Below are positions 1 to 55,442 of a stretch of DNA of 55,442 bases, piece by piece; positions within the stretch are counted from its first letter, which is position 1; the number at the start of each line of letters is the position of its first letter. Where the stretch lies: IMG/VR virus record IMGVR_UViG_3300031566_000041, positions 1 through 55,442 of that record. The stretch is one strand, 5' to 3'. The notes under the pieces are model-generated. The model was not told where the DNA came from. It did no database searches and worked only from the letters and a program-made list of their open reading frames with translations. Source of the stretch: a virus (Duplodnaviria > Caudoviricetes). Both the position numbers and the translations under genes were made by a program.

Positions 1-124
1 GATCGGATTGGTCAGCCTTTTCGTCAGGCATCAGGAGTTGAACCGATAGAAGAAACCGCCGGATACGGTGAGTACGTCCGGTGGTGTGGGAGGACGGGGG
101 CCGTGAGGCCCCCTCCTACCCGAT
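1..124 (+). mobile_element. 3' end of class IIC group II intron (domains V and VI)
   Basis: Short DV ACCGCCGGATACGGTGAGTACGTCCGGTGGT (55-85) with CGC triad and CG bulge. DVI GGGAGGACGGGGGCCGTGAGGCCCCCTCCTACCC with bulged A (~118). Terminal ...CCCGAT at 124. Confidence 0.9.
2..49 (+). CDS. C-terminal fragment of group II intron-encoded reverse transcriptase/maturase (truncated by window edge)
   Basis: Frame 2 reads IGLVSLFVRHQELNR* with the stop at 47-49, immediately before intron domain V. A 'GLxSL' tail is typical of IIC intron-encoded protein C-termini. Confidence 0.7.
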   Translation: MGLVSLFVRHQELNR

Positions 125-428
125 TTTCTCTGCTTCTTTCGCCGCGTTACGGCGACTTTGACATTACGATCCCCTAACAACCTTTGGACTTGATCCCCCC
201 AGAAAACCCACATTTTAGGCCCCAAACAGCCCTTCTCGCCTCTCTTTCTCTGAAACCTGTGGACTATGCCCAACTCGTCCAGAGGTTTTGGGTTGTGAAA
301 AAACAGGCGCTTACAAGACGCAAAAATTCGAGGTTCCGACACCCGATCCGCAGTGAAATGCGGGTTGACATGTGTTCACACCAGAAATCGCGGAAGGTAA
401 AGGCGGCGCAGAGCGTGCAGGATGGAGA

Positions 429-845
429 CTATTTTTCCGGGAAGGCGAATCTCTTCCGCTGTTCTTCCCATAGCAGGGGAATGCCCCGGTGCAGCTTGGC
501 CAGAGATAGGCCCGATGGTTCGTTGCCTCTTACGATGTCCTCGATGATGTCGGGGGCCAGATAGGACAGACGCAGAGTGCGGGCGAGGTAGGACTGATCG
601 AGGCCCAAGCGTTGAGCCAACTCCGAGATTGAAAGGACCGTTCCGGAATCGAGCAGGTCCTTCCAAAGGTGGGCCTTGGCCAGAGCGGTAAGGAGCGATT
701 CCTGCGCGTCCAGACGCTGGGCCGCGCTGGATTTCAACCCTTCTGGCACGATGATCTCCTTGCGGCCGCCGCGCCGCTTGAACTTCATCGGCACGTTGAT
801 GACCAGGCTGTTACCTTCAACTTCCAGCGTGGGCTTCATGTCCAT
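429..845 (-). CDS. HTH-containing accessory protein of the serine recombinase module
   Basis: KRRGGRK motif, then ALAKAHLW..SISELAQRLGLDQSYLARTLRLSYLAPDI (HTH-like). This family is seen downstream of, or fused to, DUF2924-associated recombinases. Start moved to ATG 845 behind AAGGAGG. Confidence 0.75.
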   Translation of the reverse strand: MDMKPTLEVEGNSLVINVPMKFKRRGGRKEIIVPEGLKSSAAQRLDAQESLLTALAKAHLWKDLLDSGTVLSISELAQRLGLDQSYLARTLRLSYLAPDIIEDIVRGNEPSGLSLAKLHRGIPLLWEEQRKRFAFPEK

Positions 846-2277
846 GCTCCAATCCTCCTTCGTGAATTCCCTCATCGTTTTTCATTTCCGCGATCAAGGT
901 CTGGAGGCCGTTGGCTCTGAACTTGATGTTGAGGTCGTCCTGGTAAACGGTGACGCGCTCAATCAGGAGATGCACGAGGCGGGCTTGCTCGGCCGGGAAG
1001 AGTTCGTCCCAAACCTGGTCCAGGTTATCGAAGGCCTCGATTACTTCGCGCTCGGTCAATTTTTCGGATTGGAGGGTTTGCAGTTCCAGATCAGCTTTGC
1101 CGGTCCTCAATCTTTCCATCTCGTCTGCTTCGATTTTTTTGGCGGCCTGGTAAGTTCGTTCGATAAGTTCCGGCGATGTAAAGACCGCCCGCAGTTGTCG
1201 CTTCACCACTTCCTCGATATCGCCCGCGGCCACGGTGCGGACCGGGCAGGTGTCGTAGCCCTTCTTGGTAGCGCCCACGCACACATAGTAACGGTAGACT
1301 TTCTTGCTGGGCTTGCGAGTGAAGGACATGGTCATGGCGTGGTCGCAGTGGCCGCACCGGATGATCCCCTTGAGGAGCGCGGGCGTCTTGGCCTTGGTAT
1401 GAGCGCCCCTCGCTGCGCAGTTCTGCTCCAGGATGCTGTGGGCCTTGCGCCAGAGGTCTCGACTGATGATCGCTTCGTGTTCGCCGGGGTAGTGGTTACC
1501 CTGGTGGACCACTTCTCCGAGGTAGAGATGATTGTGAAGCGTGCGGTAGATGTGGGTCTTGTTCCAGGGGCAGCCTTCGTGCGGATGGCCGGTCATGGTC
1601 ACGTAGGACTTGGTGGTGTGCCCCTGTTTATTCAGTTCCTTGGCGAGCAGAGTGGGCGAGCCGGTTTTTAGGAATAGCTTGAAGATGTAGCGAACCAGTT
1701 CCGCCTCCTTCTCGTTGATCACCAGCTTCTTGCTGGTACGATCCACGTCGTAGCCAAGCACTGGCGGGCCGCCCATGTACTTACCCTTGCGCTTGGACGC
1801 GGCGACCTTATCGCGGATGCGCTCGCCGATGATTTCGCGCTCGAACTGGGCGAAGGAGAGGAGGATGTTGAGGGTGAGCCGGCCCATCGAGGAGGTGGTG
1901 TTGAATTGCTGGGTCACTGAAACAAAGGAAACGCCGTGGCGCTCAAAGGTCTCGATGATCTTGGTAAAGTCCAGAAGCGACCGGCTCAAGCGGTCCACCT
2001 TGTAAACGACCACGCAGTCAATTTTTCCACGTTCAATGTCCTCGAGTAACCTCGCCAGCCCGGGCCGCTCCATGCTGCCGCCGGAGAAGCCGCCGTCATC
2101 GTAATGATCGGGAAGAGCTTTCCATCCCTCGTGGACCTGACTGGCGATGAAGGCCTCGGCGGCCTCGCGCTGAGAGTCGAGGCTGTTGAATTCCTGATCG
2201 AGACCTTCCTCGGTGGACTTGCGGGTGTAGATGGCGCAACGAATGAGCTTGACGGGTTGAGAATTCGATTTGTTCAT
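817..2277 (-). CDS. Large serine recombinase (prophage integrase)
   Basis: CAIYTRKST catalytic Ser motif, VVVYKVDRLSRS, recombinase domain, zinc ribbon CGHC...YYVC...C. Confidence 0.95.
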   Translation of the reverse strand: MNKSNSQPVKLIRCAIYTRKSTEEGLDQEFNSLDSQREAAEAFIASQVHEGWKALPDHYDDGGFSGGSMERPGLARLLEDIERGKIDCVVVYKVDRLSRSLLDFTKIIETFERHGVSFVSVTQQFNTTSSMGRLTLNILLSFAQFEREIIGERIRDKVAASKRKGKYMGGPPVLGYDVDRTSKKLVINEKEAELVRYIFKLFLKTGSPTLLAKELNKQGHTTKSYVTMTGHPHEGCPWNKTHIYRTLHNHLYLGEVVHQGNHYPGEHEAIISRDLWRKAHSILEQNCAARGAHTKAKTPALLKGIIRCGHCDHAMTMSFTRKPSKKVYRYYVCVGATKKGYDTCPVRTVAAGDIEEVVKRQLRAVFTSPELIERTYQAAKKIEADEMERLRTGKADLELQTLQSEKLTEREVIEAFDNLDQVWDELFPAEQARLVHLLIERVTVYQDDLNIKFRANGLQTLIAEMKNDEGIHEGGLEHGHEAHAGS

Positions 2278-2747
2278 TGAGCATCATTCTCCTTTTTATT
2301 CTGGGAGGAGCGCAGACCGAAGAACGCGGGTCCGTTCCAGTGGGTGCCGGTGATGGCCTTGGTGATCGCGGTCAAGGACCGGTACTTGCGGCCCGCATAC
2401 TCGAAGCCGCCTGCGACCACGGTCACTTCGTAGCGGTTACCCTGCCACTCGCGGATGAGCCGCGTGCCGATGATAGGCATATCGCGGTTCGCCTGCGGCC
2501 GCTTCTGGCCAACGCCTCCCCATTCATCGAAGCCATCCTGCTCGATGACCTCGCGCATCCTCTCTTTGGCCGTTTCGGAAAGACCTCCATAGGCCAACTC
2601 CTGGATGCGGTGGGCGAGCCGCTTCACCATGAACTTCTTGTTGTAGGCGGGCGGCTCGGTCCCCACAAGGTTTCTCCACATCTCCTGAAGCTCCTTGAAG
2701 CTCAGGCGCGGCAGTTGCGCCACTTGTTTCAATACCGAGTTATTCAA
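2274..2747 (-). CDS. DUF2924 family protein
   Basis: LAHRIQELAYGGL..GTRLIREWQG..YRSLTAITKAITGTHWNGPAFFGL signature; 4-nt overlap with the recombinase gene. Confidence 0.9.
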   Translation of the reverse strand: MNNSVLKQVAQLPRLSFKELQEMWRNLVGTEPPAYNKKFMVKRLAHRIQELAYGGLSETAKERMREVIEQDGFDEWGGVGQKRPQANRDMPIIGTRLIREWQGNRYEVTVVAGGFEYAGRKYRSLTAITKAITGTHWNGPAFFGLRSSQNKKENDAQ

Positions 2748-2953
2748 AGCCTCTCTCCTTTCGGTTCGGGTTCGTGACCATGAACGCTCGCTTCTGGAGA
2801 ACTATCAAGGCCCGCCTCTCTTATTTTTCGCATGTGCGCCATCTTTCCTACATGCCGCATCCTGCGGCGCATGATGCCGGCCGCCAGAATCTCCGCCGCC
2901 TCGGAAAGCCGCTCTTGGGAGTCCATTTCATTAGGATCAAGGGGGTTGGTCAT
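2744..2953 (-). CDS. Small hypothetical protein, first gene of recombinase operon
   Basis: P..M...ERL.E.A.ILA.G..R pattern typical upstream of DUF2924; AAGGAG RBS; 4-nt overlap with the next gene. Confidence 0.7.
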   Translation of the reverse strand: MTNPLDPNEMDSQERLSEAAEILAAGIMRRRMRHVGKMAHMRKIREAGLDSSPEASVHGHEPEPKGERL

Positions 2954-3015
2954 TCCGTCTCCTTTTCAGCCTTTCGCCGCCGCCTTTGGCCGCGCTATCG
3001 TTAAGTTCGACAGGG

Positions 3016-3053
3016 GATATATACCAGCGGAAAGTCAAAAGTGTCGGAAAAAA
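3016..3053 (-). promoter_or_regulatory. Putative phage sigma-dependent promoter (copy 1)
   Basis: Minus strand TTTTTTCCGACA-cttttgactttccgct-GGTATATATC, facing the recombinase operon. Confidence 0.7.
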
Positions 3054-3218
3054 CTTTGGGCTGGAGCAGTTTTTTCGTAGGCAAGGACAGAGGTCGTATT
3101 TGTCTCGGCCACTATACTTTCTCCGCCCGATTTGATATATAGAGCCTAGAAACCACACGAGTCGCCTGTTCAAACAGGGGCCGGGACTTGATTAGAAAGG
3201 GATTGTTACGAGAATCCA

Positions 3219-4004
3219 ATGGGACACATCAGGCTAGGGAACCTTCCTCGCACTCGGAAATGGCAACAGGTCGTTGCCCTTATAGAGGGCGGAGCGGGAA
3301 CAACCCAGATTGCTAACGCAACCATTACGGCAGCGGAGCAAGGGTTGAACTTAGCGGCCGAAGACAAGGGCCTGGTCGAAACCATCTGGCTTCTTACGCA
3401 ATTGCCCTTGGCCGCAAAGAGCAACAACTTTGCCGATGCTCTTCGAAATGCAGGTCTAGATGTTTCCGATTCTCCAACCCTGCTGGAGGTAGTCGGCGCG
3501 TTCTCTGATGCAGTCGACCACCGGCTGGCCAACAATGGCGGACGGACGGATCTGGGTGAGATGGCCCAGATGGCTGCGTCCGAAACGATGACGCAGTTGA
3601 TCGGGAGCCGGACACAGAATCTTTTCGGCACAACCCCAGACGACGTCAAGAGCGCCTTCTCCACCCTTGCCACAAACAAGCAGTTCAGCATCTTTGCCAG
3701 GGATTTTTTCGCCCGCCTGACAGACAAGTGTCTTGATTATTTTGTCAGCAGAGCCGTTGCTCACAATGTGGGGGAGGGCCGACGTTTTCGGACACTGGCC
3801 CAGCAGGGTGAATTCACCAAGGCTCTCGGGACCCATAGTTATGAGGCCTCGAGAATCGTCGAGGAGTTTTCCGGGGGCTGGTTCTCAAAGACCAACTGGG
3901 AGAATAAAGGCATATCGAGAAAGGATGCCGCCGGTTTCGCGCACGTTGCCATGAAGAAGATCGTGGCGGAACTCAAGGAAGGAGCGCAAACCGATGACAA
4001 ATGA
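3219..4004 (+). CDS. Helical partner protein of QueC-like enzyme (QatB-like position; begins MGH-)
   Basis: 261-aa ORF overlapping the downstream QueC-like gene by 11 nt; Gly2. The functional call is by context only. Confidence 0.6.
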   Translation: MGHIRLGNLPRTRKWQQVVALIEGGAGTTQIANATITAAEQGLNLAAEDKGLVETIWLLTQLPLAAKSNNFADALRNAGLDVSDSPTLLEVVGAFSDAVDHRLANNGGRTDLGEMAQMAASETMTQLIGSRTQNLFGTTPDDVKSAFSTLATNKQFSIFARDFFARLTDKCLDYFVSRAVAHNVGEGRRFRTLAQQGEFTKALGTHSYEASRIVEEFSGGWFSKTNWENKGISRKDAAGFAHVAMKKIVAELKEGAQTDDK

Positions 4005-6084
4005 GCGCTCCATCCTCTGCGGTGATGTCACAACCGACTCATTACCATTTGACCGAAAGAAGCCGCTACGTCTACACCTGTGGGAACCCCACGAGAATAT
4101 ATCTCTGTGCATCAATGATATCCACAGCCAGCTTCTCAAGGACATCCCCTCCCAGTTCCACGATCTGGTCGAGATTGCGACATATGTTTATTGCGCAGAC
4201 CAAGCCATCACGAGAGGGGGCGATGGCGTGGATAACTTCGGTGAGAACTGGAGGCGTAGGTTATTTTTCAGAATACCAGTTCGAAATCCGGATTTATGGA
4301 ACTCCTCGCCGCTTAAGGATCAACTGATAGAGACTCTTAGCTTTCTGTCCGAGGATGAATACCATTTCGATTTTATGAAGCTCACGAAGCAACCCCCTAC
4401 TCAGAAACATCTCGAATTAGACGCTGCTCCGCCGGAAGAGGTTGTGTTGTTTTCTGGCGGACTGGATTCTTTAGGCGGAGCTATACAGGAAGCTGTCGTG
4501 AATCAACGTAAGATCGCGTTGGTCACCCACAAGTCGACACAAAAGCTGGCCAAGCGGCATCGAGTGCTGAAGGAACTCCTTGCGAAAAGCGCGTCACATG
4601 CCCCGTTCCATGTCGCGGTCATTATTAACAAGGACAAGTCTTTGGGGCAGGAATATACCCAGCGGAGTCGGTCGTTCCTGTATGCCGCACTTGGATCGAC
4701 GGTAGCCCAAATGTTCGGGCTTTCTCGAATCCGGTTCTACGAGAACGGTGTCGTCAGTTTCAACCTGCCTGTATCAGCGCAGGTCGTAGGCGCAAGAGCT
4801 ACGCGGACTACACATCCCCAGGTCATCAATGGTTTTGCCAAAATCATCTCGACTGTGGCCAGCAAGCCATTCACGATTGAGAACCCATTCCTCTGGAAGA
4901 CCAAGACAGAAGTCGTGAAGGGGATCGTCGATGCTGGTTGCGGGGAGACCATCAAATTCGCCACAAGTTGTACGCACACCTGGGAGATTACCAGACTCCA
5001 CACTCACTGTGGAACCTGCTCCCAGTGCATCGACCGCCGCTTTGCGGTATTGGCCGCCGGCGCTCAGGACCATGATCCGGCGGAAGCCTATGGCGTTGAT
5101 CTCCTGGTTGGCGAAAGGGCCGAGGGCGAATCGAAAACAATGCTGGCAGCCTACGTGGAAACGGCAAACGAGGTTGCGGACATGGCCCCCCTCAAATTCT
5201 TTGGACGGTATGGCGAAGCCGCACGAGTATTGAAACACCTCAATGGTTCAGCGGATTCAACCGCTCTTCAGCTTTTTGAAATGCACCAGCGCCATGCTAA
5301 ATATGTTACGAAGGTCGTTGAGGATGCGATTGCACAAAACAGCGCTGCGATTCGGAAGCGGGAACTGCCTGATAGTTGCCTCCTTCGGTTAGTGTGTGAC
5401 TCTAGTGGAATTGTCGCCGGGCAACCAGCCCCACCTTCATCAGCAATGGTCCCCTCGCCAAGTAATTACATCTGCCGAAAACAGCAATGCTGGGCAATCA
5501 GGTTTGGAGGAAATGAAGAAAAAATATATACACCAGAAATCGGCTTCTATCACTTGCAAATACTTCTTGAGAACCCAGGCACGTCATTTTCTGCATCGGA
5601 ACTCGATGTTGCAGTAAGACGGATGACAAAGAACGAACCTGTCGCCTCGGTATCCGCCACTGAAGATCAACCTGAAGATGGCTTCACGATTTTGGGACAG
5701 TCTGATTCCGGAGCAGTGCTCGATGACAAAGCCATCCAATCATATCGCACAAGGCTGGAAGAACTCGAGGGTGAGCTTAACGAGGCTCGATCCAACAATG
5801 ACCTCTCGAAGATTGAGTCGTTGGAAAACGACAAGGAATGGATCATTTCTGAACTCGGCAAAGCTCATGGGCTCGGAGGAAAGGTTCGGAAACTCGCGGA
5901 TGAACGGGACAAGGTTCGGAAACGTGTAAGCAATGCAATTACTCGTGCCCTAAAGAAAATAGATCAGTATGATAAGCCGCTCTCAGAACACCTAAAAGAA
6001 CCCGTCATAAACTTAGGCCATTCAATAAGTTATGTTCCTCGTGATGGTCTGACCTGGTCAACAACACCTACCTCAAATAACTGA
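3994..6084 (+). CDS. QueC/QatC-like PP-loop enzyme fused to a C-terminal putative DNA-binding regulator domain
   Basis: QatC-type N-terminal extension (DLVEIATYVYCADQ..WRR..LSFLSEDEY), LFSGGLDS PP-loop, QRSRSFLY, TRTTHP, Zn site SCTH..HCGTCSQCIDRR. After a Pro/Ser linker there is a ~200-aa domain (WAIRF..LLENPG..YRTRLEELE..GLGGKVR..RVSNAITRAL..HL) resembling the C-terminus of large ATPase-type transcriptional regulators. Confidence 0.8.
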   Translation: MTNERSILCGDVTTDSLPFDRKKPLRLHLWEPHENISLCINDIHSQLLKDIPSQFHDLVEIATYVYCADQAITRGGDGVDNFGENWRRRLFFRIPVRNPDLWNSSPLKDQLIETLSFLSEDEYHFDFMKLTKQPPTQKHLELDAAPPEEVVLFSGGLDSLGGAIQEAVVNQRKIALVTHKSTQKLAKRHRVLKELLAKSASHAPFHVAVIINKDKSLGQEYTQRSRSFLYAALGSTVAQMFGLSRIRFYENGVVSFNLPVSAQVVGARATRTTHPQVINGFAKIISTVASKPFTIENPFLWKTKTEVVKGIVDAGCGETIKFATSCTHTWEITRLHTHCGTCSQCIDRRFAVLAAGAQDHDPAEAYGVDLLVGERAEGESKTMLAAYVETANEVADMAPLKFFGRYGEAARVLKHLNGSADSTALQLFEMHQRHAKYVTKVVEDAIAQNSAAIRKRELPDSCLLRLVCDSSGIVAGQPAPPSSAMVPSPSNYICRKQQCWAIRFGGNEEKIYTPEIGFYHLQILLENPGTSFSASELDVAVRRMTKNEPVASVSATEDQPEDGFTILGQSDSGAVLDDKAIQSYRTRLEELEGELNEARSNNDLSKIESLENDKEWIISELGKAHGLGGKVRKLADERDKVRKRVSNAITRALKKIDQYDKPLSEHLKEPVINLGHSISYVPRDGLTWSTTPTSNN

Positions 6085-6093
6085 TCAACTAAA

Positions 6094-6133
6094 ATGCTAC
6101 ACGATTTGTAGCATCTGCCACGCCGGATGTAGC
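6094..6133. promoter_or_regulatory. Tandem palindromic operator pair GCYAC-N7-GTAGC
   Basis: ATGCTACA-cgatt-TGTAGCAT (6094-6114) and GCCAC-gccggat-GTAGC (6117-6133), 21-bp periodicity. Confidence 0.55.
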
Positions 6134-6201
6134 GCCTTCCCTCTAAAGGCTGGTCCGGCGACCAATCAATTTTAGCAACAACACCCTCTGGGTGCTGAAG
6201 C

Positions 6202-6251
6202 AACCCCCGAGAGAGCCTTTCGCCGGGCCAGTCTCTCGGGGGTTTTTCTTT
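6202..6251 (+). terminator. Intrinsic terminator/attenuator-like hairpin
   Basis: AACCCCCGAGAGA...TCTCTCGGGGGTT 13-bp stem followed by TTTCTTT. Confidence 0.6.
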
Positions 6252-6279
6252 GCCCAGGGGACCAGATCGGAGGTGTGAC

Positions 6280-6612
6280 ATGCCAAGTGTCGTGACAAAG
6301 GCGGCCCTGACTCCTGCCAGAAAGCGCCTGGTCGAACTGATGCAGGAGATCAATTTTGGAAGGATCGAAGGACTCGCGGTCCATGACGGCGAGCCGATGT
6401 TCGACCCGCTGCCCAAGGTAGTGAGGAAGATCAAAATCGGCGGAGAGAACGGACCGCTCCGCGATGAGGGCAAGCGGGACTTCGTTCTCAAGGACAAGGT
6501 GAGGGAGTTTTTTGAGCACCTGGCCGGCCTGGGCAACGGAACGATCAGTCGGATCGAGGTCCAGGCTGGCCTTCCCTTCTCATTGGAAATCGAGGAACCA
6601 GCCGACAGGTAG
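6280..6612 (+). CDS. Hypothetical early protein
   Basis: ATG 6280 behind GGAGGT; lies directly upstream of the sigma gene. Confidence 0.75.
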   Translation: MPSVVTKAALTPARKRLVELMQEINFGRIEGLAVHDGEPMFDPLPKVVRKIKIGGENGPLRDEGKRDFVLKDKVREFFEHLAGLGNGTISRIEVQAGLPFSLEIEEPADR

Positions 6613-6633
6613 TCCTTCGGCTCGGTAAGTAAT
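6602..6633 (+). promoter_or_regulatory. Putative phage sigma-dependent promoter upstream of the sigma gene (variant copy 2)
   Basis: CCGACA-N16-GGTAAGTAAT, same spacing as the other copies but lacking the T-tracts. Confidence 0.55.
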
Positions 6634-6652
6634 AACCACCAGACAACAGACT

Positions 6653-6771
6653 GGCCGCGGAGCGGAGGTCGTTGTGGGTGTCGCCAACCGGCGATCTCGC
6701 AACGCACCGCTCACCGGCCCCGGTAATGGCTGACGCCCACACGAACTCCTCCTCGGCCCCGAGGAGGAAAA
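6653..6771 (+). ncRNA. Structured 5' leader RNA of the sigma gene (candidate translational switch)
   Basis: Long stem 6653-6682/6732-6758 competes with a 9-bp hairpin 6747-6768 that occludes the GAGGAG RBS. Confidence 0.5.
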
Positions 6772-7356
6772 ATGGGCGACAGAAATCTCTATCCCGGAAT
6801 CGAGGAGTACGCGGTGAAATTGATCCAGGTCAAGGCCTGCCAGTTGATTGATCAGCCGGGGTTCTGCCGGGCGGACCGGAAGGACATCGAGCAGGACCTG
6901 ATGCTCGACTTGCTCACGCGCCTGCCCAAGTACGATCCCGACATCGCGGAGCGGACGACCTTCATCAGCCGGATCGTCAACTGCCGGGTCGCATCGCTCA
7001 TTGCCGCGCGCAAGGCCGGCAACCGCGATTGGCGCATGAACGCCTTTTCGCTGAACGCGAACGATCCGGCCTGCGAGGAGCCGACCGAGCGGCAGGAGCG
7101 AATCAGCGAAGGCGAATACCTGATGAGGGTCGGTCTGATCAACCGACCGCCCGAGGATCAGCGCGACCTGGTCATGGACATGGCGCGGGCGTTTGAACTC
7201 CTGCCGGAGAATTTCCGCGACCTGTGCGAGCGGCTCAAGACCCAAACCGTTTCCGAGATTGCCATCGAGCTAGGCATTCCCCGAAGCACGATTTATGAGG
7301 CGATCCAGAAGCTTAGAGAGATATTCGAGGCGGCGGGCCTGAAAAATTATCTCTGA
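6772..7356 (+). CDS. Phage-encoded ECF-like sigma-70 family factor
   Basis: Region-2-like DRKDIEQDLMLDLL..YDP..TFISRIV; region-4 HTH LPENFRDLC..TVSEIAIELGIPRSTIYEAIQKLR. Confidence 0.85.
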   Translation: MGDRNLYPGIEEYAVKLIQVKACQLIDQPGFCRADRKDIEQDLMLDLLTRLPKYDPDIAERTTFISRIVNCRVASLIAARKAGNRDWRMNAFSLNANDPACEEPTERQERISEGEYLMRVGLINRPPEDQRDLVMDMARAFELLPENFRDLCERLKTQTVSEIAIELGIPRSTIYEAIQKLREIFEAAGLKNYL

Positions 7357-7364
7357 AAGAAGAC

Positions 7365-7402
7365 TTTTTTCCGACACTTTTCGCTTTCCGCCGGTATATA
7401 TC
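7365..7402 (+). promoter_or_regulatory. Putative phage sigma-dependent promoter (copy 3)
   Basis: TTTTTTCCGACA-cttttcgctttccgcc-GGTATATATC upstream of the recombination/replication operon. Confidence 0.75.
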
Positions 7403-7489
7403 CCGCGAGGCGCCTCAAAAAAACCGCTCGCGGCATCGAACCCCGGAGCGAGAACGACCACGGCCTGGGGCCGTGAAAGGAGGCAGAAA

Positions 7490-7807
7490 TTGAATTCCCA
7501 GGTTTACCGTTACGAGTTTTTACCCGACGTCACGATTAAGGACGTTGAGGATTCCTTGATGTTGTCCGCGCTCGCGGTCGAGTGCATGCATGGCCGTTCG
7601 ATGATCCGGCTGGACGCGAAGTTCCGCCTGGACCTGAAAAAACGCTCGTGCGTGATCGACGCCGGGACCGAGGTCGGCCGCAACATCGCCAAGATCTTCA
7701 CGGGTTTTATCACCCGCCAGTTCGGGGAAGGTGCGTTCAAGGTGGAGAGGACATTTTCGCCGCAGGAAGCAGGGCGCGATCCGCAACCGATGGAGGTCGC
7801 GTCATGA
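7490..7807 (+). CDS. Hypothetical protein
   Basis: TTG start behind AAGGAGG; 4-nt overlap with the next gene. Confidence 0.75.
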   Translation: MNSQVYRYEFLPDVTIKDVEDSLMLSALAVECMHGRSMIRLDAKFRLDLKKRSCVIDAGTEVGRNIAKIFTGFITRQFGEGAFKVERTFSPQEAGRDPQPMEVAS

Positions 7808-8841
7808 GCGAGCAGATGATCACCACCTATTCGATGTGGTCCATGTTCCGCAACTGCCGGAAGGCCTGCGAGTGGCGCTATCTCAAGGAACTCGTCCCGA
7901 TGGAGAAGGACCACAACTTGAGCTTCGGCTCGATGATCCACGAGTGCCTCGAACTCTGGCACCGGGAGCGGGACCTAGCCAAGGTGCTCGACCACATTGA
8001 CCGCGCATATCCGAACCGGGCGCAGGACGAGAGCGAGCTTGGCGACTGGCACCTGGCCACCGCGATGATAAAGAGCTACGCGGCCCGGTACCGGGAAGAA
8101 GAGTTCGAGGTGGTCGGCCTGGAGCAGCCGTTCGAGGACAAGATCATCAACCCGGCCACGGGCGCGTCGTCGCGGAGTTTCACGCTCGCGGGCAAGGTGG
8201 ACGGCATCGTGCGGAGAGGCAGTGAGCATTTCCTTCTCGAACACAAGACCGCCGCCCAGGTGGATGCCGACTACCTCGAGCGCCTGTGGACCGACTTCCA
8301 GATCGTGCTCTACACCTGGTATGTGGAGCAGGCGCTCGGCATCAAGATCGCGGGCGTCATCTACAACATCCTGGTCAAGGCCCGGCTCCAGCAGGGCAAG
8401 GGCGAGACCGAGACCGAGTTCGAGGCCCGGCGAGCGGAACTGATAGCCAAGTCCAAGACCGGTAAGACGAGCGCCAAGCGCAAGCTCCCGGAGAGCGACG
8501 AGGACTTCCAGGCGCGGCTCTCGGAAAAATACGCGGAGCCGGGCATGTTCCACCGCGAGATGCTCTACGTCTCCCGCGATCAATTCGACACGCTCCGGGC
8601 CGAGTTGTGGGAACTCTCCCAGGCACTCCTTGATGCAAGGCGGCGCGGAGTCTTCTACCAGAACACCGCGTTCTGTTTCCACTACCGCCGCCAGTGCGCC
8701 TACTACCCCCTCTGCCGCTCCAACGGCAGCCCCAACGTCATCGAGAACTTTTATCAGCAAGCGCAGCCGCACGAGGAATTGGCGGCGAAACCCGCCGAGG
8801 CGCGGGACCACGCCGTGGCCGACAGCGCCCCGGCATTCTGA
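7804..8841 (+). CDS. PD-(D/E)XK Cas4/AddB-like exonuclease
   Basis: N-terminal Cys, G..IH, GKVDG..LLEHKT, Q..LY, and C-terminal C..C..C cluster. Start set to ATG 7804. Confidence 0.85.
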   Translation: MSEQMITTYSMWSMFRNCRKACEWRYLKELVPMEKDHNLSFGSMIHECLELWHRERDLAKVLDHIDRAYPNRAQDESELGDWHLATAMIKSYAARYREEEFEVVGLEQPFEDKIINPATGASSRSFTLAGKVDGIVRRGSEHFLLEHKTAAQVDADYLERLWTDFQIVLYTWYVEQALGIKIAGVIYNILVKARLQQGKGETETEFEARRAELIAKSKTGKTSAKRKLPESDEDFQARLSEKYAEPGMFHREMLYVSRDQFDTLRAELWELSQALLDARRRGVFYQNTAFCFHYRRQCAYYPLCRSNGSPNVIENFYQQAQPHEELAAKPAEARDHAVADSAPAF

Positions 8842-8860
8842 ACGAAAAGGAGAATCGAAA

Positions 8861-9646
8861 ATGCTACCCACTCAAAAGACCTCGCCCAAGCAGGACCTGT
8901 CCAACCTGACGGTCCTCGTCTACGGGCCCAGTAAAATCGGAAAGTCGTCCCTCTGCGCCAAGGCCGACAGCGCTCTCTTCCTGGCCACCGAACCGGGCCT
9001 CAACTCCCTCGAGGTATTCCAGACGCCGGTGAACAGCTGGGAGGACCTGCTCGCGGCCTGCGCCGAGATCGCCGAGGGCAAGCACAACTTCAAGACCATT
9101 GTGCTCGACACCCTGGACAACGCCTACCGCATGTGCTCGGACTACATCTGCAAGAAGTTCAAGATCGAACACGAGTCCGACCTGGGCTACGGCAAGGGCT
9201 ACGCGCTCATCAACAACGAGTTCCTGCGCGTACTGAACAAGCTGGCCTTCCTGCCCTATGGCCTGTTTCTCATCTCGCACTCGCAGGAGAAGGAGATCGA
9301 GACCCGCACGGGCAAGCTCACCCGGATCGTCCCGACCCTGCCCGACAAGGCCCGCAAGCAGGTGCTGGGCATGGTCGACATGATCCTCTTCTGCGACATT
9401 GAGGTGGTGCCCGGCGAGGACGGCAAGCCCACCTACAAGCGCGTCATGCGCACGAAGCCCAGTCCCAACTACGAGGCCGGCGACCGCACCGGACGGATGC
9501 CCGAGGTGATCGACCTCGACTTCGGCAAGTTCCTTGAGGCCTTCAACGGCGCAACATCCGCGCCCAAGCCAAGCACATCGCAGCCCGAGGCCAAGCCCGC
9601 GGCCCCTCAAGCCAAATCGACCACGCCCGCGAACCAAACCAAATAA
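8861..9646 (+). CDS. AAA_24 / Sak4-like recombination ATPase
   Basis: YGPSKIGKS Walker A, TIVLDTLD Walker B, LISH motif. Start ATG 8861 behind AAGGAG. Confidence 0.85.
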   Translation: MLPTQKTSPKQDLSNLTVLVYGPSKIGKSSLCAKADSALFLATEPGLNSLEVFQTPVNSWEDLLAACAEIAEGKHNFKTIVLDTLDNAYRMCSDYICKKFKIEHESDLGYGKGYALINNEFLRVLNKLAFLPYGLFLISHSQEKEIETRTGKLTRIVPTLPDKARKQVLGMVDMILFCDIEVVPGEDGKPTYKRVMRTKPSPNYEAGDRTGRMPEVIDLDFGKFLEAFNGATSAPKPSTSQPEAKPAAPQAKSTTPANQTK

Positions 9647-9663
9647 TCAAGGAGGACCGAACC

Positions 9664-10152
9664 ATGTCGAACAATGAATTCGAAACCAATCCCGCCGCCG
9701 GTGGAACCGGCGACATCGACCTCTCGCAGTTCAACGATGAGTTTGTCCAGGCGGAGATCGAAGAACGCGAATTCGATCCGGTGCCGGACGGCAAGTACCA
9801 GGTCAACGTCGAGAAGGTGGAACTTACCCGGGCCCAGACCTCGGGCGCGCCGATGCTGAAGTGGACCCTGCGTATCCTTGCCCCCAAATTCGCCGGGCGG
9901 CTGCTCTGGCGCAACAACGTCATCGTCACCAGCGAGAACATCAAGTGGCTCAAGAATGACCTGCACACCTGCGGCCTCACCCTGGAGAAACTCTCGGACC
10001 TTTCCCAAAACCTGGGCAAGTTGCTGGACGTGAAACTCGAGGTGACCAAACGCACCAAGGGCGAGAACGAGAACGTGTACCTCAACAAGCGGATCGTGAT
10101 CGAGGACAGCGGGGACAAGCCGAGTTCGACTCCTTCGGACATCCCGTTCTAA
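9664..10152 (+). CDS. DUF669-like single-stranded DNA-binding protein
   Basis: FDPVPDGKYQV, SGAPMLKWTLRI, acidic tail ending in DIPF. Confidence 0.85.
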   Translation: MSNNEFETNPAAGGTGDIDLSQFNDEFVQAEIEEREFDPVPDGKYQVNVEKVELTRAQTSGAPMLKWTLRILAPKFAGRLLWRNNVIVTSENIKWLKNDLHTCGLTLEKLSDLSQNLGKLLDVKLEVTKRTKGENENVYLNKRIVIEDSGDKPSSTPSDIPF

Positions 10153-10180
10153 GCGGCTCGCGGCTCAAGAATGGACAGGC

Positions 10181-10663
10181 ATGGACAGGATCACCGTCGT
10201 AATCGACACGCGGGAACAAGAGCCTTACACCTTTGATCCGCAACGTATCACCGCAATCCGCCGAACGCTCCCGGCCGGGGACTACTCGCTCGCGGGTCAC
10301 GAAGGCTCGGTGGCGGTGGAGCGAAAGTCGCTTGCGGACTTCGTCTCCACCGTCATCCGAGGCCGGGAGCGGTTCCACAAGGAGTTGAAGCGCCTCGCGG
10401 AATATGAGGCCTCCTGCATCGTGGTCGAGGCGGACCTGGGCGACATCATCGAGGGCAAGTATGCGAGCGGCGCTCATCCCAACTCGGTCCTTGGCGCGGC
10501 CATGTCCGTCATCGTTGACTTTAAGCTCCCGGTGTTCTTCTGCGGGAGCCGCCAACTCGGTTGCCTTTTCGTCGAGGCTTACCTGCTGCGCGTTTATCAA
10601 AAGGTATCCAAGAATGACAGACAAGAAATCACCAGCCCCGGCGACACTCCGGGGCACGATTGA
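10181..10663 (+). CDS. ERCC4/XPF-domain nuclease
   Basis: VIDTREQ, L.AGDY, AVERKSLADF motifs. Confidence 0.9.
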   Translation: MDRITVVIDTREQEPYTFDPQRITAIRRTLPAGDYSLAGHEGSVAVERKSLADFVSTVIRGRERFHKELKRLAEYEASCIVVEADLGDIIEGKYASGAHPNSVLGAAMSVIVDFKLPVFFCGSRQLGCLFVEAYLLRVYQKVSKNDRQEITSPGDTPGHD

Positions 10664-12824
10664 AAAGGTCTTCTTTGCCGGGGGAAAGTTCTCGGCGGGG
10701 AGGCTCAAGACAGACGCGGGCGAGGACATCCAGTTCGCGGGCAACCTGTTCGCGCAGGAAAACGATTCGGTCGTGCTCAATGGCCGCTGGATCATGCACC
10801 CCAAGTACGGCAGGCAGTTCGAAGTCCAGAGCATGGAATACAACCTTGACCTTGACGCTACGGGCCTGGCCAACTACCTCGCCAACAACCCGCACGTCAA
10901 GGGCATCGGGCCGGCCAAGGCGAAGCTCATCGTCGAGCGGTTCGGTAATGACTTCGACCGCGCCCTCGCCGAGGATGCAGAAGCAATCGCCAAGACCGCC
11001 AAGGTCTCGGTGGACAAGATTGTTCAACTGCGGGACGAGTGGGACCGGACCCGCCTAGTCAACAAGGCGCTCACCTGGCTCGCGAGCTTTGATCTCACTC
11101 ACCACCAGGTGACGACCCTGGTCGAGAAGTTCGGCAACAACGTCCTGGGCGTGCTCAAGGCTGATCCCTACCTGATCATCCGCGAGGTCTCCGGCTTCGG
11201 CTTCAAGAAAGTGGACAAGGTCGCCCGCAAGATGGGCACGCCCAAGGACCACTGCCCCCGCATTCGGGCCGGGATCATTCATTGCCTTGACGAGGCCTTG
11301 GACCAGGGCGATTGCTGGGTCGAGTATGAGGACCTCCTGGACCGCGCCAACCTGCTCCTGGTGATGGACACCCTCGACAGCCGCGAGCGGATCGAGACGG
11401 AGTTGGACGCGCTGATCGATTCCAAGCAGCTGTCATGCTCATCGCATGGAGGCCGGTTCATTGTGGCCCGGCCCGATATCCTGGCGATGGAGACGGACCT
11501 GGCGGAATTCCTGCGCCGGGGCGACTTGGCCAACCCGAATTTCGATAAGCGAGATGATGTCTCCGAACTCGTGGACCGCGCGGCCCCCAGCCTCAATGAT
11601 GGACAGCGAGGAGCGGTGACCTTGGCCCTGTCTCACTCGATCACTCTCATCTCCGGCGGCGCGGGCAGCGGCAAGACCTACACGGTCTCCGCGATCACCA
11701 GCATCTATGAGGAGCAGGGTTTGAGTGTCATCCTGGCCGCGCCCACCGGCAAGGCCGCCAAGAGGCTCGAACAGGTGGTAGGGCATGCGGCGAGCACCAT
11801 CCATCGTCTGCTCGGATTCAACGGCAAGACCTATGCTCGCGGTCCGGACGATCCCCTTGACGCCGATGTGATCATCATTGATGAGGTCTCGATGGTGGAC
11901 GTCCCCCTGGCCTGGCGCTTGTTCCGAACGATTGACTTGAGCCGGACCGCCGTGGTGTTGGTGGGAGACCATAACCAACTGCCGCCGGTTGGCCCGGGCA
12001 ACATGCTGCGCGACCTGATCCAGACCCGGGCCGTGCCTTCCGTGGTGCTCGATAAGGTCGTCCGCCAGGCGGGGGTGCTGAAGGAGAACTGCATCGCGAT
12101 CTTGAACGGGGAAGTTCGCAAGACCGCCGAGGAGAAAAAGGTCAAGCGGCAGGGATGGTATCTCCTTGATCAGTTCACGGACCAGCACGAAGCGCAACAA
12201 GCCCTCCTGGAGATGTTCAAGCACAGGATCGAAGATGGCCTGGGCTTCAATCTCATGAGCGACGTCCAGGTCTTGACGCCCACGCACAAGGGCCCGCTCG
12301 GCACGGTCGAGTTGAACATCAAGCTCCAGAAGCTCCTCCAGCGCAAGCTTTGGGGAGTCCACGTGCCGGATACGCCCTCTGGCCGTCGGCCCAAGTTTCA
12401 CCCATTCGACAAGGTGATCCAGACCCGCAATAACTACGACCTGGGCGTCATGAACGGCGCGGTGGGCATGGTGATTGATGTGGACCGCAAGGGATCGCTC
12501 AACATTGACTTCGACGGCATGCCGGTAACGGTCGAGGCCTCCAACCTGCAGGACGTGCAGCTGGCCTATGCGCTCACCATCCACAAGACCCAGGGATCGG
12601 AGTTCCCCTGCGCCATTGTCATTGTCCACAAGTCCCACGCCTTCATGCACCACCGCAATCTCTTTTACACCGGCGTCACCCGGGCCAGGGAAACCGCCAT
12701 CATCATCGGGGACCATTGGGGGATCAAGAACTGCGTCAAGAAGCGCCACCTGGACGAGCGCAAGACCTTCTTGTCCATTCATCTGGCCGAGCCGGTTTCG
12801 CAAAGCAATGAAGCTCGACCGTAA
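10614..12824 (+). CDS. recD2: RecD2-like SF1B helicase
   Basis: HPKYGRQF N-terminal domain, KGIGP HhH, GGAGSGKT, IIIDEVSM, VGD..QLPPVGPG, AYALTIHKTQGSE. Start ATG 10614. Confidence 0.9.
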   Translation: MTDKKSPAPATLRGTIEKVFFAGGKFSAGRLKTDAGEDIQFAGNLFAQENDSVVLNGRWIMHPKYGRQFEVQSMEYNLDLDATGLANYLANNPHVKGIGPAKAKLIVERFGNDFDRALAEDAEAIAKTAKVSVDKIVQLRDEWDRTRLVNKALTWLASFDLTHHQVTTLVEKFGNNVLGVLKADPYLIIREVSGFGFKKVDKVARKMGTPKDHCPRIRAGIIHCLDEALDQGDCWVEYEDLLDRANLLLVMDTLDSRERIETELDALIDSKQLSCSSHGGRFIVARPDILAMETDLAEFLRRGDLANPNFDKRDDVSELVDRAAPSLNDGQRGAVTLALSHSITLISGGAGSGKTYTVSAITSIYEEQGLSVILAAPTGKAAKRLEQVVGHAASTIHRLLGFNGKTYARGPDDPLDADVIIIDEVSMVDVPLAWRLFRTIDLSRTAVVLVGDHNQLPPVGPGNMLRDLIQTRAVPSVVLDKVVRQAGVLKENCIAILNGEVRKTAEEKKVKRQGWYLLDQFTDQHEAQQALLEMFKHRIEDGLGFNLMSDVQVLTPTHKGPLGTVELNIKLQKLLQRKLWGVHVPDTPSGRRPKFHPFDKVIQTRNNYDLGVMNGAVGMVIDVDRKGSLNIDFDGMPVTVEASNLQDVQLAYALTIHKTQGSEFPCAIVIVHKSHAFMHHRNLFYTGVTRARETAIIIGDHWGIKNCVKKRHLDERKTFLSIHLAEPVSQSNEARP

Positions 12825-12835
12825 ACGGGAGCTAT

Positions 12836-15800
12836 ATGGCGGCCTCGCTCGCAAACGTCAGGGAGTATTACCGGCTCATCACCGAGATTGACATCGGCCA
12901 GGCAGCCCGCGACCTCCTTGCCGGCCGCATCACCCAGGAGTCCGGGCATCTGCTCCAATGCGACTGCCCCAACCATAAAAGCCAGTCACACCGCTCGCTT
13001 CACATCATGCTTGATAAGCAGGGCTGGTACTGCTTCGGGTGCGGCGCGGGCGGGGATGTGCTCCAGCTGGTCGAGTTCGTTCAAGCCGGGAAGGTGACCG
13101 CCGGACAATCCGGAACCATGCCGGACAGTCACCGAAACGCCCGGGACTACCTCGCTGAAAAAGCCGGACTGCCGCCATTGTCCGAATACGGCCTCTCCCC
13201 CGAACACCTGAAGGAAACCGAGGCCGCGCGCCTGCTGGAAGTCCGGGTGCAGGAAGCCTTGACCGCGCTCGCGGGGTTCTATCACGAACGCCTCAAGGAC
13301 TCTCCCAAGGTCCTGGAGTGGTTCCACGCGCATTATGGGATTTCCGATGAGACCATCGATAAGCTGCTGATCGGCTATGCCTCGAACTCCCCGAGCAAGA
13401 GTCCGAGCGGAGAAGAGCGTCCGGGCCTGCTCAAAGCCCTGACCAGCCCTCCCCATAATTTCAGCCTCCGGGAACTGGCCGCGAGCGGGGCCTTCCGACC
13501 GACCAGCCAGGACGGTCTGCTTCCATTCTTCGAAGCCAGGATCGTGTTCCCCTACTGGAGCCGGGGCCGTGTGGTCTTCATGATCGGCCGCAAGACCCCG
13601 TGGACCCCGGACAAGCCCTGGGAGCAGGGCAAGTACAAGAAGCTCCCGGTTAACAACGAAGGCTCCAACAAGCACATCGCGGCCTGCGTCAACAACAGCT
13701 TCCTGTTCAACGAGGACTGCCTGCTGGCCCGGCCTGACCGGGTGATCATCACGGAAGGAGTGACCGACTGCATCTCGCTGATGGAGCAGGGCTTCCCGGC
13801 GGTCTCGCCGGTCACGGTGAGAATCCGCCAGGCGGACTGGGACCGGCTCATCCCCAAGTTGCGCGGGGTAAAGACCATCTATATCTGCCAGGATAACGAG
13901 GTCTCGCAGGCGGGCTTGCACGGGGCCATGAAGACCGCAAGCATCCTGGCCGAACACAATATCGAGACCAGACTCGTGGTCCTGCCCCTCACCGAAAAGC
14001 AGGAACAGGCCCGTGGCCAACTCCAGCAAGTTTTCAACGTCACCGCGAACGTCGGCCCGGGCGAACTGAAAAAGCTCCTGGCCGGGCGGTCGGACGAGGA
14101 GATCAAGCAGGCCGAGCAGTTGCTCGCGCAGGCCAAAATTGATGTCAACGACTATTTCGTCTCCGGCCATACGGGGGCGGACTTCGAGGTTCTCCTGGGC
14201 CAGGCCCAGACGCCCCTGGAGTTTGGGATCGCCAATCTGCCAACCGATCTCCCCGAGCAGGAGCGCAACCGGCTCCTCGAACCGATTCTCCTTGAGGTTG
14301 CCCATCTGGTCCCGCTCGAACAAAATCGCCACTTGAAAATTCTCCAGGAGAAGTTCGGCAAGGAGAACCTGTCTCTCACCACTCTACGTGATCAGGTCAA
14401 AGCCGCGCAAAAGGAAAGCGCGGCCCGGTCTCGCGGGAGAAGGCGGTCGGAAAAATACACGTCCAACGCCCCGCCCGGATCGTGCCGCGCCCGGATCGAG
14501 CAGGCCATGATCGAGGCCGACGAGGCCTCGGGCGGGCCGGACTACGCCAAAATCGCCGAGGCTTCCTTCGAGTGGTTCTCTGCCAACGGCGCTCGGTTTT
14601 TCTACACGCCCCGGGGCGAGCCGTTCATGTTCTTCGAGGACCGGCTCCTGTGGATGGACAGCTTCGACCGGGGCCGCAAGCGCAGTTACTATTCGACCAT
14701 GTACAAGCACACTGGGGTCGTCCAGACCACCAATGGCGGCCGCACCTTCTACGAGGTCCTGTCCAACCTGGCGATGGACCGGGGCGAAATGCGGGAGGAC
14801 TTCATGTGGCTGCACACCGACGTGGGCCGCTATACCCTTTACTTCAACCTCAACAACTCCGATCACGAGATCGCCAAGATCACGCCCGACGGCATCGAGA
14901 TCATGAAGAACGGCGGCAACGCGGACAAAATCATCCTCCAACCCTCCAACAAGATGAGGCCCCTCAAATTCCAGCCGGGCGCGGACATCGAAGAGGCCGA
15001 CCGCCTGCTCCTGGACCTCATCGTCTCCAACCTGCCCTGCGCCCAGGGCGACCGCTTCCTCATCCTCTTGTGGCTCTCGTGCTTCCTGCTCATCGACTTC
15101 GTGGGGACCCGGCCCATGACCCGCTTCGAGGGCAGTTCGCAGTCCGGCAAGACCACGGCCAGCAAGCTCATCTCCGCCCTGCTCTATGGCGAGACCGAAC
15201 AGAAGACCAGCACCATCGCCGCCAACTACACCGACGGCTCGCGGAACCCCTGCATCTTCCTGGACAACATCGAGGTCGCCCAACTGACCGATGAACTCAC
15301 CACCTTCCTGCTCACCAGCATCACCGGGATCGCCAAGGAAAAACGCCGGGGCGGGACCGACACCGAGACGGTCATCGAGCGGACCAAGTGCCTGCTCAAC
15401 ACCACCGGCATTGAGCCGCTGGGCGGAGAGTTGGCCGAAATCCTCTCCCGCACCTTCATCATCCGCTTCGACATCAATGAGCAAGCCAGCGACTGCTTCC
15501 TCGAGGCCAAGGTCCTGGACGCCATCAAGCAGCGCCGGGATTTCATCCTCTCCGCGCTCATGAAACGCACCAGCCACGTCCTGGCCCTGCTCCGGGACGG
15601 CGCGCAGGAGAAGGTCATGCGGCTGTTGCACCAGACCCTGGGGCACCACAACAAGCGCCGCTGCAACGACTACCTGAGCCTCATGTACCTCATGATGATC
15701 GTGGGCGAGTCCCCGGAGGAAATCACCACGGCCCTGGAGACCCTGAACCCGCAGTTCGTCGAGCGCATCGCCTCCATCAACAGTGTGAGCCTGGAGACGG

Positions 15801-16171
15801 CCCGCGAGTCCAATCCCATCGCCACGGCCCTGGCAACCTTGTTCAAGGCCTATCGCCACGCCCTCGAGGCCGACCAGGAGAGCACGGCTACTAACGTGGT
15901 CAAGTCCAACAAGGCCGCCTTCATGGAACGCTACCAGTTGGATTTTCAGGACGAGGATACCATCAAGGGTGCTCTGGCCCGCGATATCTTCATCGCCCTC
16001 CGCAGGCTCGCCAAGGACTTCAGCCTCTCCTTTAATATGAAGTCCGTACAGCAGTTCGCCCAGCGCTTCTCGAACGACCTGGCGGTCATCAAGCAGGCTG
16101 GCTTCGACATCAATCTGAACCAAGGCCACGCTCGAACCACCACCTACAACATCACCTGTCTTCCCCGGTAA
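12836..16171 (+). CDS. Multifunctional primase-helicase (CHC2 zinc finger, DnaG-type TOPRIM, P-loop helicase; P4 alpha-like architecture)
   Basis: CPNH..WYCFGC; RIVFPY..GR; IITEGVTD; ICQDNE; KIDVND; GSSQSGKTT; IFLDN. Confidence 0.85.
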   Translation: MAASLANVREYYRLITEIDIGQAARDLLAGRITQESGHLLQCDCPNHKSQSHRSLHIMLDKQGWYCFGCGAGGDVLQLVEFVQAGKVTAGQSGTMPDSHRNARDYLAEKAGLPPLSEYGLSPEHLKETEAARLLEVRVQEALTALAGFYHERLKDSPKVLEWFHAHYGISDETIDKLLIGYASNSPSKSPSGEERPGLLKALTSPPHNFSLRELAASGAFRPTSQDGLLPFFEARIVFPYWSRGRVVFMIGRKTPWTPDKPWEQGKYKKLPVNNEGSNKHIAACVNNSFLFNEDCLLARPDRVIITEGVTDCISLMEQGFPAVSPVTVRIRQADWDRLIPKLRGVKTIYICQDNEVSQAGLHGAMKTASILAEHNIETRLVVLPLTEKQEQARGQLQQVFNVTANVGPGELKKLLAGRSDEEIKQAEQLLAQAKIDVNDYFVSGHTGADFEVLLGQAQTPLEFGIANLPTDLPEQERNRLLEPILLEVAHLVPLEQNRHLKILQEKFGKENLSLTTLRDQVKAAQKESAARSRGRRRSEKYTSNAPPGSCRARIEQAMIEADEASGGPDYAKIAEASFEWFSANGARFFYTPRGEPFMFFEDRLLWMDSFDRGRKRSYYSTMYKHTGVVQTTNGGRTFYEVLSNLAMDRGEMREDFMWLHTDVGRYTLYFNLNNSDHEIAKITPDGIEIMKNGGNADKIILQPSNKMRPLKFQPGADIEEADRLLLDLIVSNLPCAQGDRFLILLWLSCFLLIDFVGTRPMTRFEGSSQSGKTTASKLISALLYGETEQKTSTIAANYTDGSRNPCIFLDNIEVAQLTDELTTFLLTSITGIAKEKRRGGTDTETVIERTKCLLNTTGIEPLGGELAEILSRTFIIRFDINEQASDCFLEAKVLDAIKQRRDFILSALMKRTSHVLALLRDGAQEKVMRLLHQTLGHHNKRRCNDYLSLMYLMMIVGESPEEITTALETLNPQFVERIASINSVSLETARESNPIATALATLFKAYRHALEADQESTATNVVKSNKAAFMERYQLDFQDEDTIKGALARDIFIALRRLAKDFSLSFNMKSVQQFAQRFSNDLAVIKQAGFDINLNQGHARTTTYNITCLPR

Positions 16172-16201
16172 CCGGCTTCTTTTTTTCCATTCAGCCCATT
16201 G

Positions 16202-16519
16202 GGTGAAAGGGTACCCTTTCACCACGGCGAACCTTTCACCATGAAAATAGTTTGATAATCCATATAGTTATCCTGCGTGGTGAAAGGGTGAAAGGTTCCC
16301 AGAGGTCTCTCTCTATATTTGAAGAAAAAAATAAGGGTGGGGGTCCTCGTCAAGGGGATGGTAGCCTTTATTTTTTGCTCATTAATAGACATATCCTTCC
16401 CTACCTTTCACCCTTTCACCATATTTTATTAATTATTTATTGAAATTGAATGGTTATGTATGGTGAAAGGTCCTGGTGAAAGGTTGTTTTGCCCCTTCCG
16501 AACCTTTCACCCTTTCACC
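16202..16519. repeat. Iteron cluster, probable replication origin
   Basis: 11 copies of GGTGAAAGG/CCTTTCACC in both orientations in an AT-rich gap right after the primase-helicase gene. Confidence 0.8.
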
Positions 16520-16542
16520 ACTTCCCAACTTTTTTTAGAAAA

Positions 16543-16578
16543 TTTCCGACACTTTCGCCTCTCCGCCGGTATGTAATC
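16543..16578 (+). promoter_or_regulatory. Putative phage sigma-dependent promoter (copy 4)
   Basis: TTTCCGACA-ctttcgcctctccgcc-GGTATGTAATC. Confidence 0.7.
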
Positions 16579-16615
16579 CGGGTAAACCGAGATTTCATTC
16601 CGGGAGCGAGAAGCA

Positions 16616-17434
16616 ATGAGCCTCTTAAAAATCATGCAGGAACATGCAGACGGGGAAACCGCCGTCAAGGAACCTGCGGGCAAAATCAAGGACGCGAACC
16701 ACGAGGGGTCCGGCCAGGCAAACCCGCCGATCCAGCAACCCGCCCTTTACGTTTCCCCTACGCTCAAGACCTGGGAGACCGACAAGCCGCAACTCTACGC
16801 CCGCGACGTCACCTACGATGACCTCTGCTACCGCCGCCTCGATCCCGAATACTATGCCTGGCTCCGCTCCAAGATCATGCTGGCCAAAAGAGCATGCGAG
16901 TCCGGGCGACTTGCCAAGGCCGCCTATGACGAACTGCGCGGCAAGTTCATGCCCATTCACGAGTGGGCGATGAAAAATTTCGGCGACGGCCAGGTACAAG
17001 AGGCCATCAACCAACTGGATGCCCAGGCCTACGCCCCGCCAATCCCCTGGAAGGCCGGAGACCTGGACAGGCATGCAGCAACAGCGGACAAGGTCGTACC
17101 GAAACCCGAACACCTCTTTCCTCCCAACGGAGAATTCAGATTCGTCCATCCCGTCTCCCCCGAGTCTGTGGCCAAGGTCGATGCCATCAAGGACCAAGCT
17201 CTATCCCTCGACTGGACCGAGACCTCCCTCTACCAGAACCGCGGGCAATTCAAATTCCCCTGCGGCGAGGACTATGGCCTGGTTTGCTTCCTGGAAGGCG
17301 ACAGGCTCATCGGCGAGGTCACCCGCCAGTCCATCGAGATCATCCATCCAGGTCCCCGCGAGAGCCGACTGCGCTTCTATAACTCGCACGTTGACCAGCC
17401 CTGGATCAAGCGGTCGGGAAAGGAGGCCCCATGA
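16616..17434 (+). CDS. Hypothetical protein
   Basis: 272-aa ORF directly after promoter copy 4; 4-nt overlap with the next gene. Confidence 0.7.
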   Translation: MSLLKIMQEHADGETAVKEPAGKIKDANHEGSGQANPPIQQPALYVSPTLKTWETDKPQLYARDVTYDDLCYRRLDPEYYAWLRSKIMLAKRACESGRLAKAAYDELRGKFMPIHEWAMKNFGDGQVQEAINQLDAQAYAPPIPWKAGDLDRHAATADKVVPKPEHLFPPNGEFRFVHPVSPESVAKVDAIKDQALSLDWTETSLYQNRGQFKFPCGEDYGLVCFLEGDRLIGEVTRQSIEIIHPGPRESRLRFYNSHVDQPWIKRSGKEAP

Positions 17435-17808
17435 AAAAACGCTATGCCTGCGCCCACGCCGTGCTGCCGGCCGACCTGGTCGAGGCGGTGCAAGCCCACT
17501 TCACCGGGCTGCTCTGGGTGCCGAGCAGCAAGCTGTTCTATGACGAGCGCAAGAAGCTCGTGCTGGCGCTCAAGGAGGAAGGCGTGCCCATCAAGGAGAT
17601 TGCGCGGCTGGCCGGAATCTCACCCCGCCGGGTCCACCAGATCATAAAAAATGAGCGGCCTGACAAAATAATTTCCGGCACTTTTGACGATTCGCCGGTA
17701 TGTAATCAGGTGGAAGGCGTCTCCGACAAGGGGAGTGAAATCCAGCTTAATTTGCTTCCCGCGCCGGAGTCGGATGCATCGGTGCAGAATTCACACGACG
17801 ATGACTGA
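17431..17808 (+). CDS. Small HTH DNA-binding protein
   Basis: VLPADLVEAVQ..LLWVP then GVPIKEIARLAGISPRRVHQII (HTH); Mor-like layout. Confidence 0.7.
   Translation: MKKRYACAHAVLPADLVEAVQAHFTGLLWVPSSKLFYDERKKLVLALKEEGVPIKEIARLAGISPRRVHQIIKNERPDKIISGTFDDSPVCNQVEGVSDKGSEIQLNLLPAPESDASVQNSHDDD
17672..17707 (+). promoter_or_regulatory. Putative phage sigma-dependent promoter (copy 5), inside the 3' end of the HTH gene
   Basis: TTTCCGGCA-cttttgacgattcgcc-GGTATGTAATC upstream of the small terminase candidate. Confidence 0.6.
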
Positions 17809-18325
17809 CCAAGACCAGAACACTCCCGACGCGGGCCGGGAGATTTGCAAGAGCGACGCCCAGGAGTTGGACAAGTGGGTCCGCAACGAGAAGGTGCGCG
17901 AGAAGGGCCGTGGCGCGCCCGAGGGAAACTTGCGCGGCATGGAGCATGGCATCTATGCCAGCCGCTTCCTGGCCGAGGACGAGAAGAAGATCTTCGACTC
18001 GATCATTGCGCAGCTTTACAAGGACTTTGTGTTCAACAAGAGTTCGGACTTCATGCAGGTGGAGCTGGTCGCGGTTTACTTCATCAAGCTGAGCCGGGCG
18101 CAGGAGGAGGGCAACTGGGATGCGGCCGAGCGCCTGGACCGGATGATCCGCTGCCACTTGAAGGACCTGAAGACCACCAAGATCACCCGCGAGGGAGAGC
18201 TTCCGAACAAGCGGAGCGCGACCCCGGCGCAGTGGGCCTCCGCCCTGGTCAAGAAGCTGGCGGACGAGAAAAACCCCGAGGCAAAACCAGCCCGCGGGCG
18301 AAAACGCAAAAAAGATGGCGCATAA
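17801..18325 (+). CDS. Putative terminase small subunit
   Basis: GAPEGNLRGMEHGIYA resembles the GAPxGNxNAxKHG motif of TerS-like proteins; basic C-terminus; upstream of TerL. Start uncertain. Confidence 0.6.
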   Translation: MTDQDQNTPDAGREICKSDAQELDKWVRNEKVREKGRGAPEGNLRGMEHGIYASRFLAEDEKKIFDSIIAQLYKDFVFNKSSDFMQVELVAVYFIKLSRAQEEGNWDAAERLDRMIRCHLKDLKTTKITREGELPNKRSATPAQWASALVKKLADEKNPEAKPARGRKRKKDGA

Positions 18326-18458
18326 CCCCGGAGAGCGAAAAATGAAGAGCCGCTTGTTTCAAAGAGTTGCGGAGCAGCGAGAGGGCAAGAAGGGCGCATA
18401 AGACGTGTTCTCTGAAATCCGAGTCAACAGAAATTTCACTGTTTAGGGTCCGCCAACA

Positions 18459-18746
18459 ATGGGACAAGGAAACTTGATGGATAAGACGCGAGCGACAATG
18501 GCCGGGCCGGGACTCCGCGATGACTGGCTGGAGTTCGTCTCCCTGGTTGAACACCGCCTGGAGCAGGGCGCGGTCGAGTATGGCGACTCGACCATGCGCC
18601 GGCCCGCGCTCGAAGTCCTGGACGAGGTGGAGCAGGAGCTACTGGACGTTATGGGCTGGTCGTTCTTCGCCTGGCTGCGGATAAGGCGGCTCAAAGAAAA
18701 GGTGAAAAAAGCGTTGACGGAAATTTCACAAGGGGACGGCGAGTGA
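18459..18746 (+). CDS. Small protein, possible MazG/dNTP-pyrophosphohydrolase-like
   Basis: RLEQGAVEYGD..LDEVEQELLD pattern (G..YG, E..E..D). Start uncertain. Confidence 0.4.
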   Translation: MGQGNLMDKTRATMAGPGLRDDWLEFVSLVEHRLEQGAVEYGDSTMRRPALEVLDEVEQELLDVMGWSFFAWLRIRRLKEKVKKALTEISQGDGE

Positions 18747-18757
18747 AGGCGCGGCGC

Positions 18758-19705
18758 TCACAGGCGCTCGATGGCCTCTTCCAGGACGCCGTCCACGAGG
18801 TGGGTATAGACCTGGGTGGTGGAAAGGTCGCGGTGGCCGAGCGCACGCTGGACCACCAGGATGTCGCCGGTCTTGCTGTAGAGGTGGGTAGCGAAGGTGT
18901 GGCGCAGGGCGTGGGGGCCGATGTGCTTGGCGATCCCGGCGGCTTCGAGCCAGTGTTCGAGCCTGCGGGCGACCTGGCGTGGGCCCAGGCGGGTCTCGCG
19001 GTTGGAGAGGAACAGCGCGGAGCACTCTCCGTTCCCAACGCGGCGGCGCTCGGCGAGATACGAACGGAGCAATGAGCGGAGGTCGGTCTTGAGGAACTTC
19101 AGTTGCGGGACATTGCCCTTGGCGTGGCGGACGCGGAGATGCTTGGCGTCCAGGTCCACGTCATCGAGGTCGAGGTCCACAAGCTCCTGGAGCCGGATGC
19201 CGGTGCCCAGGAATAGCTCGATGATGAGCCGGTCCCTGGTCGCCATTGCCGATGCCTGGCCCCGGAGTTCCTTGAGTAGCCGCTTCTTTTCGGCCTCGGT
19301 GAGGAACACCGGGGGCGTGCGCGGGAGCCGGCGCAGGGTGACCGAGCGGGCCGCGTTCTCCGGGGTCAGGCCGGTGTCCTTGGCCCAGGCGAAGAACGAG
19401 CGGAGCGCGGCCTTGAAGCGGTGCAGGGACGCGGGCGAGCGCGGCTCCCCTTGCGATGTGCGGGCGATATCGGGCGAGGTCAGGGCCTCGTCCAGCATTC
19501 CCGGCGTGATTCGGTCCAGCGAAAGGCCCGGGTGCCTTTCGGTCAGCACCCGGGCCAGGGTCATGAGGTCGCGCTGGTATGCGCTGATGGTGTTCGGGGA
19601 GCGGCCTTGGGCTTCAAGCCTCTGGCTGAAGGCGAGCACCGCCTGCTCAATAGGTTCAGGACTGGGCAGTAGCCTTATCGGACTTGCGTTTCTTTGCGGG
19701 GTCAT
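18758..19705 (-). CDS. XerC/XerD-like tyrosine recombinase
   Basis: SAM-like N-terminal domain (RSPNTISAYQRDL), TGIRLQEL, AKGN, PHALRHTFATH, LGH..STTQVYTH; catalytic set intact. Confidence 0.92.
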   Translation of the reverse strand: MTPQRNASPIRLLPSPEPIEQAVLAFSQRLEAQGRSPNTISAYQRDLMTLARVLTERHPGLSLDRITPGMLDEALTSPDIARTSQGEPRSPASLHRFKAALRSFFAWAKDTGLTPENAARSVTLRRLPRTPPVFLTEAEKKRLLKELRGQASAMATRDRLIIELFLGTGIRLQELVDLDLDDVDLDAKHLRVRHAKGNVPQLKFLKTDLRSLLRSYLAERRRVGNGECSALFLSNRETRLGPRQVARRLEHWLEAAGIAKHIGPHALRHTFATHLYSKTGDILVVQRALGHRDLSTTQVYTHLVDGVLEEAIERL

Positions 19706-20057
19706 CCTGCTCCTCCTTTACGGCGTCCCGGCCCATGGGCGTGTCCTTGGGAAGCGGGAGCTTATCAATCCTTTTGGTCTCCTTGGCCCAGACCAGGAAC
19801 ATGCGCATCACGCGCATGGTCTTGTCCACCGTGGGCTTGGCGCGGGGCTTGCCGTCCGGGAGTTTGAGCAGGTCGTCGGACTTGAAGAACTTGCCCACAT
19901 GCTGGGGCAGGATGGTGTTGAGCTTCCGGTCCGCGCCGAAGTGGGCCTCGATCTGTTCGAAATCCTTGCCGTAAGTGTAAATCGTCCGTTCCTTCTTCCC
20001 CTGGGTCTTGAGGTGCGCGAGGTAAGTTTGCGCGGCCTCATGCAGTGTCTCGGTCAT
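19656..20057 (-). CDS. Stand-alone integrase N-terminal (SAM-like, core-binding) domain protein
   Basis: YLAHLKTQGKKERTIYTYGKDF..TVDKTMRVMRMFLVWA mirrors the N-terminal domain of the adjacent recombinase; no catalytic domain. Confidence 0.7.
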   Translation of the reverse strand: MTETLHEAAQTYLAHLKTQGKKERTIYTYGKDFEQIEAHFGADRKLNTILPQHVGKFFKSDDLLKLPDGKPRAKPTVDKTMRVMRMFLVWAKETKRIDKLPLPKDTPMGRDAVKEEQDDPAKKRKSDKATAQS

Positions 20058-20072
20058 AGTCGGTCTCCTTTC

Positions 20073-20261
20073 TTAGTTTGGGTTCGCGGTGTGTTCGCAC
20101 CGCAGCCTTGCGGCGGTCCGAACCCGGACCTGTCGCCGCGTTTCCTTGTTCACGCCCGTCCATCCGCCGTTCGGATGCTCGGCTTCGAGCCGCACCGGGA
20201 CGAGCTTGCCGGACACCTTGACCAGGTAGGTCCGGCCAACCTCGACGTCCTTTCTTTTCAT
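20073..20261 (-). CDS. Small basic beta-rich hypothetical protein
   Basis: 62 aa, AAGGAGG RBS, first gene of the inverted cassette. Confidence 0.75.
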   Translation of the reverse strand: MKRKDVEVGRTYLVKVSGKLVPVRLEAEHPNGGWTGVNKETRRQVRVRTAARLRCEHTANPN

Positions 20262-20398
20262 GTCTGCCTCCTTTCCGTGGGGTCAATCCCGCGCCGTCCG
20301 ATTATGTCGGCGCATACACATACACGCTTCTATTCAGCCGGAAGTCAAGGCATTTCTGATAGTATTTTCGAGGGCCGGAATACTGGGGAGATGGGGTC

Positions 20399-21925
20399 AT
20401 GGCGGGCCTAAAACCCAGGGACCGCCGTCTGGCGGAAACGCTGATGAACCCGGTCCTGTGGGGCCAGGCTTACCTCAAGAACCGAGACGAGACGCCCCGG
20501 AGCTACTGGCCGCACCAGGCCGAGGACCTGCTCTGCGAGGTCAGGAACATCATCCACCTGGATGGCCGGGACGCGGGCAAGAGCGTGAACATCACCACCG
20601 ACGCGCTCCACTTCGCCTTCATCACCACCGGCGGCCAGGGCCTGATCGCCGCGCCTCACCAGGGCCATCTCGATACCCTGATCGAGGAGATCGAGTTCCA
20701 ACTGGAATCCAACCCGGACCTGATGGACAGCATCGCCATCAGCAAGTACGGCAAGCCCAAGATTCACCGCAAGCCCTACTTCCGGCTGGAGTTCGCCAAC
20801 GGCTCGATCCTTTACTTCCGACCGGCGGGGGCTTACGGCGACTCGTTCCGCTCGCTGCACGTGGACCGGGTCTGGGTTGACGAGGGCGCGTGGCTCTCCG
20901 AGAAAGCGTGGAAGGCCCTGCGCCAGTGCCTCAAGGCCAACGGCAAGCTGCGGATTTACTCGACTCCCAACGGTCTGCGCAACACCACCTATTACCGCCT
21001 CACATCCTCGGACCAGTTCAAGGTCTTCCGCTGGCCCTCGTGGTTGAATCCGGCTTGGAGCGAAGAGCGCGAGTCGGAGCTAATCGAATTCTATGGAGGC
21101 AAGGACACCGCGGGCTGGCAGCATGAGGTCGCGGGTGAACACGGCAAGCCCTCCTACGGCGCGTTCAACATCGAGTACCTGACCCTGTGCCGGCAGGAGC
21201 TATTGGAATACCAGAAGGTGGTGATTACTGGCGACGAGCTAAAGAACTGCGAGACCGAGGATGACTCCTGCGACCGGCTGGAGATGCTCCTCAATCTCAT
21301 GCCGCAGACCGGCACGTTCTGGATCGGCGGCGACCTGGGCTATACCAACGACCCCACCGAGCTCGTGGTCTTCCGGGAGAGCGAAGCCGGCGAGCGGTCG
21401 GTGCTGAAGCTCATTCTGCGCGTCCACATGGAGCACGTGACCTATCCTCACATCGCCCAGGCCATTGCTCTGCTCGAACGATACTTCTCGCCGGTCGGGA
21501 TCGGCGTGGACAACGGCGGCAACGGCCTGGCTGTGGTCCAGGAGCTATTGACGCTCGACAAGTACAAGCCGCTCCAGTTGGAGGGACGGTTGGCCGGGTA
21601 TGACTTCGGCGGAATGACGACCCTGGCGGTGCGGGACGGCCATGAGGTCAAGAAGCGGACCAAGGAGCTGATGACGAGCCTCATCAACGGCGCGCTCCAG
21701 AGGAAGCAACTCATCTTCCCAGCCGATGATATGGAGATCGAGGACCAGTTCACCACGCACACCTACACACTGCGGGACGGCAAGGTGATCTACGGGAAGG
21801 GCAACGACCACATCGTTGACGCGGTGCGTTGCGCCATACTCGCCCGCGAGCAGGGCAACTTGAACGGGGCCGGCCAGGAGACGGTCCACTTGGTGCCGCT
21901 GATGACGGAGCCGGTGTTTATTTAG
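20399..21925 (+). CDS. terL: Terminase large subunit
   Basis: HQ motif, GRDAGKS Walker A, VWVDEG Walker B, STPNG, nuclease domain IGGDLG..DHIVDA. Confidence 0.92.
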   Translation: MAGLKPRDRRLAETLMNPVLWGQAYLKNRDETPRSYWPHQAEDLLCEVRNIIHLDGRDAGKSVNITTDALHFAFITTGGQGLIAAPHQGHLDTLIEEIEFQLESNPDLMDSIAISKYGKPKIHRKPYFRLEFANGSILYFRPAGAYGDSFRSLHVDRVWVDEGAWLSEKAWKALRQCLKANGKLRIYSTPNGLRNTTYYRLTSSDQFKVFRWPSWLNPAWSEERESELIEFYGGKDTAGWQHEVAGEHGKPSYGAFNIEYLTLCRQELLEYQKVVITGDELKNCETEDDSCDRLEMLLNLMPQTGTFWIGGDLGYTNDPTELVVFRESEAGERSVLKLILRVHMEHVTYPHIAQAIALLERYFSPVGIGVDNGGNGLAVVQELLTLDKYKPLQLEGRLAGYDFGGMTTLAVRDGHEVKKRTKELMTSLINGALQRKQLIFPADDMEIEDQFTTHTYTLRDGKVIYGKGNDHIVDAVRCAILAREQGNLNGAGQETVHLVPLMTEPVFI

Positions 21926-22042
21926 CGTTTGGCCCAAGGGCTGCCAGTTAGCCTGGCCTTGGCTACATACCCCTAAAGGCGATCTCATCTCGCGCCGTGG
22001 CGCGAATGTGGCGCTCACAGGGCTAAAACAAGCGAGGTTGCA

Positions 22043-23539
22043 GTGGAAGGGAAAGGACAAATCACGAACGAAGACCTCCTGGCGCAGGGGGTGATTATCG
22101 CGCCGCTGGCATCGGCTGCGGCCCTGGACCCGGCGGTGTTCGCCAAGGTCTCGGCGAACGAGGCCATTCCCGTGACCTGGGAAGACCGGGCGCGGAGGGC
22201 CTGGGAGTATTACGTTGAGGAGCCGCTGGTCAAAAACTGCGTGAACTCCTGGCGAACCTTCGCCGTGGGCGACGAGATTAAAGTCGCCAGCGATGACGCG
22301 GGCGTGAAGGAGGCCGCCAGCGAACTGGCTTACAAGATTAGCGTCTCGGCCTTCGTGAAGGCCATGATCCTGCAACTGCTGGTCAAGGGCGACGCCATCG
22401 GGTTCAAGGGCTACACCAAGGACGGCAAGGACATCGAGGAGGTCGTGTGCGTGAACCCGATCTCGGTCAAGGTCCGGTACGAGAACGGCGAACTGGTCGA
22501 GGCCAAGCAATACCCCGAGGACGCGCCGAGCGCGGGAGACGCCCTGAATCTGCCGGTCAAACAGGTGCTCCACCTCAAATGGGACGCCCCGCCCTTCTCG
22601 CCGCGCGGCAACTCACTGGTGCTCCCCGCGTTCCAGTCCATCGAACTCCTGCGCGACTATCGCCGGGCCGAACAAGCCATTGCCAAGCGCTGGGCCACTC
22701 CCTTCCGGCTGCTCAAGGTCGGCGGCGCTTATGGCCAGAAAATGGTCATGCCCGACCAGACCATGCTGGAGCAGGTCCGGGATATGGTGAACAAGATGGA
22801 CCTGAAGAGCGGGCTGGTGGTCCCATTCTACGTCACGGTCGAGACCCACGGGACCGAAGGCCAAGTCCTCAACGTCGAGGACAAGGTCAAGGAGGTCAAG
22901 GAAGACATCATGGTCGCGCTCGGGCTGTCGCGCACGCTCATCACGGGCGACGGCCCCAACTTCGCCACGGCCTCGGTGAGCCTGCAGAAGATGCTGGTCA
23001 TGATCCGGGAGATCAAGCAGGCCGCCCGCGACATCCTGGCCTGGGTCTTTGACGACTGGATGGAACTCAAGGGGCATAAGGACAAGACCCTCCAGTTTCT
23101 GTTCAACGATCTTGACCCCAGCGACGCGGTGGACGTGAAGCGCCTGCTCATCGAACTCTATGACCGCAAGCTCATCAGCCGGGCGAGCCTGCAGCTGAAG
23201 ATGGACCTCGACCCGGACATCGAGGCGGCCAATAGGGAGAGCGAGAAGAAGTCGGTGGACCTGCTGGATGAGAAGCAGATCAAGCCCATCGTGGACATGG
23301 TCATGGCCGGGATCATGGGCGTGGAGGTCGCGCAGAAGATGCTCGGCCTGGACCCGGCGGCGAACAAGGCGAGCGCATCGGTGGAGGCCGACTATGCCCG
23401 GGCAATCGGTGACGAGGTCTGCGACTCGTGCGCTCACTTCGACGAGGAGAAGAACCATTGCCGGGCGCGGAAATCCGAGACAACTTTTTCTTCACCAGCC
23501 TGCCGCTTCTTCGACGCCCGCATTGCCCCGGCAAGCTGA
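22043..23539 (+). CDS. Portal protein with C-terminal four-Cys motif
   Basis: Position after TerL, ~500 aa, LLVKGDA, VLHLK..SPRGNSL, NFATA motifs. Confidence 0.85.
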   Translation: MEGKGQITNEDLLAQGVIIAPLASAAALDPAVFAKVSANEAIPVTWEDRARRAWEYYVEEPLVKNCVNSWRTFAVGDEIKVASDDAGVKEAASELAYKISVSAFVKAMILQLLVKGDAIGFKGYTKDGKDIEEVVCVNPISVKVRYENGELVEAKQYPEDAPSAGDALNLPVKQVLHLKWDAPPFSPRGNSLVLPAFQSIELLRDYRRAEQAIAKRWATPFRLLKVGGAYGQKMVMPDQTMLEQVRDMVNKMDLKSGLVVPFYVTVETHGTEGQVLNVEDKVKEVKEDIMVALGLSRTLITGDGPNFATASVSLQKMLVMIREIKQAARDILAWVFDDWMELKGHKDKTLQFLFNDLDPSDAVDVKRLLIELYDRKLISRASLQLKMDLDPDIEAANRESEKKSVDLLDEKQIKPIVDMVMAGIMGVEVAQKMLGLDPAANKASASVEADYARAIGDEVCDSCAHFDEEKNHCRARKSETTFSSPACRFFDARIAPAS

Positions 23540-23551
23540 TCGGAGTCGTCC

Positions 23552-26500
23552 GTGCTGTCCGCCCTCGCCATTAAGACACCCCTGACCCAGGCCGAGGCCA
23601 TCCGCCAGGCCACGGCGCGGAGCGTCAAAGCCAGGAACCTATACACCGAGCAGGTGGCGAGCGATCTCTCCGGCATCCTGGCCGACGCCGAGGACGAGGT
23701 CCGCAAGGTCATCCTGCATTACAAGACCCTTGGTTCGCTCCCGGACAACAAGCTCGCGGCGGTCCAGGGCTTGAAGAAGCTTGAAGCCGACCTCCAGCAG
23801 ATCACCAGCACGCTCCGCAAGGAGCAGACGCTCCGGTTCAAGAAGGCGACGAAGGCTTCCTTCCGCCAGGGCATCTATCGCGGTATTGACGAGTTCGCTT
23901 CGGCCCAGCTGCCCTTTTACCGCGACCTCAAGCCCGAGGGCATTGATAAGCTCTCCACCAAGGTCTTTACGCTGGTGGACACCGACGCGCTCGACTTCAT
24001 GGCCAACTACAACCTGGTCCTGGCCGGCGACGTGAACCGCGAGTTGGCGGACGGGATCAAGCGCGTGGTCTTCTCCGGGGTCGCCACGGGCAAGGGCGTG
24101 GAGGACATTGTCCGCGACCTGGGCCACGTGGTGAAAGACCCGGAGTCCTTCCGGCACGCGGGATCGAAGGTGTTCAGCAAGGCCCAGTACCGGATGGAAC
24201 TCATCGCCCGCACCGAGGTGCTCCGCGCCCACAACCAGGGCCGGATCAAGTTCCACAAACACGTGGGCGTGAAGAAGCTCGAATGGATGACAATGGACGA
24301 TGAGCGGGTGTGTCCGGTGTGCGGCCCGCTCGACGGCAAGGTCTTTTTGATTGACCGCTTCCCCCAGCAGCCCGCGCACCCCAACTGCCGGTGCACCAAC
24401 ATCGTGGCCTGGCCCATCAACATCTGCGGGAGCGAACTCATCGCCGTGGCCGCGGACGAACCAGCCGCGTGCATCATCCCGCCCGAGGGAATCGAGGGCC
24501 AGGCGCTCGCCAAGGCCCGCGAGGACTCCAAGCTCAAGGCCGCGTTCGAGAAAGGCGAGATCGGCGACCTCCAAGCCCTCACCGCCAAGCAACTCCAGAC
24601 TCTGGCCAAGCAGAACGGTGTGTCCATCGCCCGCACCAAGGCCGACTTCATCAAGCTCTTGGATCAGGCCGAGCCGGGCATTGAACACGGGGACCTCTCC
24701 GGCCAGGCGCTCCAGGCCAAGATCAAGGAATACAAGATCGGCCTGCTGCGCACCAAGGAGGACCTGGTCAAGCTCCTGGCCGAGAAGCAGGCCGCGCTCA
24801 AGCAGGCCCAGCAGATAACCGACCAGCTGAAGAAGGTTCCCGCGCCAGGCGGTCTCCAGGGTCTCTCGGTGAACGACCTCAAGGACATCGCCAAGGACAA
24901 GGGCGTTTCGCTCAACATGACCAAGCAGGACGTGATCGAACTCCTGGACGAGATCGAGCCGGGCGTGGACCACTCCGGCCTCCAGGGACAAGACCTCATC
25001 GCCGCCAAAGAGAAGCATTCCATCGGCCCGCTCAAAAACAAGCAGCAACTAGTCAAAGCCATCGAGAAGTCCGCCGGCCAGGACCTGGCCGAGAAGACCA
25101 AGCAGGAAGCGCTCGACTCGGCGCAGAAGGAAAAGGTCAAGAAGGCCAAGGAGACCATCGAGCAGGCGGCCTCCAAGGTGATCGTGCCCAAGTCGCCCGC
25201 TGGCTATAACGATTTCCTCGCGGCGGCCAAGGAAGCCGAATCCGCGCTCGCCCAGGGTGCGGGCTTGCCGCAGGAGATGCTGGAGTCCAACGCCAAGGAG
25301 CTCGCGCTCAAGAAGAAGCTCTTCCAGGACCAGGTCGCGGCCATGAAATCGGGCGACCTCAAGACCCTGGCCAAGGACACCAAGCTCAAGCACTGGCAGT
25401 GGGCGAACAAGGACGAGATGGTCACGCTGTTCACCGAGACCGACCCGGCCAAGGTGGAGGCGGCCAAGGCCAGCATCGAAGCCAAGCACGGGGCCTGGGC
25501 CGAGAAGCACGGCGGCAAGAAAGCTCCGACCGCGCCCAGTCCGCCAGTTAAAACTCGTCCAGCGCCTGCGCCTTCTCCTCCCGAGCCGTCCCCACCAGAG
25601 CCGCCGGTCTTCACCAAGAAGGGATCGGAGTTCGAGGACGCGGACCAGGCTTGGGAGAAAAAGGGCAAGCCCGGCAACTTCAAGCCCGCAGGCAAGGCCG
25701 AGGTCGGCGGCGCGCACACCAAGGAGTTCTGGGTAGACGAGAGCGGGGCCAAGTGGCTGTTCAAGCCGATTGAAAAATCCGGCGACGAGTTCATCGCCCA
25801 GGGCGAGGAGGCGGCCTACCAGATCGGGCGGCTGATTGACCCGGACGCCGTCGAAGTGCGGACCATCAACTTGAACGGCAAGCTCGGCTCGATCCAGAAG
25901 TGGCATACCGATCTTCAGGCCAAGGGCGATTTCTCGGACGTGGACCCGACCCAGCTGACGACCACCGAACTGGAACAGATTCAACGCGAGCACGTGGTGG
26001 ACTGGCTCGTCTCCAACCATGATGGCCACTCGAAGCAGTTCCTGCGGGCGCGGAGCGGCAAGGTCTACGGCATTGACAAGGGGCAACTCTTCAAGCACCT
26101 GGGGGAGGACAAGCTCTCCATTGACTACCACCCTAACGGCAAGTTCGGCGAGCAGGAGCCTTACTACAACACGGTCTTCCGCGCGGTCAAGCAGGGCAAG
26201 GTCAAGGCCGATCCCTCGGTCACGCTCCGCTACATCCGTGAGGTCGAAAAGATTGCAGACGATGACTACCTGGCGCTACTCAAGCCCTATGCCGATGGCC
26301 GCTTCGGTAAAAACGAGGCCAAGAAAAAAGCTTTCCTCGATCTGGCGCTGGAGCGCAAGCGCAACCTGCGCCGGGATTTTGAGGGGTTCTATGCCGACGT
26401 GCTGGGCAAGAAGGGCTTTCGCTTCGAGGACGCGGCTGCGGCCCTCCCCAAGAAAGGCCGCCTCGGTCCAGCCGAGGAAAAGCTCATCGAGGAAGTGAGG

Positions 26501-28138
26501 AAGCTTGGCTGGCAGGGCAAGGTCCTGCCCTTTGACGAGGATGACATCGAGGACCAGAACGCGCTCATCTTCGTGGAGACGGCCAAGGGCAAAGAGCGGA
26601 CGGTCATCAAAATGAAGGTCCGGCCCGAGGCCGACGCGAAAATCCTGGAGGCGCTTAAAAAAGCCGGGATTGATCCCGCCTCGGCCAAGGTGGGCGACAC
26701 TCTGTCCGAGGACCAGTTCGCGGACGACATCCTGGCTGCGGCCAAGACCATCAACCACCACAAGGACGACAAGAAGTACAACCAGGACAAGTTGAAAAAG
26801 GCCAAGGGGCACGAGAAGGCTCTCCAGAAGTTGGCCAAGTCCAGCGACCCGGACGTGCAGGGCATGGCCAACGAGTACCTGGCTTGGCTCGCCAGGATCG
26901 AGGAGGCGGAAAGCGCGAAGAAGCCGATCAAGGACATGTTCGGGGCTTACACGAAGAAGCACGCATCCCCTCGCCCGGAGAAGTCTAAGGACGTGGGCTT
27001 CAAGGTTACCCGCTCGAAGGTGCTGCACGAGAAACGCGAACTGAAGAATGGCGACCTGGTCGTGGTGAAGGAAGACGCAGATAACTCGGCCATGTTCAAG
27101 GGCCACAGTTTAAAGGCAGGAGAGCAATTCGAGGTGGAATTCGGTGATGGTGTAAGGGCCGTGTACCGCCCCTGGTCGGAGAAGAATCTCTATGCCCAGC
27201 GCGGCGAGTTCGAGATGGTGCTGCCGGATAAACCGGACGCCAAGAGCATCGAGCGGGCAATGGGGCACATGGAAACCCTGGGCCTCAAGTCCACCGCCGC
27301 GACTGCCGAGGACTCGGAACTGCTCTACCTCCATAAGCAAGCTTACCTCTCCAAGGCGGAAAAAGAGTCCGCCTACAAGAAGATGATCGCGGACCTTGAC
27401 CGGCGCTCGGCCAGCAAGGAGGTCCGCGTCCGGGAGATGCGGGCCTTCTGGGAGAAGCGGCTGGGCGCAAAGGACCTGACCCGTATGCCGGGCTACGATC
27501 CCATTGGCGAGTATCAGCTGGCGTTCAAGCAACCGGGCCAGGGCGCGGGCTATCGGCATCAGTACCGGTTCGACCTCTCGGACGAGGACCTGGAGAAGGA
27601 GATGAAGGGCTACGCGCTCCATCACCACCTCACCAACGGTGAGAGCGTGTCCTCGTTCATTGAAAAGGTGGTCGAGCAAAACGGCGCGGCGGTGAGCACC
27701 ATCGAGAAGCTGCGGGCCGGGGTCCCGGTGGGCGGCATGTCGCCGGAGGAGGACATGAAAACCGGCGGCGCGAGCTACTTCTTCACGCGAATCAAGAAGG
27801 TCCCGGACAAAGGCCCGGACGAGACCGGGCTGTACTTCAAGAAGCGGCTCCTGCGCCGAATGGACGCTATCAGCTACGACCACGACGCTTATGGCAAGGT
27901 GGTGGACGATTACGTGACGCAGCATCGCGGCAGCACGCCCGAGGACTGGAAGAAATTCGCTCGCAAGAGTGGAAACGAGACCATCTTCAAATACTCGGTG
28001 ACAGTACTGGACAACATCGAGGTCATCGTGGCCGGAAGCCAGAACGAGCGGAAGAAGATCTTGGAGTCCTTCCGCAAGAAGGGCATCGTGAAACTTCCCG
28101 ACGGCCGCAAGGTCGAGGACATTGTGATTGCGAGGTGA
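23552..28138 (+). CDS. MuF / SPP1 gp7-like minor head protein with extended cargo domains (HeH-like repeats, kinase-like, ART-like)
   Basis: IARTEVLRAHN..DERVCPVC..P.HPNCRC MuF signature; later KWLFKP, EEAAY, DWLVSNHDGH, IDKG kinase motifs. Confidence 0.85.
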   Translation: MLSALAIKTPLTQAEAIRQATARSVKARNLYTEQVASDLSGILADAEDEVRKVILHYKTLGSLPDNKLAAVQGLKKLEADLQQITSTLRKEQTLRFKKATKASFRQGIYRGIDEFASAQLPFYRDLKPEGIDKLSTKVFTLVDTDALDFMANYNLVLAGDVNRELADGIKRVVFSGVATGKGVEDIVRDLGHVVKDPESFRHAGSKVFSKAQYRMELIARTEVLRAHNQGRIKFHKHVGVKKLEWMTMDDERVCPVCGPLDGKVFLIDRFPQQPAHPNCRCTNIVAWPINICGSELIAVAADEPAACIIPPEGIEGQALAKAREDSKLKAAFEKGEIGDLQALTAKQLQTLAKQNGVSIARTKADFIKLLDQAEPGIEHGDLSGQALQAKIKEYKIGLLRTKEDLVKLLAEKQAALKQAQQITDQLKKVPAPGGLQGLSVNDLKDIAKDKGVSLNMTKQDVIELLDEIEPGVDHSGLQGQDLIAAKEKHSIGPLKNKQQLVKAIEKSAGQDLAEKTKQEALDSAQKEKVKKAKETIEQAASKVIVPKSPAGYNDFLAAAKEAESALAQGAGLPQEMLESNAKELALKKKLFQDQVAAMKSGDLKTLAKDTKLKHWQWANKDEMVTLFTETDPAKVEAAKASIEAKHGAWAEKHGGKKAPTAPSPPVKTRPAPAPSPPEPSPPEPPVFTKKGSEFEDADQAWEKKGKPGNFKPAGKAEVGGAHTKEFWVDESGAKWLFKPIEKSGDEFIAQGEEAAYQIGRLIDPDAVEVRTINLNGKLGSIQKWHTDLQAKGDFSDVDPTQLTTTELEQIQREHVVDWLVSNHDGHSKQFLRARSGKVYGIDKGQLFKHLGEDKLSIDYHPNGKFGEQEPYYNTVFRAVKQGKVKADPSVTLRYIREVEKIADDDYLALLKPYADGRFGKNEAKKKAFLDLALERKRNLRRDFEGFYADVLGKKGFRFEDAAAALPKKGRLGPAEEKLIEEVRKLGWQGKVLPFDEDDIEDQNALIFVETAKGKERTVIKMKVRPEADAKILEALKKAGIDPASAKVGDTLSEDQFADDILAAAKTINHHKDDKKYNQDKLKKAKGHEKALQKLAKSSDPDVQGMANEYLAWLARIEEAESAKKPIKDMFGAYTKKHASPRPEKSKDVGFKVTRSKVLHEKRELKNGDLVVVKEDADNSAMFKGHSLKAGEQFEVEFGDGVRAVYRPWSEKNLYAQRGEFEMVLPDKPDAKSIERAMGHMETLGLKSTAATAEDSELLYLHKQAYLSKAEKESAYKKMIADLDRRSASKEVRVREMRAFWEKRLGAKDLTRMPGYDPIGEYQLAFKQPGQGAGYRHQYRFDLSDEDLEKEMKGYALHHHLTNGESVSSFIEKVVEQNGAAVSTIEKLRAGVPVGGMSPEEDMKTGGASYFFTRIKKVPDKGPDETGLYFKKRLLRRMDAISYDHDAYGKVVDDYVTQHRGSTPEDWKKFARKSGNETIFKYSVTVLDNIEVIVAGSQNERKKILESFRKKGIVKLPDGRKVEDIVIAR

Positions 28139-28611
28139 GCATGAAGGAGTTCATCGAAAAGGAGAAGGAGCGGCTGCAGGCGCTGTTCTCGGAGTTCAAC
28201 CGGCAAGGCTCGTGGATCGAGATGAGGGAGCGTGGCGAGAAGCCGATCCGCCTGGGCCTGGTGGACAGCTACACGGTCACCCGAGTGGCCCCGCAGTTCA
28301 ACGCTGCGGGCGAGATGACCCATGCGGACTTCTGGCTCCTGTTCAAGATGGCGGGCTACGACCAGGGCTTCCAGTTCTCGCACACCATCAAGGTTTGCCG
28401 GTGGGAGCAGGACGACACCTATCTCATTGACCTCGACGATGACCGGGAACGGCGCTTCCACGCGGAGTTGATCATGGAGGTGTCGGAGCCGGGGATGGTT
28501 GAGGATTGGAAGGCCTGGCAAAAATACAAGGCCGAGAACCGCGAGCGTTTCGACATCGCGGACCAGGACATTCTGGCCGAACACATCCGGATCGCGGAGG
28601 AGTGGGAATGA
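28135..28611 (+). CDS. Acidic hypothetical protein, candidate immunity protein 1
   Basis: Overlaps the MuF stop codon; acidic; function by context only. Confidence 0.6.
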   Translation: MSMKEFIEKEKERLQALFSEFNRQGSWIEMRERGEKPIRLGLVDSYTVTRVAPQFNAAGEMTHADFWLLFKMAGYDQGFQFSHTIKVCRWEQDDTYLIDLDDDRERRFHAELIMEVSEPGMVEDWKAWQKYKAENRERFDIADQDILAEHIRIAEEWE

Positions 28612-28943
28612 AGCTCCGCTACATGATTGAGTACGCGCTCCGCGACCGTCTCCGCAATCCCCATTACGAACCCATCGGCGTCTGGGTCCAGGGGCCCGGT
28701 CCCGGCCTCGACCTCGTGATCGAATACCTCCCCGGCAACCCCGAGGCCCAGGAAGAGGCCGAGTGGATCATCAACCGGCTGGTGGAGAACGGGATCAAGA
28801 ACTTACCGGACGATTTCCTCGAGTACCATCGGACAACGCTCTCTCCCTATCGCGGGATGGGGGGGAGCGAAATTGAGGTTGACGAATTTCCCTCCTCGGA
28901 GGCCTGCGCCAAAGTTATCATCGCCAAGTTCACCGCTTCATAA
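28608..28943 (+). CDS. Hypothetical protein, candidate immunity protein 2
   Basis: ATG 28608 overlapping the previous stop, GGAGG RBS. Confidence 0.6.
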   Translation: MKLRYMIEYALRDRLRNPHYEPIGVWVQGPGPGLDLVIEYLPGNPEAQEEAEWIINRLVENGIKNLPDDFLEYHRTTLSPYRGMGGSEIEVDEFPSSEACAKVIIAKFTAS

Positions 28944-28954
28944 TTTTTTTCAAC

Positions 28955-28992
28955 TTTTTTCCGACACTTTTCACTTTCCGCCGGTATATATC
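28955..28992 (+). promoter_or_regulatory. Putative phage sigma-dependent promoter (copy 6)
   Basis: TTTTTTCCGACA-cttttcactttccgcc-GGTATATATC upstream of the head operon. Confidence 0.75.
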
Positions 28993-29066
28993 CCGCAGGA
29001 GCTTGTCATGGGCCCGGGCGATGGACTTGGCCCGCGTCCGAGACCAAGGCTCCCGCGAGGATGTGA

Positions 29067-32000
29067 ATGGAGCTTTTTGCTACTGATTACGAACGGTTGG
29101 CGTTTCTGCTGGAGACCGACGCGGCCTTGGAGTTGGACTTCGAGGCGCTGGAGGCTTATGCGCGTGAAGAAAGTCAACCCGAACTTCCCCCGGATAAGCG
29201 CCCCAAGTACATCACCAACTACATCGGCTCGAAGCAGAAGCTGGTGGACTGGATTTGGAAGCATACCCCGGAGGGCGTGGAGTCGGCGCTGGACGCCTTC
29301 TCCGGCTCGGCGGTCGTGGCCTACATGTACAAGACCAAGGGCCTCAAGGTCATGGCCAACGACCGGCTGCGCTATTGCTACCACGCGGCGCGGGCGATCA
29401 TCGAGAACGACAAGGTCCGGCTCTCGGACGACGAGCTTACGGCGCTGCTTGCGGACAACCCCAAGGCCGGGACGTTCGTCCGGGACAATTTCAAGGGCAT
29501 ATTCTTCGCCAAGGGCGTCCACGGCCTGATTGATAACATCAGGGCCAACGCGGACAAGCTCGATGGCTTCAAGAAGGACATCGCGCTCTTCGCTCTGGGC
29601 AAGACCTGCATGTCGGGCAAGGGCGGATTCGGGCATTTCTCGTCGTCCACGCGCTACGGCAAGCGCGAGGATACGCCCGAGGAGTTCAAGGAGCGGTTCA
29701 GCAAGAACGTGGCGCGGATTAACGCGCTGGTGTTCGACAACGGTGAGGAGTGCAAGGCGTTTCGGAAGGACGTGAACGAACTCCTGCCGAGCATCAAAGG
29801 CGACCTAGTTTACTTCGACCCGCCTTACGCGACCGAATTCTCCACCACCAACTATGAGAAATCCTACCACTTTGTCGAGGGCCTGATGAACTATTGGGAG
29901 GGCCTCACCCTGGTCAAGGACTCGAAGACCAAGCATTACGAGACCGACCACAAGACGGTGACCAAGGCCAACGCCAATGAGTTCTTCGAGACCTTCCTGG
30001 GCAACGCGAAGCACATCCCGCACTGGTTGATCTCTTACCGGGATCACGCCTACCCGAACGAGCATGACATGAAGAAGATTATCGGCTCGCTCGGCCGCGA
30101 GTCGGCCATGCGTTCGCACGACCACCATTACTCGATCACCTCGCAGCACGGTGACGCCTCGCACGCCAAGGAGCGGCTGTTCATCTGCAAGCGGGGCAAG
30201 GAAGAACAGAAGGCCGCGGCCTCGCTGGAGGCTTATGCAGAGGACGAGTTGCAGACCCAGGCAATCTGGGACGAGACCCCGAATGAAATCCGCTTCCGCG
30301 TGCGTGACCCGGAGGAGTTCGAGAAGGGCAGCTTCCGGCGGAAGGGGCTGGAGGGGGTCGAGGGCGTCGCCATCATCATGGGCCGGCTCAAGAAAGAACA
30401 CGTCCAGGAGGGGCACGACCCCAAGGCGATGGTCCTTCAGGCCTACCGCTTCGCCAAGAAGACCGAGGACAACCCGAACGGCTGGACCCTGGACAAGGCC
30501 AAGGAGTGGGTGAAGAAGCACGAGTCGGAGAGCGCAGCGGAGGCGGCCCTACGGATCGAGGACAACATGCAGGCCCTGGCCGACGCGCCGCTGGGTGAAG
30601 CTCTCGATCTGCTCACCTGCCAGGCAGGGCAAAACGATCCGGTCCGGGTCACCGGGTACATGGGTAGCAAGTACCTGATGATGGGCTGGATTGAGCGGCA
30701 CGTGCCCAAGGGCGCGAAGACCATCCTGGACGCCTTTTCCGGCGGTGCGAACGTGGCCTATAACTTCAAGCGCAAGGGCTACAAGGTCATGGCCAACGAC
30801 CTGCTCCGGTATCCTTATCACCTGGCCCGCGCGGTGGTCGAGAACTCGCACGACAAGCTCAGCGATGAGGACATCGAGATGCTGCTCGCTCCCAACCCGG
30901 GGGCGGGCACGTTCATCCTGGACCACTTCCACGGCTACTACTACACCAAGCCCATTCTGCAATGGCTTGACCAGGTGTGGTCGAACATCCAGAAGCTCTC
31001 GGGCTACAAGAAGGACTTGGCGCTCGCCGCGTTGGGCACCGCAGTCAAGGCCAAGAGCGCGTTCGGCCAGTTCTCGCGCTCGAAGATGACGAAGCGGGCC
31101 GGCCACGAAGTGCACCAGCCCACAGACGTGGACGAGACACAGGCCAGCGCAAGCCTTAAGGAATCGCAGCTGGTCAACCTGCCGCTCTCTCGGCTGGTTG
31201 AATCCTTCAAGCGCTCGATCAAGCAACTCAACAACCTGGTGTTTGACAACGGCCAGGAGTGCAAGGCCTTCAATTTGAACGCGGTGGAAGCGATCCGGCG
31301 CTTCAGCGCGGACGCGCTTTACCTCGACCCGCCTTACGTCACCGAGTTCGGCATCAACGACTACGAAGACTCGCTCCACTTCGTGGAAGGGTTGATGACC
31401 CGCTGGGCCGACAAAAAGCTCAACGCCAACCCCCGGCGCAACTACCCGTCCCGCACCCGTTTTAATAAGGAATCAATCCGCAAGCTGATGGAGACGATGG
31501 CGGCGGACGCCCGGGGCAAGTACGGCACGGTGCTGCTCTCCTACCGGGACCGGGCCTTCCCCCGCGAGAACGAGATCAAGGAAATCCTCGGCGACCACTT
31601 CGGCCAGGTCCAGGTGAGCGGCATGGACGTGGTCTACACCATTGCCAAGAACATTGGGCGGGAAGGCCAGTATGCGAAGGAGCTTCTGTTCGTGGCCTCG
31701 AAGGCGAGAAGCGCGGCCCGGTCCAAGGGGTCGCTATCGGCGGCCGCGTGCCACACCTCGGTCCCGGTGGATATCCAGGTCAATGCATCAGAGGGCATGT
31801 TCACCGAGGCGCTCGATCTTTCCAAGCAGGCCGGAGACCCGCAGTTCACCTTCATTCTCTGCCGGGTCGGGACCAACAAGAACGGGGACCATTTCACTGC
31901 CGAGGAACTGGCCGCACGGTACATGACGGCGGTTAACAAGAAGATTGACCTCAAGCACTCGCAGGACTTCACCGACATCGTGGGCGGGATCGTGGCCGCC

Positions 32001-32969
32001 GATTACCTGGAGGACGAGAACGGCGGCCGGGTGGAGTGCGTGGGCGAGCTTTACGCCACGGACAGCCAGAACGCGCAGCTGGCTTACAAGCTGATGAAGC
32101 GCGGGATCATCACCCAGGTTTCGATGGAGTGCGATTACGATGAAGGCGAGTGCTCGATCTGCGGGAAAAAGGTGAAGAACAAGAGCGACTACTGCGTTCA
32201 CCTGCGCAAGTACAAGGGCGGCTCATTCCAGGGCAAGCCGGTGTTCGAGATTCTACGTGGAGTCACCTTCACCGGCCTCGGGCTTTTAGACCGCAAGGGT
32301 GCGGACGAGAACGCGAGGATAACCCAGGTTGCGGCGGTTGCTGAAACGGAAATTTCAAACCAGGACAAAGGAGGTCCACACATGGACGAGAACGAGAAGC
32401 AGGAAGAGAGGGCGGCCGAAGCCGCCAAGAAGAAAAAGGACGACGGCGAGGCCGGCGCTCCGGCGGACGACAAGACCCGGATCAAGGAGTTGGAGAAGGA
32501 GAACGCGGACCTGAAGAAACAGGTCTCCACCCTCCAGAAGCGGGTCGAGGAATTGGAGGCCGAGCAGCAGGCCGCGTCCAACCGCTCGCGGGCGCAAAAG
32601 CTCCTGCGCAAGATCGAGAAGCAGGGCATGGCGTTCGAGACGGACGAGGACCGCGAGGCCGAGTTCAAGCGGCTGGCCTTGATGTCGGACGAGGCGTTTG
32701 CCGCGACCGAGGCGGCCTACGAGCGGATGATCAAGGCCAGGTCCGAAGGCGTGAAGAAGGAGGACAAGGCCGAGCCTCCCCCGAAGAAGGAGCAGTCCAA
32801 AGCGGACAAGGCGGACGAGGAACCGGCCATGCGCAGCGACGCCGGGGTGCGGCCCAAGGACGTGGACGACCACAAGGCGACCCTGGAAGACAAGCTGAAG
32901 GCCGGGTTCATGGTCGCCTATCGGCACAGGGTAGCCACGGCAACCGGCGAGCGGGCCGAGGCCAATTAA
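29067..32969 (+). CDS. Fusion: two D12/Dam-class N6-adenine DNA methyltransferase domains + prohead protease + scaffold
   Basis: MTase1 YIGSK/DAFSGS/MAND/YFDPPY; MTase2 YMGSK/DAFSGG/MAND/YLDPPY; protease-like NKNGD.F..EL, IDLKH, VSMEC..CSICG..CVH, TGLGLL..GAD..A; C-terminal coiled coil; located just before the decoration and capsid genes. Confidence 0.85.
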   Translation: MELFATDYERLAFLLETDAALELDFEALEAYAREESQPELPPDKRPKYITNYIGSKQKLVDWIWKHTPEGVESALDAFSGSAVVAYMYKTKGLKVMANDRLRYCYHAARAIIENDKVRLSDDELTALLADNPKAGTFVRDNFKGIFFAKGVHGLIDNIRANADKLDGFKKDIALFALGKTCMSGKGGFGHFSSSTRYGKREDTPEEFKERFSKNVARINALVFDNGEECKAFRKDVNELLPSIKGDLVYFDPPYATEFSTTNYEKSYHFVEGLMNYWEGLTLVKDSKTKHYETDHKTVTKANANEFFETFLGNAKHIPHWLISYRDHAYPNEHDMKKIIGSLGRESAMRSHDHHYSITSQHGDASHAKERLFICKRGKEEQKAAASLEAYAEDELQTQAIWDETPNEIRFRVRDPEEFEKGSFRRKGLEGVEGVAIIMGRLKKEHVQEGHDPKAMVLQAYRFAKKTEDNPNGWTLDKAKEWVKKHESESAAEAALRIEDNMQALADAPLGEALDLLTCQAGQNDPVRVTGYMGSKYLMMGWIERHVPKGAKTILDAFSGGANVAYNFKRKGYKVMANDLLRYPYHLARAVVENSHDKLSDEDIEMLLAPNPGAGTFILDHFHGYYYTKPILQWLDQVWSNIQKLSGYKKDLALAALGTAVKAKSAFGQFSRSKMTKRAGHEVHQPTDVDETQASASLKESQLVNLPLSRLVESFKRSIKQLNNLVFDNGQECKAFNLNAVEAIRRFSADALYLDPPYVTEFGINDYEDSLHFVEGLMTRWADKKLNANPRRNYPSRTRFNKESIRKLMETMAADARGKYGTVLLSYRDRAFPRENEIKEILGDHFGQVQVSGMDVVYTIAKNIGREGQYAKELLFVASKARSAARSKGSLSAAACHTSVPVDIQVNASEGMFTEALDLSKQAGDPQFTFILCRVGTNKNGDHFTAEELAARYMTAVNKKIDLKHSQDFTDIVGGIVAADYLEDENGGRVECVGELYATDSQNAQLAYKLMKRGIITQVSMECDYDEGECSICGKKVKNKSDYCVHLRKYKGGSFQGKPVFEILRGVTFTGLGLLDRKGADENARITQVAAVAETEISNQDKGGPHMDENEKQEERAAEAAKKKKDDGEAGAPADDKTRIKELEKENADLKKQVSTLQKRVEELEAEQQAASNRSRAQKLLRKIEKQGMAFETDEDREAEFKRLALMSDEAFAATEAAYERMIKARSEGVKKEDKAEPPPKKEQSKADKADEEPAMRSDAGVRPKDVDDHKATLEDKLKAGFMVAYRHRVATATGERAEAN
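32382..32969 (+). CDS. Nested in-frame scaffolding protein (internal start)
   Basis: AAAGGAGGT 6 nt before in-frame ATG 32382 (MDENEKQ); highly charged coiled-coil product. Confidence 0.65.
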   Translation: MDENEKQEERAAEAAKKKKDDGEAGAPADDKTRIKELEKENADLKKQVSTLQKRVEELEAEQQAASNRSRAQKLLRKIEKQGMAFETDEDREAEFKRLALMSDEAFAATEAAYERMIKARSEGVKKEDKAEPPPKKEQSKADKADEEPAMRSDAGVRPKDVDDHKATLEDKLKAGFMVAYRHRVATATGERAEAN

Positions 32970-32984
32970 GGAAGGAGGAGCGCA

Positions 32985-33347
32985 ATGAGTTTCATCAATC
33001 CCAATCATCGGGGCCTCGCCTACGGCGACGGCTACATGCAGGGCGCGGGAAGCAAGGGCAAGGTGGTGAAGATCGCGGGCAGCGATTTGTTCGCGGTGAA
33101 CACCGACCCGACCGTGAAGTCCTTCGGGATACTCATCAAGGACTACAAGGACGGCGAGATGCCGGGCATCTACTGCATGGGCGGAGTTTACGAGACCGAC
33201 GTGTTCGAGGGGACCATCGTCCCCGGCAATGACCTCAAGGTGTCGGCCAACGGCAAGCTCATCGCGGGCGTGCTCGCTGGCGAGGAGGTCATCGCCCGGG
33301 CCATCGCTCTCTCGGGCGGCGTGCTCAAGTTCAAGCTGCTGATCTAA
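32985..33347 (+). CDS. Head decoration/cement protein
   Basis: 120-aa Gly-rich beta protein between the scaffold and capsid genes. Confidence 0.65.
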   Translation: MSFINPNHRGLAYGDGYMQGAGSKGKVVKIAGSDLFAVNTDPTVKSFGILIKDYKDGEMPGIYCMGGVYETDVFEGTIVPGNDLKVSANGKLIAGVLAGEEVIARAIALSGGVLKFKLLI

Positions 33348-33360
33348 GGAGGAAGCGAAT

Positions 33361-34224
33361 ATGGAGATGAATCAAATGAACGTGCACAGCCAGGAGTACA
33401 TGCAGAGCATGGCCCGGCTCATGAGCGAGGCGCTGGAGTCGCCGGAGGGACTGCATGCGCTGGCCGCCGCCATCGCCGCGCCCATCGAGCAGGAGATCAA
33501 GCGCAAGGAGATTTCCTCGCTCCTGCTCACGAGCCACACCCTGCCCAAGGGCGAGCGGCCGATCTACCAGAAGAAGCCGCGCGTGAAGGCCTACTGGATC
33601 AGCAAGGAGGGCGAGGCTCAAGAGAGCGAACTCGGCCAAGACGAGATCGAGTTCCCCACGCACCGCATCCACTCCGCGCCGATGGTCGACATCGCGGTCT
33701 TGAAGAACGGCAACATCGGGACGCTCACCGACATGCAGACCGCTGCCGCCGACGAGATCAGGAAGGAGATCGACAAGCGCACCCTCACCGTGATCACGGC
33801 GTCTGTCCCGGCGGAGAACACGGTCGAGGTCACGGGCGACACGCTCACCGAGGAGGCGCTCAACGAGGCCGTCTCGATCATCGAGGACCTGGAGCTTTCG
33901 GTGAAGTACATCGTGATGCGGGGCCGGCGCTTCAACGACATGCGCGGCTGGGACTTGGACCCGCAGACCAAGCTCGAACTGCGCGCCAAGGGCGTGATCA
34001 AGAACTACGGCACCGGCGGCATCTTGCTCACCGCGTCCGCGCCGCTGAACGAAATCCTGATCATCCCGGACGAGGAGATCGGCAAGCTGCCGGTGCGCGA
34101 GACGCTCAAGACCGAGTCCATCGAGCAGAAGACGAAGTTCAAGACCGGCTGGCTGATTTGGTCGGAGCAGGGCCAGGGCATCACCCGGCCGGAAATCCTG
34201 GCCAAGATCAAGCTGCTCGGATAA
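33361..34224 (+). CDS. Major capsid protein (HK97 fold)
   Basis: Position, strong RBS, 287 aa, AYWISKEGE E-loop-like segment, C-terminal G.GITRPE..AKI pattern. Confidence 0.85.
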   Translation: MEMNQMNVHSQEYMQSMARLMSEALESPEGLHALAAAIAAPIEQEIKRKEISSLLLTSHTLPKGERPIYQKKPRVKAYWISKEGEAQESELGQDEIEFPTHRIHSAPMVDIAVLKNGNIGTLTDMQTAAADEIRKEIDKRTLTVITASVPAENTVEVTGDTLTEEALNEAVSIIEDLELSVKYIVMRGRRFNDMRGWDLDPQTKLELRAKGVIKNYGTGGILLTASAPLNEILIIPDEEIGKLPVRETLKTESIEQKTKFKTGWLIWSEQGQGITRPEILAKIKLLG

Positions 34225-34236
34225 GGAGGGCGGACG

Positions 34237-34620
34237 ATGACTTACAAGGTAAAGAACGTCCGTCCGGGCATCCTGGTCGTGCCGGACGCGGGCCTGCGCC
34301 TGGCTCCGGGCGCGGTGGTCGAGGTGAAGGCGCTCACGCCCCAGCTGGACAAGGCCCTGAAGAAGGGCTGGCTGGTCAATACCGAGGCCGGGACCAACAT
34401 GCCGCTATTCGATGAGCCGGAACCGCGAGAAACCGTCGGGGAAGATACCGGCCAAGAAGAAGTCGACATAACGAAGCTCTCGGCTACCGAGGCGATCACC
34501 AAGGTGAGCGAGGAGGATAACGCGGACAAGCTGAAGGCGCTCATGTCCACCGAGAAGCGCCGCACGGTGCTCGACGCGCTCAAGAAGCGGCTGACGGAGG
34601 TCGAGGGTGGCTCTGGCTGA
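34237..34620 (+). CDS. Head-associated hypothetical protein
   Basis: Post-capsid small ORF ending in EKRRTVLDALKKRL. Confidence 0.65.
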   Translation: MTYKVKNVRPGILVVPDAGLRLAPGAVVEVKALTPQLDKALKKGWLVNTEAGTNMPLFDEPEPRETVGEDTGQEEVDITKLSATEAITKVSEEDNADKLKALMSTEKRRTVLDALKKRLTEVEGGSG

Positions 34621-35071
34621 TCTCATCGCCGCGCTCCGCGTGGACCTCTCCGACCCCAACTCCGAGTTGTTCAGCAACGAGGTCCTGGGCCGGTGCGTCC
34701 TGAAGGGAGTGTACCAGGTCGCCCGCGACCTGGAGGTCTCGCTCGTCATCAACAACGGCGAGATCTCCCCGGAGCCGCAGGGCGAGGCCCTGGAGATGCT
34801 CCTGATCCTCGGGCAAATCAATGCCTGCCAGGTCATGCGAGCCGCGACCGCCAACGCCTTCTCGTTCTCCAGTGGCGACAAACGGGTGGACAAGACCAAG
34901 CAGCCGGAGCACTGGGCCACGCTCGAGGCCGACTTGAAGGCCCTGTACAAGCAACGCTTGGGCGAAATCAAGCCAGGCGCGACGACCAGCCCCGAGGACT
35001 ACATCATCACTCCGAGCGGACTCTCACCGCTAATCTTCGAGCAAGGGAAGCGACATGAACCTCCTGTCTGA
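34607..35071 (+). CDS. Putative head-tail adaptor
   Basis: Helical N-terminus LRVDLSD..LFSNEVL, S.S.GD..V motif; synteny. Confidence 0.65.
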   Translation: MALADLIAALRVDLSDPNSELFSNEVLGRCVLKGVYQVARDLEVSLVINNGEISPEPQGEALEMLLILGQINACQVMRAATANAFSFSSGDKRVDKTKQPEHWATLEADLKALYKQRLGEIKPGATTSPEDYIITPSGLSPLIFEQGKRHEPPV

Positions 35072-35417
35072 CCGCGAAAAATCATTGGTCGCCGAGGACG
35101 TGCGGGACTTGATCCTGGCCTCGGACCAGGAGGCCACGCAACTGTGCGCCGTGCCGGGCGAGCGGCTCTATGGTTCGGACGATGTCTCCTATGAGGCGGT
35201 TCGGACATTCCCTCTGGAGTTTATCGAGACGCCGCCCGAGGACCTGGCCCAGAAGATCGACGCCAGCGCGTGCGTCCTGCCTGACCTGGACATCAAGGCC
35301 GAGGACCGGATCAATGTCGGCGACGACAAGTTCCGGGTCCAGGCTGTCCAGGAAGAGCGCTGTTTCGGAGTGGTCACCCACAAGGTGATCAAACTGGTGA
35401 GGCTTCATGGGCGCTAA
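35055..35417 (+). CDS. Putative head closure protein
   Basis: 120 aa, DIKAEDRI..FRVQAV beta motif; synteny. Confidence 0.6.
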   Translation: MNLLSDREKSLVAEDVRDLILASDQEATQLCAVPGERLYGSDDVSYEAVRTFPLEFIETPPEDLAQKIDASACVLPDLDIKAEDRINVGDDKFRVQAVQEERCFGVVTHKVIKLVRLHGR

Positions 35418-35892
35418 GCAATTCGGCAATTGGGACAAGGCCAAGGCGAAGCTGGCCAACAACCCCGGCGCTCGCCTGGCCAATGCCATCCGCGCGGCCA
35501 CGATCAAGAACGCGATCTTTCTAGTGCGCGAGATCAAGCGCGGCATCAAGAGCCAGGCCCCCGGCGGCAAGCCCTTCGTGGAACTGGCCGCGAGCACCAT
35601 CCTGAAGAAGGGATCGAGCAAGGCCCTGATCGACACCGGCTTCCTGGTGAACTCGATCACCCAGCGGATCATGGCGGACCGGGCATTCGTGGGTCTGCTC
35701 AAGGGCACGGTGAACAAGGACGGCGAGGACATGGTGAACATCGGCGCGGTCATGGAATACGGGGCCACGATCAATCACCCCAACGGCGCGGTGATCGTGA
35801 TCCCGCCCCGGCCATTCCTGCATCCGGTGATGGAGAAATACCAGGACCAGGTGATCGAGAACTACCGGCAGGCGATCCGGTCAGTCCTGTAG
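35407..35892 (+). CDS. Neck/tail completion protein (virion morphogenesis family)
   Basis: LAASTILKKGSSKALIDTG.L.NSI, EYG, IPPRPFL motifs. Confidence 0.8.
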   Translation: MGAKQFGNWDKAKAKLANNPGARLANAIRAATIKNAIFLVREIKRGIKSQAPGGKPFVELAASTILKKGSSKALIDTGFLVNSITQRIMADRAFVGLLKGTVNKDGEDMVNIGAVMEYGATINHPNGAVIVIPPRPFLHPVMEKYQDQVIENYRQAIRSVL

Positions 35893-35900
35893 AGGAAAAA

Positions 35901-36449
35901 ATGGACACGGTTCGGACAGTGATTGAAAGTTTCATCCGCCTGGTCAAGGCGGAGATACACTCGGACGCGGTGCTGGTGGCCTCGGACGATGTGTTCGTAG
36001 TTCCCAATGTGCCGAGTGTGGTGCTGCAGGGCCCGACCCTGGTGGAGGACGGCGACCGCCGGTCGCAGGTGAAGTTGATAGAGAAGGACGTCCCGCAACT
36101 TTCTTACGAGGAGTGCAAGTCGCCGAGGCTTTACCACCTGGACTTTGACGTGATCGTGACCACGGGCAACGAGGCGGCGCTGCTGGACTTGCAGGAGAAG
36201 GTTGCCCGCTTCTACCAGCTGCACCCGATCTTGGCGGTCGCGGATCGCGGATCGTTGAACGTAACCGAGTTGGTCCCCCTGGGCGGCCTCAACCGAGTAA
36301 ACCTCTCCAACCTCCGGCAGAGTTCGGGCCGATGCCGGATCGAGGATTGCCCGATCTACGACGGCCTGGTGAGGAATGGCAAGCTCGTCCGGGACGTGAC
36401 CTTCCAGTTCCGCGACGGCGTGATCGAGGAAATCACCTACACCCCATAA
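35901..36449 (+). CDS. Putative tail terminator protein
   Basis: Start ATG 35901 behind GAGG; synteny before the sheath gene. Confidence 0.55.
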   Translation: MDTVRTVIESFIRLVKAEIHSDAVLVASDDVFVVPNVPSVVLQGPTLVEDGDRRSQVKLIEKDVPQLSYEECKSPRLYHLDFDVIVTTGNEAALLDLQEKVARFYQLHPILAVADRGSLNVTELVPLGGLNRVNLSNLRQSSGRCRIEDCPIYDGLVRNGKLVRDVTFQFRDGVIEEITYTP

Positions 36450-36466
36450 CAAGAGGAGGAGCATAC

Positions 36467-36742
36467 ATGATCGAAATCAAGAACCTGATGTTTCAGCCGC
36501 TCACCTTCCACCTGGCGGGGAGCGGCCAGAGCCTGTATCTCAATCCCCGCGAGCGGCGGGCGATCAGCGAGGAAAAAATCTCCCCGGAGATAAAGATGGC
36601 GGAGAAGCGGGGATTTGTTTCCTTCGCCGACATTGGAGACCCGACCGAGGACACGCCCCCGGCAAGCGCTCCGGCGGTTGAACCATCGCCCCCGGAAGCG
36701 GAGTCTCCCGCCAAAACCGCCCCGCGCCGGAAAAGGAGGTAA
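36467..36742 (+). CDS. Small hypothetical virion protein
   Basis: ATG 36467 behind GAGGAGG; Pro-rich/basic tail. Confidence 0.65.
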   Translation: MIEIKNLMFQPLTFHLAGSGQSLYLNPRERRAISEEKISPEIKMAEKRGFVSFADIGDPTEDTPPASAPAVEPSPPEAESPAKTAPRRKRR

Positions 36743-36745
36743 ATC

Positions 36746-38605
36746 ATGGGCAGCTATCTTTCGCCAGGCATCTATACCCGCGAGATCGATTTCAGCTATT
36801 ACGTGAAGCAGATTTCGACCTCGTCCTGCGGCATGATCGGAGTGGCCGAACGCGGTCCGATCAACAAGGCGGTCCTCGTCACCAGCTGGGAGCAGTTCGT
36901 TCGCAAGTTCGGCTCGTACTACAAGTACGGCTACCTGGGTTATGCGGCCCGGGCGTTCTTCGACAACGGCGGTCAGGTGCTCTACGTAAACCGGATCGCC
37001 CACCTCACCGATCCCACGGACCGAAACAGCCTCACCGCTAAGAAGGCCAACGTCACGCTCAAGAACCCGTTGGGAGCGGCGGCCACTCTGGTCACCGGCA
37101 CACCGGGCCTTGACGAGATTCACTGGCAAGCCAAAACGCCGGGCGCGGCCGGCAACGATATCAGGATCGAGTTGGCGACCTGGCCCGTGCCCAATCCCAC
37201 GTGCTACATCGTGGTTTATGATCGATCCATCAACGTCCAGTTAGCCACCGATGAATCCGGGGCTTCGATCACCACCGCCGACCAGGTCGTCGCCGCCATT
37301 GCCAACAGCCCCGAGGCCTCGGCGCTGGTGGAGGCTACCACCACCGAGCGGGGCCTGGTGCCTCCCGCGCCCTCGGCCAACTTTACCGGCGGCGTGGACG
37401 GCGTGGACCGGCTGCGGATTGACGCGATTGACGAGGGAACCTGGGGCCAGAACATCGCGGTCGTGATTGAGCCGGGCACGCTCGATCCAGACAATAACTT
37501 CAACCTGGTGGTCCGCTACAAGAACCAGGTGGTCGAGGTGTACAAGGACCTCTCGATGGATGAGAGCGCCGCGAACCACGTCGAGTTGATGATCAATCAG
37601 CGGTCGGATTTCATCACCGTGGCGGACTTGAACCAGGACTCGGGGTCGGCAGCGGACCGCCCAACGGTGGGGCAGTTCTCGCTCCAAGGCGGGGACGATG
37701 GACTTGCCTGTATCGGCGATGTTGACTGCACCGGCGATCCATCCCAGCACACCGGCTTCTATGCCTTTGACGAGATCGACGCCTTGAACATCCTGATGGT
37801 CCCTGGCGTCACCACCGCGACCGTCATCAATGGCGGCATCACCTACGCCGAGAACCGCAAAGACCTGATCTACCTCGCGGATGCGCCCATTCTCCTGGAG
37901 CCGCTCGAAGCGGTGGACTTCCGCAAGGGCCAGGGCATGTACAACCATGCCGCGTTCAACTCGTCCTATGCCGCGCTCTACTACCCCTGGCTCGAGATCA
38001 TGGACCCCATGACCGGCAAGAAAATGCTCGTGCCGCCCACGGGCGCGGTCGCGGGATGTTACGCCCGCAACGACGAGAAGACCTACGTCTGGTATGCGCC
38101 CGCGGGCATTGACCGGGGCCGTGTGTTCAACACTCTGTCTGTGGCCTACAAGACCAGCCGGGGCGAACGGGACGTGCTCTACCCCGAGGGCGTGAACGTG
38201 ATCGCGGTCTTCCCGGATAGCGGGATCAATATCTGGGGCCAGAAGACCCTGCAGAGCCAGCCCTCGGCTCTGGACCGGGTTAACGTCCGCCGGCTCATGC
38301 TCTACATGGAGGAGGCCATCGCTGAGTCCGCCCGGTTCGTGGTGTTCGAGCCGAACAACCCGCAGACCTGGCGGGCGCTCATTCGGCTGATCAATCCCTT
38401 CCTGCAGGACATCAAGGACAAGGGCGGCCTGTACGACTTCGCGGTCCAGTGCGACGAGGAGACCAACACCCCGGCGGTGATTGACCGAAACGAAATGGTG
38501 GCGCGGATTTTCGTCAAGCCCACCAAGACGGCGGAGTTCATCGAGTTGAACTTCGTGCTCACCACCACTGGGGCCGACTTCAAGGAAATCTTCACCACCG
38601 CCTAA
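36746..38605 (+). CDS. Contractile tail sheath protein
   Basis: YLSPGIYTRE, YAALYYPW, WYAPAG, IWGQKTL, VNVRRL, VFEPN, PTKTAEFI. Confidence 0.95.
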   Translation: MGSYLSPGIYTREIDFSYYVKQISTSSCGMIGVAERGPINKAVLVTSWEQFVRKFGSYYKYGYLGYAARAFFDNGGQVLYVNRIAHLTDPTDRNSLTAKKANVTLKNPLGAAATLVTGTPGLDEIHWQAKTPGAAGNDIRIELATWPVPNPTCYIVVYDRSINVQLATDESGASITTADQVVAAIANSPEASALVEATTTERGLVPPAPSANFTGGVDGVDRLRIDAIDEGTWGQNIAVVIEPGTLDPDNNFNLVVRYKNQVVEVYKDLSMDESAANHVELMINQRSDFITVADLNQDSGSAADRPTVGQFSLQGGDDGLACIGDVDCTGDPSQHTGFYAFDEIDALNILMVPGVTTATVINGGITYAENRKDLIYLADAPILLEPLEAVDFRKGQGMYNHAAFNSSYAALYYPWLEIMDPMTGKKMLVPPTGAVAGCYARNDEKTYVWYAPAGIDRGRVFNTLSVAYKTSRGERDVLYPEGVNVIAVFPDSGINIWGQKTLQSQPSALDRVNVRRLMLYMEEAIAESARFVVFEPNNPQTWRALIRLINPFLQDIKDKGGLYDFAVQCDEETNTPAVIDRNEMVARIFVKPTKTAEFIELNFVLTTTGADFKEIFTTA

Positions 38606-38618
38606 GGAGGTTTGCAAA

Positions 38619-39080
38619 ATGCGTAGCGGAAACATGCCGAAGAGCCTTTACCAGAACTGGCAGTTCGCCATCGAGGTAAACGGTTTTGACGTGGCTCTGT
38701 TCAAGAAGGGCCAGGAGCCGAAGACCGAGTTCGAGGAGGTGACGTTCGCGCCGGGCGGCTCGATGTTCGACCAGAAGGTCGCGGGCCGGGTCAAGTTCGA
38801 GGACATCACCCTGGAGAAGGGCATTCTCCAGGACGGCTCGGACGAGTCGGCGCGGGACTGGATTAAAAAGCAGGTGGACGTGAACGCGGTGACCGGCGGC
38901 CTGCCCGCGGACTACATGCGCGATATCGACATCGTGCGCTACGACCGCACCGGCGATGAGACCCGGCGATGGACGCTCCACGGCGCGTGGGTCAAGGTGC
39001 TGGAGTACGACGAACTCGAAGGGGCCAACACCGAGAACACTATCGAGAAGCTCACCATCTGCTTCCAATACTGGACCTGA
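38619..39080 (+). CDS. Tail tube protein (T4 gp19/Afp1-like)
   Basis: F.IEVNG, GRVKFEDITLEKG, RWTLHGAW, IEKLTI. Confidence 0.9.
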   Translation: MRSGNMPKSLYQNWQFAIEVNGFDVALFKKGQEPKTEFEEVTFAPGGSMFDQKVAGRVKFEDITLEKGILQDGSDESARDWIKKQVDVNAVTGGLPADYMRDIDIVRYDRTGDETRRWTLHGAWVKVLEYDELEGANTENTIEKLTICFQYWT

Positions 39081-39092
39081 TTGGAGTAAGCC

Positions 39093-39770
39093 ATGCATAC
39101 TTTTCAACTGCCCAGCGGGATCGAGGTCGAACTCCGGGAGATGACCGGGGCCGAGGAAGAACTGCTCACCAACCAGCGGCTCATCCGCACCGGGGACGCG
39201 GTGAACCAGGTGCTCAAGAACTGCGTGCTACGCCTGGGCGAGAACGCCAAGCCGGGCATGAAGGAAATCCTCGATCTCCTCTCCGGCGACCGGCTCTTCA
39301 TCCTGGTGAAGCTCCGGCAGATTTCGCTCGGTGAGGAAGTGGACCTCGAACTGGTCTGTCCGAACACGGCCTGCCGCGAGGCCAACCTCACGAGCGTCAA
39401 CCTCGAAGAGTTGAAGCTCACGCCCTACGGCAAGGACCGTGAGTTCACCTTCAAGCTCCCCGGCTCTAACCGGAAGGTCAAGTTCATGCATCTCGACGGC
39501 AACATGGAGAAACGCTTGGCTTCCCTGAAAGAGCCTTCCATCACCTCGGCCATGTTGATGCGCATCGTGGAGATCGACGGCAAGCCGCCGACGCGGAAGC
39601 TGATGGCCGAGATGTCCTTGCGGGACCGGAGCGCGCTCCGCCAGGAGATGGCGCGAGTGGATGCTGGCATTGACACGGTTGTGGAAGTGGATTGCGAAAG
39701 TTGCGGAGCGCGCATCCGGACCCGCCTGGAGGCCGAACCGGGTTTTTTGTTCCCCGGAGTTCGCTTGTAA
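39093..39770 (+). CDS. Tail assembly chaperone (G; T4 gp26-like)
   Basis: LPSG..LREMTG.EE..L, GDR.F.L..LR..S.G, two CxxC-type motifs; lies between the tube and tape measure genes. Confidence 0.8.
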   Translation: MHTFQLPSGIEVELREMTGAEEELLTNQRLIRTGDAVNQVLKNCVLRLGENAKPGMKEILDLLSGDRLFILVKLRQISLGEEVDLELVCPNTACREANLTSVNLEELKLTPYGKDREFTFKLPGSNRKVKFMHLDGNMEKRLASLKEPSITSAMLMRIVEIDGKPPTRKLMAEMSLRDRSALRQEMARVDAGIDTVVEVDCESCGARIRTRLEAEPGFLFPGVRL

Positions 39771-39919
39771 GGGACGCTTTCTTCCTGGCTTACGGCGGAC
39801 TGCACTGGGAATATTCCGAGGTAATGGCGCTGCCGCTTCGGGTCCGCGCGGAATTCGTGGAGGCCCTGGAGCGGCAGCTTGCCTTTGAGAAGGAACAATT
39901 GGAGCGCGGACGGAAATGA
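39740..39919 (+). CDS. -1 frameshift extension of the tail chaperone (GT product)
   Basis: Slippery G GGT TTT at 39740-39746 in the G frame; the -1 frame reads ..FFLAYGGLHWEYSEVMALPLRVR.. to stop 39919. Confidence 0.8.
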   Translation, partial: GFFVPRSSLVRDAFFLAYGGLHWEYSEVMALPLRVRAEFVEALERQLAFEKEQLERGRK

Positions 39920-42900
39920 ACGGCGATCTCGGTCTTGGTCTCATCGTCTCGATGAAGGACGCGTTCTCCCAGAACGCGGCCCGCATCCAGTCGTCCATGA
40001 TGTCCCTGGACGGGACCGTGGCGGCTTCAAGCGAGCGCATGACCAAGAACCTCGACCGCATCCAGAAAGGCACCATGATGATCGGGGCCGGACTCGCGCT
40101 TATGGCCATGCCCGCAGCCCTCATTGCTTCCACCGCCGCCACACAAAAGGCCCTGGGCGAGATGGCCTCCCTCGGAACCAAAGACCTCCGCGCTCTCGAA
40201 GACGCGGCCGAGAGCTTCACCAACACCTGGGCCGGGAGCAGCAAGGCGGAATTCATTGGCGCGGCCTATGACGTCAAATCCGCGCTCGCCAACCTGAGCG
40301 ACGAGGCGGTGGGGACCTTCTCCGCGATGGCCGCGCTTACCGCCAAGGCAACCAAGGCCAGTATCCAGGAGATGGTAGGCACCTTCACCACCGGCTACGG
40401 CATCTTCAAGCCGATCATGGCGGACATGACTGACATGGAATGGGCCAAGGCCTTTTCCGGGGGCATGGCCCAGACCGTGGCCGTGTTCAAGACCACTGGC
40501 GCGGGAATGGCCGAGGCCATCAAGAACATCGGCGCGGTGGCCGCCTCATCCAACATTCCCCTCGCGGAACAGATGGCCATCCTTGGACAGCTGCAGACGA
40601 CCATGCCCGGGTCCGAGGCCGGGACACTCTACAAGGCCTTCATCATGAAGGCGGCCGAGGCCTCGAACGAACTGGGGGTTTCCCTGGTGGACTCCAGCGG
40701 ACGCTTGAAGGGCATCATCCCGATCCTTGAAGAGATCAAAAAGAAATACCCCGACCTCTCCCAGGCTGCGGCCCAAGTCGAAATCAAGAAGGCCTTCGGG
40801 TCGGACGAGGCGGTGAAATTCCTGCTGCAGATGTCCCAGGGCATGGAAGCCCTGGGGGGCAACATCCGCTCCATCGAGCAGGCCATGAAGAGCGGCACCG
40901 CCGTGACCGAGGAAATGGCCCGGGCCATGAACATGGACATCGGCTCGCAGTTCCAACTAGTCAGACAACAGGTGAGCAACCTCTTCGAGATACTCGGGCG
41001 GACGCTTTTGCCCGTCGTCATCCCCGTCATCCAGGGCGTCTCGCAGATGATCCTGTTCTTGCAGAAGCTTGCCAAGTCCATGCCGGGCGTGACCCGCGCG
41101 GTCCTCACCTTCAGCATGGCCCTCGGCGCGGTGCTCGTGGTCGTGGGCGGCGTGATCGCGGCGGTCGGGACCATCGGCGTGGCGCTGCCGGCGATCAAGG
41201 CCGGGATCGTGGCAATGGGAGCTTCTTTGTCCGGCGTCGGGGCCGCGATTGCCACTTACTTCCTGCCGGTCGTGGCCGTGATCGGCGGAGTGATCCTCGC
41301 GGTCTATCTCCTGAAGCGGGCCTGGGAGACGAACTTCGCGGGCATCCGGGACACAGTCATGGGCGCTTGGAACAAGGTGCAGCTGGTCTTCCAGGGGATC
41401 AGGACACTTATATCTTCGCTCAAGGACGGGACCGGGCAAATGTCGGCGGACCTGGCGCAGAAGCTCGAGGCCGCGGGCCTCATGGGACTCGTGACCACAG
41501 TGTTCAGGATTTACTACCGGGTGCGCCAGTTTCTGGCCGGACTCCACCAGGCATTCGCGCATGCCTTCGAGCGGATCGGGGCCATCCTCGGACCGGCAGT
41601 GCGCTCGCTGCTGCAAGCCTACGGCGCATTATATAAAGCGATCTTCTCGGTGATCGGGATCTTCGGCATGGCCGCGACCTCGGCGGACGCCTCGACCTAC
41701 AAGAAGCTGGGCCAGGCGCTCGGCACGGTGATCGGCGTAATTGCCCAGGTCGGGGCCTTCATTGTGAAGTGCGTTATCAACCAATTGGTGTTCGTCATCA
41801 AGGTGGTGACGGCAGTGGTGCGCGCCGTGGTCTGGATGGCCACGACCATCATCGGCGCTTTCATCGCGGCGGCCCAGTTCGTCTTCAAATTCTTCCTGCC
41901 GCTTCGCCTGCTGGTCCAGGCCTTACAGCTGGCGGCGCGGGCGGCCTACATCGTGTGGCAGGTACTCTCGGGCGACATCTCGGTGCTGGAGGGCCTCAAG
42001 TCCTTCGCCGGCGCGGTGTTCGACTATCTGGCCACGCCGTTCTTCTGGGTCCGCGACATCATCGTGGCGGTGTGGGAGTCCATCAAAGGACTGTTCCTCA
42101 CGGTGGGGACCTTCTTCAAGGAAGCGGCTGGAACCATCGCCTCGGCGTTCATGAACCTGCCGCTCGTGCGGATGCTGGCCGACGTGATCGGGACCGCTCG
42201 CAGCTTTTTCGCGGGTGATGTCACTTTCCTCGAGGCGGGCAAGCGCATGATGTTCGCTCTGGGCAAGGGGATTCTCGCGGCGGCGACTTATCCCTTCACC
42301 ATGCTCAAGAACGCGATCGGCTACTTGCGAAGGCTTCTGCCCTTCTCTGACGCGGAGACCGGCCCGCTTTCTACCCTCACCGCCTCGGGCGCGGCCCTTT
42401 TGAAGACGTTTTCTCTGGGAATGATGGGGACTGTGTTCTTGCCAGCCAAGGTGCTGGGTCTCGCGCTCAAGGGAGTGCTCGCTGGCGCTGTATTCATCCG
42501 GGACCGGCTCAAGACGCTGGGAAGCGGGATCATATCCTCGATCACTCAACCTTTCAGCAAGGGGACGGAACTCGCCTCGACCGTCTGGCAGAAGATCAAA
42601 GGCCCTGGCGCTGGAATTATTGAGGCGCTTGCGGCTCCATTTCAAACGCTGGGCAACACGGTGAACACGCTATGGCAAGGCGTGAGCAACGCAGCCGCAA
42701 ACTTCTGGACCGGTTTGAGGGACCTCGCCGGGTCCGCCTGGTCGCAGATAAGCTCTCCGTTTTCGATGATCGCGGACACCGCGACCGCCGCCTGGAGTAG
42801 AATCACCAACGGAGCATCTTCAGCTTGGGGAAGACTCAAATCAATGGCGGCCACTGCAAGCAGTTGGATCAGGGCCCCGTTCGAGGGAGTCGCTTCAATC

Positions 42901-43590
42901 GCTTCCACGACTTGGGAAAAGATCAAGGCCGGAATTACAGACTGGGGCAAGTCCGGTATTGAAATGACGAGGCGGGGTATTGCCGCTGGCGGAGAAAGCA
43001 TCGGCGAGCGGGTTTCCGTTCCCTTCAAAACAGCGAGAGCCGCAGAGTTACCCAAGTTGCCCAAACCTGAAATCCCGATCAAGCCGAGTTTCAGCTTGCC
43101 CAAGGTCCAAGAAGTCATCAAGGCTTTGGGAAGCGGAATCAACACAGCCGTCCAACTTCCGGTCAAAGTAATCGAACGAGCTACCGAGGTCGTCGGCAGC
43201 CCGATGAAAAACCTGGCCGCGCCCGCGCTCCTGGCCGGGACCTTGGTTCTGACCCCAGTGCTCTCCGGCGCGATCCCGGAGATCGGCGGTCCCGCGCCGG
43301 TTATCGCCGGTCGCCGGGAAGCGATTGAACCCTTGAGACCGACCGAGCGGCAATCGCAACTCCTTGCCGAGACTCGCGGCGCTCTCACTTCAGGTCCACG
43401 CGAAGGAGCGTCTGGCGCTCCGCCGGAGAACCTCGCCTCGATCCTGGAGGCAATCCTCGCCAAGCTGGACGCGGTCTCCGACCGGCCGATTGACCTGCGG
43501 GTGACGACCACGCTTGACGGCCGCCAGATCGCCCAGGCCGTGTACAAGGACCTGCGCGAGCGCAAGGTCAAGAACTACGAGACTTCGTGA
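39916..43590 (+). CDS. Tape measure protein (TP901-type core)
   Basis: 1224 aa, Ala/Gly-rich, GSEAGT and FGSDEA motifs, hydrophobic segments, periodic W/F repeats, LDGRQIA terminus. Confidence 0.92.
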   Translation: MNGDLGLGLIVSMKDAFSQNAARIQSSMMSLDGTVAASSERMTKNLDRIQKGTMMIGAGLALMAMPAALIASTAATQKALGEMASLGTKDLRALEDAAESFTNTWAGSSKAEFIGAAYDVKSALANLSDEAVGTFSAMAALTAKATKASIQEMVGTFTTGYGIFKPIMADMTDMEWAKAFSGGMAQTVAVFKTTGAGMAEAIKNIGAVAASSNIPLAEQMAILGQLQTTMPGSEAGTLYKAFIMKAAEASNELGVSLVDSSGRLKGIIPILEEIKKKYPDLSQAAAQVEIKKAFGSDEAVKFLLQMSQGMEALGGNIRSIEQAMKSGTAVTEEMARAMNMDIGSQFQLVRQQVSNLFEILGRTLLPVVIPVIQGVSQMILFLQKLAKSMPGVTRAVLTFSMALGAVLVVVGGVIAAVGTIGVALPAIKAGIVAMGASLSGVGAAIATYFLPVVAVIGGVILAVYLLKRAWETNFAGIRDTVMGAWNKVQLVFQGIRTLISSLKDGTGQMSADLAQKLEAAGLMGLVTTVFRIYYRVRQFLAGLHQAFAHAFERIGAILGPAVRSLLQAYGALYKAIFSVIGIFGMAATSADASTYKKLGQALGTVIGVIAQVGAFIVKCVINQLVFVIKVVTAVVRAVVWMATTIIGAFIAAAQFVFKFFLPLRLLVQALQLAARAAYIVWQVLSGDISVLEGLKSFAGAVFDYLATPFFWVRDIIVAVWESIKGLFLTVGTFFKEAAGTIASAFMNLPLVRMLADVIGTARSFFAGDVTFLEAGKRMMFALGKGILAAATYPFTMLKNAIGYLRRLLPFSDAETGPLSTLTASGAALLKTFSLGMMGTVFLPAKVLGLALKGVLAGAVFIRDRLKTLGSGIISSITQPFSKGTELASTVWQKIKGPGAGIIEALAAPFQTLGNTVNTLWQGVSNAAANFWTGLRDLAGSAWSQISSPFSMIADTATAAWSRITNGASSAWGRLKSMAATASSWIRAPFEGVASIASTTWEKIKAGITDWGKSGIEMTRRGIAAGGESIGERVSVPFKTARAAELPKLPKPEIPIKPSFSLPKVQEVIKALGSGINTAVQLPVKVIERATEVVGSPMKNLAAPALLAGTLVLTPVLSGAIPEIGGPAPVIAGRREAIEPLRPTERQSQLLAETRGALTSGPREGASGAPPENLASILEAILAKLDAVSDRPIDLRVTTTLDGRQIAQAVYKDLRERKVKNYETS

Positions 43591-43597
43591 GGCGCGC

Positions 43598-44068
43598 ATG
43601 GTCACCTATCGCAAGGAAACCACGGCCTACCTGGTGGACGTCGACACCGGCGAGTACCTGGCCTTCCAGTACAACCCCAACGACATCGGGGACGACAAGA
43701 GCACAGCCTACGCCGCAATCAAGATTCCGGGGATGAGTCATCCGCGCTACCAGTACGTGGCCGGCGAGCCACGCAAGCTCACCTTCAAGCTCTCCTTCTT
43801 CAAGCGGGACGTCAAGAAGAACGTGGAGTGGCTCCGTTCGCTCCTCTACCCCGAGCACGCCGGGACCATGCTCAAGAACGCGCCGCACCGGGTGCTGTTC
43901 ATGTTCGGCGATCTCTATCCGGGCGTGCTCTGCATCGTGAGCCAGGTCAAGGCCCGCTACTTCCACATGTTCGACCGGGACAATCTCCTGCCCCAACGCG
44001 CGGAGGTGGACGTAGTCCTGGAGGAATATGTGAGCGAGTCGGTGAACTACTCGGAGGTGCGGCCATGA
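43598..44068 (+). CDS. Tail tube initiator (CIS tube/Afp7-like)
   Basis: FQYNP, YQYVAGEPRKL.F.L.F, P.RAEV.V.L.EY. Start ATG 43598. Confidence 0.8.
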   Translation: MVTYRKETTAYLVDVDTGEYLAFQYNPNDIGDDKSTAYAAIKIPGMSHPRYQYVAGEPRKLTFKLSFFKRDVKKNVEWLRSLLYPEHAGTMLKNAPHRVLFMFGDLYPGVLCIVSQVKARYFHMFDRDNLLPQRAEVDVVLEEYVSESVNYSEVRP

Positions 44069-44355
44069 TCGGGCGCAATTCCCGGTACGCCTCGTCCATC
44101 CTCTACCAGGACGGCCCGGAGGAGTTCCTGGGCACGCGGCCCTTGATTGACACCACACCCCGGCCCGACGACCGCTTCCACACCGTGGTCGAGGGCGACC
44201 GCCTGGATGTCCTGGCTCACCACTACTTCGGACGGGCCGACCTGTGGTGGATCATCTGCGATTACAATGACATCTTCTTCCCCTTGGAACTGGAGACTGG
44301 CGCGGTCCTACGGATTCCTTCCCAGGAGCACGTCCAGATGCGAATTCTGGCTTGA
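44065..44355 (+). CDS. LysM-like baseplate wedge protein (tail X/gp53-like)
   Basis: HTVVEGDRLD.LA..YFG..LWW.I.D.N..L.IP. Start ATG 44065. Confidence 0.85.
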   Translation: MIGRNSRYASSILYQDGPEEFLGTRPLIDTTPRPDDRFHTVVEGDRLDVLAHHYFGRADLWWIICDYNDIFFPLELETGAVLRIPSQEHVQMRILA

Positions 44356-44437
44356 TAAATTTCACTCCTTTGTGAAATCCGGGTTAACTCGGATTTCCCC
44401 GCCAGCGGTGTTTGAAAAAAATCGCTCTCCGCCCAAC

Positions 44438-44475
44438 TTTTTTCCGACACTTTTGCCATCTCGCCGGTATATATC
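44438..44475 (+). promoter_or_regulatory. Putative phage sigma-dependent promoter (copy 7)
   Basis: TTTTTTCCGACA-cttttgccatctcgcc-GGTATATATC upstream of the baseplate/lysis operon. Confidence 0.75.
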
Positions 44476-44515
44476 CCCATGACCTTTTCAAAAGGTCGCG
44501 AGCGGAGCGCCGGAC

Positions 44516-45784
44516 ATGGAACTCGACACCTTCAAACCAACATTTCTGATCCAGATCGAGGGGCAGACCCTCTCGAAGGACATCACACAGGAGATCACCT
44601 CGTTCGTGTTCGAGGACAACGAGGAAGAACTGGACGTGATGGAGCTATCGGTCACAGACCGGAACCTCCAGTTCGTGGATGACCCGCTGTTCCAGGAAGG
44701 CAACGAGATCGTGGCCCGGTTCGGCTACGTGGACAACCTCTCGCCCAAGAAGAAGGCGGTGATCAAGGACATTGATTACGACTTCCCGGAAGACGGCGAC
44801 CCCAGCATCCGCATCAAGGCCTATGACAAGGGCTTCAAGCTCGCGGGCAAGGAGAACCAGAAGGTCTGGCAGAAGCCTCCCCCTGGCATCCTCTACTCGG
44901 AAATCGCGGAGCAGATCGCGGCCGCGAACGGTCTCACGCCGGTGGTCCGCCCCACCAAGGTGAAGCACCTGCGGGTGACCCAGAGCAACATCTCGGACGC
45001 GCAATTCCTGCAGGAGCTTGCGGCCAAGGCCCGCGACAAGGACGGCGAGGGTGTCACCGGCTATGCCTTCTACATCCAGGACGACGAACTTCATTTCCAT
45101 CCCCGCGATTTGGAGCAAGGCCCGGCCCTCACGCTCGAATACTTCACCGACAAGCGAGGCATCCTGCGCTCCTTCCGGCCCTCCTCGCAATCGCAGGGGG
45201 CCAAGGGCGCTGGCACTGAGACCCGGGCCGTGGGCGTGGACCCGCGCAAGAAAGAGCCAGTTGAACACAAGGCCAACAACGAAAACACCCCTGAACGGAC
45301 CTCCTTGGGCAAGCGCACTTACCTGGTGGACGGCAACACCGGCGAGGCCAGTTACAAGGAGGAGGAGACCGGCCGGGTCGTGGCCAGCTTCGACCGCTCC
45401 GAAGGGTTCCACGAGGAGCCGCTCCAGGAGCCGGCCCAGGACCTGGCCGAGGGGAAATTCAAGGAGGCCGAACTCAAGCAGGTTGAAGCCACGGCGGTCA
45501 CCATCGGCGTCCCCTCGCTCCGGGCCAAGCAGAACCTCGAGGTCAAGGGCGTGGGCCGGAAGTTCTCCGGCATTTATTACTGCCAGTCGGCGCGGCACGT
45601 GATCGGCGAGGGCGGCTACAGCTGCGAGTTAAAGCTCAAAAAGAACGCGCTCGGCAAGGGCGCGGGCCAGAAGTCCGACGAGGCCAAAGGGAAGCAGAAC
45701 GATCAGGAAGCCCCGCCCACACCGGAAGAGACGCCGCCGCCGATGGTGACCATCGATGCCAATACGGGCGAACAAACCAGCTGA
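44516..45784 (+). CDS. Baseplate hub protein (P2 gpD/VgrG-N-like)
   Basis: Q..ISDAQFL..LA, G.P.LRA..V.GVG.KFSG.YY..H motifs. Confidence 0.88.
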   Translation: MELDTFKPTFLIQIEGQTLSKDITQEITSFVFEDNEEELDVMELSVTDRNLQFVDDPLFQEGNEIVARFGYVDNLSPKKKAVIKDIDYDFPEDGDPSIRIKAYDKGFKLAGKENQKVWQKPPPGILYSEIAEQIAAANGLTPVVRPTKVKHLRVTQSNISDAQFLQELAAKARDKDGEGVTGYAFYIQDDELHFHPRDLEQGPALTLEYFTDKRGILRSFRPSSQSQGAKGAGTETRAVGVDPRKKEPVEHKANNENTPERTSLGKRTYLVDGNTGEASYKEEETGRVVASFDRSEGFHEEPLQEPAQDLAEGKFKEAELKQVEATAVTIGVPSLRAKQNLEVKGVGRKFSGIYYCQSARHVIGEGGYSCELKLKKNALGKGAGQKSDEAKGKQNDQEAPPTPEETPPPMVTIDANTGEQTS

Positions 45785-45797
45785 AAGGAGGATGGAG

Positions 45798-46229
45798 ATG
45801 GGTGATTTGAGTTTGAATTTTTCGCGCTCGGAGTTCAGGTGCAAGTGCTGCGGGGAAGCCAAGGTAAACGAGAACCTGGTCGCGGCCCTGCAGGAACTCC
45901 GCGACCTGGCGGGGGCCCCGATCACGGTGATCAGCGGGTATCGGTGCCCCAAGCACAACTCGGCGGTCGGCGGCGCGAAGGCGAGCCAGCACATGCAGGG
46001 CAAGGCCGCGGACATCGTGATCAAGGGGAAGACGCCCTTCGAGACGTTCCGGCTGGCGGATCGGATCGAGGCGTTCAAGAACGGCGGCATGGGTTTGTAC
46101 CCGACGCATGGCTTTGTCCATGTGGACGTGCGCGGGCATCGGTCGCGCTGGGCCAAACTGCATGGCCGCGCGGTATCCGTCGCGGAAGCGATGAAGAGTG
46201 AAGGAGGTGAAGGCAATGGGACAGTATGA
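45798..46229 (+). CDS. Peptidase M15A family endolysin
   Basis: NFSRSEFRCKC, ISGYRCPKHN..VGGA..SQH..G.AADI, FVHVDVR. Start 45792 or 45798. Confidence 0.9.
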   Translation: MGDLSLNFSRSEFRCKCCGEAKVNENLVAALQELRDLAGAPITVISGYRCPKHNSAVGGAKASQHMQGKAADIVIKGKTPFETFRLADRIEAFKNGGMGLYPTHGFVHVDVRGHRSRWAKLHGRAVSVAEAMKSEGGEGNGTV

Positions 46230-46530
46230 GTGGATCGTCAAGTTCATCCTGGAGCACGCGGACCTGTTCGGGACCCTGCTGGCCACGATCATCACGATTC
46301 TCAAGCTCACGGCCTGGGGCAAGGGCAAGTCCGACGCCCTGGACACCGTGGTCAACGTGATCGAGCAGCTGGGGGCCAAGGAGGTCAAGGGCGGTGTGGT
46401 CGCGCAGGAAGGCAACCTCACGCCCGAGGCCAAGGACGCCATCCTGCACGCGGTGGCCAAGGCCGATCCCAAGAAAACCCCGGAGACCCTGGCTATCCGG
46501 TTCATCAAGAACATCCTCGGCGTGAAGTGA
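46216..46530 (+). CDS. Putative holin-like membrane protein
   Basis: One N-terminal hydrophobic segment; follows the endolysin; AAGGAGGT RBS. Confidence 0.5.
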   Translation: MGQYEWIVKFILEHADLFGTLLATIITILKLTAWGKGKSDALDTVVNVIEQLGAKEVKGGVVAQEGNLTPEAKDAILHAVAKADPKKTPETLAIRFIKNILGVK

Positions 46531-46542
46531 GGCCAGGCACCA

Positions 46543-47526
46543 GTGCTTGAAACGCAGGATCGGCAGCACGAGGAGCGGTACAAGAACCGCTGGTTCGGCA
46601 AGTACCGCGCCTTTGTGCGCGACAACAACGACCCCGAACGGCTGGGCCGGGCGCGGCTGGAGATTCCAGCCGTGCTCGGCTCCGGGCCGGAGAACTGGTC
46701 GGAGTGGGCCTGGCCGTGCTTCCCTTACGGCGGCAACCAGGACATGGGCATGTTCTTCGTGCCCGAGGAAGGGGCCTCGGTCTGGGCCGAGTTCGAGGGC
46801 GGCGAGGTGGGCCGTCCGATCTGGATCGGCGTCTGGCTCGCCAAGTCCAATCCCGGTGAGCAACCTGAAGAAGCCAAGCGCCTGTGCAACGAGCCGACCT
46901 GTCTTGACTGCGAGGACAAGCAGGAGCACCAGGCCAAGACCCCGGACGATCTTGAACACAAGAAGTACCACCAGCACCCGCCCTACTACTGCCCGCGGCG
47001 CAAGGTGCTCATGAAGACCGAGACCGGGCACACCATCGTCGTGGACGACCGGGACGAGGAAGAGTTTTTCAAGATCATCGACCGCTCCGGCCAGATCATC
47101 CACTTCGACTGCAAGGTCAAGCGCGACATCCAGAGCGGGAACTCGAAGGCGCGAGCCACGAAGGACGCGGAGCAGGGCGACCAGCTGAACATTGATTCCG
47201 ATATCAAGGAAAAAAAGGCCCGGATCGAGATCACCGACCTGTGCCGGCAGTACGTCCGCTTCGAGGCCTGGAAGGACAAGGAGAAGATTCACATCCAGTC
47301 GTGCGACAAGAACCGGAGCCGCTGGCAGAAGATTCTGCTCGACACCACCAAGGCCAAGGAGAAGGTCTACATCTGGGGCTTGGGCGCGGCGCAGGAGATT
47401 CTGATCGACTCGACTGCCGGCGCGGAAAAAATCCGCCTCACAGACAAGGCGGGGAGCACGATCACGATGGACGGGGTGACGGGCAACATCGTCATCAAGT
47501 CCACCAACAAGGTGCTGATCAATTAG
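46543..47526 (+). CDS. Baseplate central spike (gpV/gp5 OB-fold + beta-helix)
   Basis: GKYRA.V.DN.DPE.LGR, WA.PC, F.PE.G..VW.EFE.G...P.W.G, TETGH..DD. Confidence 0.9.
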   Translation: MLETQDRQHEERYKNRWFGKYRAFVRDNNDPERLGRARLEIPAVLGSGPENWSEWAWPCFPYGGNQDMGMFFVPEEGASVWAEFEGGEVGRPIWIGVWLAKSNPGEQPEEAKRLCNEPTCLDCEDKQEHQAKTPDDLEHKKYHQHPPYYCPRRKVLMKTETGHTIVVDDRDEEEFFKIIDRSGQIIHFDCKVKRDIQSGNSKARATKDAEQGDQLNIDSDIKEKKARIEITDLCRQYVRFEAWKDKEKIHIQSCDKNRSRWQKILLDTTKAKEKVYIWGLGAAQEILIDSTAGAEKIRLTDKAGSTITMDGVTGNIVIKSTNKVLIN

Positions 47527-47535
47527 GGGGACTGA

Positions 47536-47904
47536 ATGACTGATAACGAGAACAGGGATCAAGTCCTGGAGGAGAGCGAACGGCTCCTGGCCCGGACCTT
47601 CGAGGCCTGGCGTGCTGAGTTCCGCAGCATCCTCGAGGACCACCGCCGCGAGATTCAGGCGCGGCTGGAGAAGATCGAGCGCGAGATCGAGAAGAAGTCC
47701 GACAAGGAAAACGTGGAACTCATGGTGCGCGCGGTCCGCGAGGAACTCTGCCGGCACGCGGAAGACATCAAGAACCTCTACGCCGGGCTGAACCGCAAGA
47801 TGGGCACCGAGACCATGTGGAAGGTGGTGGGCCTGGTGCTCGCTCTTTCGGGCGTGCTTGGCGGCATCGTGGGCTTCCTTGTGCGCCTGTTCATGGGGCA
47901 TTAG
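47536..47904 (+). CDS. Coiled-coil protein with C-terminal TM helix (possible lysis accessory)
   Basis: Charged heptads followed by VVGLVLALSGVLGGIVGFLV. Confidence 0.55.
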   Translation: MTDNENRDQVLEESERLLARTFEAWRAEFRSILEDHRREIQARLEKIEREIEKKSDKENVELMVRAVREELCRHAEDIKNLYAGLNRKMGTETMWKVVGLVLALSGVLGGIVGFLVRLFMGH

Positions 47905-48171
47905 ATGGCGAGACCGCAGGCGAGACTCGGGGACATTTCCAACCACGGCGGCGTGATCATCACCGGCGCGATGAGGACCGTGGTGAACGGCAGGCCGGCC
48001 GCGCGGATGGGCGACTTCCATTCATGTCCGCTCCCGTTCCACGGGGTCACTCCCATTGTAACCGGCAGCCCGGACACCTTGACCGAGGGACAACCCAACG
48101 CCCGCATCGGCGACGTGGCCGCGTGCGGCGCGGTGATTGTTACCGGTAGCCCGGACTGCAACGACAACTGA
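47905..48171 (+). CDS. PAAR spike-tip protein
   Basis: PQARLGD, HGG, PAARMGD.H.C, PNARIGD...CGA. Confidence 0.93.
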   Translation: MARPQARLGDISNHGGVIITGAMRTVVNGRPAARMGDFHSCPLPFHGVTPIVTGSPDTLTEGQPNARIGDVAACGAVIVTGSPDCNDN

Positions 48172-48181
48172 GGAACGACTG

Positions 48182-48469
48182 ATGAGCGAGAACGGCAACA
48201 TCTATTGGGACGTTTTCCCCAAGCTGATCCGGGTCTCGATCTCTATGGAGCAGCAGACCATCCCGCTCTCCATCAGAGGCAATGTCTTCGACCCGGTTTA
48301 CGAGTCCTCCAATCCCGAAGTTGCGGAGATTGACGAACTCGGCAACGTCCTGTGCGGCCTCACGCCCGGCGCGGCCATGATCATGGTCTGGTTTTCCGAG
48401 GATCGAGCGAGCGTGCGGCATGTGCAGGTCGAAGTCTACGGCCAGGCCAGTGAAGAGGTCCCCCAATGA
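48182..48469 (+). CDS. Ig-like (Big_2-type) domain protein
   Basis: YESSNPEVAEIDELG.V..PG.A.I motif. Start ATG 48182. Confidence 0.75.
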   Translation: MSENGNIYWDVFPKLIRVSISMEQQTIPLSIRGNVFDPVYESSNPEVAEIDELGNVLCGLTPGAAMIMVWFSEDRASVRHVQVEVYGQASEEVPQ

Positions 48470-49476
48470 GCGATGACCTGATCAACCGGCCCTACTGGGA
48501 CGTTTTTCCCAAGAGCATTCGCGTCTCGCTCACAGAGTACGAGCAGCTGATCCCCTTGTCCGTTCGAGGCAACGCCGAGGCCCCGGTCTTCCAGTCCTCG
48601 AATGCGGACGTGGTGAACGTGGACGAGAACGGGGTCCTTTCCTTCAGCGGCAATGTCGGCAACGCCATGATCATCGTCTGGGACTCGCCCGAGAAGCGGA
48701 GCGTCCGCCACGTGGCGGTCGAGGTCCGCGATGCTTCCTGGTTCGCGGAGCACCCGGACTTCCAGGGAGCCGCCATCATGAATGTTTCGGGCGTAGTGAT
48801 AGACGCCTTGAACACGATGGGCATCCCCAACGTCACCATCCTTTTTCGCCGGAGCGAAACCGGGCCGGTCGTGGCCCAAGCGGTCACCAACTCAGGCGGT
48901 TATTACGGAGTGAACCTGCGGGAAGGCCTCTATTACTACGAGGCCTCGGCGCAGAATTACATCACCGGCACGGGTCTCATCAACGTCACCGATTCGGGGA
49001 CCTCCGGCACGAGCATCGTGCTCTCGCCCGTGCTTGTCGGCAAAGTGGCCAGGATCGTCCTGCAATGGGGAGCGACCCCGTCGGACCTGGACTCGCACCT
49101 TTGGGGACCGCTGCCCAATGGCACGAGGTTTCATGTCTACTACAACAACGATTACCAAGCTGACGCCGCCGAGTTGGACGTGGATGACACCTCGTCTTAC
49201 GGCCCGGAGACCGTCACCATCTTCCGCTTCCTTCCCGGTCCGTTCCGATATTACGTGCACAACTACACTAACCGGAGTTCAAACCCCAGCTGGGCCCTGG
49301 CGCAGTCGGGCGCGACCGTGAGGCTGTTCCTGCAGAGCGGCCAGCAGTACACGTTCAACGTCCCCAACCTGGCCGGCACTGCGTGGTTCGTGTTCGAGAT
49401 AAACGGTGCCACGGGCCAGATCACAACAAAGAACACCATGTTCTATCAGTCTAACCCAACCTCGGTTGGATCGTAG
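48466..49476 (+). CDS. Ig-like + carboxypeptidase-regulatory-like + YfaP/DUF2135-like domain protein
   Basis: N-terminal domain paralogous to the preceding ORF; VSG.VID..IPNVTI..TNSGG.Y; LQW..DLDSH..LDVDD..GPET..YYVHNY. Confidence 0.75.
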   Translation: MSDDLINRPYWDVFPKSIRVSLTEYEQLIPLSVRGNAEAPVFQSSNADVVNVDENGVLSFSGNVGNAMIIVWDSPEKRSVRHVAVEVRDASWFAEHPDFQGAAIMNVSGVVIDALNTMGIPNVTILFRRSETGPVVAQAVTNSGGYYGVNLREGLYYYEASAQNYITGTGLINVTDSGTSGTSIVLSPVLVGKVARIVLQWGATPSDLDSHLWGPLPNGTRFHVYYNNDYQADAAELDVDDTSSYGPETVTIFRFLPGPFRYYVHNYTNRSSNPSWALAQSGATVRLFLQSGQQYTFNVPNLAGTAWFVFEINGATGQITTKNTMFYQSNPTSVGS

Positions 49477-49485
49477 GAGAGCGCC

Positions 49486-50337
49486 ATGCCCGAGGAATAC
49501 GATTCTGCCACAGTCATCGAGGAGACCGACTCCGGCGAGAACCATTACGTCCTCAAGGGCATCGAGGAGAAGCTCGCCGGGATCATGAGCATCCTCCAGG
49601 CCGGGCATGAGGCCTCCGAGTCCATGCGCGAGCAGGCCGAGGAGGTGCTGGAGGCTCATCGGCAGAGCGCCCAGGAGTACCTGGACCACGTGAACAACGA
49701 GCCGGACTTTTATCCGTTCGTGACCATGCCCGCGGGCACCACGGTGCGCGACCTCCCGGACGGCGGGCGGCTCTTCACTTTGACCGACGGCGTGTTCGTG
49801 CGGACCAGTCCGGATGGGACCATCTTCGCGGTGATGGAGGATGGCGAGGCGGTGATCCTCGAACCAGCCCGGGCAGGTAAGGTCACTCTGCCCGATGGCC
49901 GGGAACTCACTCTGGTCCAGGAAGCGGTCATGGCGACCCACGAGGCCGCTGGCATCGAGGGACTGCCGCTCGACATCGAGCCGACCCAGGTCGCGGACGG
50001 ACGTTTTTCGGTGAACCTCCCTGGCAACATGCGTCTCGATGTGTGTCATCGGGAGCACCTGGCCACGGTCATCAATCCTCTGGGCACGGTGGTGGTTCTC
50101 GGCATTGCTCGGATCGAAGGGGTCGGTGAGGAAGTGATCACGCGGATCGTGGCTGGCGGGGCCCGGGGCTTTGCTTCCCAAGAGAGCAACCACCAGGGAA
50201 TTATCGAGGCCAACGGGACCATCCACGTGGCGCTGTCCAATGGACTCGACCTGGTTATTCATTTCCCCGAGGCTGCGGAAGATTCCGGCTCGGAGCCACA
50301 GGACGAGACTAAGAGCATCTGTGAGGAGCGGGTCTGA
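49486..50337 (+). CDS. Acidic protein with repeated beta-hairpin (xPDG) motifs
   Basis: LPDGG, LTDG, SPDGT, MEDG, LPDGR, ADG, LSNG recurrences. Confidence 0.65.
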   Translation: MPEEYDSATVIEETDSGENHYVLKGIEEKLAGIMSILQAGHEASESMREQAEEVLEAHRQSAQEYLDHVNNEPDFYPFVTMPAGTTVRDLPDGGRLFTLTDGVFVRTSPDGTIFAVMEDGEAVILEPARAGKVTLPDGRELTLVQEAVMATHEAAGIEGLPLDIEPTQVADGRFSVNLPGNMRLDVCHREHLATVINPLGTVVVLGIARIEGVGEEVITRIVAGGARGFASQESNHQGIIEANGTIHVALSNGLDLVIHFPEAAEDSGSEPQDETKSICEERV

Positions 50338-50792
50338 TGGCGCTGGACTTCCTGGGCAAAGGCTTGAAGCACCCGTTCCGATTCAAGCAGCGGAGCGGCG
50401 GCGCGGAGATCTCCGCGACTACCTCCGCCGAGCACGCGCACATCCACGAGAGCATCCTGCAGATTCTCGGCGTGCGCCCGGGCGAGCGGTTCATGCTCCC
50501 GGAGTTCGGCTCCCGGCTCAAGGACCTGGTGTTCGAGCCAAACGACGAGGTGCTGAAAGGCCTGGTCCGGCATTACGTGATTGACGCGATCAAGCGCTGG
50601 GAGAAGCGCGTGGTCATCATCGGGGTTTCCTTTGACGACTCGGACGTGAACAAGGACCGGAACCTGCTCCTAGTGAGCATCAACTACCGGGTGATCCAAA
50701 GCCAGGTGGAAGGGAACCTGGTGTATCCCTTCTACCGCGAGCCGCGCCAGGCCCCGCCCTTGGGCCAAGTCCACGCGGCCATCGGGGGATGA
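50337..50792 (+). CDS. gp25/GPW-like baseplate wedge (sheath initiator)
   Basis: ESI.QIL..PGER...PEFGS.L..LVFEP..RWE.R, NLVYPFY. Confidence 0.92.
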   Translation: MALDFLGKGLKHPFRFKQRSGGAEISATTSAEHAHIHESILQILGVRPGERFMLPEFGSRLKDLVFEPNDEVLKGLVRHYVIDAIKRWEKRVVIIGVSFDDSDVNKDRNLLLVSINYRVIQSQVEGNLVYPFYREPRQAPPLGQVHAAIGG

Positions 50793-52204
50793 CAATGGGA
50801 CGGGCATCTCTCGCTTACAGCAACAAGGATTACGAGTCCATCCGGCGCGAGCTCATGGCTCGCATCCCCCAGTTGACCGACCGCTGGACCGACTTCAACG
50901 AGTCCGACCTGGGCGTGGTCCTGCTCGAACTCTTCTGCGGGATCGGCGACATGCTGGCCTACTACCTGGACGCCCAGGCCGCCGAAGCCTTCCTGCCCAC
51001 GGCCCGCCAGCGCCAGAACGTGATCAACCTCTGCAAGCTGATCAGCTACCGCCTGGACACGCCGGTCACGGCCTCGACAACGCTTCGCTTCACCCTGGCC
51101 GCGCCTCTGGCGGCGGACCTCACTATTCCCACCGGGACGTTGTGCCAGGCCAGGCTCGAAGAGGGAGACATTGAGTTCGAGACCGCGTTCGACGCGATCA
51201 TTGCACGAGGCGGGATGACGGTCGAGGTGAGCGCGCTCCAAGGCCGGAGCAAGTCCGAGACCTTCACCGGGACCGGCGAGGCCTGGCAACAGGTAGTCCT
51301 TTCAAGCAAGAACATCGCCCAGGGTTCTATCGCGGTCGGCATTCAGGATGAATCCTGGACCGAGGTCATGCACTTCCAGGAGAGCGGAGCGGACGCGCTG
51401 AATTTCATCTCGGAGACCGACGGCCTGGACGTCACCCGGATTCTGTTCGGCGATGGTCTGCACGGCGCGACCCCATCGGCAGGCGCGGAGATCGCCGCCA
51501 AGTACCTCGAGACCCAAGGGGCCGATGGCAACCTCGGTAAGAACCTGGTCACTGAAGTCCTCACCCCGGTTTACCTGGATGGACGACAAGTGGCCCTGTC
51601 CGTGACCAATCCCGTGGCCTCGACCGGAGGCTCGGACCGGGAGACGCTCGCCCATGCCAGGAAGCAGGCCCCGGCGGAAATCCGCTCGCTCTGGAAGGCG
51701 GTCACCAAGGAGGACTACCAGGCCCTGGCCGAGGGGTTCCCCGGCATTGCCAAGGCCGTAGTGCTCGACACCAACGACTGCGTCAACATCCGCTACTACC
51801 AGGTCAACATGGCCGTGGCCCCGGACGGCGGCGGTCTGCCCACGTCGCTCCTCAAAAGCGAGGTTCTGGCTTACCTCGAATCCCGCAAGGTTATCACTAT
51901 CGAGATCAACCTGTTCGATCCGGTCTACGTGCCGGTCTCGATTAATGCCGAGGTCTATGCCTATGCGGGTGAAGACCTGGAACTTGTGCGCGGCCGCGTG
52001 GAGGACGCTCTATCCGAGCACTTTGCCTTCGACCGCATGGGCTTCGGCCAGGACGTTTATTTCTCGGACCTGGTTGCGGTCATGGACGGCGTGCGCGGCG
52101 TGAGCCACGTGCGCATGTTCTCACCGCTCGACGACGTGCTGATCCGGCTCGGTGAAATCCCGGTCCTTGGCGAGGTCATCCTGGACATGAGGAGGGCCTC
52201 CTGA
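50789..52204 (+). CDS. Baseplate J-like protein
   Basis: WTDFNESD.G..LLE, I.FGDG..G..P, GG.D.E, AVT.EDY. Confidence 0.92.
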   Translation: MTMGRASLAYSNKDYESIRRELMARIPQLTDRWTDFNESDLGVVLLELFCGIGDMLAYYLDAQAAEAFLPTARQRQNVINLCKLISYRLDTPVTASTTLRFTLAAPLAADLTIPTGTLCQARLEEGDIEFETAFDAIIARGGMTVEVSALQGRSKSETFTGTGEAWQQVVLSSKNIAQGSIAVGIQDESWTEVMHFQESGADALNFISETDGLDVTRILFGDGLHGATPSAGAEIAAKYLETQGADGNLGKNLVTEVLTPVYLDGRQVALSVTNPVASTGGSDRETLAHARKQAPAEIRSLWKAVTKEDYQALAEGFPGIAKAVVLDTNDCVNIRYYQVNMAVAPDGGGLPTSLLKSEVLAYLESRKVITIEINLFDPVYVPVSINAEVYAYAGEDLELVRGRVEDALSEHFAFDRMGFGQDVYFSDLVAVMDGVRGVSHVRMFSPLDDVLIRLGEIPVLGEVILDMRRAS

Positions 52205-53775
52205 TGTCCTCCTACTTTGACAAGAAGCTTATCGAGCTATTGCCGCCTTTATACGAGCGCGAGGACGAGAGCGGCGACCTCAAAACCTTCCTCTCCGTGC
52301 CCTCTGTCACATTGGATGAGTTGAAGACCCTCGCTGACCGCTTCCCGGAGATTTTCGACGTGGATAAATGCGGGGAGCGGTTCCTGCCGCTCCTGGCCGA
52401 GATCGTGGGCTGGCGCTTCGATCCCTTGAAGGACGCGGCCGCGCAGCGCCGACAAATCCGGGAGGCCATCGAGTTCTATCGCCGCAAGGGAACCATCCCC
52501 GCGATCCGCCGCTCGCTCACGGACATCGGCTGGCAGGGCGACATCGAGGAGACGTTCCGCAAAGCGCTGCGCTTAAACCGCCGCTCTCTCGTCAACCGGG
52601 CGCGGCTCCCCGGCCTCATCTACAGCCTCGGGGTTTATCGGATAGTGCAAGACAACCTCGTTCAGGAGGTCCGCTCCGCGCTCGTGCCCCATCATCCGGC
52701 CGGAACCAGAGTGTTCTTCCTGCAATGGTTGTACTCGATGCTCTCTTTGGATTCGGACTTCGAGGCGGTGATCAAGCAGTTTGTCCAGCGGGTCTGCCTG
52801 AGCCACCTCCACGACACCTTCGTGGTAAGCCATAACGCGCTGAACACCGATTACCACCTCACCCTCAAGAACAAGACCTGGGCTTGGTGGTGCATCACGG
52901 ATGGCACCACGCTCTTCCAGGACGTGGAGCGGGCGGCGGTGTGCGTCTCTCGCTGGCATGGCCGCACGCCGCGTTTCCGCTTGAACACCGGCAACCTCAA
53001 CCTCGAGCGCCTGCCCAACTTGTGGGTGAGCGAACGGAAGTTCTCCTTCTGCTGCGGGATCGACACCCAGCCAGTAATTTTGCCGGAGCAGGAGTTCATC
53101 CGCTTTGACGGCCAGGAACTGAACCGCGCCCGGCTCAACCGCTCGGCTGTCCCCTGCCGGATCAAGTACCGGCAAAAGGACATGTTCTCCGAGTCCGAGA
53201 TGTCGTTTGCCATGACCCCGGAGAACGCCCGAATACACGGCTATGGCAGCCGCTCCCGACTCTCTCACTGGTTCCGGGTCGGGCATTCCCACATCGGGCA
53301 GGATGACAGGATTTCCGGCGCGGCGGTCGGGCGGCATGCCCTGTTCATCGCGTTTGCGGGCGAACTCTGGTCCGAGGTGCGCGAGGCGCACGACATCGTG
53401 GACCGCTGGCGGGCCCGGCGGCCGGGATTCTCGCTGAACAACAAGGCGCTGAACCTCACCGATCTTACCGACGCCTATGTGACCGAGGCCCGGGCGTCCT
53501 TCGAGTTGGACGTGGACACCGGCTTCCCGCGCCGCAGCCGGATCGAGACCCTGCTCCTCAACCAGCGCCACTTGAACCACACCGGCCTGCGGCTCTCGGT
53601 GGACCGGACCCATCCCTTGCGGCTTGGCTCCATGCCGCTCAACGGCTCGGGCTTCCGCATGTCCAAGCCGAGCTTACGCTGGCGCTATCGCCAGAGGGAT
53701 GACCAGGCCGAGGTTCAGGCCGGGATCGAGGCGGCGGTGAATCGATACGCGGTGACCCAATGGCCCGCGAATTAG
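52204..53775 (+). CDS. Baseplate/tail protein I-like with extended C-terminus
   Basis: FLP.LA..VGW, YRRKGT..I, P..PAG; the C-terminal part has LN-x3-LN repeats. Confidence 0.8.
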   Translation: MSSYFDKKLIELLPPLYEREDESGDLKTFLSVPSVTLDELKTLADRFPEIFDVDKCGERFLPLLAEIVGWRFDPLKDAAAQRRQIREAIEFYRRKGTIPAIRRSLTDIGWQGDIEETFRKALRLNRRSLVNRARLPGLIYSLGVYRIVQDNLVQEVRSALVPHHPAGTRVFFLQWLYSMLSLDSDFEAVIKQFVQRVCLSHLHDTFVVSHNALNTDYHLTLKNKTWAWWCITDGTTLFQDVERAAVCVSRWHGRTPRFRLNTGNLNLERLPNLWVSERKFSFCCGIDTQPVILPEQEFIRFDGQELNRARLNRSAVPCRIKYRQKDMFSESEMSFAMTPENARIHGYGSRSRLSHWFRVGHSHIGQDDRISGAAVGRHALFIAFAGELWSEVREAHDIVDRWRARRPGFSLNNKALNLTDLTDAYVTEARASFELDVDTGFPRRSRIETLLLNQRHLNHTGLRLSVDRTHPLRLGSMPLNGSGFRMSKPSLRWRYRQRDDQAEVQAGIEAAVNRYAVTQWPAN

Positions 53776-53784
53776 GAGGCAGTT

Positions 53785-54378
53785 ATGGCGATCCATCTCT
53801 ATGAAGACAGCGAACTCACCATGCAGGTGTCCGAGGGGGACTTCTCCAATCCGGACGATGACTCTTACAACGGCACCAACGGCGAGACCAAGGATAAGGA
53901 GCTTTTCCTTGCCAACGAGCAGACCACCCTGGTTGCGCTGCTGCCGTCCGGCGCGGTCACGGTCCAACTGGCCGCTCCGCGCTTTGCGAACGATGAACTC
54001 ATCGTGATCGACGGCGAGCAAATGCTGATCGTGAATGGCGGCGGCACGGTACTCCTCTCCGTCCAGCGCGGTTATGGCGGCACCACCCCGGCGGTCCACA
54101 ACGCAGGAGCAGTTGTCTACTCGGGCTACAACTACACCGGACTCATCATCGAGCCGGTTGACGTATCCGGCTCCGACGAATCCGACTGGTACACCCTGGC
54201 CGCGACCCAGGCCGGACTGGATGCGGCTGTTCCCGGCGCGGCGCTCACCATAGGGAACAAGTCATACGAGCAAACCCTTTCCTTCTGGCGGCGCTGCGTG
54301 GTGCCCGCGAGCACGCCCGTTCAGAACAAGACCGACCTCAAGCTCCGGATTACCGGAACCGAAAGCCCCATCGAGTGA
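53785..54378 (+). CDS. Hypothetical virion structural protein
   Basis: IDGEQM..V.RG..GT..A.H..GA.V motif seen in tail-associated proteins; AGGAGG RBS. Confidence 0.6.
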   Translation: MAIHLYEDSELTMQVSEGDFSNPDDDSYNGTNGETKDKELFLANEQTTLVALLPSGAVTVQLAAPRFANDELIVIDGEQMLIVNGGGTVLLSVQRGYGGTTPAVHNAGAVVYSGYNYTGLIIEPVDVSGSDESDWYTLAATQAGLDAAVPGAALTIGNKSYEQTLSFWRRCVVPASTPVQNKTDLKLRITGTESPIE

Positions 54379-54386
54379 GGTGAATC

Positions 54387-55373
54387 ATGGCCTATCAAAG
54401 CACAACCGGTCTCGCCAATAATTCAGCGGATTTCCTGGTCAAGTTGAAGGACTACCTGGTCGGCACGGTCGGCTGGACCTTGCGCGATGACCGGTCCGGC
54501 GACACCGAACCCAGCTATGTCCTTTTCTCCAACGGCGAGAGTGGTTCCGAGGACATCTATCTTCGCTTCCAGAACGACTCCACCGCCGACCGGATCGCCG
54601 TGAAAGCCTACCTGTACTGGAATGACACAACCCACGTAGGCGTGAAGGAAGCATTTAACACCAGCAACACCTACATCAAGACCACAGACGCCGCCTCTTT
54701 CCTCTACTGGATTTACGCGGACAAGGACCACGCCTTCATCGTCACCAAGCTCGTGGCCACTTACTACGCGCATTATTGCGGACTGCCCAAACGGTTCTGG
54801 TCGGGCGCGGTTGCGATTTCGCAGGCCGCGGTCGCCGCCGGCGCGGTCGTGACGATCCTGGTTAACGACGCCTCGATCTTGAAACTCGGCGGCTACTACG
54901 TGATCAAGGACAACGCCAACATCGAGCGCGTGCAGGTTACAGCCATTGACCTTGTCTCGACTCCCAACACCATCACTGTCGTGAACCTGGTTAATGCCTA
55001 TGCATCGGGCGCGAAGATCGGTGAAGACCCTCAGCCGGTCATCATCGGCCACTACCAGTCGCCGGGGACTTTCTATTCGGCAAACAAGTTTGACGGCTGG
55101 GCCAGCGCGACCGGGCAGACCGGCTCCTGCGCGGCCGCAAGCGCCGGCTTCCAGACATCGTGTAACCCCGATGTGAGGCAGGGTCTCATCACCATCTTCC
55201 CCTGGCTCGTGGCCCACACCACCGCGGCCTACAAGGAAGTGCGCGGTGAGTTGATCGAGGTCTATGCCCACGGCGGCGGTGTCATGGACAACGAGGACGT
55301 GCTCGAGTTGGGCGGCGCGACCTATAAGCTCTTCAACCTCTCCGGCTCGGGCTGGATCGCGGTGAAGGAGTAG
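54387..55373 (+). CDS. Putative tail fibre/virion structural protein
   Basis: Thr/Ser/Ala-rich beta protein, L...L..FL...GWT start; position after the baseplate genes. Confidence 0.55.
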   Translation: MAYQSTTGLANNSADFLVKLKDYLVGTVGWTLRDDRSGDTEPSYVLFSNGESGSEDIYLRFQNDSTADRIAVKAYLYWNDTTHVGVKEAFNTSNTYIKTTDAASFLYWIYADKDHAFIVTKLVATYYAHYCGLPKRFWSGAVAISQAAVAAGAVVTILVNDASILKLGGYYVIKDNANIERVQVTAIDLVSTPNTITVVNLVNAYASGAKIGEDPQPVIIGHYQSPGTFYSANKFDGWASATGQTGSCAAASAGFQTSCNPDVRQGLITIFPWLVAHTTAAYKEVRGELIEVYAHGGGVMDNEDVLELGGATYKLFNLSGSGWIAVKE

Positions 55374-55375
55374 CC

Positions 55376-55442
55376 GTGGCCACTCGCAAAGGGAACCAAC
55401 AGCTGGTCGCAATCGAGGCGGGGAAGCTGATCCTCACCGGCC
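55376..55442 (+). CDS. 5' fragment of the next tail gene (truncated by window edge)
   Basis: GTG 55376 behind AAGGAG; open to the window end. Confidence 0.5.
   Translation, partial: MATRKGNQQLVAIEAGKLILTG

What the first reader, a model, noticed from the sequence alone, without database searches (positions are those of the whole stretch)
23552..28943. Giant MuF head protein with two candidate toxin domains and two downstream candidate immunity genes
Seen: MuF core (to ~24420), helical repeats, a Pro-rich linker (~25520-25610), a HipA/PI3K-like kinase (GGAHTK, KWLFKP, EEAAY, DWLVSNHDGH, IDKG; ~25700-26400), and a terminal domain with H..S..YFFTR..NE spacing (~27610-28138) reminiscent of ADP-ribosyltransferase folds. 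Two small translationally coupled ORFs follow, ending exactly at the next promoter. Known: MuF proteins of temperate phages can be polymorphic toxins with a C-terminal toxin and downstream immunity gene. Inference: a virion-delivered dual effector (kinase + ART-like) with one antidote each, possibly for host takeover or counter-defence. The kinase call is firmer than the ART call.
Basis: partly seen in the sequence, partly recalled or inferred. Interest (0 to 1): 0.8.

Follow-up and report, generated by a model that had tools for sequence, protein, structure and literature searches.

The report
Phage head protein carrying two enzymes
A 1528-residue prophage head (MuF) protein carries DNA-binding repeats, an intact-looking atypical kinase and a DarT-like ADP-ribosyltransferase, and is always followed by two small genes that are lost together with the enzymes; it is probably enzyme cargo delivered with the phage DNA, from a very widespread cassette that seems unstudied.

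Summary

The "polymorphic toxin" frame fits less well. The mid+ART module is the constant C-terminus of about 970 clusters of giant MuF proteins, and the variable part is the middle (kinase, NUDIX, Zeta). This is closer to Aravind's "polyvalent proteins".

The two coupled small ORFs follow in 96 of 96 relatives with enough flank. They are absent from 3 of 3 relatives whose MuF lacks this kinase/DarT-like extension, so they belong with the enzyme cargo. Whether they are antidotes is untested: the complex predictor was unavailable and there is no domain-specific co-evolution.

A conserved promoter-like element lies at 28961-28990. This scan found the same family before on two other genomes. Verdict: a new variant of a known kind, interest about 0.6.

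The parts
23552..28138 (+). Giant MuF gene, 1528 aa (P0001)
   Evidence: ORF list and translation. phrog_6577 covers aa 46-1374, E 6e-233. Full-length relatives at 53-83% identity.
23552..24436 (+). MuF core (aa 1-295), the head-incorporation part
   Evidence: Pfam Phage_Mu_F 168-283, E 4.8e-17. PHROG minor head / head morphogenesis families. Relatives L118 and L119 consist of this part alone, 287 aa at 65-66% identity.
24569..25432 (+). SAP/Rho_N-like helix-extended-helix repeats (aa 340-627; two clear units, two or three degenerate ones)
   Evidence: Weak Pfam Rho_N (E 0.0014) and SAP (E 0.0037) at 435-465. Rho_N at E 3.7e-8 and 7e-9 in relatives P0179 and P0192. Internal repeat score 77 against a shuffle maximum of 46.
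25520..25609 (+). Pro-rich linker (aa 657-686)
   Evidence: Read directly from the translation.
25670..26446 (+). Atypical protein-kinase-like domain (aa ~707-965): Lys738, Asp824-x-His826-x-x-Gln829, Asp842 (IDKG)
26474..27223 (+). Conserved 'mid' region (aa 975-1224), fold unknown; always accompanies the C-terminal module
   Evidence: Detected in 111 of 111 representatives of >=1000 aa that carry the C-terminal domain. No Pfam family.
27224..27568 (+). Helical bundle preceding the ART core (aa 1225-1339)
27569..28135 (+). DarT-like ADP-ribosyltransferase fold (aa 1340-1528): His1358, Tyr1409, Arg1413, Glu1476
28135..28611 (+). orfA, 158 aa (156 aa from ATG 28141), no known family; the fastest-evolving part of the cassette
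   Evidence: Present in 96 of 96 relatives with flank and absent in 3 of 3 relatives that lack the extension. 138 homologues, all 'hypothetical'.
28608..28943 (+). orfB, 111 aa, no known family; ATGA overlap with orfA
   Evidence: Same presence/absence pattern as orfA.
28961..28990 (+). Conserved bipartite promoter-like element CCGACAC-N13-CCGGTATATATCC upstream of the next gene
   Evidence: Alignment of 9 loci; kept in 8, including L118 and L119 where it directly follows the short MuF. Below the threshold of the consensus scan.
29067..32969 (+). Context: 1300-aa protein with two D12 N6-adenine methyltransferase domains, a weak prohead-protease match and a coiled coil
   Evidence: Pfam MethyltransfD12 E 7.8e-48 with 3 stretches; phrog_27806; phrog_18299 'head maturation protease' E 1.1e-4. 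Peptidase_S78 E 0.032 here and 0.0095 in the L118 homologue.

Best explanation
The gene encodes a virion-associated 'polyvalent' MuF protein of a temperate myovirus. The N-terminal MuF core (about 295 aa) is the part needed for head incorporation next to the portal. Everything after it is accessory cargo: SAP/Rho_N-type DNA-binding repeats, a flexible Pro-rich linker, an atypical kinase of the PI4K/CtkA/HipA kind, and a constant ~550-aa C-terminal module ending in a DarT-like ADP-ribosyltransferase. Both enzymes keep their catalytic residues and are probably active.

The likely mechanism, all of it inferred, runs as follows. The protein is made late and built into the head through the MuF core. 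It is held on the packaged DNA by the repeats and leaves the capsid with the DNA. Early in infection it phosphorylates and ADP-ribosylates targets in the new host: host proteins, defence systems or, given the DarT likeness, DNA.

The two small, translationally coupled genes belong to this cargo unit. Most likely they are co-made partner proteins that keep the enzymes silent or correctly folded in the producing cell until packaging. That they bind or neutralise the enzymes is not shown.
For: Shown here:
- MuF domain and position. The gene order is terminase, portal, MuF, with sheath, tape-measure and serine integrase genes in the same record. A 100% identical copy lies inside an 81-kb bacterial contig.
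- Kinase. The fold match is strong. Across 174 homologues, Lys738 is kept in 155 (19 gaps), Asp824 in 166, His826 in 164 and Asp842 in 162. Position 829 is Gln in 156 and Asn in 8, and divergent homologues show the canonical DxHxxN. There are weak HipA_C hits in four separate homologues.
- The C-terminal module is the constant part. It gives 970 clusters at E<=1e-3. It ends within 20 aa of the protein end in 142 of 150. The mid region is present in 111 of 111 long proteins, the kinase in only 59 of 111. Other middles are NUDIX (4), Zeta toxin (2), an intein (1) and a weak ExoTox ART (1) among 29 proteins scanned.
- The cargo is dispensable for the head. L118 and L119 have portal at 73% identity, a 287-aa MuF core at 65-66%, then directly the methyltransferase gene at 77-78% identity.
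- orfA and orfB track the cargo. Both are present in 96 of 96 loci with >=900 nt downstream (72 of 72 distinct sequences). Both are absent in L117, L118 and L119.

From papers (passages read): MuF fusions and polyvalent proteins were proposed to be packaged in the head and injected (PMC5512222; PMC5576092; PMC9503650).
Against: - No experiment or proteome shows that the protein is in virions, is ejected, or is active.
- The kinase has Gln in place of the usual catalytic-loop Asn, and the HipA_C match is far below Pfam's cut-off (14.2 against 30.5 bits). A profile search of PDB sequences found no kinase.
- Foldseek E-values for DarT are weak (0.02-0.24). No Pfam ART family matched at E<=0.1. 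The equivalence of His/Tyr/Glu to DarT's catalytic positions was not checked by superposition.
- For the small ORFs, pairwise-distance correlations over 12 distinct loci are highest with the MuF core (r 0.95 and 0.94) and lowest with the kinase (0.64 and 0.76). After controlling for overall divergence they show no positive link to the kinase or the ART.
- Small ORFs behind distant carriers of the ART module (Pan1, L095) are not detectably related to orfA or orfB, apart from one marginal hhalign match (E 0.015, prob 3%).
- The three loci without cargo may represent only two independent events.
Confidence: 0.6

Rival explanations
1. Classical MuF polymorphic toxin with immunity genes. The enzymes are toxins used by lysogens against non-lysogenic kin. 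orfA and orfB are immunity proteins, one per toxin, that protect lysogens.
For: The phage is temperate (serine integrase; prophage copy). Small ORFs directly downstream are the pattern reported for 89.4% of the MuF toxin genes analysed in PMC5576092 (passage). orfA and orfB are lost together with the enzyme part. orfA is the fastest-evolving part, with mean distance 0.94 against 0.42-0.70 for the others. A Zeta-type relative, L095, also has two small ORFs after the gene.
Against: The C-terminal domain is constant, not polymorphic. Identity is even along the protein, with no drop at the tip. No alternative toxin cassettes were seen in the relatives. The small ORFs are translationally coupled to a late head gene, with no separate promoter found by the scan, so expression in lysogens is not evident. 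There is no domain-specific co-variation and no similarity to any known immunity family.
Confidence: 0.15
2. orfA and orfB are assembly or packaging helpers for the oversized MuF protein, not inhibitors. For example, they could be chaperones that fold it or fit it into the procapsid.
For: Their distances correlate best with the MuF core and with each other (r 0.93-0.95; partial r 0.59 between orfA and orfB) and not with either enzyme. They are made with the head genes. They are absent when the extension is absent, which fits a helper as well as it fits an inhibitor.
Against: No known chaperone or scaffold family matches. orfA evolves faster than any part of its presumed client, which is more typical of conflict-type partners.
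Confidence: 0.15
3. The 'enzymes' are inactive relics that serve only as bulk, DNA-binding or structural parts of the head.
For: Gln replaces the catalytic-loop Asn in the kinase of this subfamily. No sequence family model reaches its threshold for either domain.
Against: Near-invariance of the putative catalytic residues across 150 and 174 diverged homologues. Relatives do without the whole extension, so it is not structurally required.
Confidence: 0.05

Closest known systems
Polyvalent proteins of phages and conjugative elements (Iyer, Burroughs, Anand, de Souza, Aravind 2017, PMC5512222; passages read)
   Same: A large late-gene protein joins unrelated enzymatic domains with a head-packaging domain (MuF). 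It includes Rho-N/SAP DNA-binding domains, kinases and ARTs, and is proposed to be injected with the DNA.
   Different: Their ART family has an H-Y-D site (Tox-ART-HYD2 clade), whereas here the third position is Glu and the fold is nearest DarT. Their kinase is described as lacking the C-terminal subdomain, whereas this model has a helical C-lobe like PI4KII. I could not test whether the two kinase families are the same, because their alignment file is not in the held text. The constant mid+ART C-terminal module and the two-gene appendix are not in the passages I read.
MuF polymorphic toxins (Jamet et al. 2017, PMC5576092; passages read)
   Same: An N-terminal MuF domain, a temperate phage, enzymatic extension(s), and small ORF(s) immediately downstream.
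   Different: There the C-terminal tip is the variable toxin. Here the tip is constant and the middle varies. There are two enzymes and two small ORFs. No kinase is mentioned in that paper (0 occurrences).
DarT of DarTG toxin-antitoxin systems (structures 7omv/7omw, 8baq, 7yk3; review PMC11281641, passages read)
   Different: Only 8-11% identity and no Pfam match. It is fused to a head protein rather than free-standing. The neighbour is not a macrodomain like DarG. DarT's Gln-x-Glu is [Asn/Asp]-Glu here. The substrate is unknown.
HipA / CtkA / PI4KII atypical kinases
   Same: Kinase fold with the ATP-binding Lys, a D-x-H-x-x-N/Q catalytic loop and a metal-binding Asp. Weak HipA_C matches at the catalytic loop.
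   Different: Below every family threshold. Gln replaces Asn in this subfamily. There is no HipB/HipS-like partner. The domain is embedded in a structural protein.
Mycobacterium prophage McProf gp54 and relatives (annotated 'minor capsid and ADP-ribosyltransferase domain fusion protein')
   Same: A MuF-type N-terminus (VG15), the same kinase-like domain (30-33% identity, E 1e-28), an ART at the C-terminus, and a small ORF downstream.
   Different: Its ART is the unrelated R-S-E type ADPrib_exo_Tox (PF03496), not DarT-like. It has no SAP repeats and no orfA or orfB homologues.

Membership tests
MuF / SPP1 gp7 head morphogenesis (Pfam PF04233) | Sequence match above the curated threshold | tested here: met
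   63.1 bits against a cut-off of 29.6, aa 168-283.
MuF / SPP1 gp7 head morphogenesis (Pfam PF04233) | Gene next to the portal and terminase genes in the packaging module | tested here: met
   TerL 20399-21925, portal 22043-23539, MuF 23552-.
MuF / SPP1 gp7 head morphogenesis (Pfam PF04233) | Presence in the virion, bound to the portal | not testable with these tools
   Needs virion proteomics or cryo-EM.
Polyvalent proteins (Iyer et al. 2017) | Two or more unrelated effector domains in one polypeptide of a phage or conjugative element | tested here: met
   Kinase fold, ART fold and DNA-binding repeats.
Polyvalent proteins (Iyer et al. 2017) | Encoded among virion or late genes, or fused to a packaging domain | tested here: met
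   Fused to MuF within the head module.
Polyvalent proteins (Iyer et al. 2017) | Delivery into the recipient cell at invasion | not testable with these tools
   Inferred only.
MuF polymorphic toxins (Jamet et al. 2017) | Variable C-terminal toxin domain on a conserved N-terminal MuF | tested here: not met
   The C-terminal domain is the constant part: 970 clusters, and it lies at the protein end in 142 of 150. The middle varies. Identity is even along the protein.
MuF polymorphic toxins (Jamet et al. 2017) | Small ORF immediately downstream | tested here: met
   orfA (156-158 aa) and orfB (111 aa), both translationally coupled. Present in 96 of 96 relatives.
MuF polymorphic toxins (Jamet et al. 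2017) | The downstream ORF neutralises the toxin (immunity) | not testable with these tools
The co-variation test was inconclusive.
Protein-kinase-like superfamily, PI3/4K-HipA-CtkA type | Bilobal kinase fold | tested here: met
Protein-kinase-like superfamily, PI3/4K-HipA-CtkA type | ATP-binding Lys, catalytic-loop D-x-H-x-x-N, metal-binding Asp | tested here: met
   Lys738, Asp824, His826 and Asp842 are conserved. Position 829 is Gln in 156 and Asn in 8 of 174. The assignment is by motif order, not by superposition.
HipA family (Pfam HipA_C PF07804) | Sequence match above the curated threshold | tested here: not met
   14.2 bits against a cut-off of 30.5. Homologues reach 18.3 and 23.7 bits.
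DarT-type ADP-ribosyltransferase | ART fold closest to DarT | tested here: met
DarT-type ADP-ribosyltransferase | Sequence membership in a curated DarT/ART model | tested here: not met
   No ART family of Pfam matched at E<=0.1. No PDB sequence hit.
DarT-type ADP-ribosyltransferase | Catalytic Glu and NAD-binding His/Tyr | tested here: inconclusive
   His1358, Tyr1409 and Glu1476 are near-invariant and lie on strands in the expected order. Equivalence to DarT Glu160/Glu152 was not verified by superposition.
DarT-type ADP-ribosyltransferase | Macrodomain (DarG) or NADAR partner that reverses the modification | tested here: not met
   orfA and orfB have no Pfam or PHROG family and no PDB profile hit.
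DarT-type ADP-ribosyltransferase | ADP-ribosylation of bases in single-stranded DNA | not testable with these tools
   Needs a biochemical assay.
ART of polyvalent proteins (Tox-ART-HYD2 clade) | H-Y-D active-site configuration | tested here: not met
   The third position is Glu in 144 of 150, with 6 gaps. The paper's definition was read in a passage.

The most novel reading that the evidence does not exclude
The mid+DarT-like module is the common warhead of a very large, almost uncultured superfamily of giant MuF head proteins. It would be a virion-delivered DNA ADP-ribosyltransferase, the offensive mirror image of the bacterial DarTG defence. On ejection it would mark single-stranded DNA, either to stall host or rival-phage replication or to mark the incoming genome itself. 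orfA would be a new, non-macrodomain inhibitor that keeps it off in the producing cell. The exchangeable middle enzyme (kinase, NUDIX, Zeta) would tune the attack to the host's defences.
Probability: 0.25. Interest if true: 0.85.

Novelty: new variant of a known kind. Interest (0 to 1): 0.62.

Why it matters
Phage proteins that enter the cell with the DNA act before any phage gene is expressed, so they are prime candidates for host take-over and counter-defence. Here a DarT-like enzyme, known so far as a bacterial anti-phage toxin, sits together with a kinase on a head protein. The cassette is found in prophages of many bacterial phyla: about 970 sequence clusters carry the C-terminal module. 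Yet it occurs in only 1 of 50,697 deposited phage genomes, which would explain why nobody seems to have studied it. Two culturable hosts with complete genomes carry relatives, Syntrophus buswellii DM-2 and Desulfosarcina widdelii PP31, so the idea is testable. A phage kinase was recently reported to disarm defences broadly (T7 kinase, PMC13645617; search listing and start of abstract only). That gives a precedent for the kinase half.

Tried and rejected
- Complex prediction (ART domain with orfA) was not available, so no binding prediction exists.
- A profile of the kinase alignment against PDB sequences found only an ART, through the ART tails of some rows, and no kinase. The single-sequence PDB search found nothing relevant.
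- The ESM Atlas gave no usable hit for orfA or orfB.
- orfA and orfB profiles against PDB sequences gave nothing below E 0.7.
- orfA and orfB HMMs against ORFs near distant carriers (McProf, Aikoy, Pan1, L093-L096) gave nothing at E<1. hhalign and BLASTP between the small ORFs of Pan1, L095 and this family gave one marginal match (E 0.015, prob 3%) and otherwise nothing.
- The mirror-tree test showed no enzyme-specific signal, with only 12 distinct loci.
Queries with NUDIX-type and short carriers found no loci, so the idea 'one small ORF per enzyme' could not be tested beyond Pan1 (one ORF) and L095 (two ORFs).
- Megablast of 24 kb of the window against phage records gave no match.
- RNA: one metatranscriptome run holds contigs of relatives (85-97% alike) scattered from the portal gene to the methyltransferase gene. 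Contigs cannot rank genes or show lysogenic expression of orfA or orfB.
- Ct_MAD of Jamet et al. was considered and set aside. It derives from the C-terminal part of COG2369 proteins (passage). I did not compare it directly, because its profile is a supplementary file that I did not open.
- Literature searches turned up no paper describing this kinase + DarT-like MuF architecture. Only the held library was searched.
Full report
**What is there.**
The window is a 55,442-base virus record judged 98% complete. It carries a serine integrase, replication genes, large terminase, portal, major head protein, tail sheath, tube and tape measure, so it is a temperate myovirus. A 100% identical copy of the region lies inside an 81-kb bacterial contig, so it is a prophage.

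ORF 23552-28138 (+) gives 1528 residues and follows the portal gene by 12 bases.

**Domain by domain.**
(i) Residues 1-295 are the MuF core. Pfam Phage_Mu_F matches at 168-283 with E 4.8e-17, above threshold, and many PHROG head-morphogenesis families match.

(ii) Residues 340-627 hold SAP/Rho_N-like helix-extended-helix units. Pfam matches are weak here (E 0.0014 and 0.0037) but clear in relatives (Rho_N E 3.7e-8 and 7e-9). Unit 434-467 aligns to 340-372 with score 77, against a maximum of 46 in 200 shuffles. A third unit is marginal.

(iii) Residues 657-686 are a Pro-rich linker.

(iv) Residues ~707-965 are a kinase.
- An alignment of 19 homologues (26-77% identity) has WLFKP, GSIQ, DWLxxNHDxH, IDKGQ and HPN invariant or nearly so.
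- Divergent members carry the canonical D-x-H-x-x-N, while this subfamily has D-G-H-S-K-Q.
- The AlphaFold2 model (pLDDT 83.1, pTM 0.78) gave at least 500 Foldseek matches at E<=1e-3, and all listed matches are kinases. The best superpositions are on CtkA and PI4KIIalpha.
- Across 174 homologues Lys738 is kept in 155 (the other 19 are gaps), Asp824 in 166, His826 in 164 and Asp842 in 162.
- By sequence it is not a member of any curated family: HipA_C scores 14.2 bits against a cut-off of 30.5.

(v) Residues 975-1224 are a conserved region with no recognisable family.

(vi) Residues 1225-1528 form the terminal domain.
- The model (pLDDT 85.8, pTM 0.82; 27 sequences) has a helical bundle (1225-1339) and an alpha/beta core (1340-1528).
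- Foldseek's top eight hits are DarT structures (E 0.02-0.24, prob 0.57-0.99). They are followed by SopF, CteC, Tpt1, OspC3, PARP1 and pertussis toxin, all ADP-ribosyltransferase folds.
- In BFVD the matches include phage 'minor capsid' and ParB-domain proteins and baculovirus/iridovirus ORFs. A paper relates an 'ORF28' family of baculo-, asco- and iridoviruses to DarT (PMC9503650, passage). I did not check whether the ORFs that BFVD matched belong to that family.
- His1358, Tyr1409 and Glu1476 sit on strands in the order expected for an H-Y-E transferase. They are kept in 142, 143 and 144 of 150 cluster representatives. Arg1339, Ser1397, Asp1401, Arg1413 and Asp1438 are kept in 144-148.
- I did not superpose the model on DarT, so residue equivalence with DarT Glu160/Glu152 (PMC11281641, passage) is inferred. 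No Pfam ART model matched at E<=0.1.

**How the architecture varies.**
The kinase-bearing form is very common. 288 long proteins matched among word-sharing candidates, and the 120 listed are 57-100% identical over the kinase region. Most are about 1500 aa and are named 'minor capsid' or 'SPP1 gp7 family'. Identity to relatives is even along the protein, with no drop at the tip.

The terminal domain reaches much further: 970 clusters at E<=1e-3 and 299 at E<=1e-30 in a library of 1.84 billion representatives.

Among the best 150 representatives:
- It ends within 20 residues of the protein's end in 142.
- Of the 111 proteins of 1000 aa or more, all 111 also have the 'mid' region, but only 59 have the kinase.

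Pfam scans of 29 of them showed the following:
- MuF-type N-termini in 15 (PF04233 in 14, PF06152 in 1).
- As middle parts: NUDIX (4), Zeta toxin (2), HipA_C (1), a weak ADPrib_exo_Tox (1) and an intein (1).
- No family at all in 13.

So the mid+ART module is the constant end and the kinase is one of several exchangeable middles. This is the reverse of a polymorphic toxin.

The kinase domain travels independently as well. In Mycobacterium prophages (McProf gp54 and others, 30-33% identity) and in several metagenomic proteins it is followed by an unrelated R-S-E type ART (PF03496).

Only one of 50,697 deposited phage genomes, Pseudanabaena phage Pan1, has the DarT-like module.

Full-length relatives at 64-83% identity occur in contigs labelled as Chloroflexota, Planctomycetota, Nitrospirota, Acidobacteriota, Zixibacteria, Gammaproteobacteria and Thermodesulfobacteriota. 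These include the complete genomes of Syntrophus buswellii DM-2 and Desulfosarcina widdelii PP31. The labels of metagenome bins should be treated with care.

**The two small ORFs.**
orfA (28135 or 28141 to 28611) and orfB (28608-28943) are translationally coupled to the MuF gene and to each other. Neither has a Pfam, PHROG, PDB-profile or Atlas match. A profile search for orfA found 138 proteins; the 120 listed are 124-168 aa, and none carries a Pfam domain or a name other than 'hypothetical'.

Among relatives with at least 900 bases downstream of the terminal domain, 96 of 96 loci (72 of 72 distinct sequences) have both ORFs in the same order. 89 of 89 with enough upstream sequence have the kinase.

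The informative exceptions are three loci with a closely related head module.
- L118 and L119 have portal at 73% identity and a 287-aa MuF at 65-66% identity that stops where the extension begins here. The methyltransferase gene (77-78% identity) follows after about 90 bases.
- L117 has a MuF core plus an ExoTox-type ART (554 aa).
- None of the three has orfA or orfB, by tblastn or by HMM.

The unit 'extension + orfA + orfB' (about 4.6 kb) is therefore gained or lost as a whole. It is dispensable for making heads, and the small ORFs are tied to the cargo rather than to head assembly as such.

This does not show what they do. Over 12 distinct loci, orfA and orfB distances correlate most with the MuF core (0.95, 0.94) and with each other (0.93). 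They correlate least with the kinase (0.64, 0.76). Partial correlations give no positive link to the kinase or the ART. The sample is small and the genes are linked, so this is weak evidence against 'one antidote each'.

orfA is the fastest-evolving part (mean distance 0.94 against 0.42-0.70). A Zeta-type relative (L095, 2392 aa) is also followed by two small ORFs, and the first resembles the orfA profile only marginally (hhalign E 0.015, prob 3%). Pan1 has one small ORF, unrelated by sequence. The complex predictor was not available.

**The end of the cassette.**
After orfB comes a 123-base T-rich spacer. The simple consensus scan lists only a weak site at 28915-28944. An element CCGACAC-N13-CCGGTAnnTAnCC (28961-28990) is kept in 8 of 9 aligned relatives, including L118 and L119, where it directly follows the short MuF. 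It looks like a -35/-10 pair of a promoter (CCGACA, 18 bases, TATATA), but that is an inference.

**Most likely mechanism.**
Shown: the domain identities, the conservation of catalytic residues, the head-module position, the dispensability of the cargo, and the linkage of the small ORFs to it.

Inferred from what the cited papers propose for MuF fusions and polyvalent proteins (PMC5512222, PMC5576092, PMC9503650; passages only):
- The protein is built into the head by the MuF core.
- It is tethered to DNA by the repeats.
- It leaves with the DNA.
- Its two enzymes act in the newly infected cell.

The DarT likeness makes DNA a plausible substrate, but fold alone does not fix the substrate. The small ORFs most likely keep the enzymes harmless or packaging-competent in the producing cell.

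**Comparison and novelty.**
The thing works like a polyvalent protein and meets that definition as far as it can be tested. It fails the defining 'variable C-terminal toxin' feature of MuF polymorphic toxins. Its ART is not the H-Y-D family described for polyvalent proteins. Whether its kinase is the 'polyvalent kinase' of that paper I could not test, because their alignment file is not held.

Four literature searches found no description of this architecture. This scan had already reported the same family on two other genomes. I confirmed the kinase and DarT-like readings independently here. I could not test the earlier claim that the first small ORF plugs the transferase's active site.

New in this report:
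- The constant-module/variable-middle picture.
- The cargo-less relatives.
- The conserved element downstream.
- The rarity of the module in cultured phages.

Noticed in passing
window 29067-32969: The next gene (1300 aa) has two D12 N6-adenine methyltransferase domains. These are followed by a weak prohead serine protease match (Peptidase_S78 E 0.032 here and 0.0095 in the L118 homologue; phrog_18299 'head maturation protease' E 1.1e-4) and a coiled coil. No separate protease or scaffold gene was recognised before the major head protein (33361-34224). It may be a methyltransferase fused to the protease/scaffold and so carried into the capsid, a second cargo protein.
   Followed up: partly
window 28961-28990: A conserved bipartite element CCGACAC-N13-CCGGTAnnTAnCC lies upstream of the methyltransferase gene in 8 of 9 aligned relatives, followed by a GC-rich possible hairpin and a GGAG-type ribosome site. 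It is a candidate late promoter or regulator site.
   Followed up: partly
L012, L023-L025, L058, L082, L085, L089 (between orfB and the methyltransferase gene): In some relatives 1-4 kb of extra DNA sits between orfB and the methyltransferase gene, where the window has only 123 bases. This may be an insertion hot spot for accessory genes.
   Followed up: no
L117 3001-4665; L118 2998-3861; L119 ~2995-3800: Closely related head modules carry either a bare 287-aa MuF or a MuF with an ExoTox-type ART instead of the kinase/DarT-like cargo. These are natural swaps of the cargo on the same core.
   Followed up: partly
window 3994-6084: A 696-aa protein has a QueC-like match (phrog_1550, E 3.6e-19). 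It may be part of a 7-deazaguanine DNA-modification pathway, a further anti-restriction feature of this phage.
   Followed up: no
L098-L115 (genome contigs): Relatives at about 70% protein identity appear in contigs assigned to at least seven phyla. This is either unusually broad spread of one phage group or mis-binned prophage contigs.
   Followed up: no
L095 4971-12149: A 2392-aa MuF relative with a Zeta-toxin-type middle (its query P0237 has Pfam Zeta_toxin, E 6.7e-19) and the same DarT-like end is also followed by two small ORFs (138 and 128 aa) and an MptE-like protein.
   Followed up: partly

Follow-up and report, generated by a model that had tools for sequence, protein, structure and literature searches.

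Why does a temperate phage join DNA methyltransferases (MTases) to the protein responsible for building and trimming its capsid from inside, as hundreds of its relatives do with one or two such enzymes? The question is raised by one locus in a stretch of 55,442 nucleotides (IMG/VR record IMGVR_UViG_3300031566_000041), which is called the window here. Because the MTases are fused to a protein that acts inside the capsid, they are probably carried inside the virus particle. An earlier note on this DNA had read the locus as a single frame encoding two MTases, a small domain, a prohead-protease-like domain and a coiled-coil scaffold, and had proposed that the fusion places MTases in the procapsid.

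The fused reading frame and its relatives

The claimed layout was recovered by our domain parse, and the frame runs from its ATG without interruption, as had been stated. In order from the N to the C terminus, a D12-class adenine MTase, a small beta domain, a second D12 MTase, a prohead protease and a coiled-coil scaffold are encoded:

29067..32969, + strand: full-length ORF, 1300 aa (MTase 1, beta domain, MTase 2, prohead protease, scaffold), with its own start and a weak Shine-Dalgarno (SD) site, -5.9 kcal/mol
29202..30200, + strand: MTase 1, aa 46-378, D12-class N6-adenine DNA MTase (PF02086, 96.2 bits)
30261..30533, + strand: small beta domain, aa 399-489, an optional module (AF2 core pLDDT about 90)
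30639..31721, + strand: MTase 2, aa 525-885, second D12-class MTase (PF02086, 76.4 bits)
31815..32342, + strand: prohead protease domain, aa 917-1092 (model pLDDT 81.4; structure matches to T4 gp21 and the VZV protease)

Two complete D12/Dam-class motif sets had been claimed, and both lie where they were placed: YIGSK (52-56), DAFSG (76-80) and DPPY (251-254) in MTase 1, and YMGSK (531-535), DAFSG (555-559) and DPPY (754-757) in MTase 2. Each half alone passes the PF02086 cut-off of 22 bits, the two are 39% identical, and in an alignment of 53 sequences the DAFSG and DPPY columns of either half reach at least 90% conservation. Relatives with a single MTase carry the MTase-1 type in 51 of 51 cases, and by this comparison MTase 1 is the conserved core MTase of the family and MTase 2 an insertion specific to part of it. 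The tandem MTase domains of M.FokI each methylate one strand of an asymmetric site. The present protein resembles the M.FokI type in having two D12-class domains on one polypeptide; it differs in that MTase 2 is a part-of-family insertion, so that the pair did not arise as a FokI-like unit. The small intervening domain of the earlier note corresponds to residues 401-485, which AF2 predicted to fold as a compact beta domain. The top three BFVD matches of this domain were to phage proteins 414-472 aa long, of which one carries the name prohead protease. Of the 110 full two-MTase relatives, 66 align with it over at least 95 aa, and it stands directly N-terminal of the protease in two MTase-less relatives (P0199 and P0201).

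The spread of this architecture was computed directly. When 8000 candidates were scored, 446 proteins matched at E<=0.001, and among the matches listed 110 of 120 had two MTases, protease and scaffold. A single frame encoded both MTase and protease on 75 of 79 related viral contigs (IMG/VR) and at 69 of 79 loci in bacterial genomes, some of these being complete genomes of cultured bacteria; the frame is uninterrupted in the complete chromosomes of Syntrophus buswellii DM-2, Desulfosarcina alkanivorans PL12 and D. widdelii PP31. Relatives with as little as about 41-50% identity still have the fusion, which occurs with one MTase or with two and across prophages of many phyla. The earlier note had left the choice between a conserved fusion and an assembly artefact to a search for homologs, and these counts speak for conservation. 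That an assembly or annotation error joined separate MTase and protease genes is refuted by the viral loci, by the chromosomes of cultured bacteria and by an identical copy on an independent MAG contig (L099); a few broken or truncated relatives (for example L072, L079, L105, L113, L156 and L158) were all that was found in its favour, and we give it practically no chance. Cultured lysogens exist, so the fusion can be tested.

The modules N-terminal of the protease vary among relatives: none, a beta domain, one MTase, two MTases, or extra insertions. This variability recalls variable internal or "inner body" proteins and would suit a reading in which the MTase domains form an inner core, a size-determining filler or DNA-condensing internal proteins, with catalysis irrelevant. 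However, the SAM-binding and DPPY motifs are near-invariant in both domains across the 53 diverse sequences, which argues for selection on catalysis, and both MTases look active. Moreover, MTase-less relatives (P0134 and P0189, 416 aa) use a similar protease-scaffold; therefore the MTase is not needed for assembly. We regard a purely structural role as very improbable.

The protease, the nested scaffold gene and the capsid protein

On sequence, the protease domain misses the Pfam S78 threshold (16.0 bits versus 21). Its predicted structure was compared with 48,161 PDB chains by VIA-align, and the top four were T4 gp21 (Z 10.9, rmsd 2.9, 129 aligned) and the proteases of VZV (Z 10.8), HCMV (Z 8.0) and KSHV (Z 6.9), with the next row at Z 6.6. 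Foldseek independently put the same gp21/assemblin fold first (E 6e-3, prob 0.99). The prohead-protease-like domain of the earlier note is thus predicted to have the T4 gp21/herpesvirus assemblin fold, and the C-terminal part, where lack of a protease fold was to count against the proposal, has one in the model. H964 and S1019 are invariant in the alignment columns of relatives and, from this invariance only, are proposed as candidate catalytic residues; a Cys/His knuckle (C1029, C1032, C1043 and H1045) is inserted in the domain.

Downstream of the protease, a second start was found in the same frame, followed by the parts that bear on capsid binding:

32367..32375, + strand: internal SD site AAAGGAGGT, seven bases before the ATG at 32382 (-12.3 kcal/mol, equalling the SD of the capsid protein in strength)
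32382..32969, + strand: nested scaffold gene in the same frame, aa 1106-1300 (195 aa), sharing the C terminus of the full-length protein
32475..32576, + strand: coiled-coil segment of the scaffold, aa 1137-1170, a conserved heptad-like block in the alignment
32880..32933, + strand: conserved C-terminal helix, aa 1272-1289, in predicted contact with the N-arm of the capsid protein (ipSAE 0.70)
33361..34224, + strand: major capsid protein, 287 aa (phrog_2522, E 6.6e-84), the predicted binding partner

At the residue-1106 column, a start codon with an SD of -6 kcal/mol or lower is present in 69 of 73 aligned ORFs; no other internal start column is so well conserved, and even the ORF's own start ranks behind it (63 of 68). 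In bacterial genomes, 64 of 69 loci have the nested start with a strong SD. The ORFs in these counts are not independent, many single-MTase loci being near-identical. Among 28 distinct 24-nt upstream contexts, two have no start at this column and two have one three codons away. The AGGAG nucleotides are kept while the encoded residues differ (EGG, TGG, SGG, KGG, EGD, QGD, KGD and EGV), and the start codon itself varies among ATG, GTG and TTG. Since a strong SD and a start are retained while the encoded residues vary, we class the gene with the nested protease/scaffold genes of the lambda C/Nu3 type. The nested internal start is a new observation here, and translation from 32382 is predicted. 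In SD strength the nested start belongs with the capsid protein (-12.0 kcal/mol) and the sheath (-12.9), and the full-length start falls in a weaker class with the portal (-8.3) and the MuF protein (-6.1). This contrast fits a 195-aa scaffold made in large amounts and a full-length protein made in smaller ones, a stoichiometry that we infer. The coiled-coil scaffold claimed before is borne out by Pfam matches of the C-terminus to bZIP and coiled-coil types only, all of them sub-threshold.

When the capsid protein was modelled with scaffold aa 140-195, an ipSAE of 0.70 was obtained, and the best of three controls gave 0.00. Of 80 solved complexes, 58 scored at least as high, as did 2 of 110 mismatched pairs, counts that hold only roughly because the alignments were the analysis' own; likeness to solved scaffold-coat complexes may lie behind the pass. 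The runs agreed in at least 78% of contacts (partner pLDDT at least 58), and in the predicted interface capsid residues 8-48 and 119-127 meet residues 1272-1289 of the full-length protein. The C-terminal helix common to both products is thus predicted to bind the capsid protein N-arm.

Relatives share the genomic position. Wherever a locus is long enough to judge, the fusion has portal/MuF before it and the capsid protein after it, and in no case is either on the opposite side: among 75 related loci, the capsid protein lies downstream in 70 and MuF upstream in 50. The fusion had been called the first gene of the head operon, which is wrong, as two small ORFs and the following genes precede it:

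20399-21925: large terminase, upstream of the fusion
22043..23539, + strand: portal protein (phrog_2739, E 2.1e-59)
23552..28138, + strand: MuF/SPP1 gp7-domain minor head protein, 1528 aa (PF04233, 63.1 bits; TIGR01641; phrog_6577)

The gap just upstream of the fusion ORF is 123 bp long and AT-rich with one weak sigma70-like match, and a separate transcript start there is possible. The MuF protein has a C-terminal extension of about 1240 aa and is a second candidate for a capsid-delivered protein.

Possible roles of the methyltransferases

The best explanation is that a nested prohead protease/scaffold gene, arranged as in lambda C/Nu3 and HSV UL26/UL26.5, gained N-terminal MTases. An abundant 195-aa scaffold would be made from the strong internal ribosome-binding site at ATG 32382 and a rarer 1300-aa protein from the weak site at 29067 in the same frame, and the helix they share would dock on the N-arm of the major capsid protein. 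Since both products end in this helix, the full-length protein should co-assemble with the scaffold in the procapsid, bringing in the protease and two putatively active D12-class adenine MTases as cargo. We consider its entry into procapsids likely; conservation, the protease fold, the nested scaffold and the predicted docking together support the proposal of the earlier note that MTases are brought there by a genuine and conserved fusion. Once the shell is closed, the protease would remove the scaffold and probably cut the MTases free.

After entry, the MTases could be ejected as DarB is, be active only before assembly, or be degraded. Our preferred role is that of an anti-restriction cargo like P1 DarB: a few to a few dozen copies would be retained as internal head proteins, be ejected together with the DNA at infection and methylate the entering genome ahead of attack by host restriction enzymes. 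Taken whole, the chain from procapsid cargo to protection falls slightly below an even chance, and ejection with protection is, as a single claim, a shade more tentative. Unlike DarB, the protein carries neither a helicase nor a translocase that could move the MTase along DNA entering the cell, which counts against ejection. Methyl transfer is slow relative to both DNA entry and restriction, so protection by an ejected MTase is kinetically uncertain. Against retention, a capsid for a 55-kb genome with a 287-aa coat protein would leave little room for an 80-kDa cargo, and the protease might simply degrade the MTases.

The missing helicase and the limited room would also suit MTases that act late in the cell, on replicating or concatemeric phage DNA before packaging, as ordinary orphan phage MTases such as P1 Dmt and T4 Dam do. 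Capsid entry would then be incidental, the fusion would only tie MTase supply to late head-gene expression, and the MTases, broken down in the procapsid together with the scaffold, would have no role in the following infection. Since the protease should gain activity only on assembly, the intact protein could meet DNA first; the conserved catalytic motifs agree with this, and efficient progeny production is described as needing P1 Dmt methylation in the text available for PMC11437467. However, co-expression needs no covalent fusion, yet the fusion is kept across the identities and phyla given above; the weak SD implies few copies, which is odd for modifying many replicating genomes; and the C-terminus, with its conserved helix and predicted docking, is built for shell entry. 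We think this explanation unlikely, but it is the strongest rival to ejected cargo.

Predicted anchoring to the capsid protein would also allow the protease-linked MTases, at the portal vertex or inner shell wall, to methylate the genome during or after packaging, SAM diffusing through procapsid pores and every packaged genome being marked whatever the host methylation. Two MTases so unlike each other would fit two motifs or two strands. But packaging motors far outpace MTase turnover and base flipping in condensed DNA is unlikely, and scaffold and protease are normally processed before or during DNA entry. The lambda protease gpC is listed as a partner of the portal gpB in the available part of PMC3224144; no sequence pointer to portal binding was seen here. 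Methylation at or within the capsid is improbable in our judgement.

Comparison with known systems

Virion-delivered effectors of the polyvalent or MuF-fused kind are likewise enzymes fused to a head-assembly component, packaged and delivered (Iyer et al. 2017, PMC5512222, as far as its text was available); the MuF gene of the window (23552-28138) belongs to this group. The carrier here is a protease-scaffold rather than MuF or portal. In engineered VLP nanoreactors, enzymes fused N-terminally to the C-terminal coat-binding part of the P22 scaffold were encapsulated in vivo, by the available account (PMC9962691), with the same topology as here. Those fusions are man-made, without protease and with no DNA delivery, whereas the present one is natural and conserved.

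In T4, cargo is targeted by a short N-terminal capsid-targeting peptide on separate proteins, whereas here cargo and protease form one polypeptide. T4 gp21 has the same protease fold, and the T4 internal proteins (IPI* and Alt) are processed by the prohead protease, remain in the head and are then injected. The roles of Alt and IPI are described in the accessible text of PMC5512222.

Nested protease/scaffold genes are described for lambda (C/Nu3), HSV-1 (UL26/UL26.5) and Haloferax virus HFTV1 (gp17/gp17.5) in the available text of bioRxiv 10.64898/2026.09.13.751334, which describes no N-terminal enzyme cargo on them. The present gene shares the in-frame internal start (predicted here), the minor full-length protease with an abundant co-terminal scaffold, the assemblin/gp21 protease fold and the position between portal and capsid protein; it differs in the 900 extra residues, two MTases and a beta domain, that precede the protease.

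P1 DarB, an MTase-helicase present at about 45 copies, is packaged in the head in a manner tied to head morphogenesis and is co-ejected, like the other Dar proteins (PMC12810830, PMC5512222, in the parts available). The present fusion would share with it an adenine MTase protein loaded into the head and processing by the prohead protease; in P1, the protein protects incoming DNA from restriction. DarB is free-standing, about 2000 aa or more, and consists of an EcoKI/TaqI-like MTase fused to an SF2 helicase; it is loaded via DarA/Hdf, whereas here D12-class MTases without a helicase would be targeted covalently through the protease-scaffold. The earlier note knew of no characterised example; for the general idea P1 Dar is one, whereas of a D12 MTase covalently fused to a prohead protease-scaffold no description was found in the literature searched. 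As a functional model for the fused MTases, P1 DarB is the one that we favour.

Position and domain content of the fusion gene

The window comprises an entire IMG/VR virus record of 55,442 bases; it is rated 98% complete and has a G+C content of 60.7%. Because it carries a serine integrase together with a contractile-tail gene set, it was assigned to a temperate myovirus. Beyond the landmark genes listed here, it encodes an exonuclease, a helicase and a primase for replication, as well as a tape measure and a baseplate.

Landmark genes of the window
817-2277, minus: serine integrase
6772-7356: sigma factor
20399-21925: large terminase
22043-23539: portal
23552-28138, plus: protein with a MuF/SPP1-gp7 domain, 1528 aa
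29067..32969, plus: fusion gene, 1300 aa
32985-33347, plus: 120-aa ORF without a family match
33361-34224: major capsid protein
36746-38605: contractile tail sheath

The earlier note had taken the fusion gene for the first gene of the head operon. This was incorrect, as the large terminase, the portal, the MuF protein and two small ORFs precede it, and the 120-aa ORF and the major capsid protein follow. Its place between portal/MuF and capsid protein is where a protease/scaffold gene is expected. None of the other head-module ORFs matched a protease or scaffold family by family-profile matching, and the PHROG 'head maturation protease' matches to the 1528-aa protein map to its MuF domain.

Several neighbors deserve mention in their own right. 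The MuF domain covers aa 168-284 of the 1528-aa protein, and the roughly 1240 aa beyond it form an extension (phrog_6577, a family without a named function). This extension is variable, the window's C-terminal part being found in 30 of 75 related loci versus 50 of 75 for the MuF part, and the protein looks like a second capsid-delivered 'polyvalent' effector adjoining the methyltransferase (MTase)-protease gene. Immediately 5' of the fusion gene lies a 123-bp AT-rich intergenic gap (28944-29066); the lone sigma70-like match beside it is weak (28915-28944, 9/12), and the phage encodes its own sigma factor. In 71 of 75 viral loci, the 120-aa ORF separates the fusion gene from that of the capsid protein; given its strong Shine-Dalgarno (SD) site (-11.7 kcal/mol), it probably encodes a head component made in abundance, for example, a decoration protein or another scaffold-like protein. 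Elsewhere, a 696-aa protein (3994-6084, plus) matches QueC-like queuosine-biosynthesis proteins (phrog_1550, E 3.6e-19). It may belong to a route of 7-deazaguanine DNA modification, in which case the phage would have a second DNA-modification system.

The domain order read in the earlier note was largely borne out. The ORF at 29067..32969 (plus) is a single open frame of 1300 aa, and its two D12 MTase motif sets lie where they had been placed (set 1, residues 52-56, 76-80 and 251-254; set 2, residues 531-535, 555-559 and 754-757). The whole protein matches the D12-class N6-adenine DNA MTase family in Pfam (PF02086, E 7.8e-48), and each half alone passes the cut-off of 22 (96.2 bits for MTase 1, 76.4 bits for MTase 2). 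The motifs DAFSG and DPPY, which we take to be the SAM-binding and catalytic motifs of these MTases, show conservation of 90% or more in each half among 53 diverse sequences. The two MTases share 39% identity. Orthodox Dam (TIGR00571) was considered and rejected, the halves scoring 33.7 and 23.3 bits at an NCBIfam cut-off of 114.85; by their profiles, they are of the D12 class and not Dam proper. No MTase in the PDB was matched by sequence, MTase 1 alone returning nothing at E ≤ 0.001 and the full profile returning only coiled coils. Tandem MTase domains are also found in M.FokI-like enzymes, where the labor is divided strand by strand; the two domains of the fusion protein might divide it likewise.

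The small intervening domain that had been noticed between the MTases is predicted to be a compact beta domain (residues 399-489; 30261-30533, plus; core pLDDT about 90). Searches against solved structures were empty by sequence and gave no clear match with Foldseek in the PDB, where the best rows were small heat-shock-like sandwiches (E 0.1). In BFVD, its top three matches were phage proteins of 414-472 aa, one of them named 'prohead protease' (prob 1.0, rmsd 2.7-3.1, about 85 columns), and the ESM Atlas returned leads only, namely small viral hypothetical proteins (score 0.90). The domain is absent from two-MTase forms of roughly 1180 aa, and in two relatives without MTases (proteins P0199 and P0201), one or two copies directly precede the protease. 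The beta domain is a mobile module.

Protease fold and predicted nested scaffold gene

A model of residues 890-1110, built on a 53-row alignment, reached a pLDDT of 81.4. Aligned by Z-score and without Foldseek to 48,161 representative PDB chains, it matched T4 gp21 best (5jbl_A, Z 10.9, rmsd 2.9, 129 residues aligned), followed in ranks 2-4 by the proteases of varicella-zoster virus (1vzv_A, Z 10.8), HCMV (Z 8.0) and KSHV (Z 6.9). The next rows were unrelated MCE domains with Z of 6.6 or less. Foldseek, used as an independent second search, also ranked gp21 and the assemblins first. The predicted fold is thus that of T4 gp21 and assemblin in two structure searches, in agreement with the prohead-protease-like domain proposed earlier. 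By sequence the resemblance is faint: the domain did not reach membership of Peptidase_S78 (PF04586; 16.0 bits vs 21, E 0.014), its region matches phrog_18299 'head maturation protease' with E 1.1e-4, and a search of the C-terminal 411 aa against solved structures gave only coiled coils and zinc-finger noise. Candidate catalytic residues H964 and S1019, proposed from invariance in 53 sequences, lie 55 residues apart. An invariant Cys/His cluster (C1022, C1029, C1032, C1043 and H1045; 32130-32201, plus) is inserted directly after the candidate serine. With C1029, C1032, C1043 and H1045, the insertion looks like a zinc knuckle; its Pfam matches to zf-C2H2 are sub-threshold.

The C-terminus agrees with the coiled-coil scaffold described in the earlier note, all its Pfam coiled-coil matches being sub-threshold, and it closes with the conserved element RSDAGVRP.DVDD.K.SLEDKLK.GFMAAYR.RV. 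When scaffold residues 140-195 were modelled together with the capsid protein, the complex scored 0.70 and passed the docking mark, while the best of three controls scored 0.00. Among solved complexes, 58 of 80 reach this mark, as do 2 of 110 mismatched pairs, counts that are rough here since our own alignments were used. The runs agreed in at least 78% of contacts, with a partner pLDDT of at least 58, and in the predicted interface, full-length residues 1272-1289 contact capsid residues 8-48 and 119-127. This prediction, which may partly reflect likeness to solved scaffold-coat complexes, lends support to a putative binding of the capsid protein by the scaffold C-terminus.

The main addition to the earlier interpretation is a predicted nested scaffold gene. 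In 73 aligned ORFs of at least 780 aa, every in-frame ATG, GTG and TTG was scored, with the upstream 15 bases paired against the anti-SD. The best-conserved internal start column was residue 1106, with a start codon in 70 of 73 ORFs and an SD of -6 kcal/mol or stronger in 69 of 73; the fusion ORF's own start scores 63 of 68. Many loci are near-identical, and only 28 distinct upstream contexts lie behind these counts; two of the 28 have the start three codons away and two have none. In an independent genome set, the nested start with an SD was found in 64 of 69 loci. In the window, the SD is AAAGGAGGT at 32367-32375, and ATG 32382 follows seven bases on. The nucleotides AGGAG(G) are kept while the encoded residues vary (EGG, TGG, SGG, KGG, EGD, QGD, KGD and EGV), which argues for a translation signal and not a protein constraint. 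The start codon itself varies among ATG, GTG and TTG in relatives.

The nested product is predicted to have 195 aa and a mass of about 21 kDa, the full-length protein one of about 143 kDa. The SD pairing energy of the nested start is -12.3 kcal/mol, comparable to -12.0 for the capsid protein, -11.7 for the 120-aa ORF and -12.9 for the sheath; the full-length start, at -5.9, is more like two minor head proteins, portal (-8.3) and MuF (-6.1). At the level of sequence, the fusion gene passes as a nested protease/scaffold gene. A bioRxiv preprint (10.64898/2026.09.13.751334) describes this scheme in lambda, in HSV-1 and in HFTV1, a virus of archaea. The fusion gene has the sequence mark of the lambda C/Nu3 type, namely an in-frame start with its own ribosome-binding site that is conserved inside the ORF, past the protease part.

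Other internal starts were considered and set aside. An SD-like site before M274 (58 of 72 ORFs) is a by-product of the conserved VEGLM, since at that site the nucleotides vary under constant residues. A start at the MTase 2/protease boundary has an SD in 31 of 39 ORFs, but these belong to one single-MTase subgroup only; the window has TCG at this place and sister loci CTG, with long spacing. Near residues 509-510, where a start would yield an MTase 2-protease-scaffold product, the 73-ORF alignment has no conserved start column.

Distribution of the fusion in phages and prophages

Whether the fusion is conserved or an assembly artefact had been left to a homolog search, and we found it conserved across independent assemblies in both IMG/VR and species-representative genomes. 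A word-indexed protein search scored 8000 candidates, of which 446 proteins reached E ≤ 0.001. Of the 120 matches listed, 110 had two MTase regions together with protease and scaffold, 66 of these 110 also having the beta domain; seven of the 120 lacked a 150-aa protease alignment and were truncated or partial. From IMG/VR, 91 of 95 candidate stretches were relatives, representing 79 loci, and in 75 of them protease and MTase(s) lie in one open frame: 20 ORFs have two MTases (1160-1343 aa), 51 have one (about 800 aa), and the rest are cut or broken. Among species-representative genomes, 88 of 100 stretches were relatives (79 loci). The protease was present in 69 loci, with two DPPY motifs in 32 complete ORFs and one in 31, besides 5 contig-end cuts and 1 remnant.

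Gene order was conserved as well. In the 75 viral loci, the capsid protein (70) and the 120-aa ORF (71) lie downstream, and MuF (50) and the portal (45) lie upstream; none of these neighbors was placed on the opposite side in any locus, and contig ends account for the missing cases. In all 51 single-MTase ORFs, the MTase belongs to the MTase-1 type (median identity 79% to MTase 1 vs 37% to MTase 2), which indicates that MTase 1 is the core and that the beta domain and MTase 2 are an insertion. The single-MTase form is phrog_27806, named in PHROGs only 'DNA methyltransferase'.

A HMMER scan with the protease domain gave 1231 cluster representatives at E ≤ 0.001, 45 of them at E ≤ 1e-30. Among ten close relatives sampled, eight have PF02086 N-terminal of the protease and two have no known family there. 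Relatives without MTases include plain protease-scaffold proteins of 416 aa (P0134 and P0189), and a search for shorter relatives returned mostly fragments from short contigs. The protease domain is N-terminal in distant relatives, among them Bacillus phage G gp19 and Rhodococcus phage Finch gp17; the genes of these two also lie between portal and capsid protein. In some relatives (P0112, P0117-P0119, P0100, P0103, P0105, P0226 and P0229), an extra, unassigned stretch of about 110-250 aa separates the last MTase from the protease.

Some chromosomes contain more than one copy. Two-MTase (1288 aa) and single-MTase (802 aa) forms occur in separate prophages of the Desulfosarcina alkanivorans PL12 chromosome (loci L154 and L123), and a Bryobacterales MAG chromosome has four copies (L095, L105, L106 and L130). 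The head region of a prophage in the complete Syntrophus buswellii DM-2 chromosome (L085) has 90.9-98.6% DNA identity over 7-9.9 kb to ten other loci (L086, L087, L089-L092, L110, L140, L150 and L159). These are labelled Phycisphaerae, Nitrospiraceae, Anaerolinea, Ca. Ozemobacter, Zixibacteria and Desulfatitalea among others, some on megabase contigs. Either contaminated bins or assemblies or an unusually wide phage distribution would account for this near-identity across phylum labels.

Hundreds of proteins named only 'DNA adenine methylase' appear to be the prohead protease and scaffold of their phages, and the name also conceals a putative nested scaffold gene. The fusion gene is present in cultured, non-pathogenic bacteria whose genomes are complete, among them Desulfosarcina alkanivorans PL12 and D. 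widdelii PP31, Syntrophus buswellii DM-2, Ectothiorhodospira shaposhnikovii DSM 243 and Sulfidibacter corallicola M133, which makes virion proteomics and methylome work practical.

Possible delivery of the methyltransferases and known systems

Since the full-length protein and the scaffold have a common C-terminus, the full-length protein would co-assemble into the procapsid in small numbers, bringing in the protease, as happens in lambda, along with the MTases attached to it. In engineered P22 particles, enzyme cargo placed N-terminally on the coat-binding end of the scaffold is encapsulated in vivo, according to PMC9962691. As to the fate of the MTases, we favor, by analogy, a course in which the protease would cut them free, some MTase would stay in the head, and this would be delivered with the DNA. 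For the P1 Dar proteins, including the MTase-helicase DarB (about 45 copies), packaging in a morphogenesis-linked order and co-ejection are described in PMC12810830 and PMC5512222. We tentatively propose, with rather less than even confidence, that temperate myoviruses of a large group spanning phyla carry, in each capsid, a few protease-fused MTases which, after maturation cleavage, enter the next cell with the genome or act on it at the portal, so that incoming DNA is methylated before host restriction. If true, protection of the phage would be independent of the methylation state of the previous host, and such capsid-borne protection could help explain near-identical phages in assemblies assigned to very different phyla.

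The main rival explanation is that the MTases act in the cytoplasm, ahead of assembly, and are destroyed afterwards. Several points weigh against delivery: the fusion protein has no helicase family, MTases turn over slowly, capsid volume is presumably limiting, and MTase-less relatives exist.

Anti-restriction enzymes that are packaged, effectors attached to head proteins and nested scaffolds are already known. What appears to be new is that DNA MTases are covalently part of a prohead protease-scaffold, an arrangement that is widespread and unrecognised. The earlier note knew of no characterised example; in the literature searched, this holds for an MTase fused to a protease-scaffold and not for packaged anti-restriction enzymes, for which P1 Dar is a precedent. 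In the main texts of CC-licensed PMC articles and bioRxiv preprints, we found no description of a DNA MTase fused to a prohead protease/scaffold, and one may exist in supplements or subscription journals. PMC4936722 and PMC11437467 contain nothing bearing on such a fusion, the latter remarking on DarB and Dmt.

DarB is defined in PMC5512222 as an EcoKI/TaqI-like MTase fused to an SF2 helicase, with an N-terminal LPD36. The fusion protein was rejected as a member of this family, having a D12 MTase only and no helicase family found; we claim a resemblance to DarB by function, not by membership. If delivery is true, the fusion would be a second natural route by which anti-restriction enzymes travel with DNA, mechanistically different from the first: the cargo would be carried covalently on the protease-scaffold, whereas P1 Dar uses adaptor proteins and T4 short targeting peptides. 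It would also be a natural counterpart of the engineered scaffold fusions in P22 nanoreactors.
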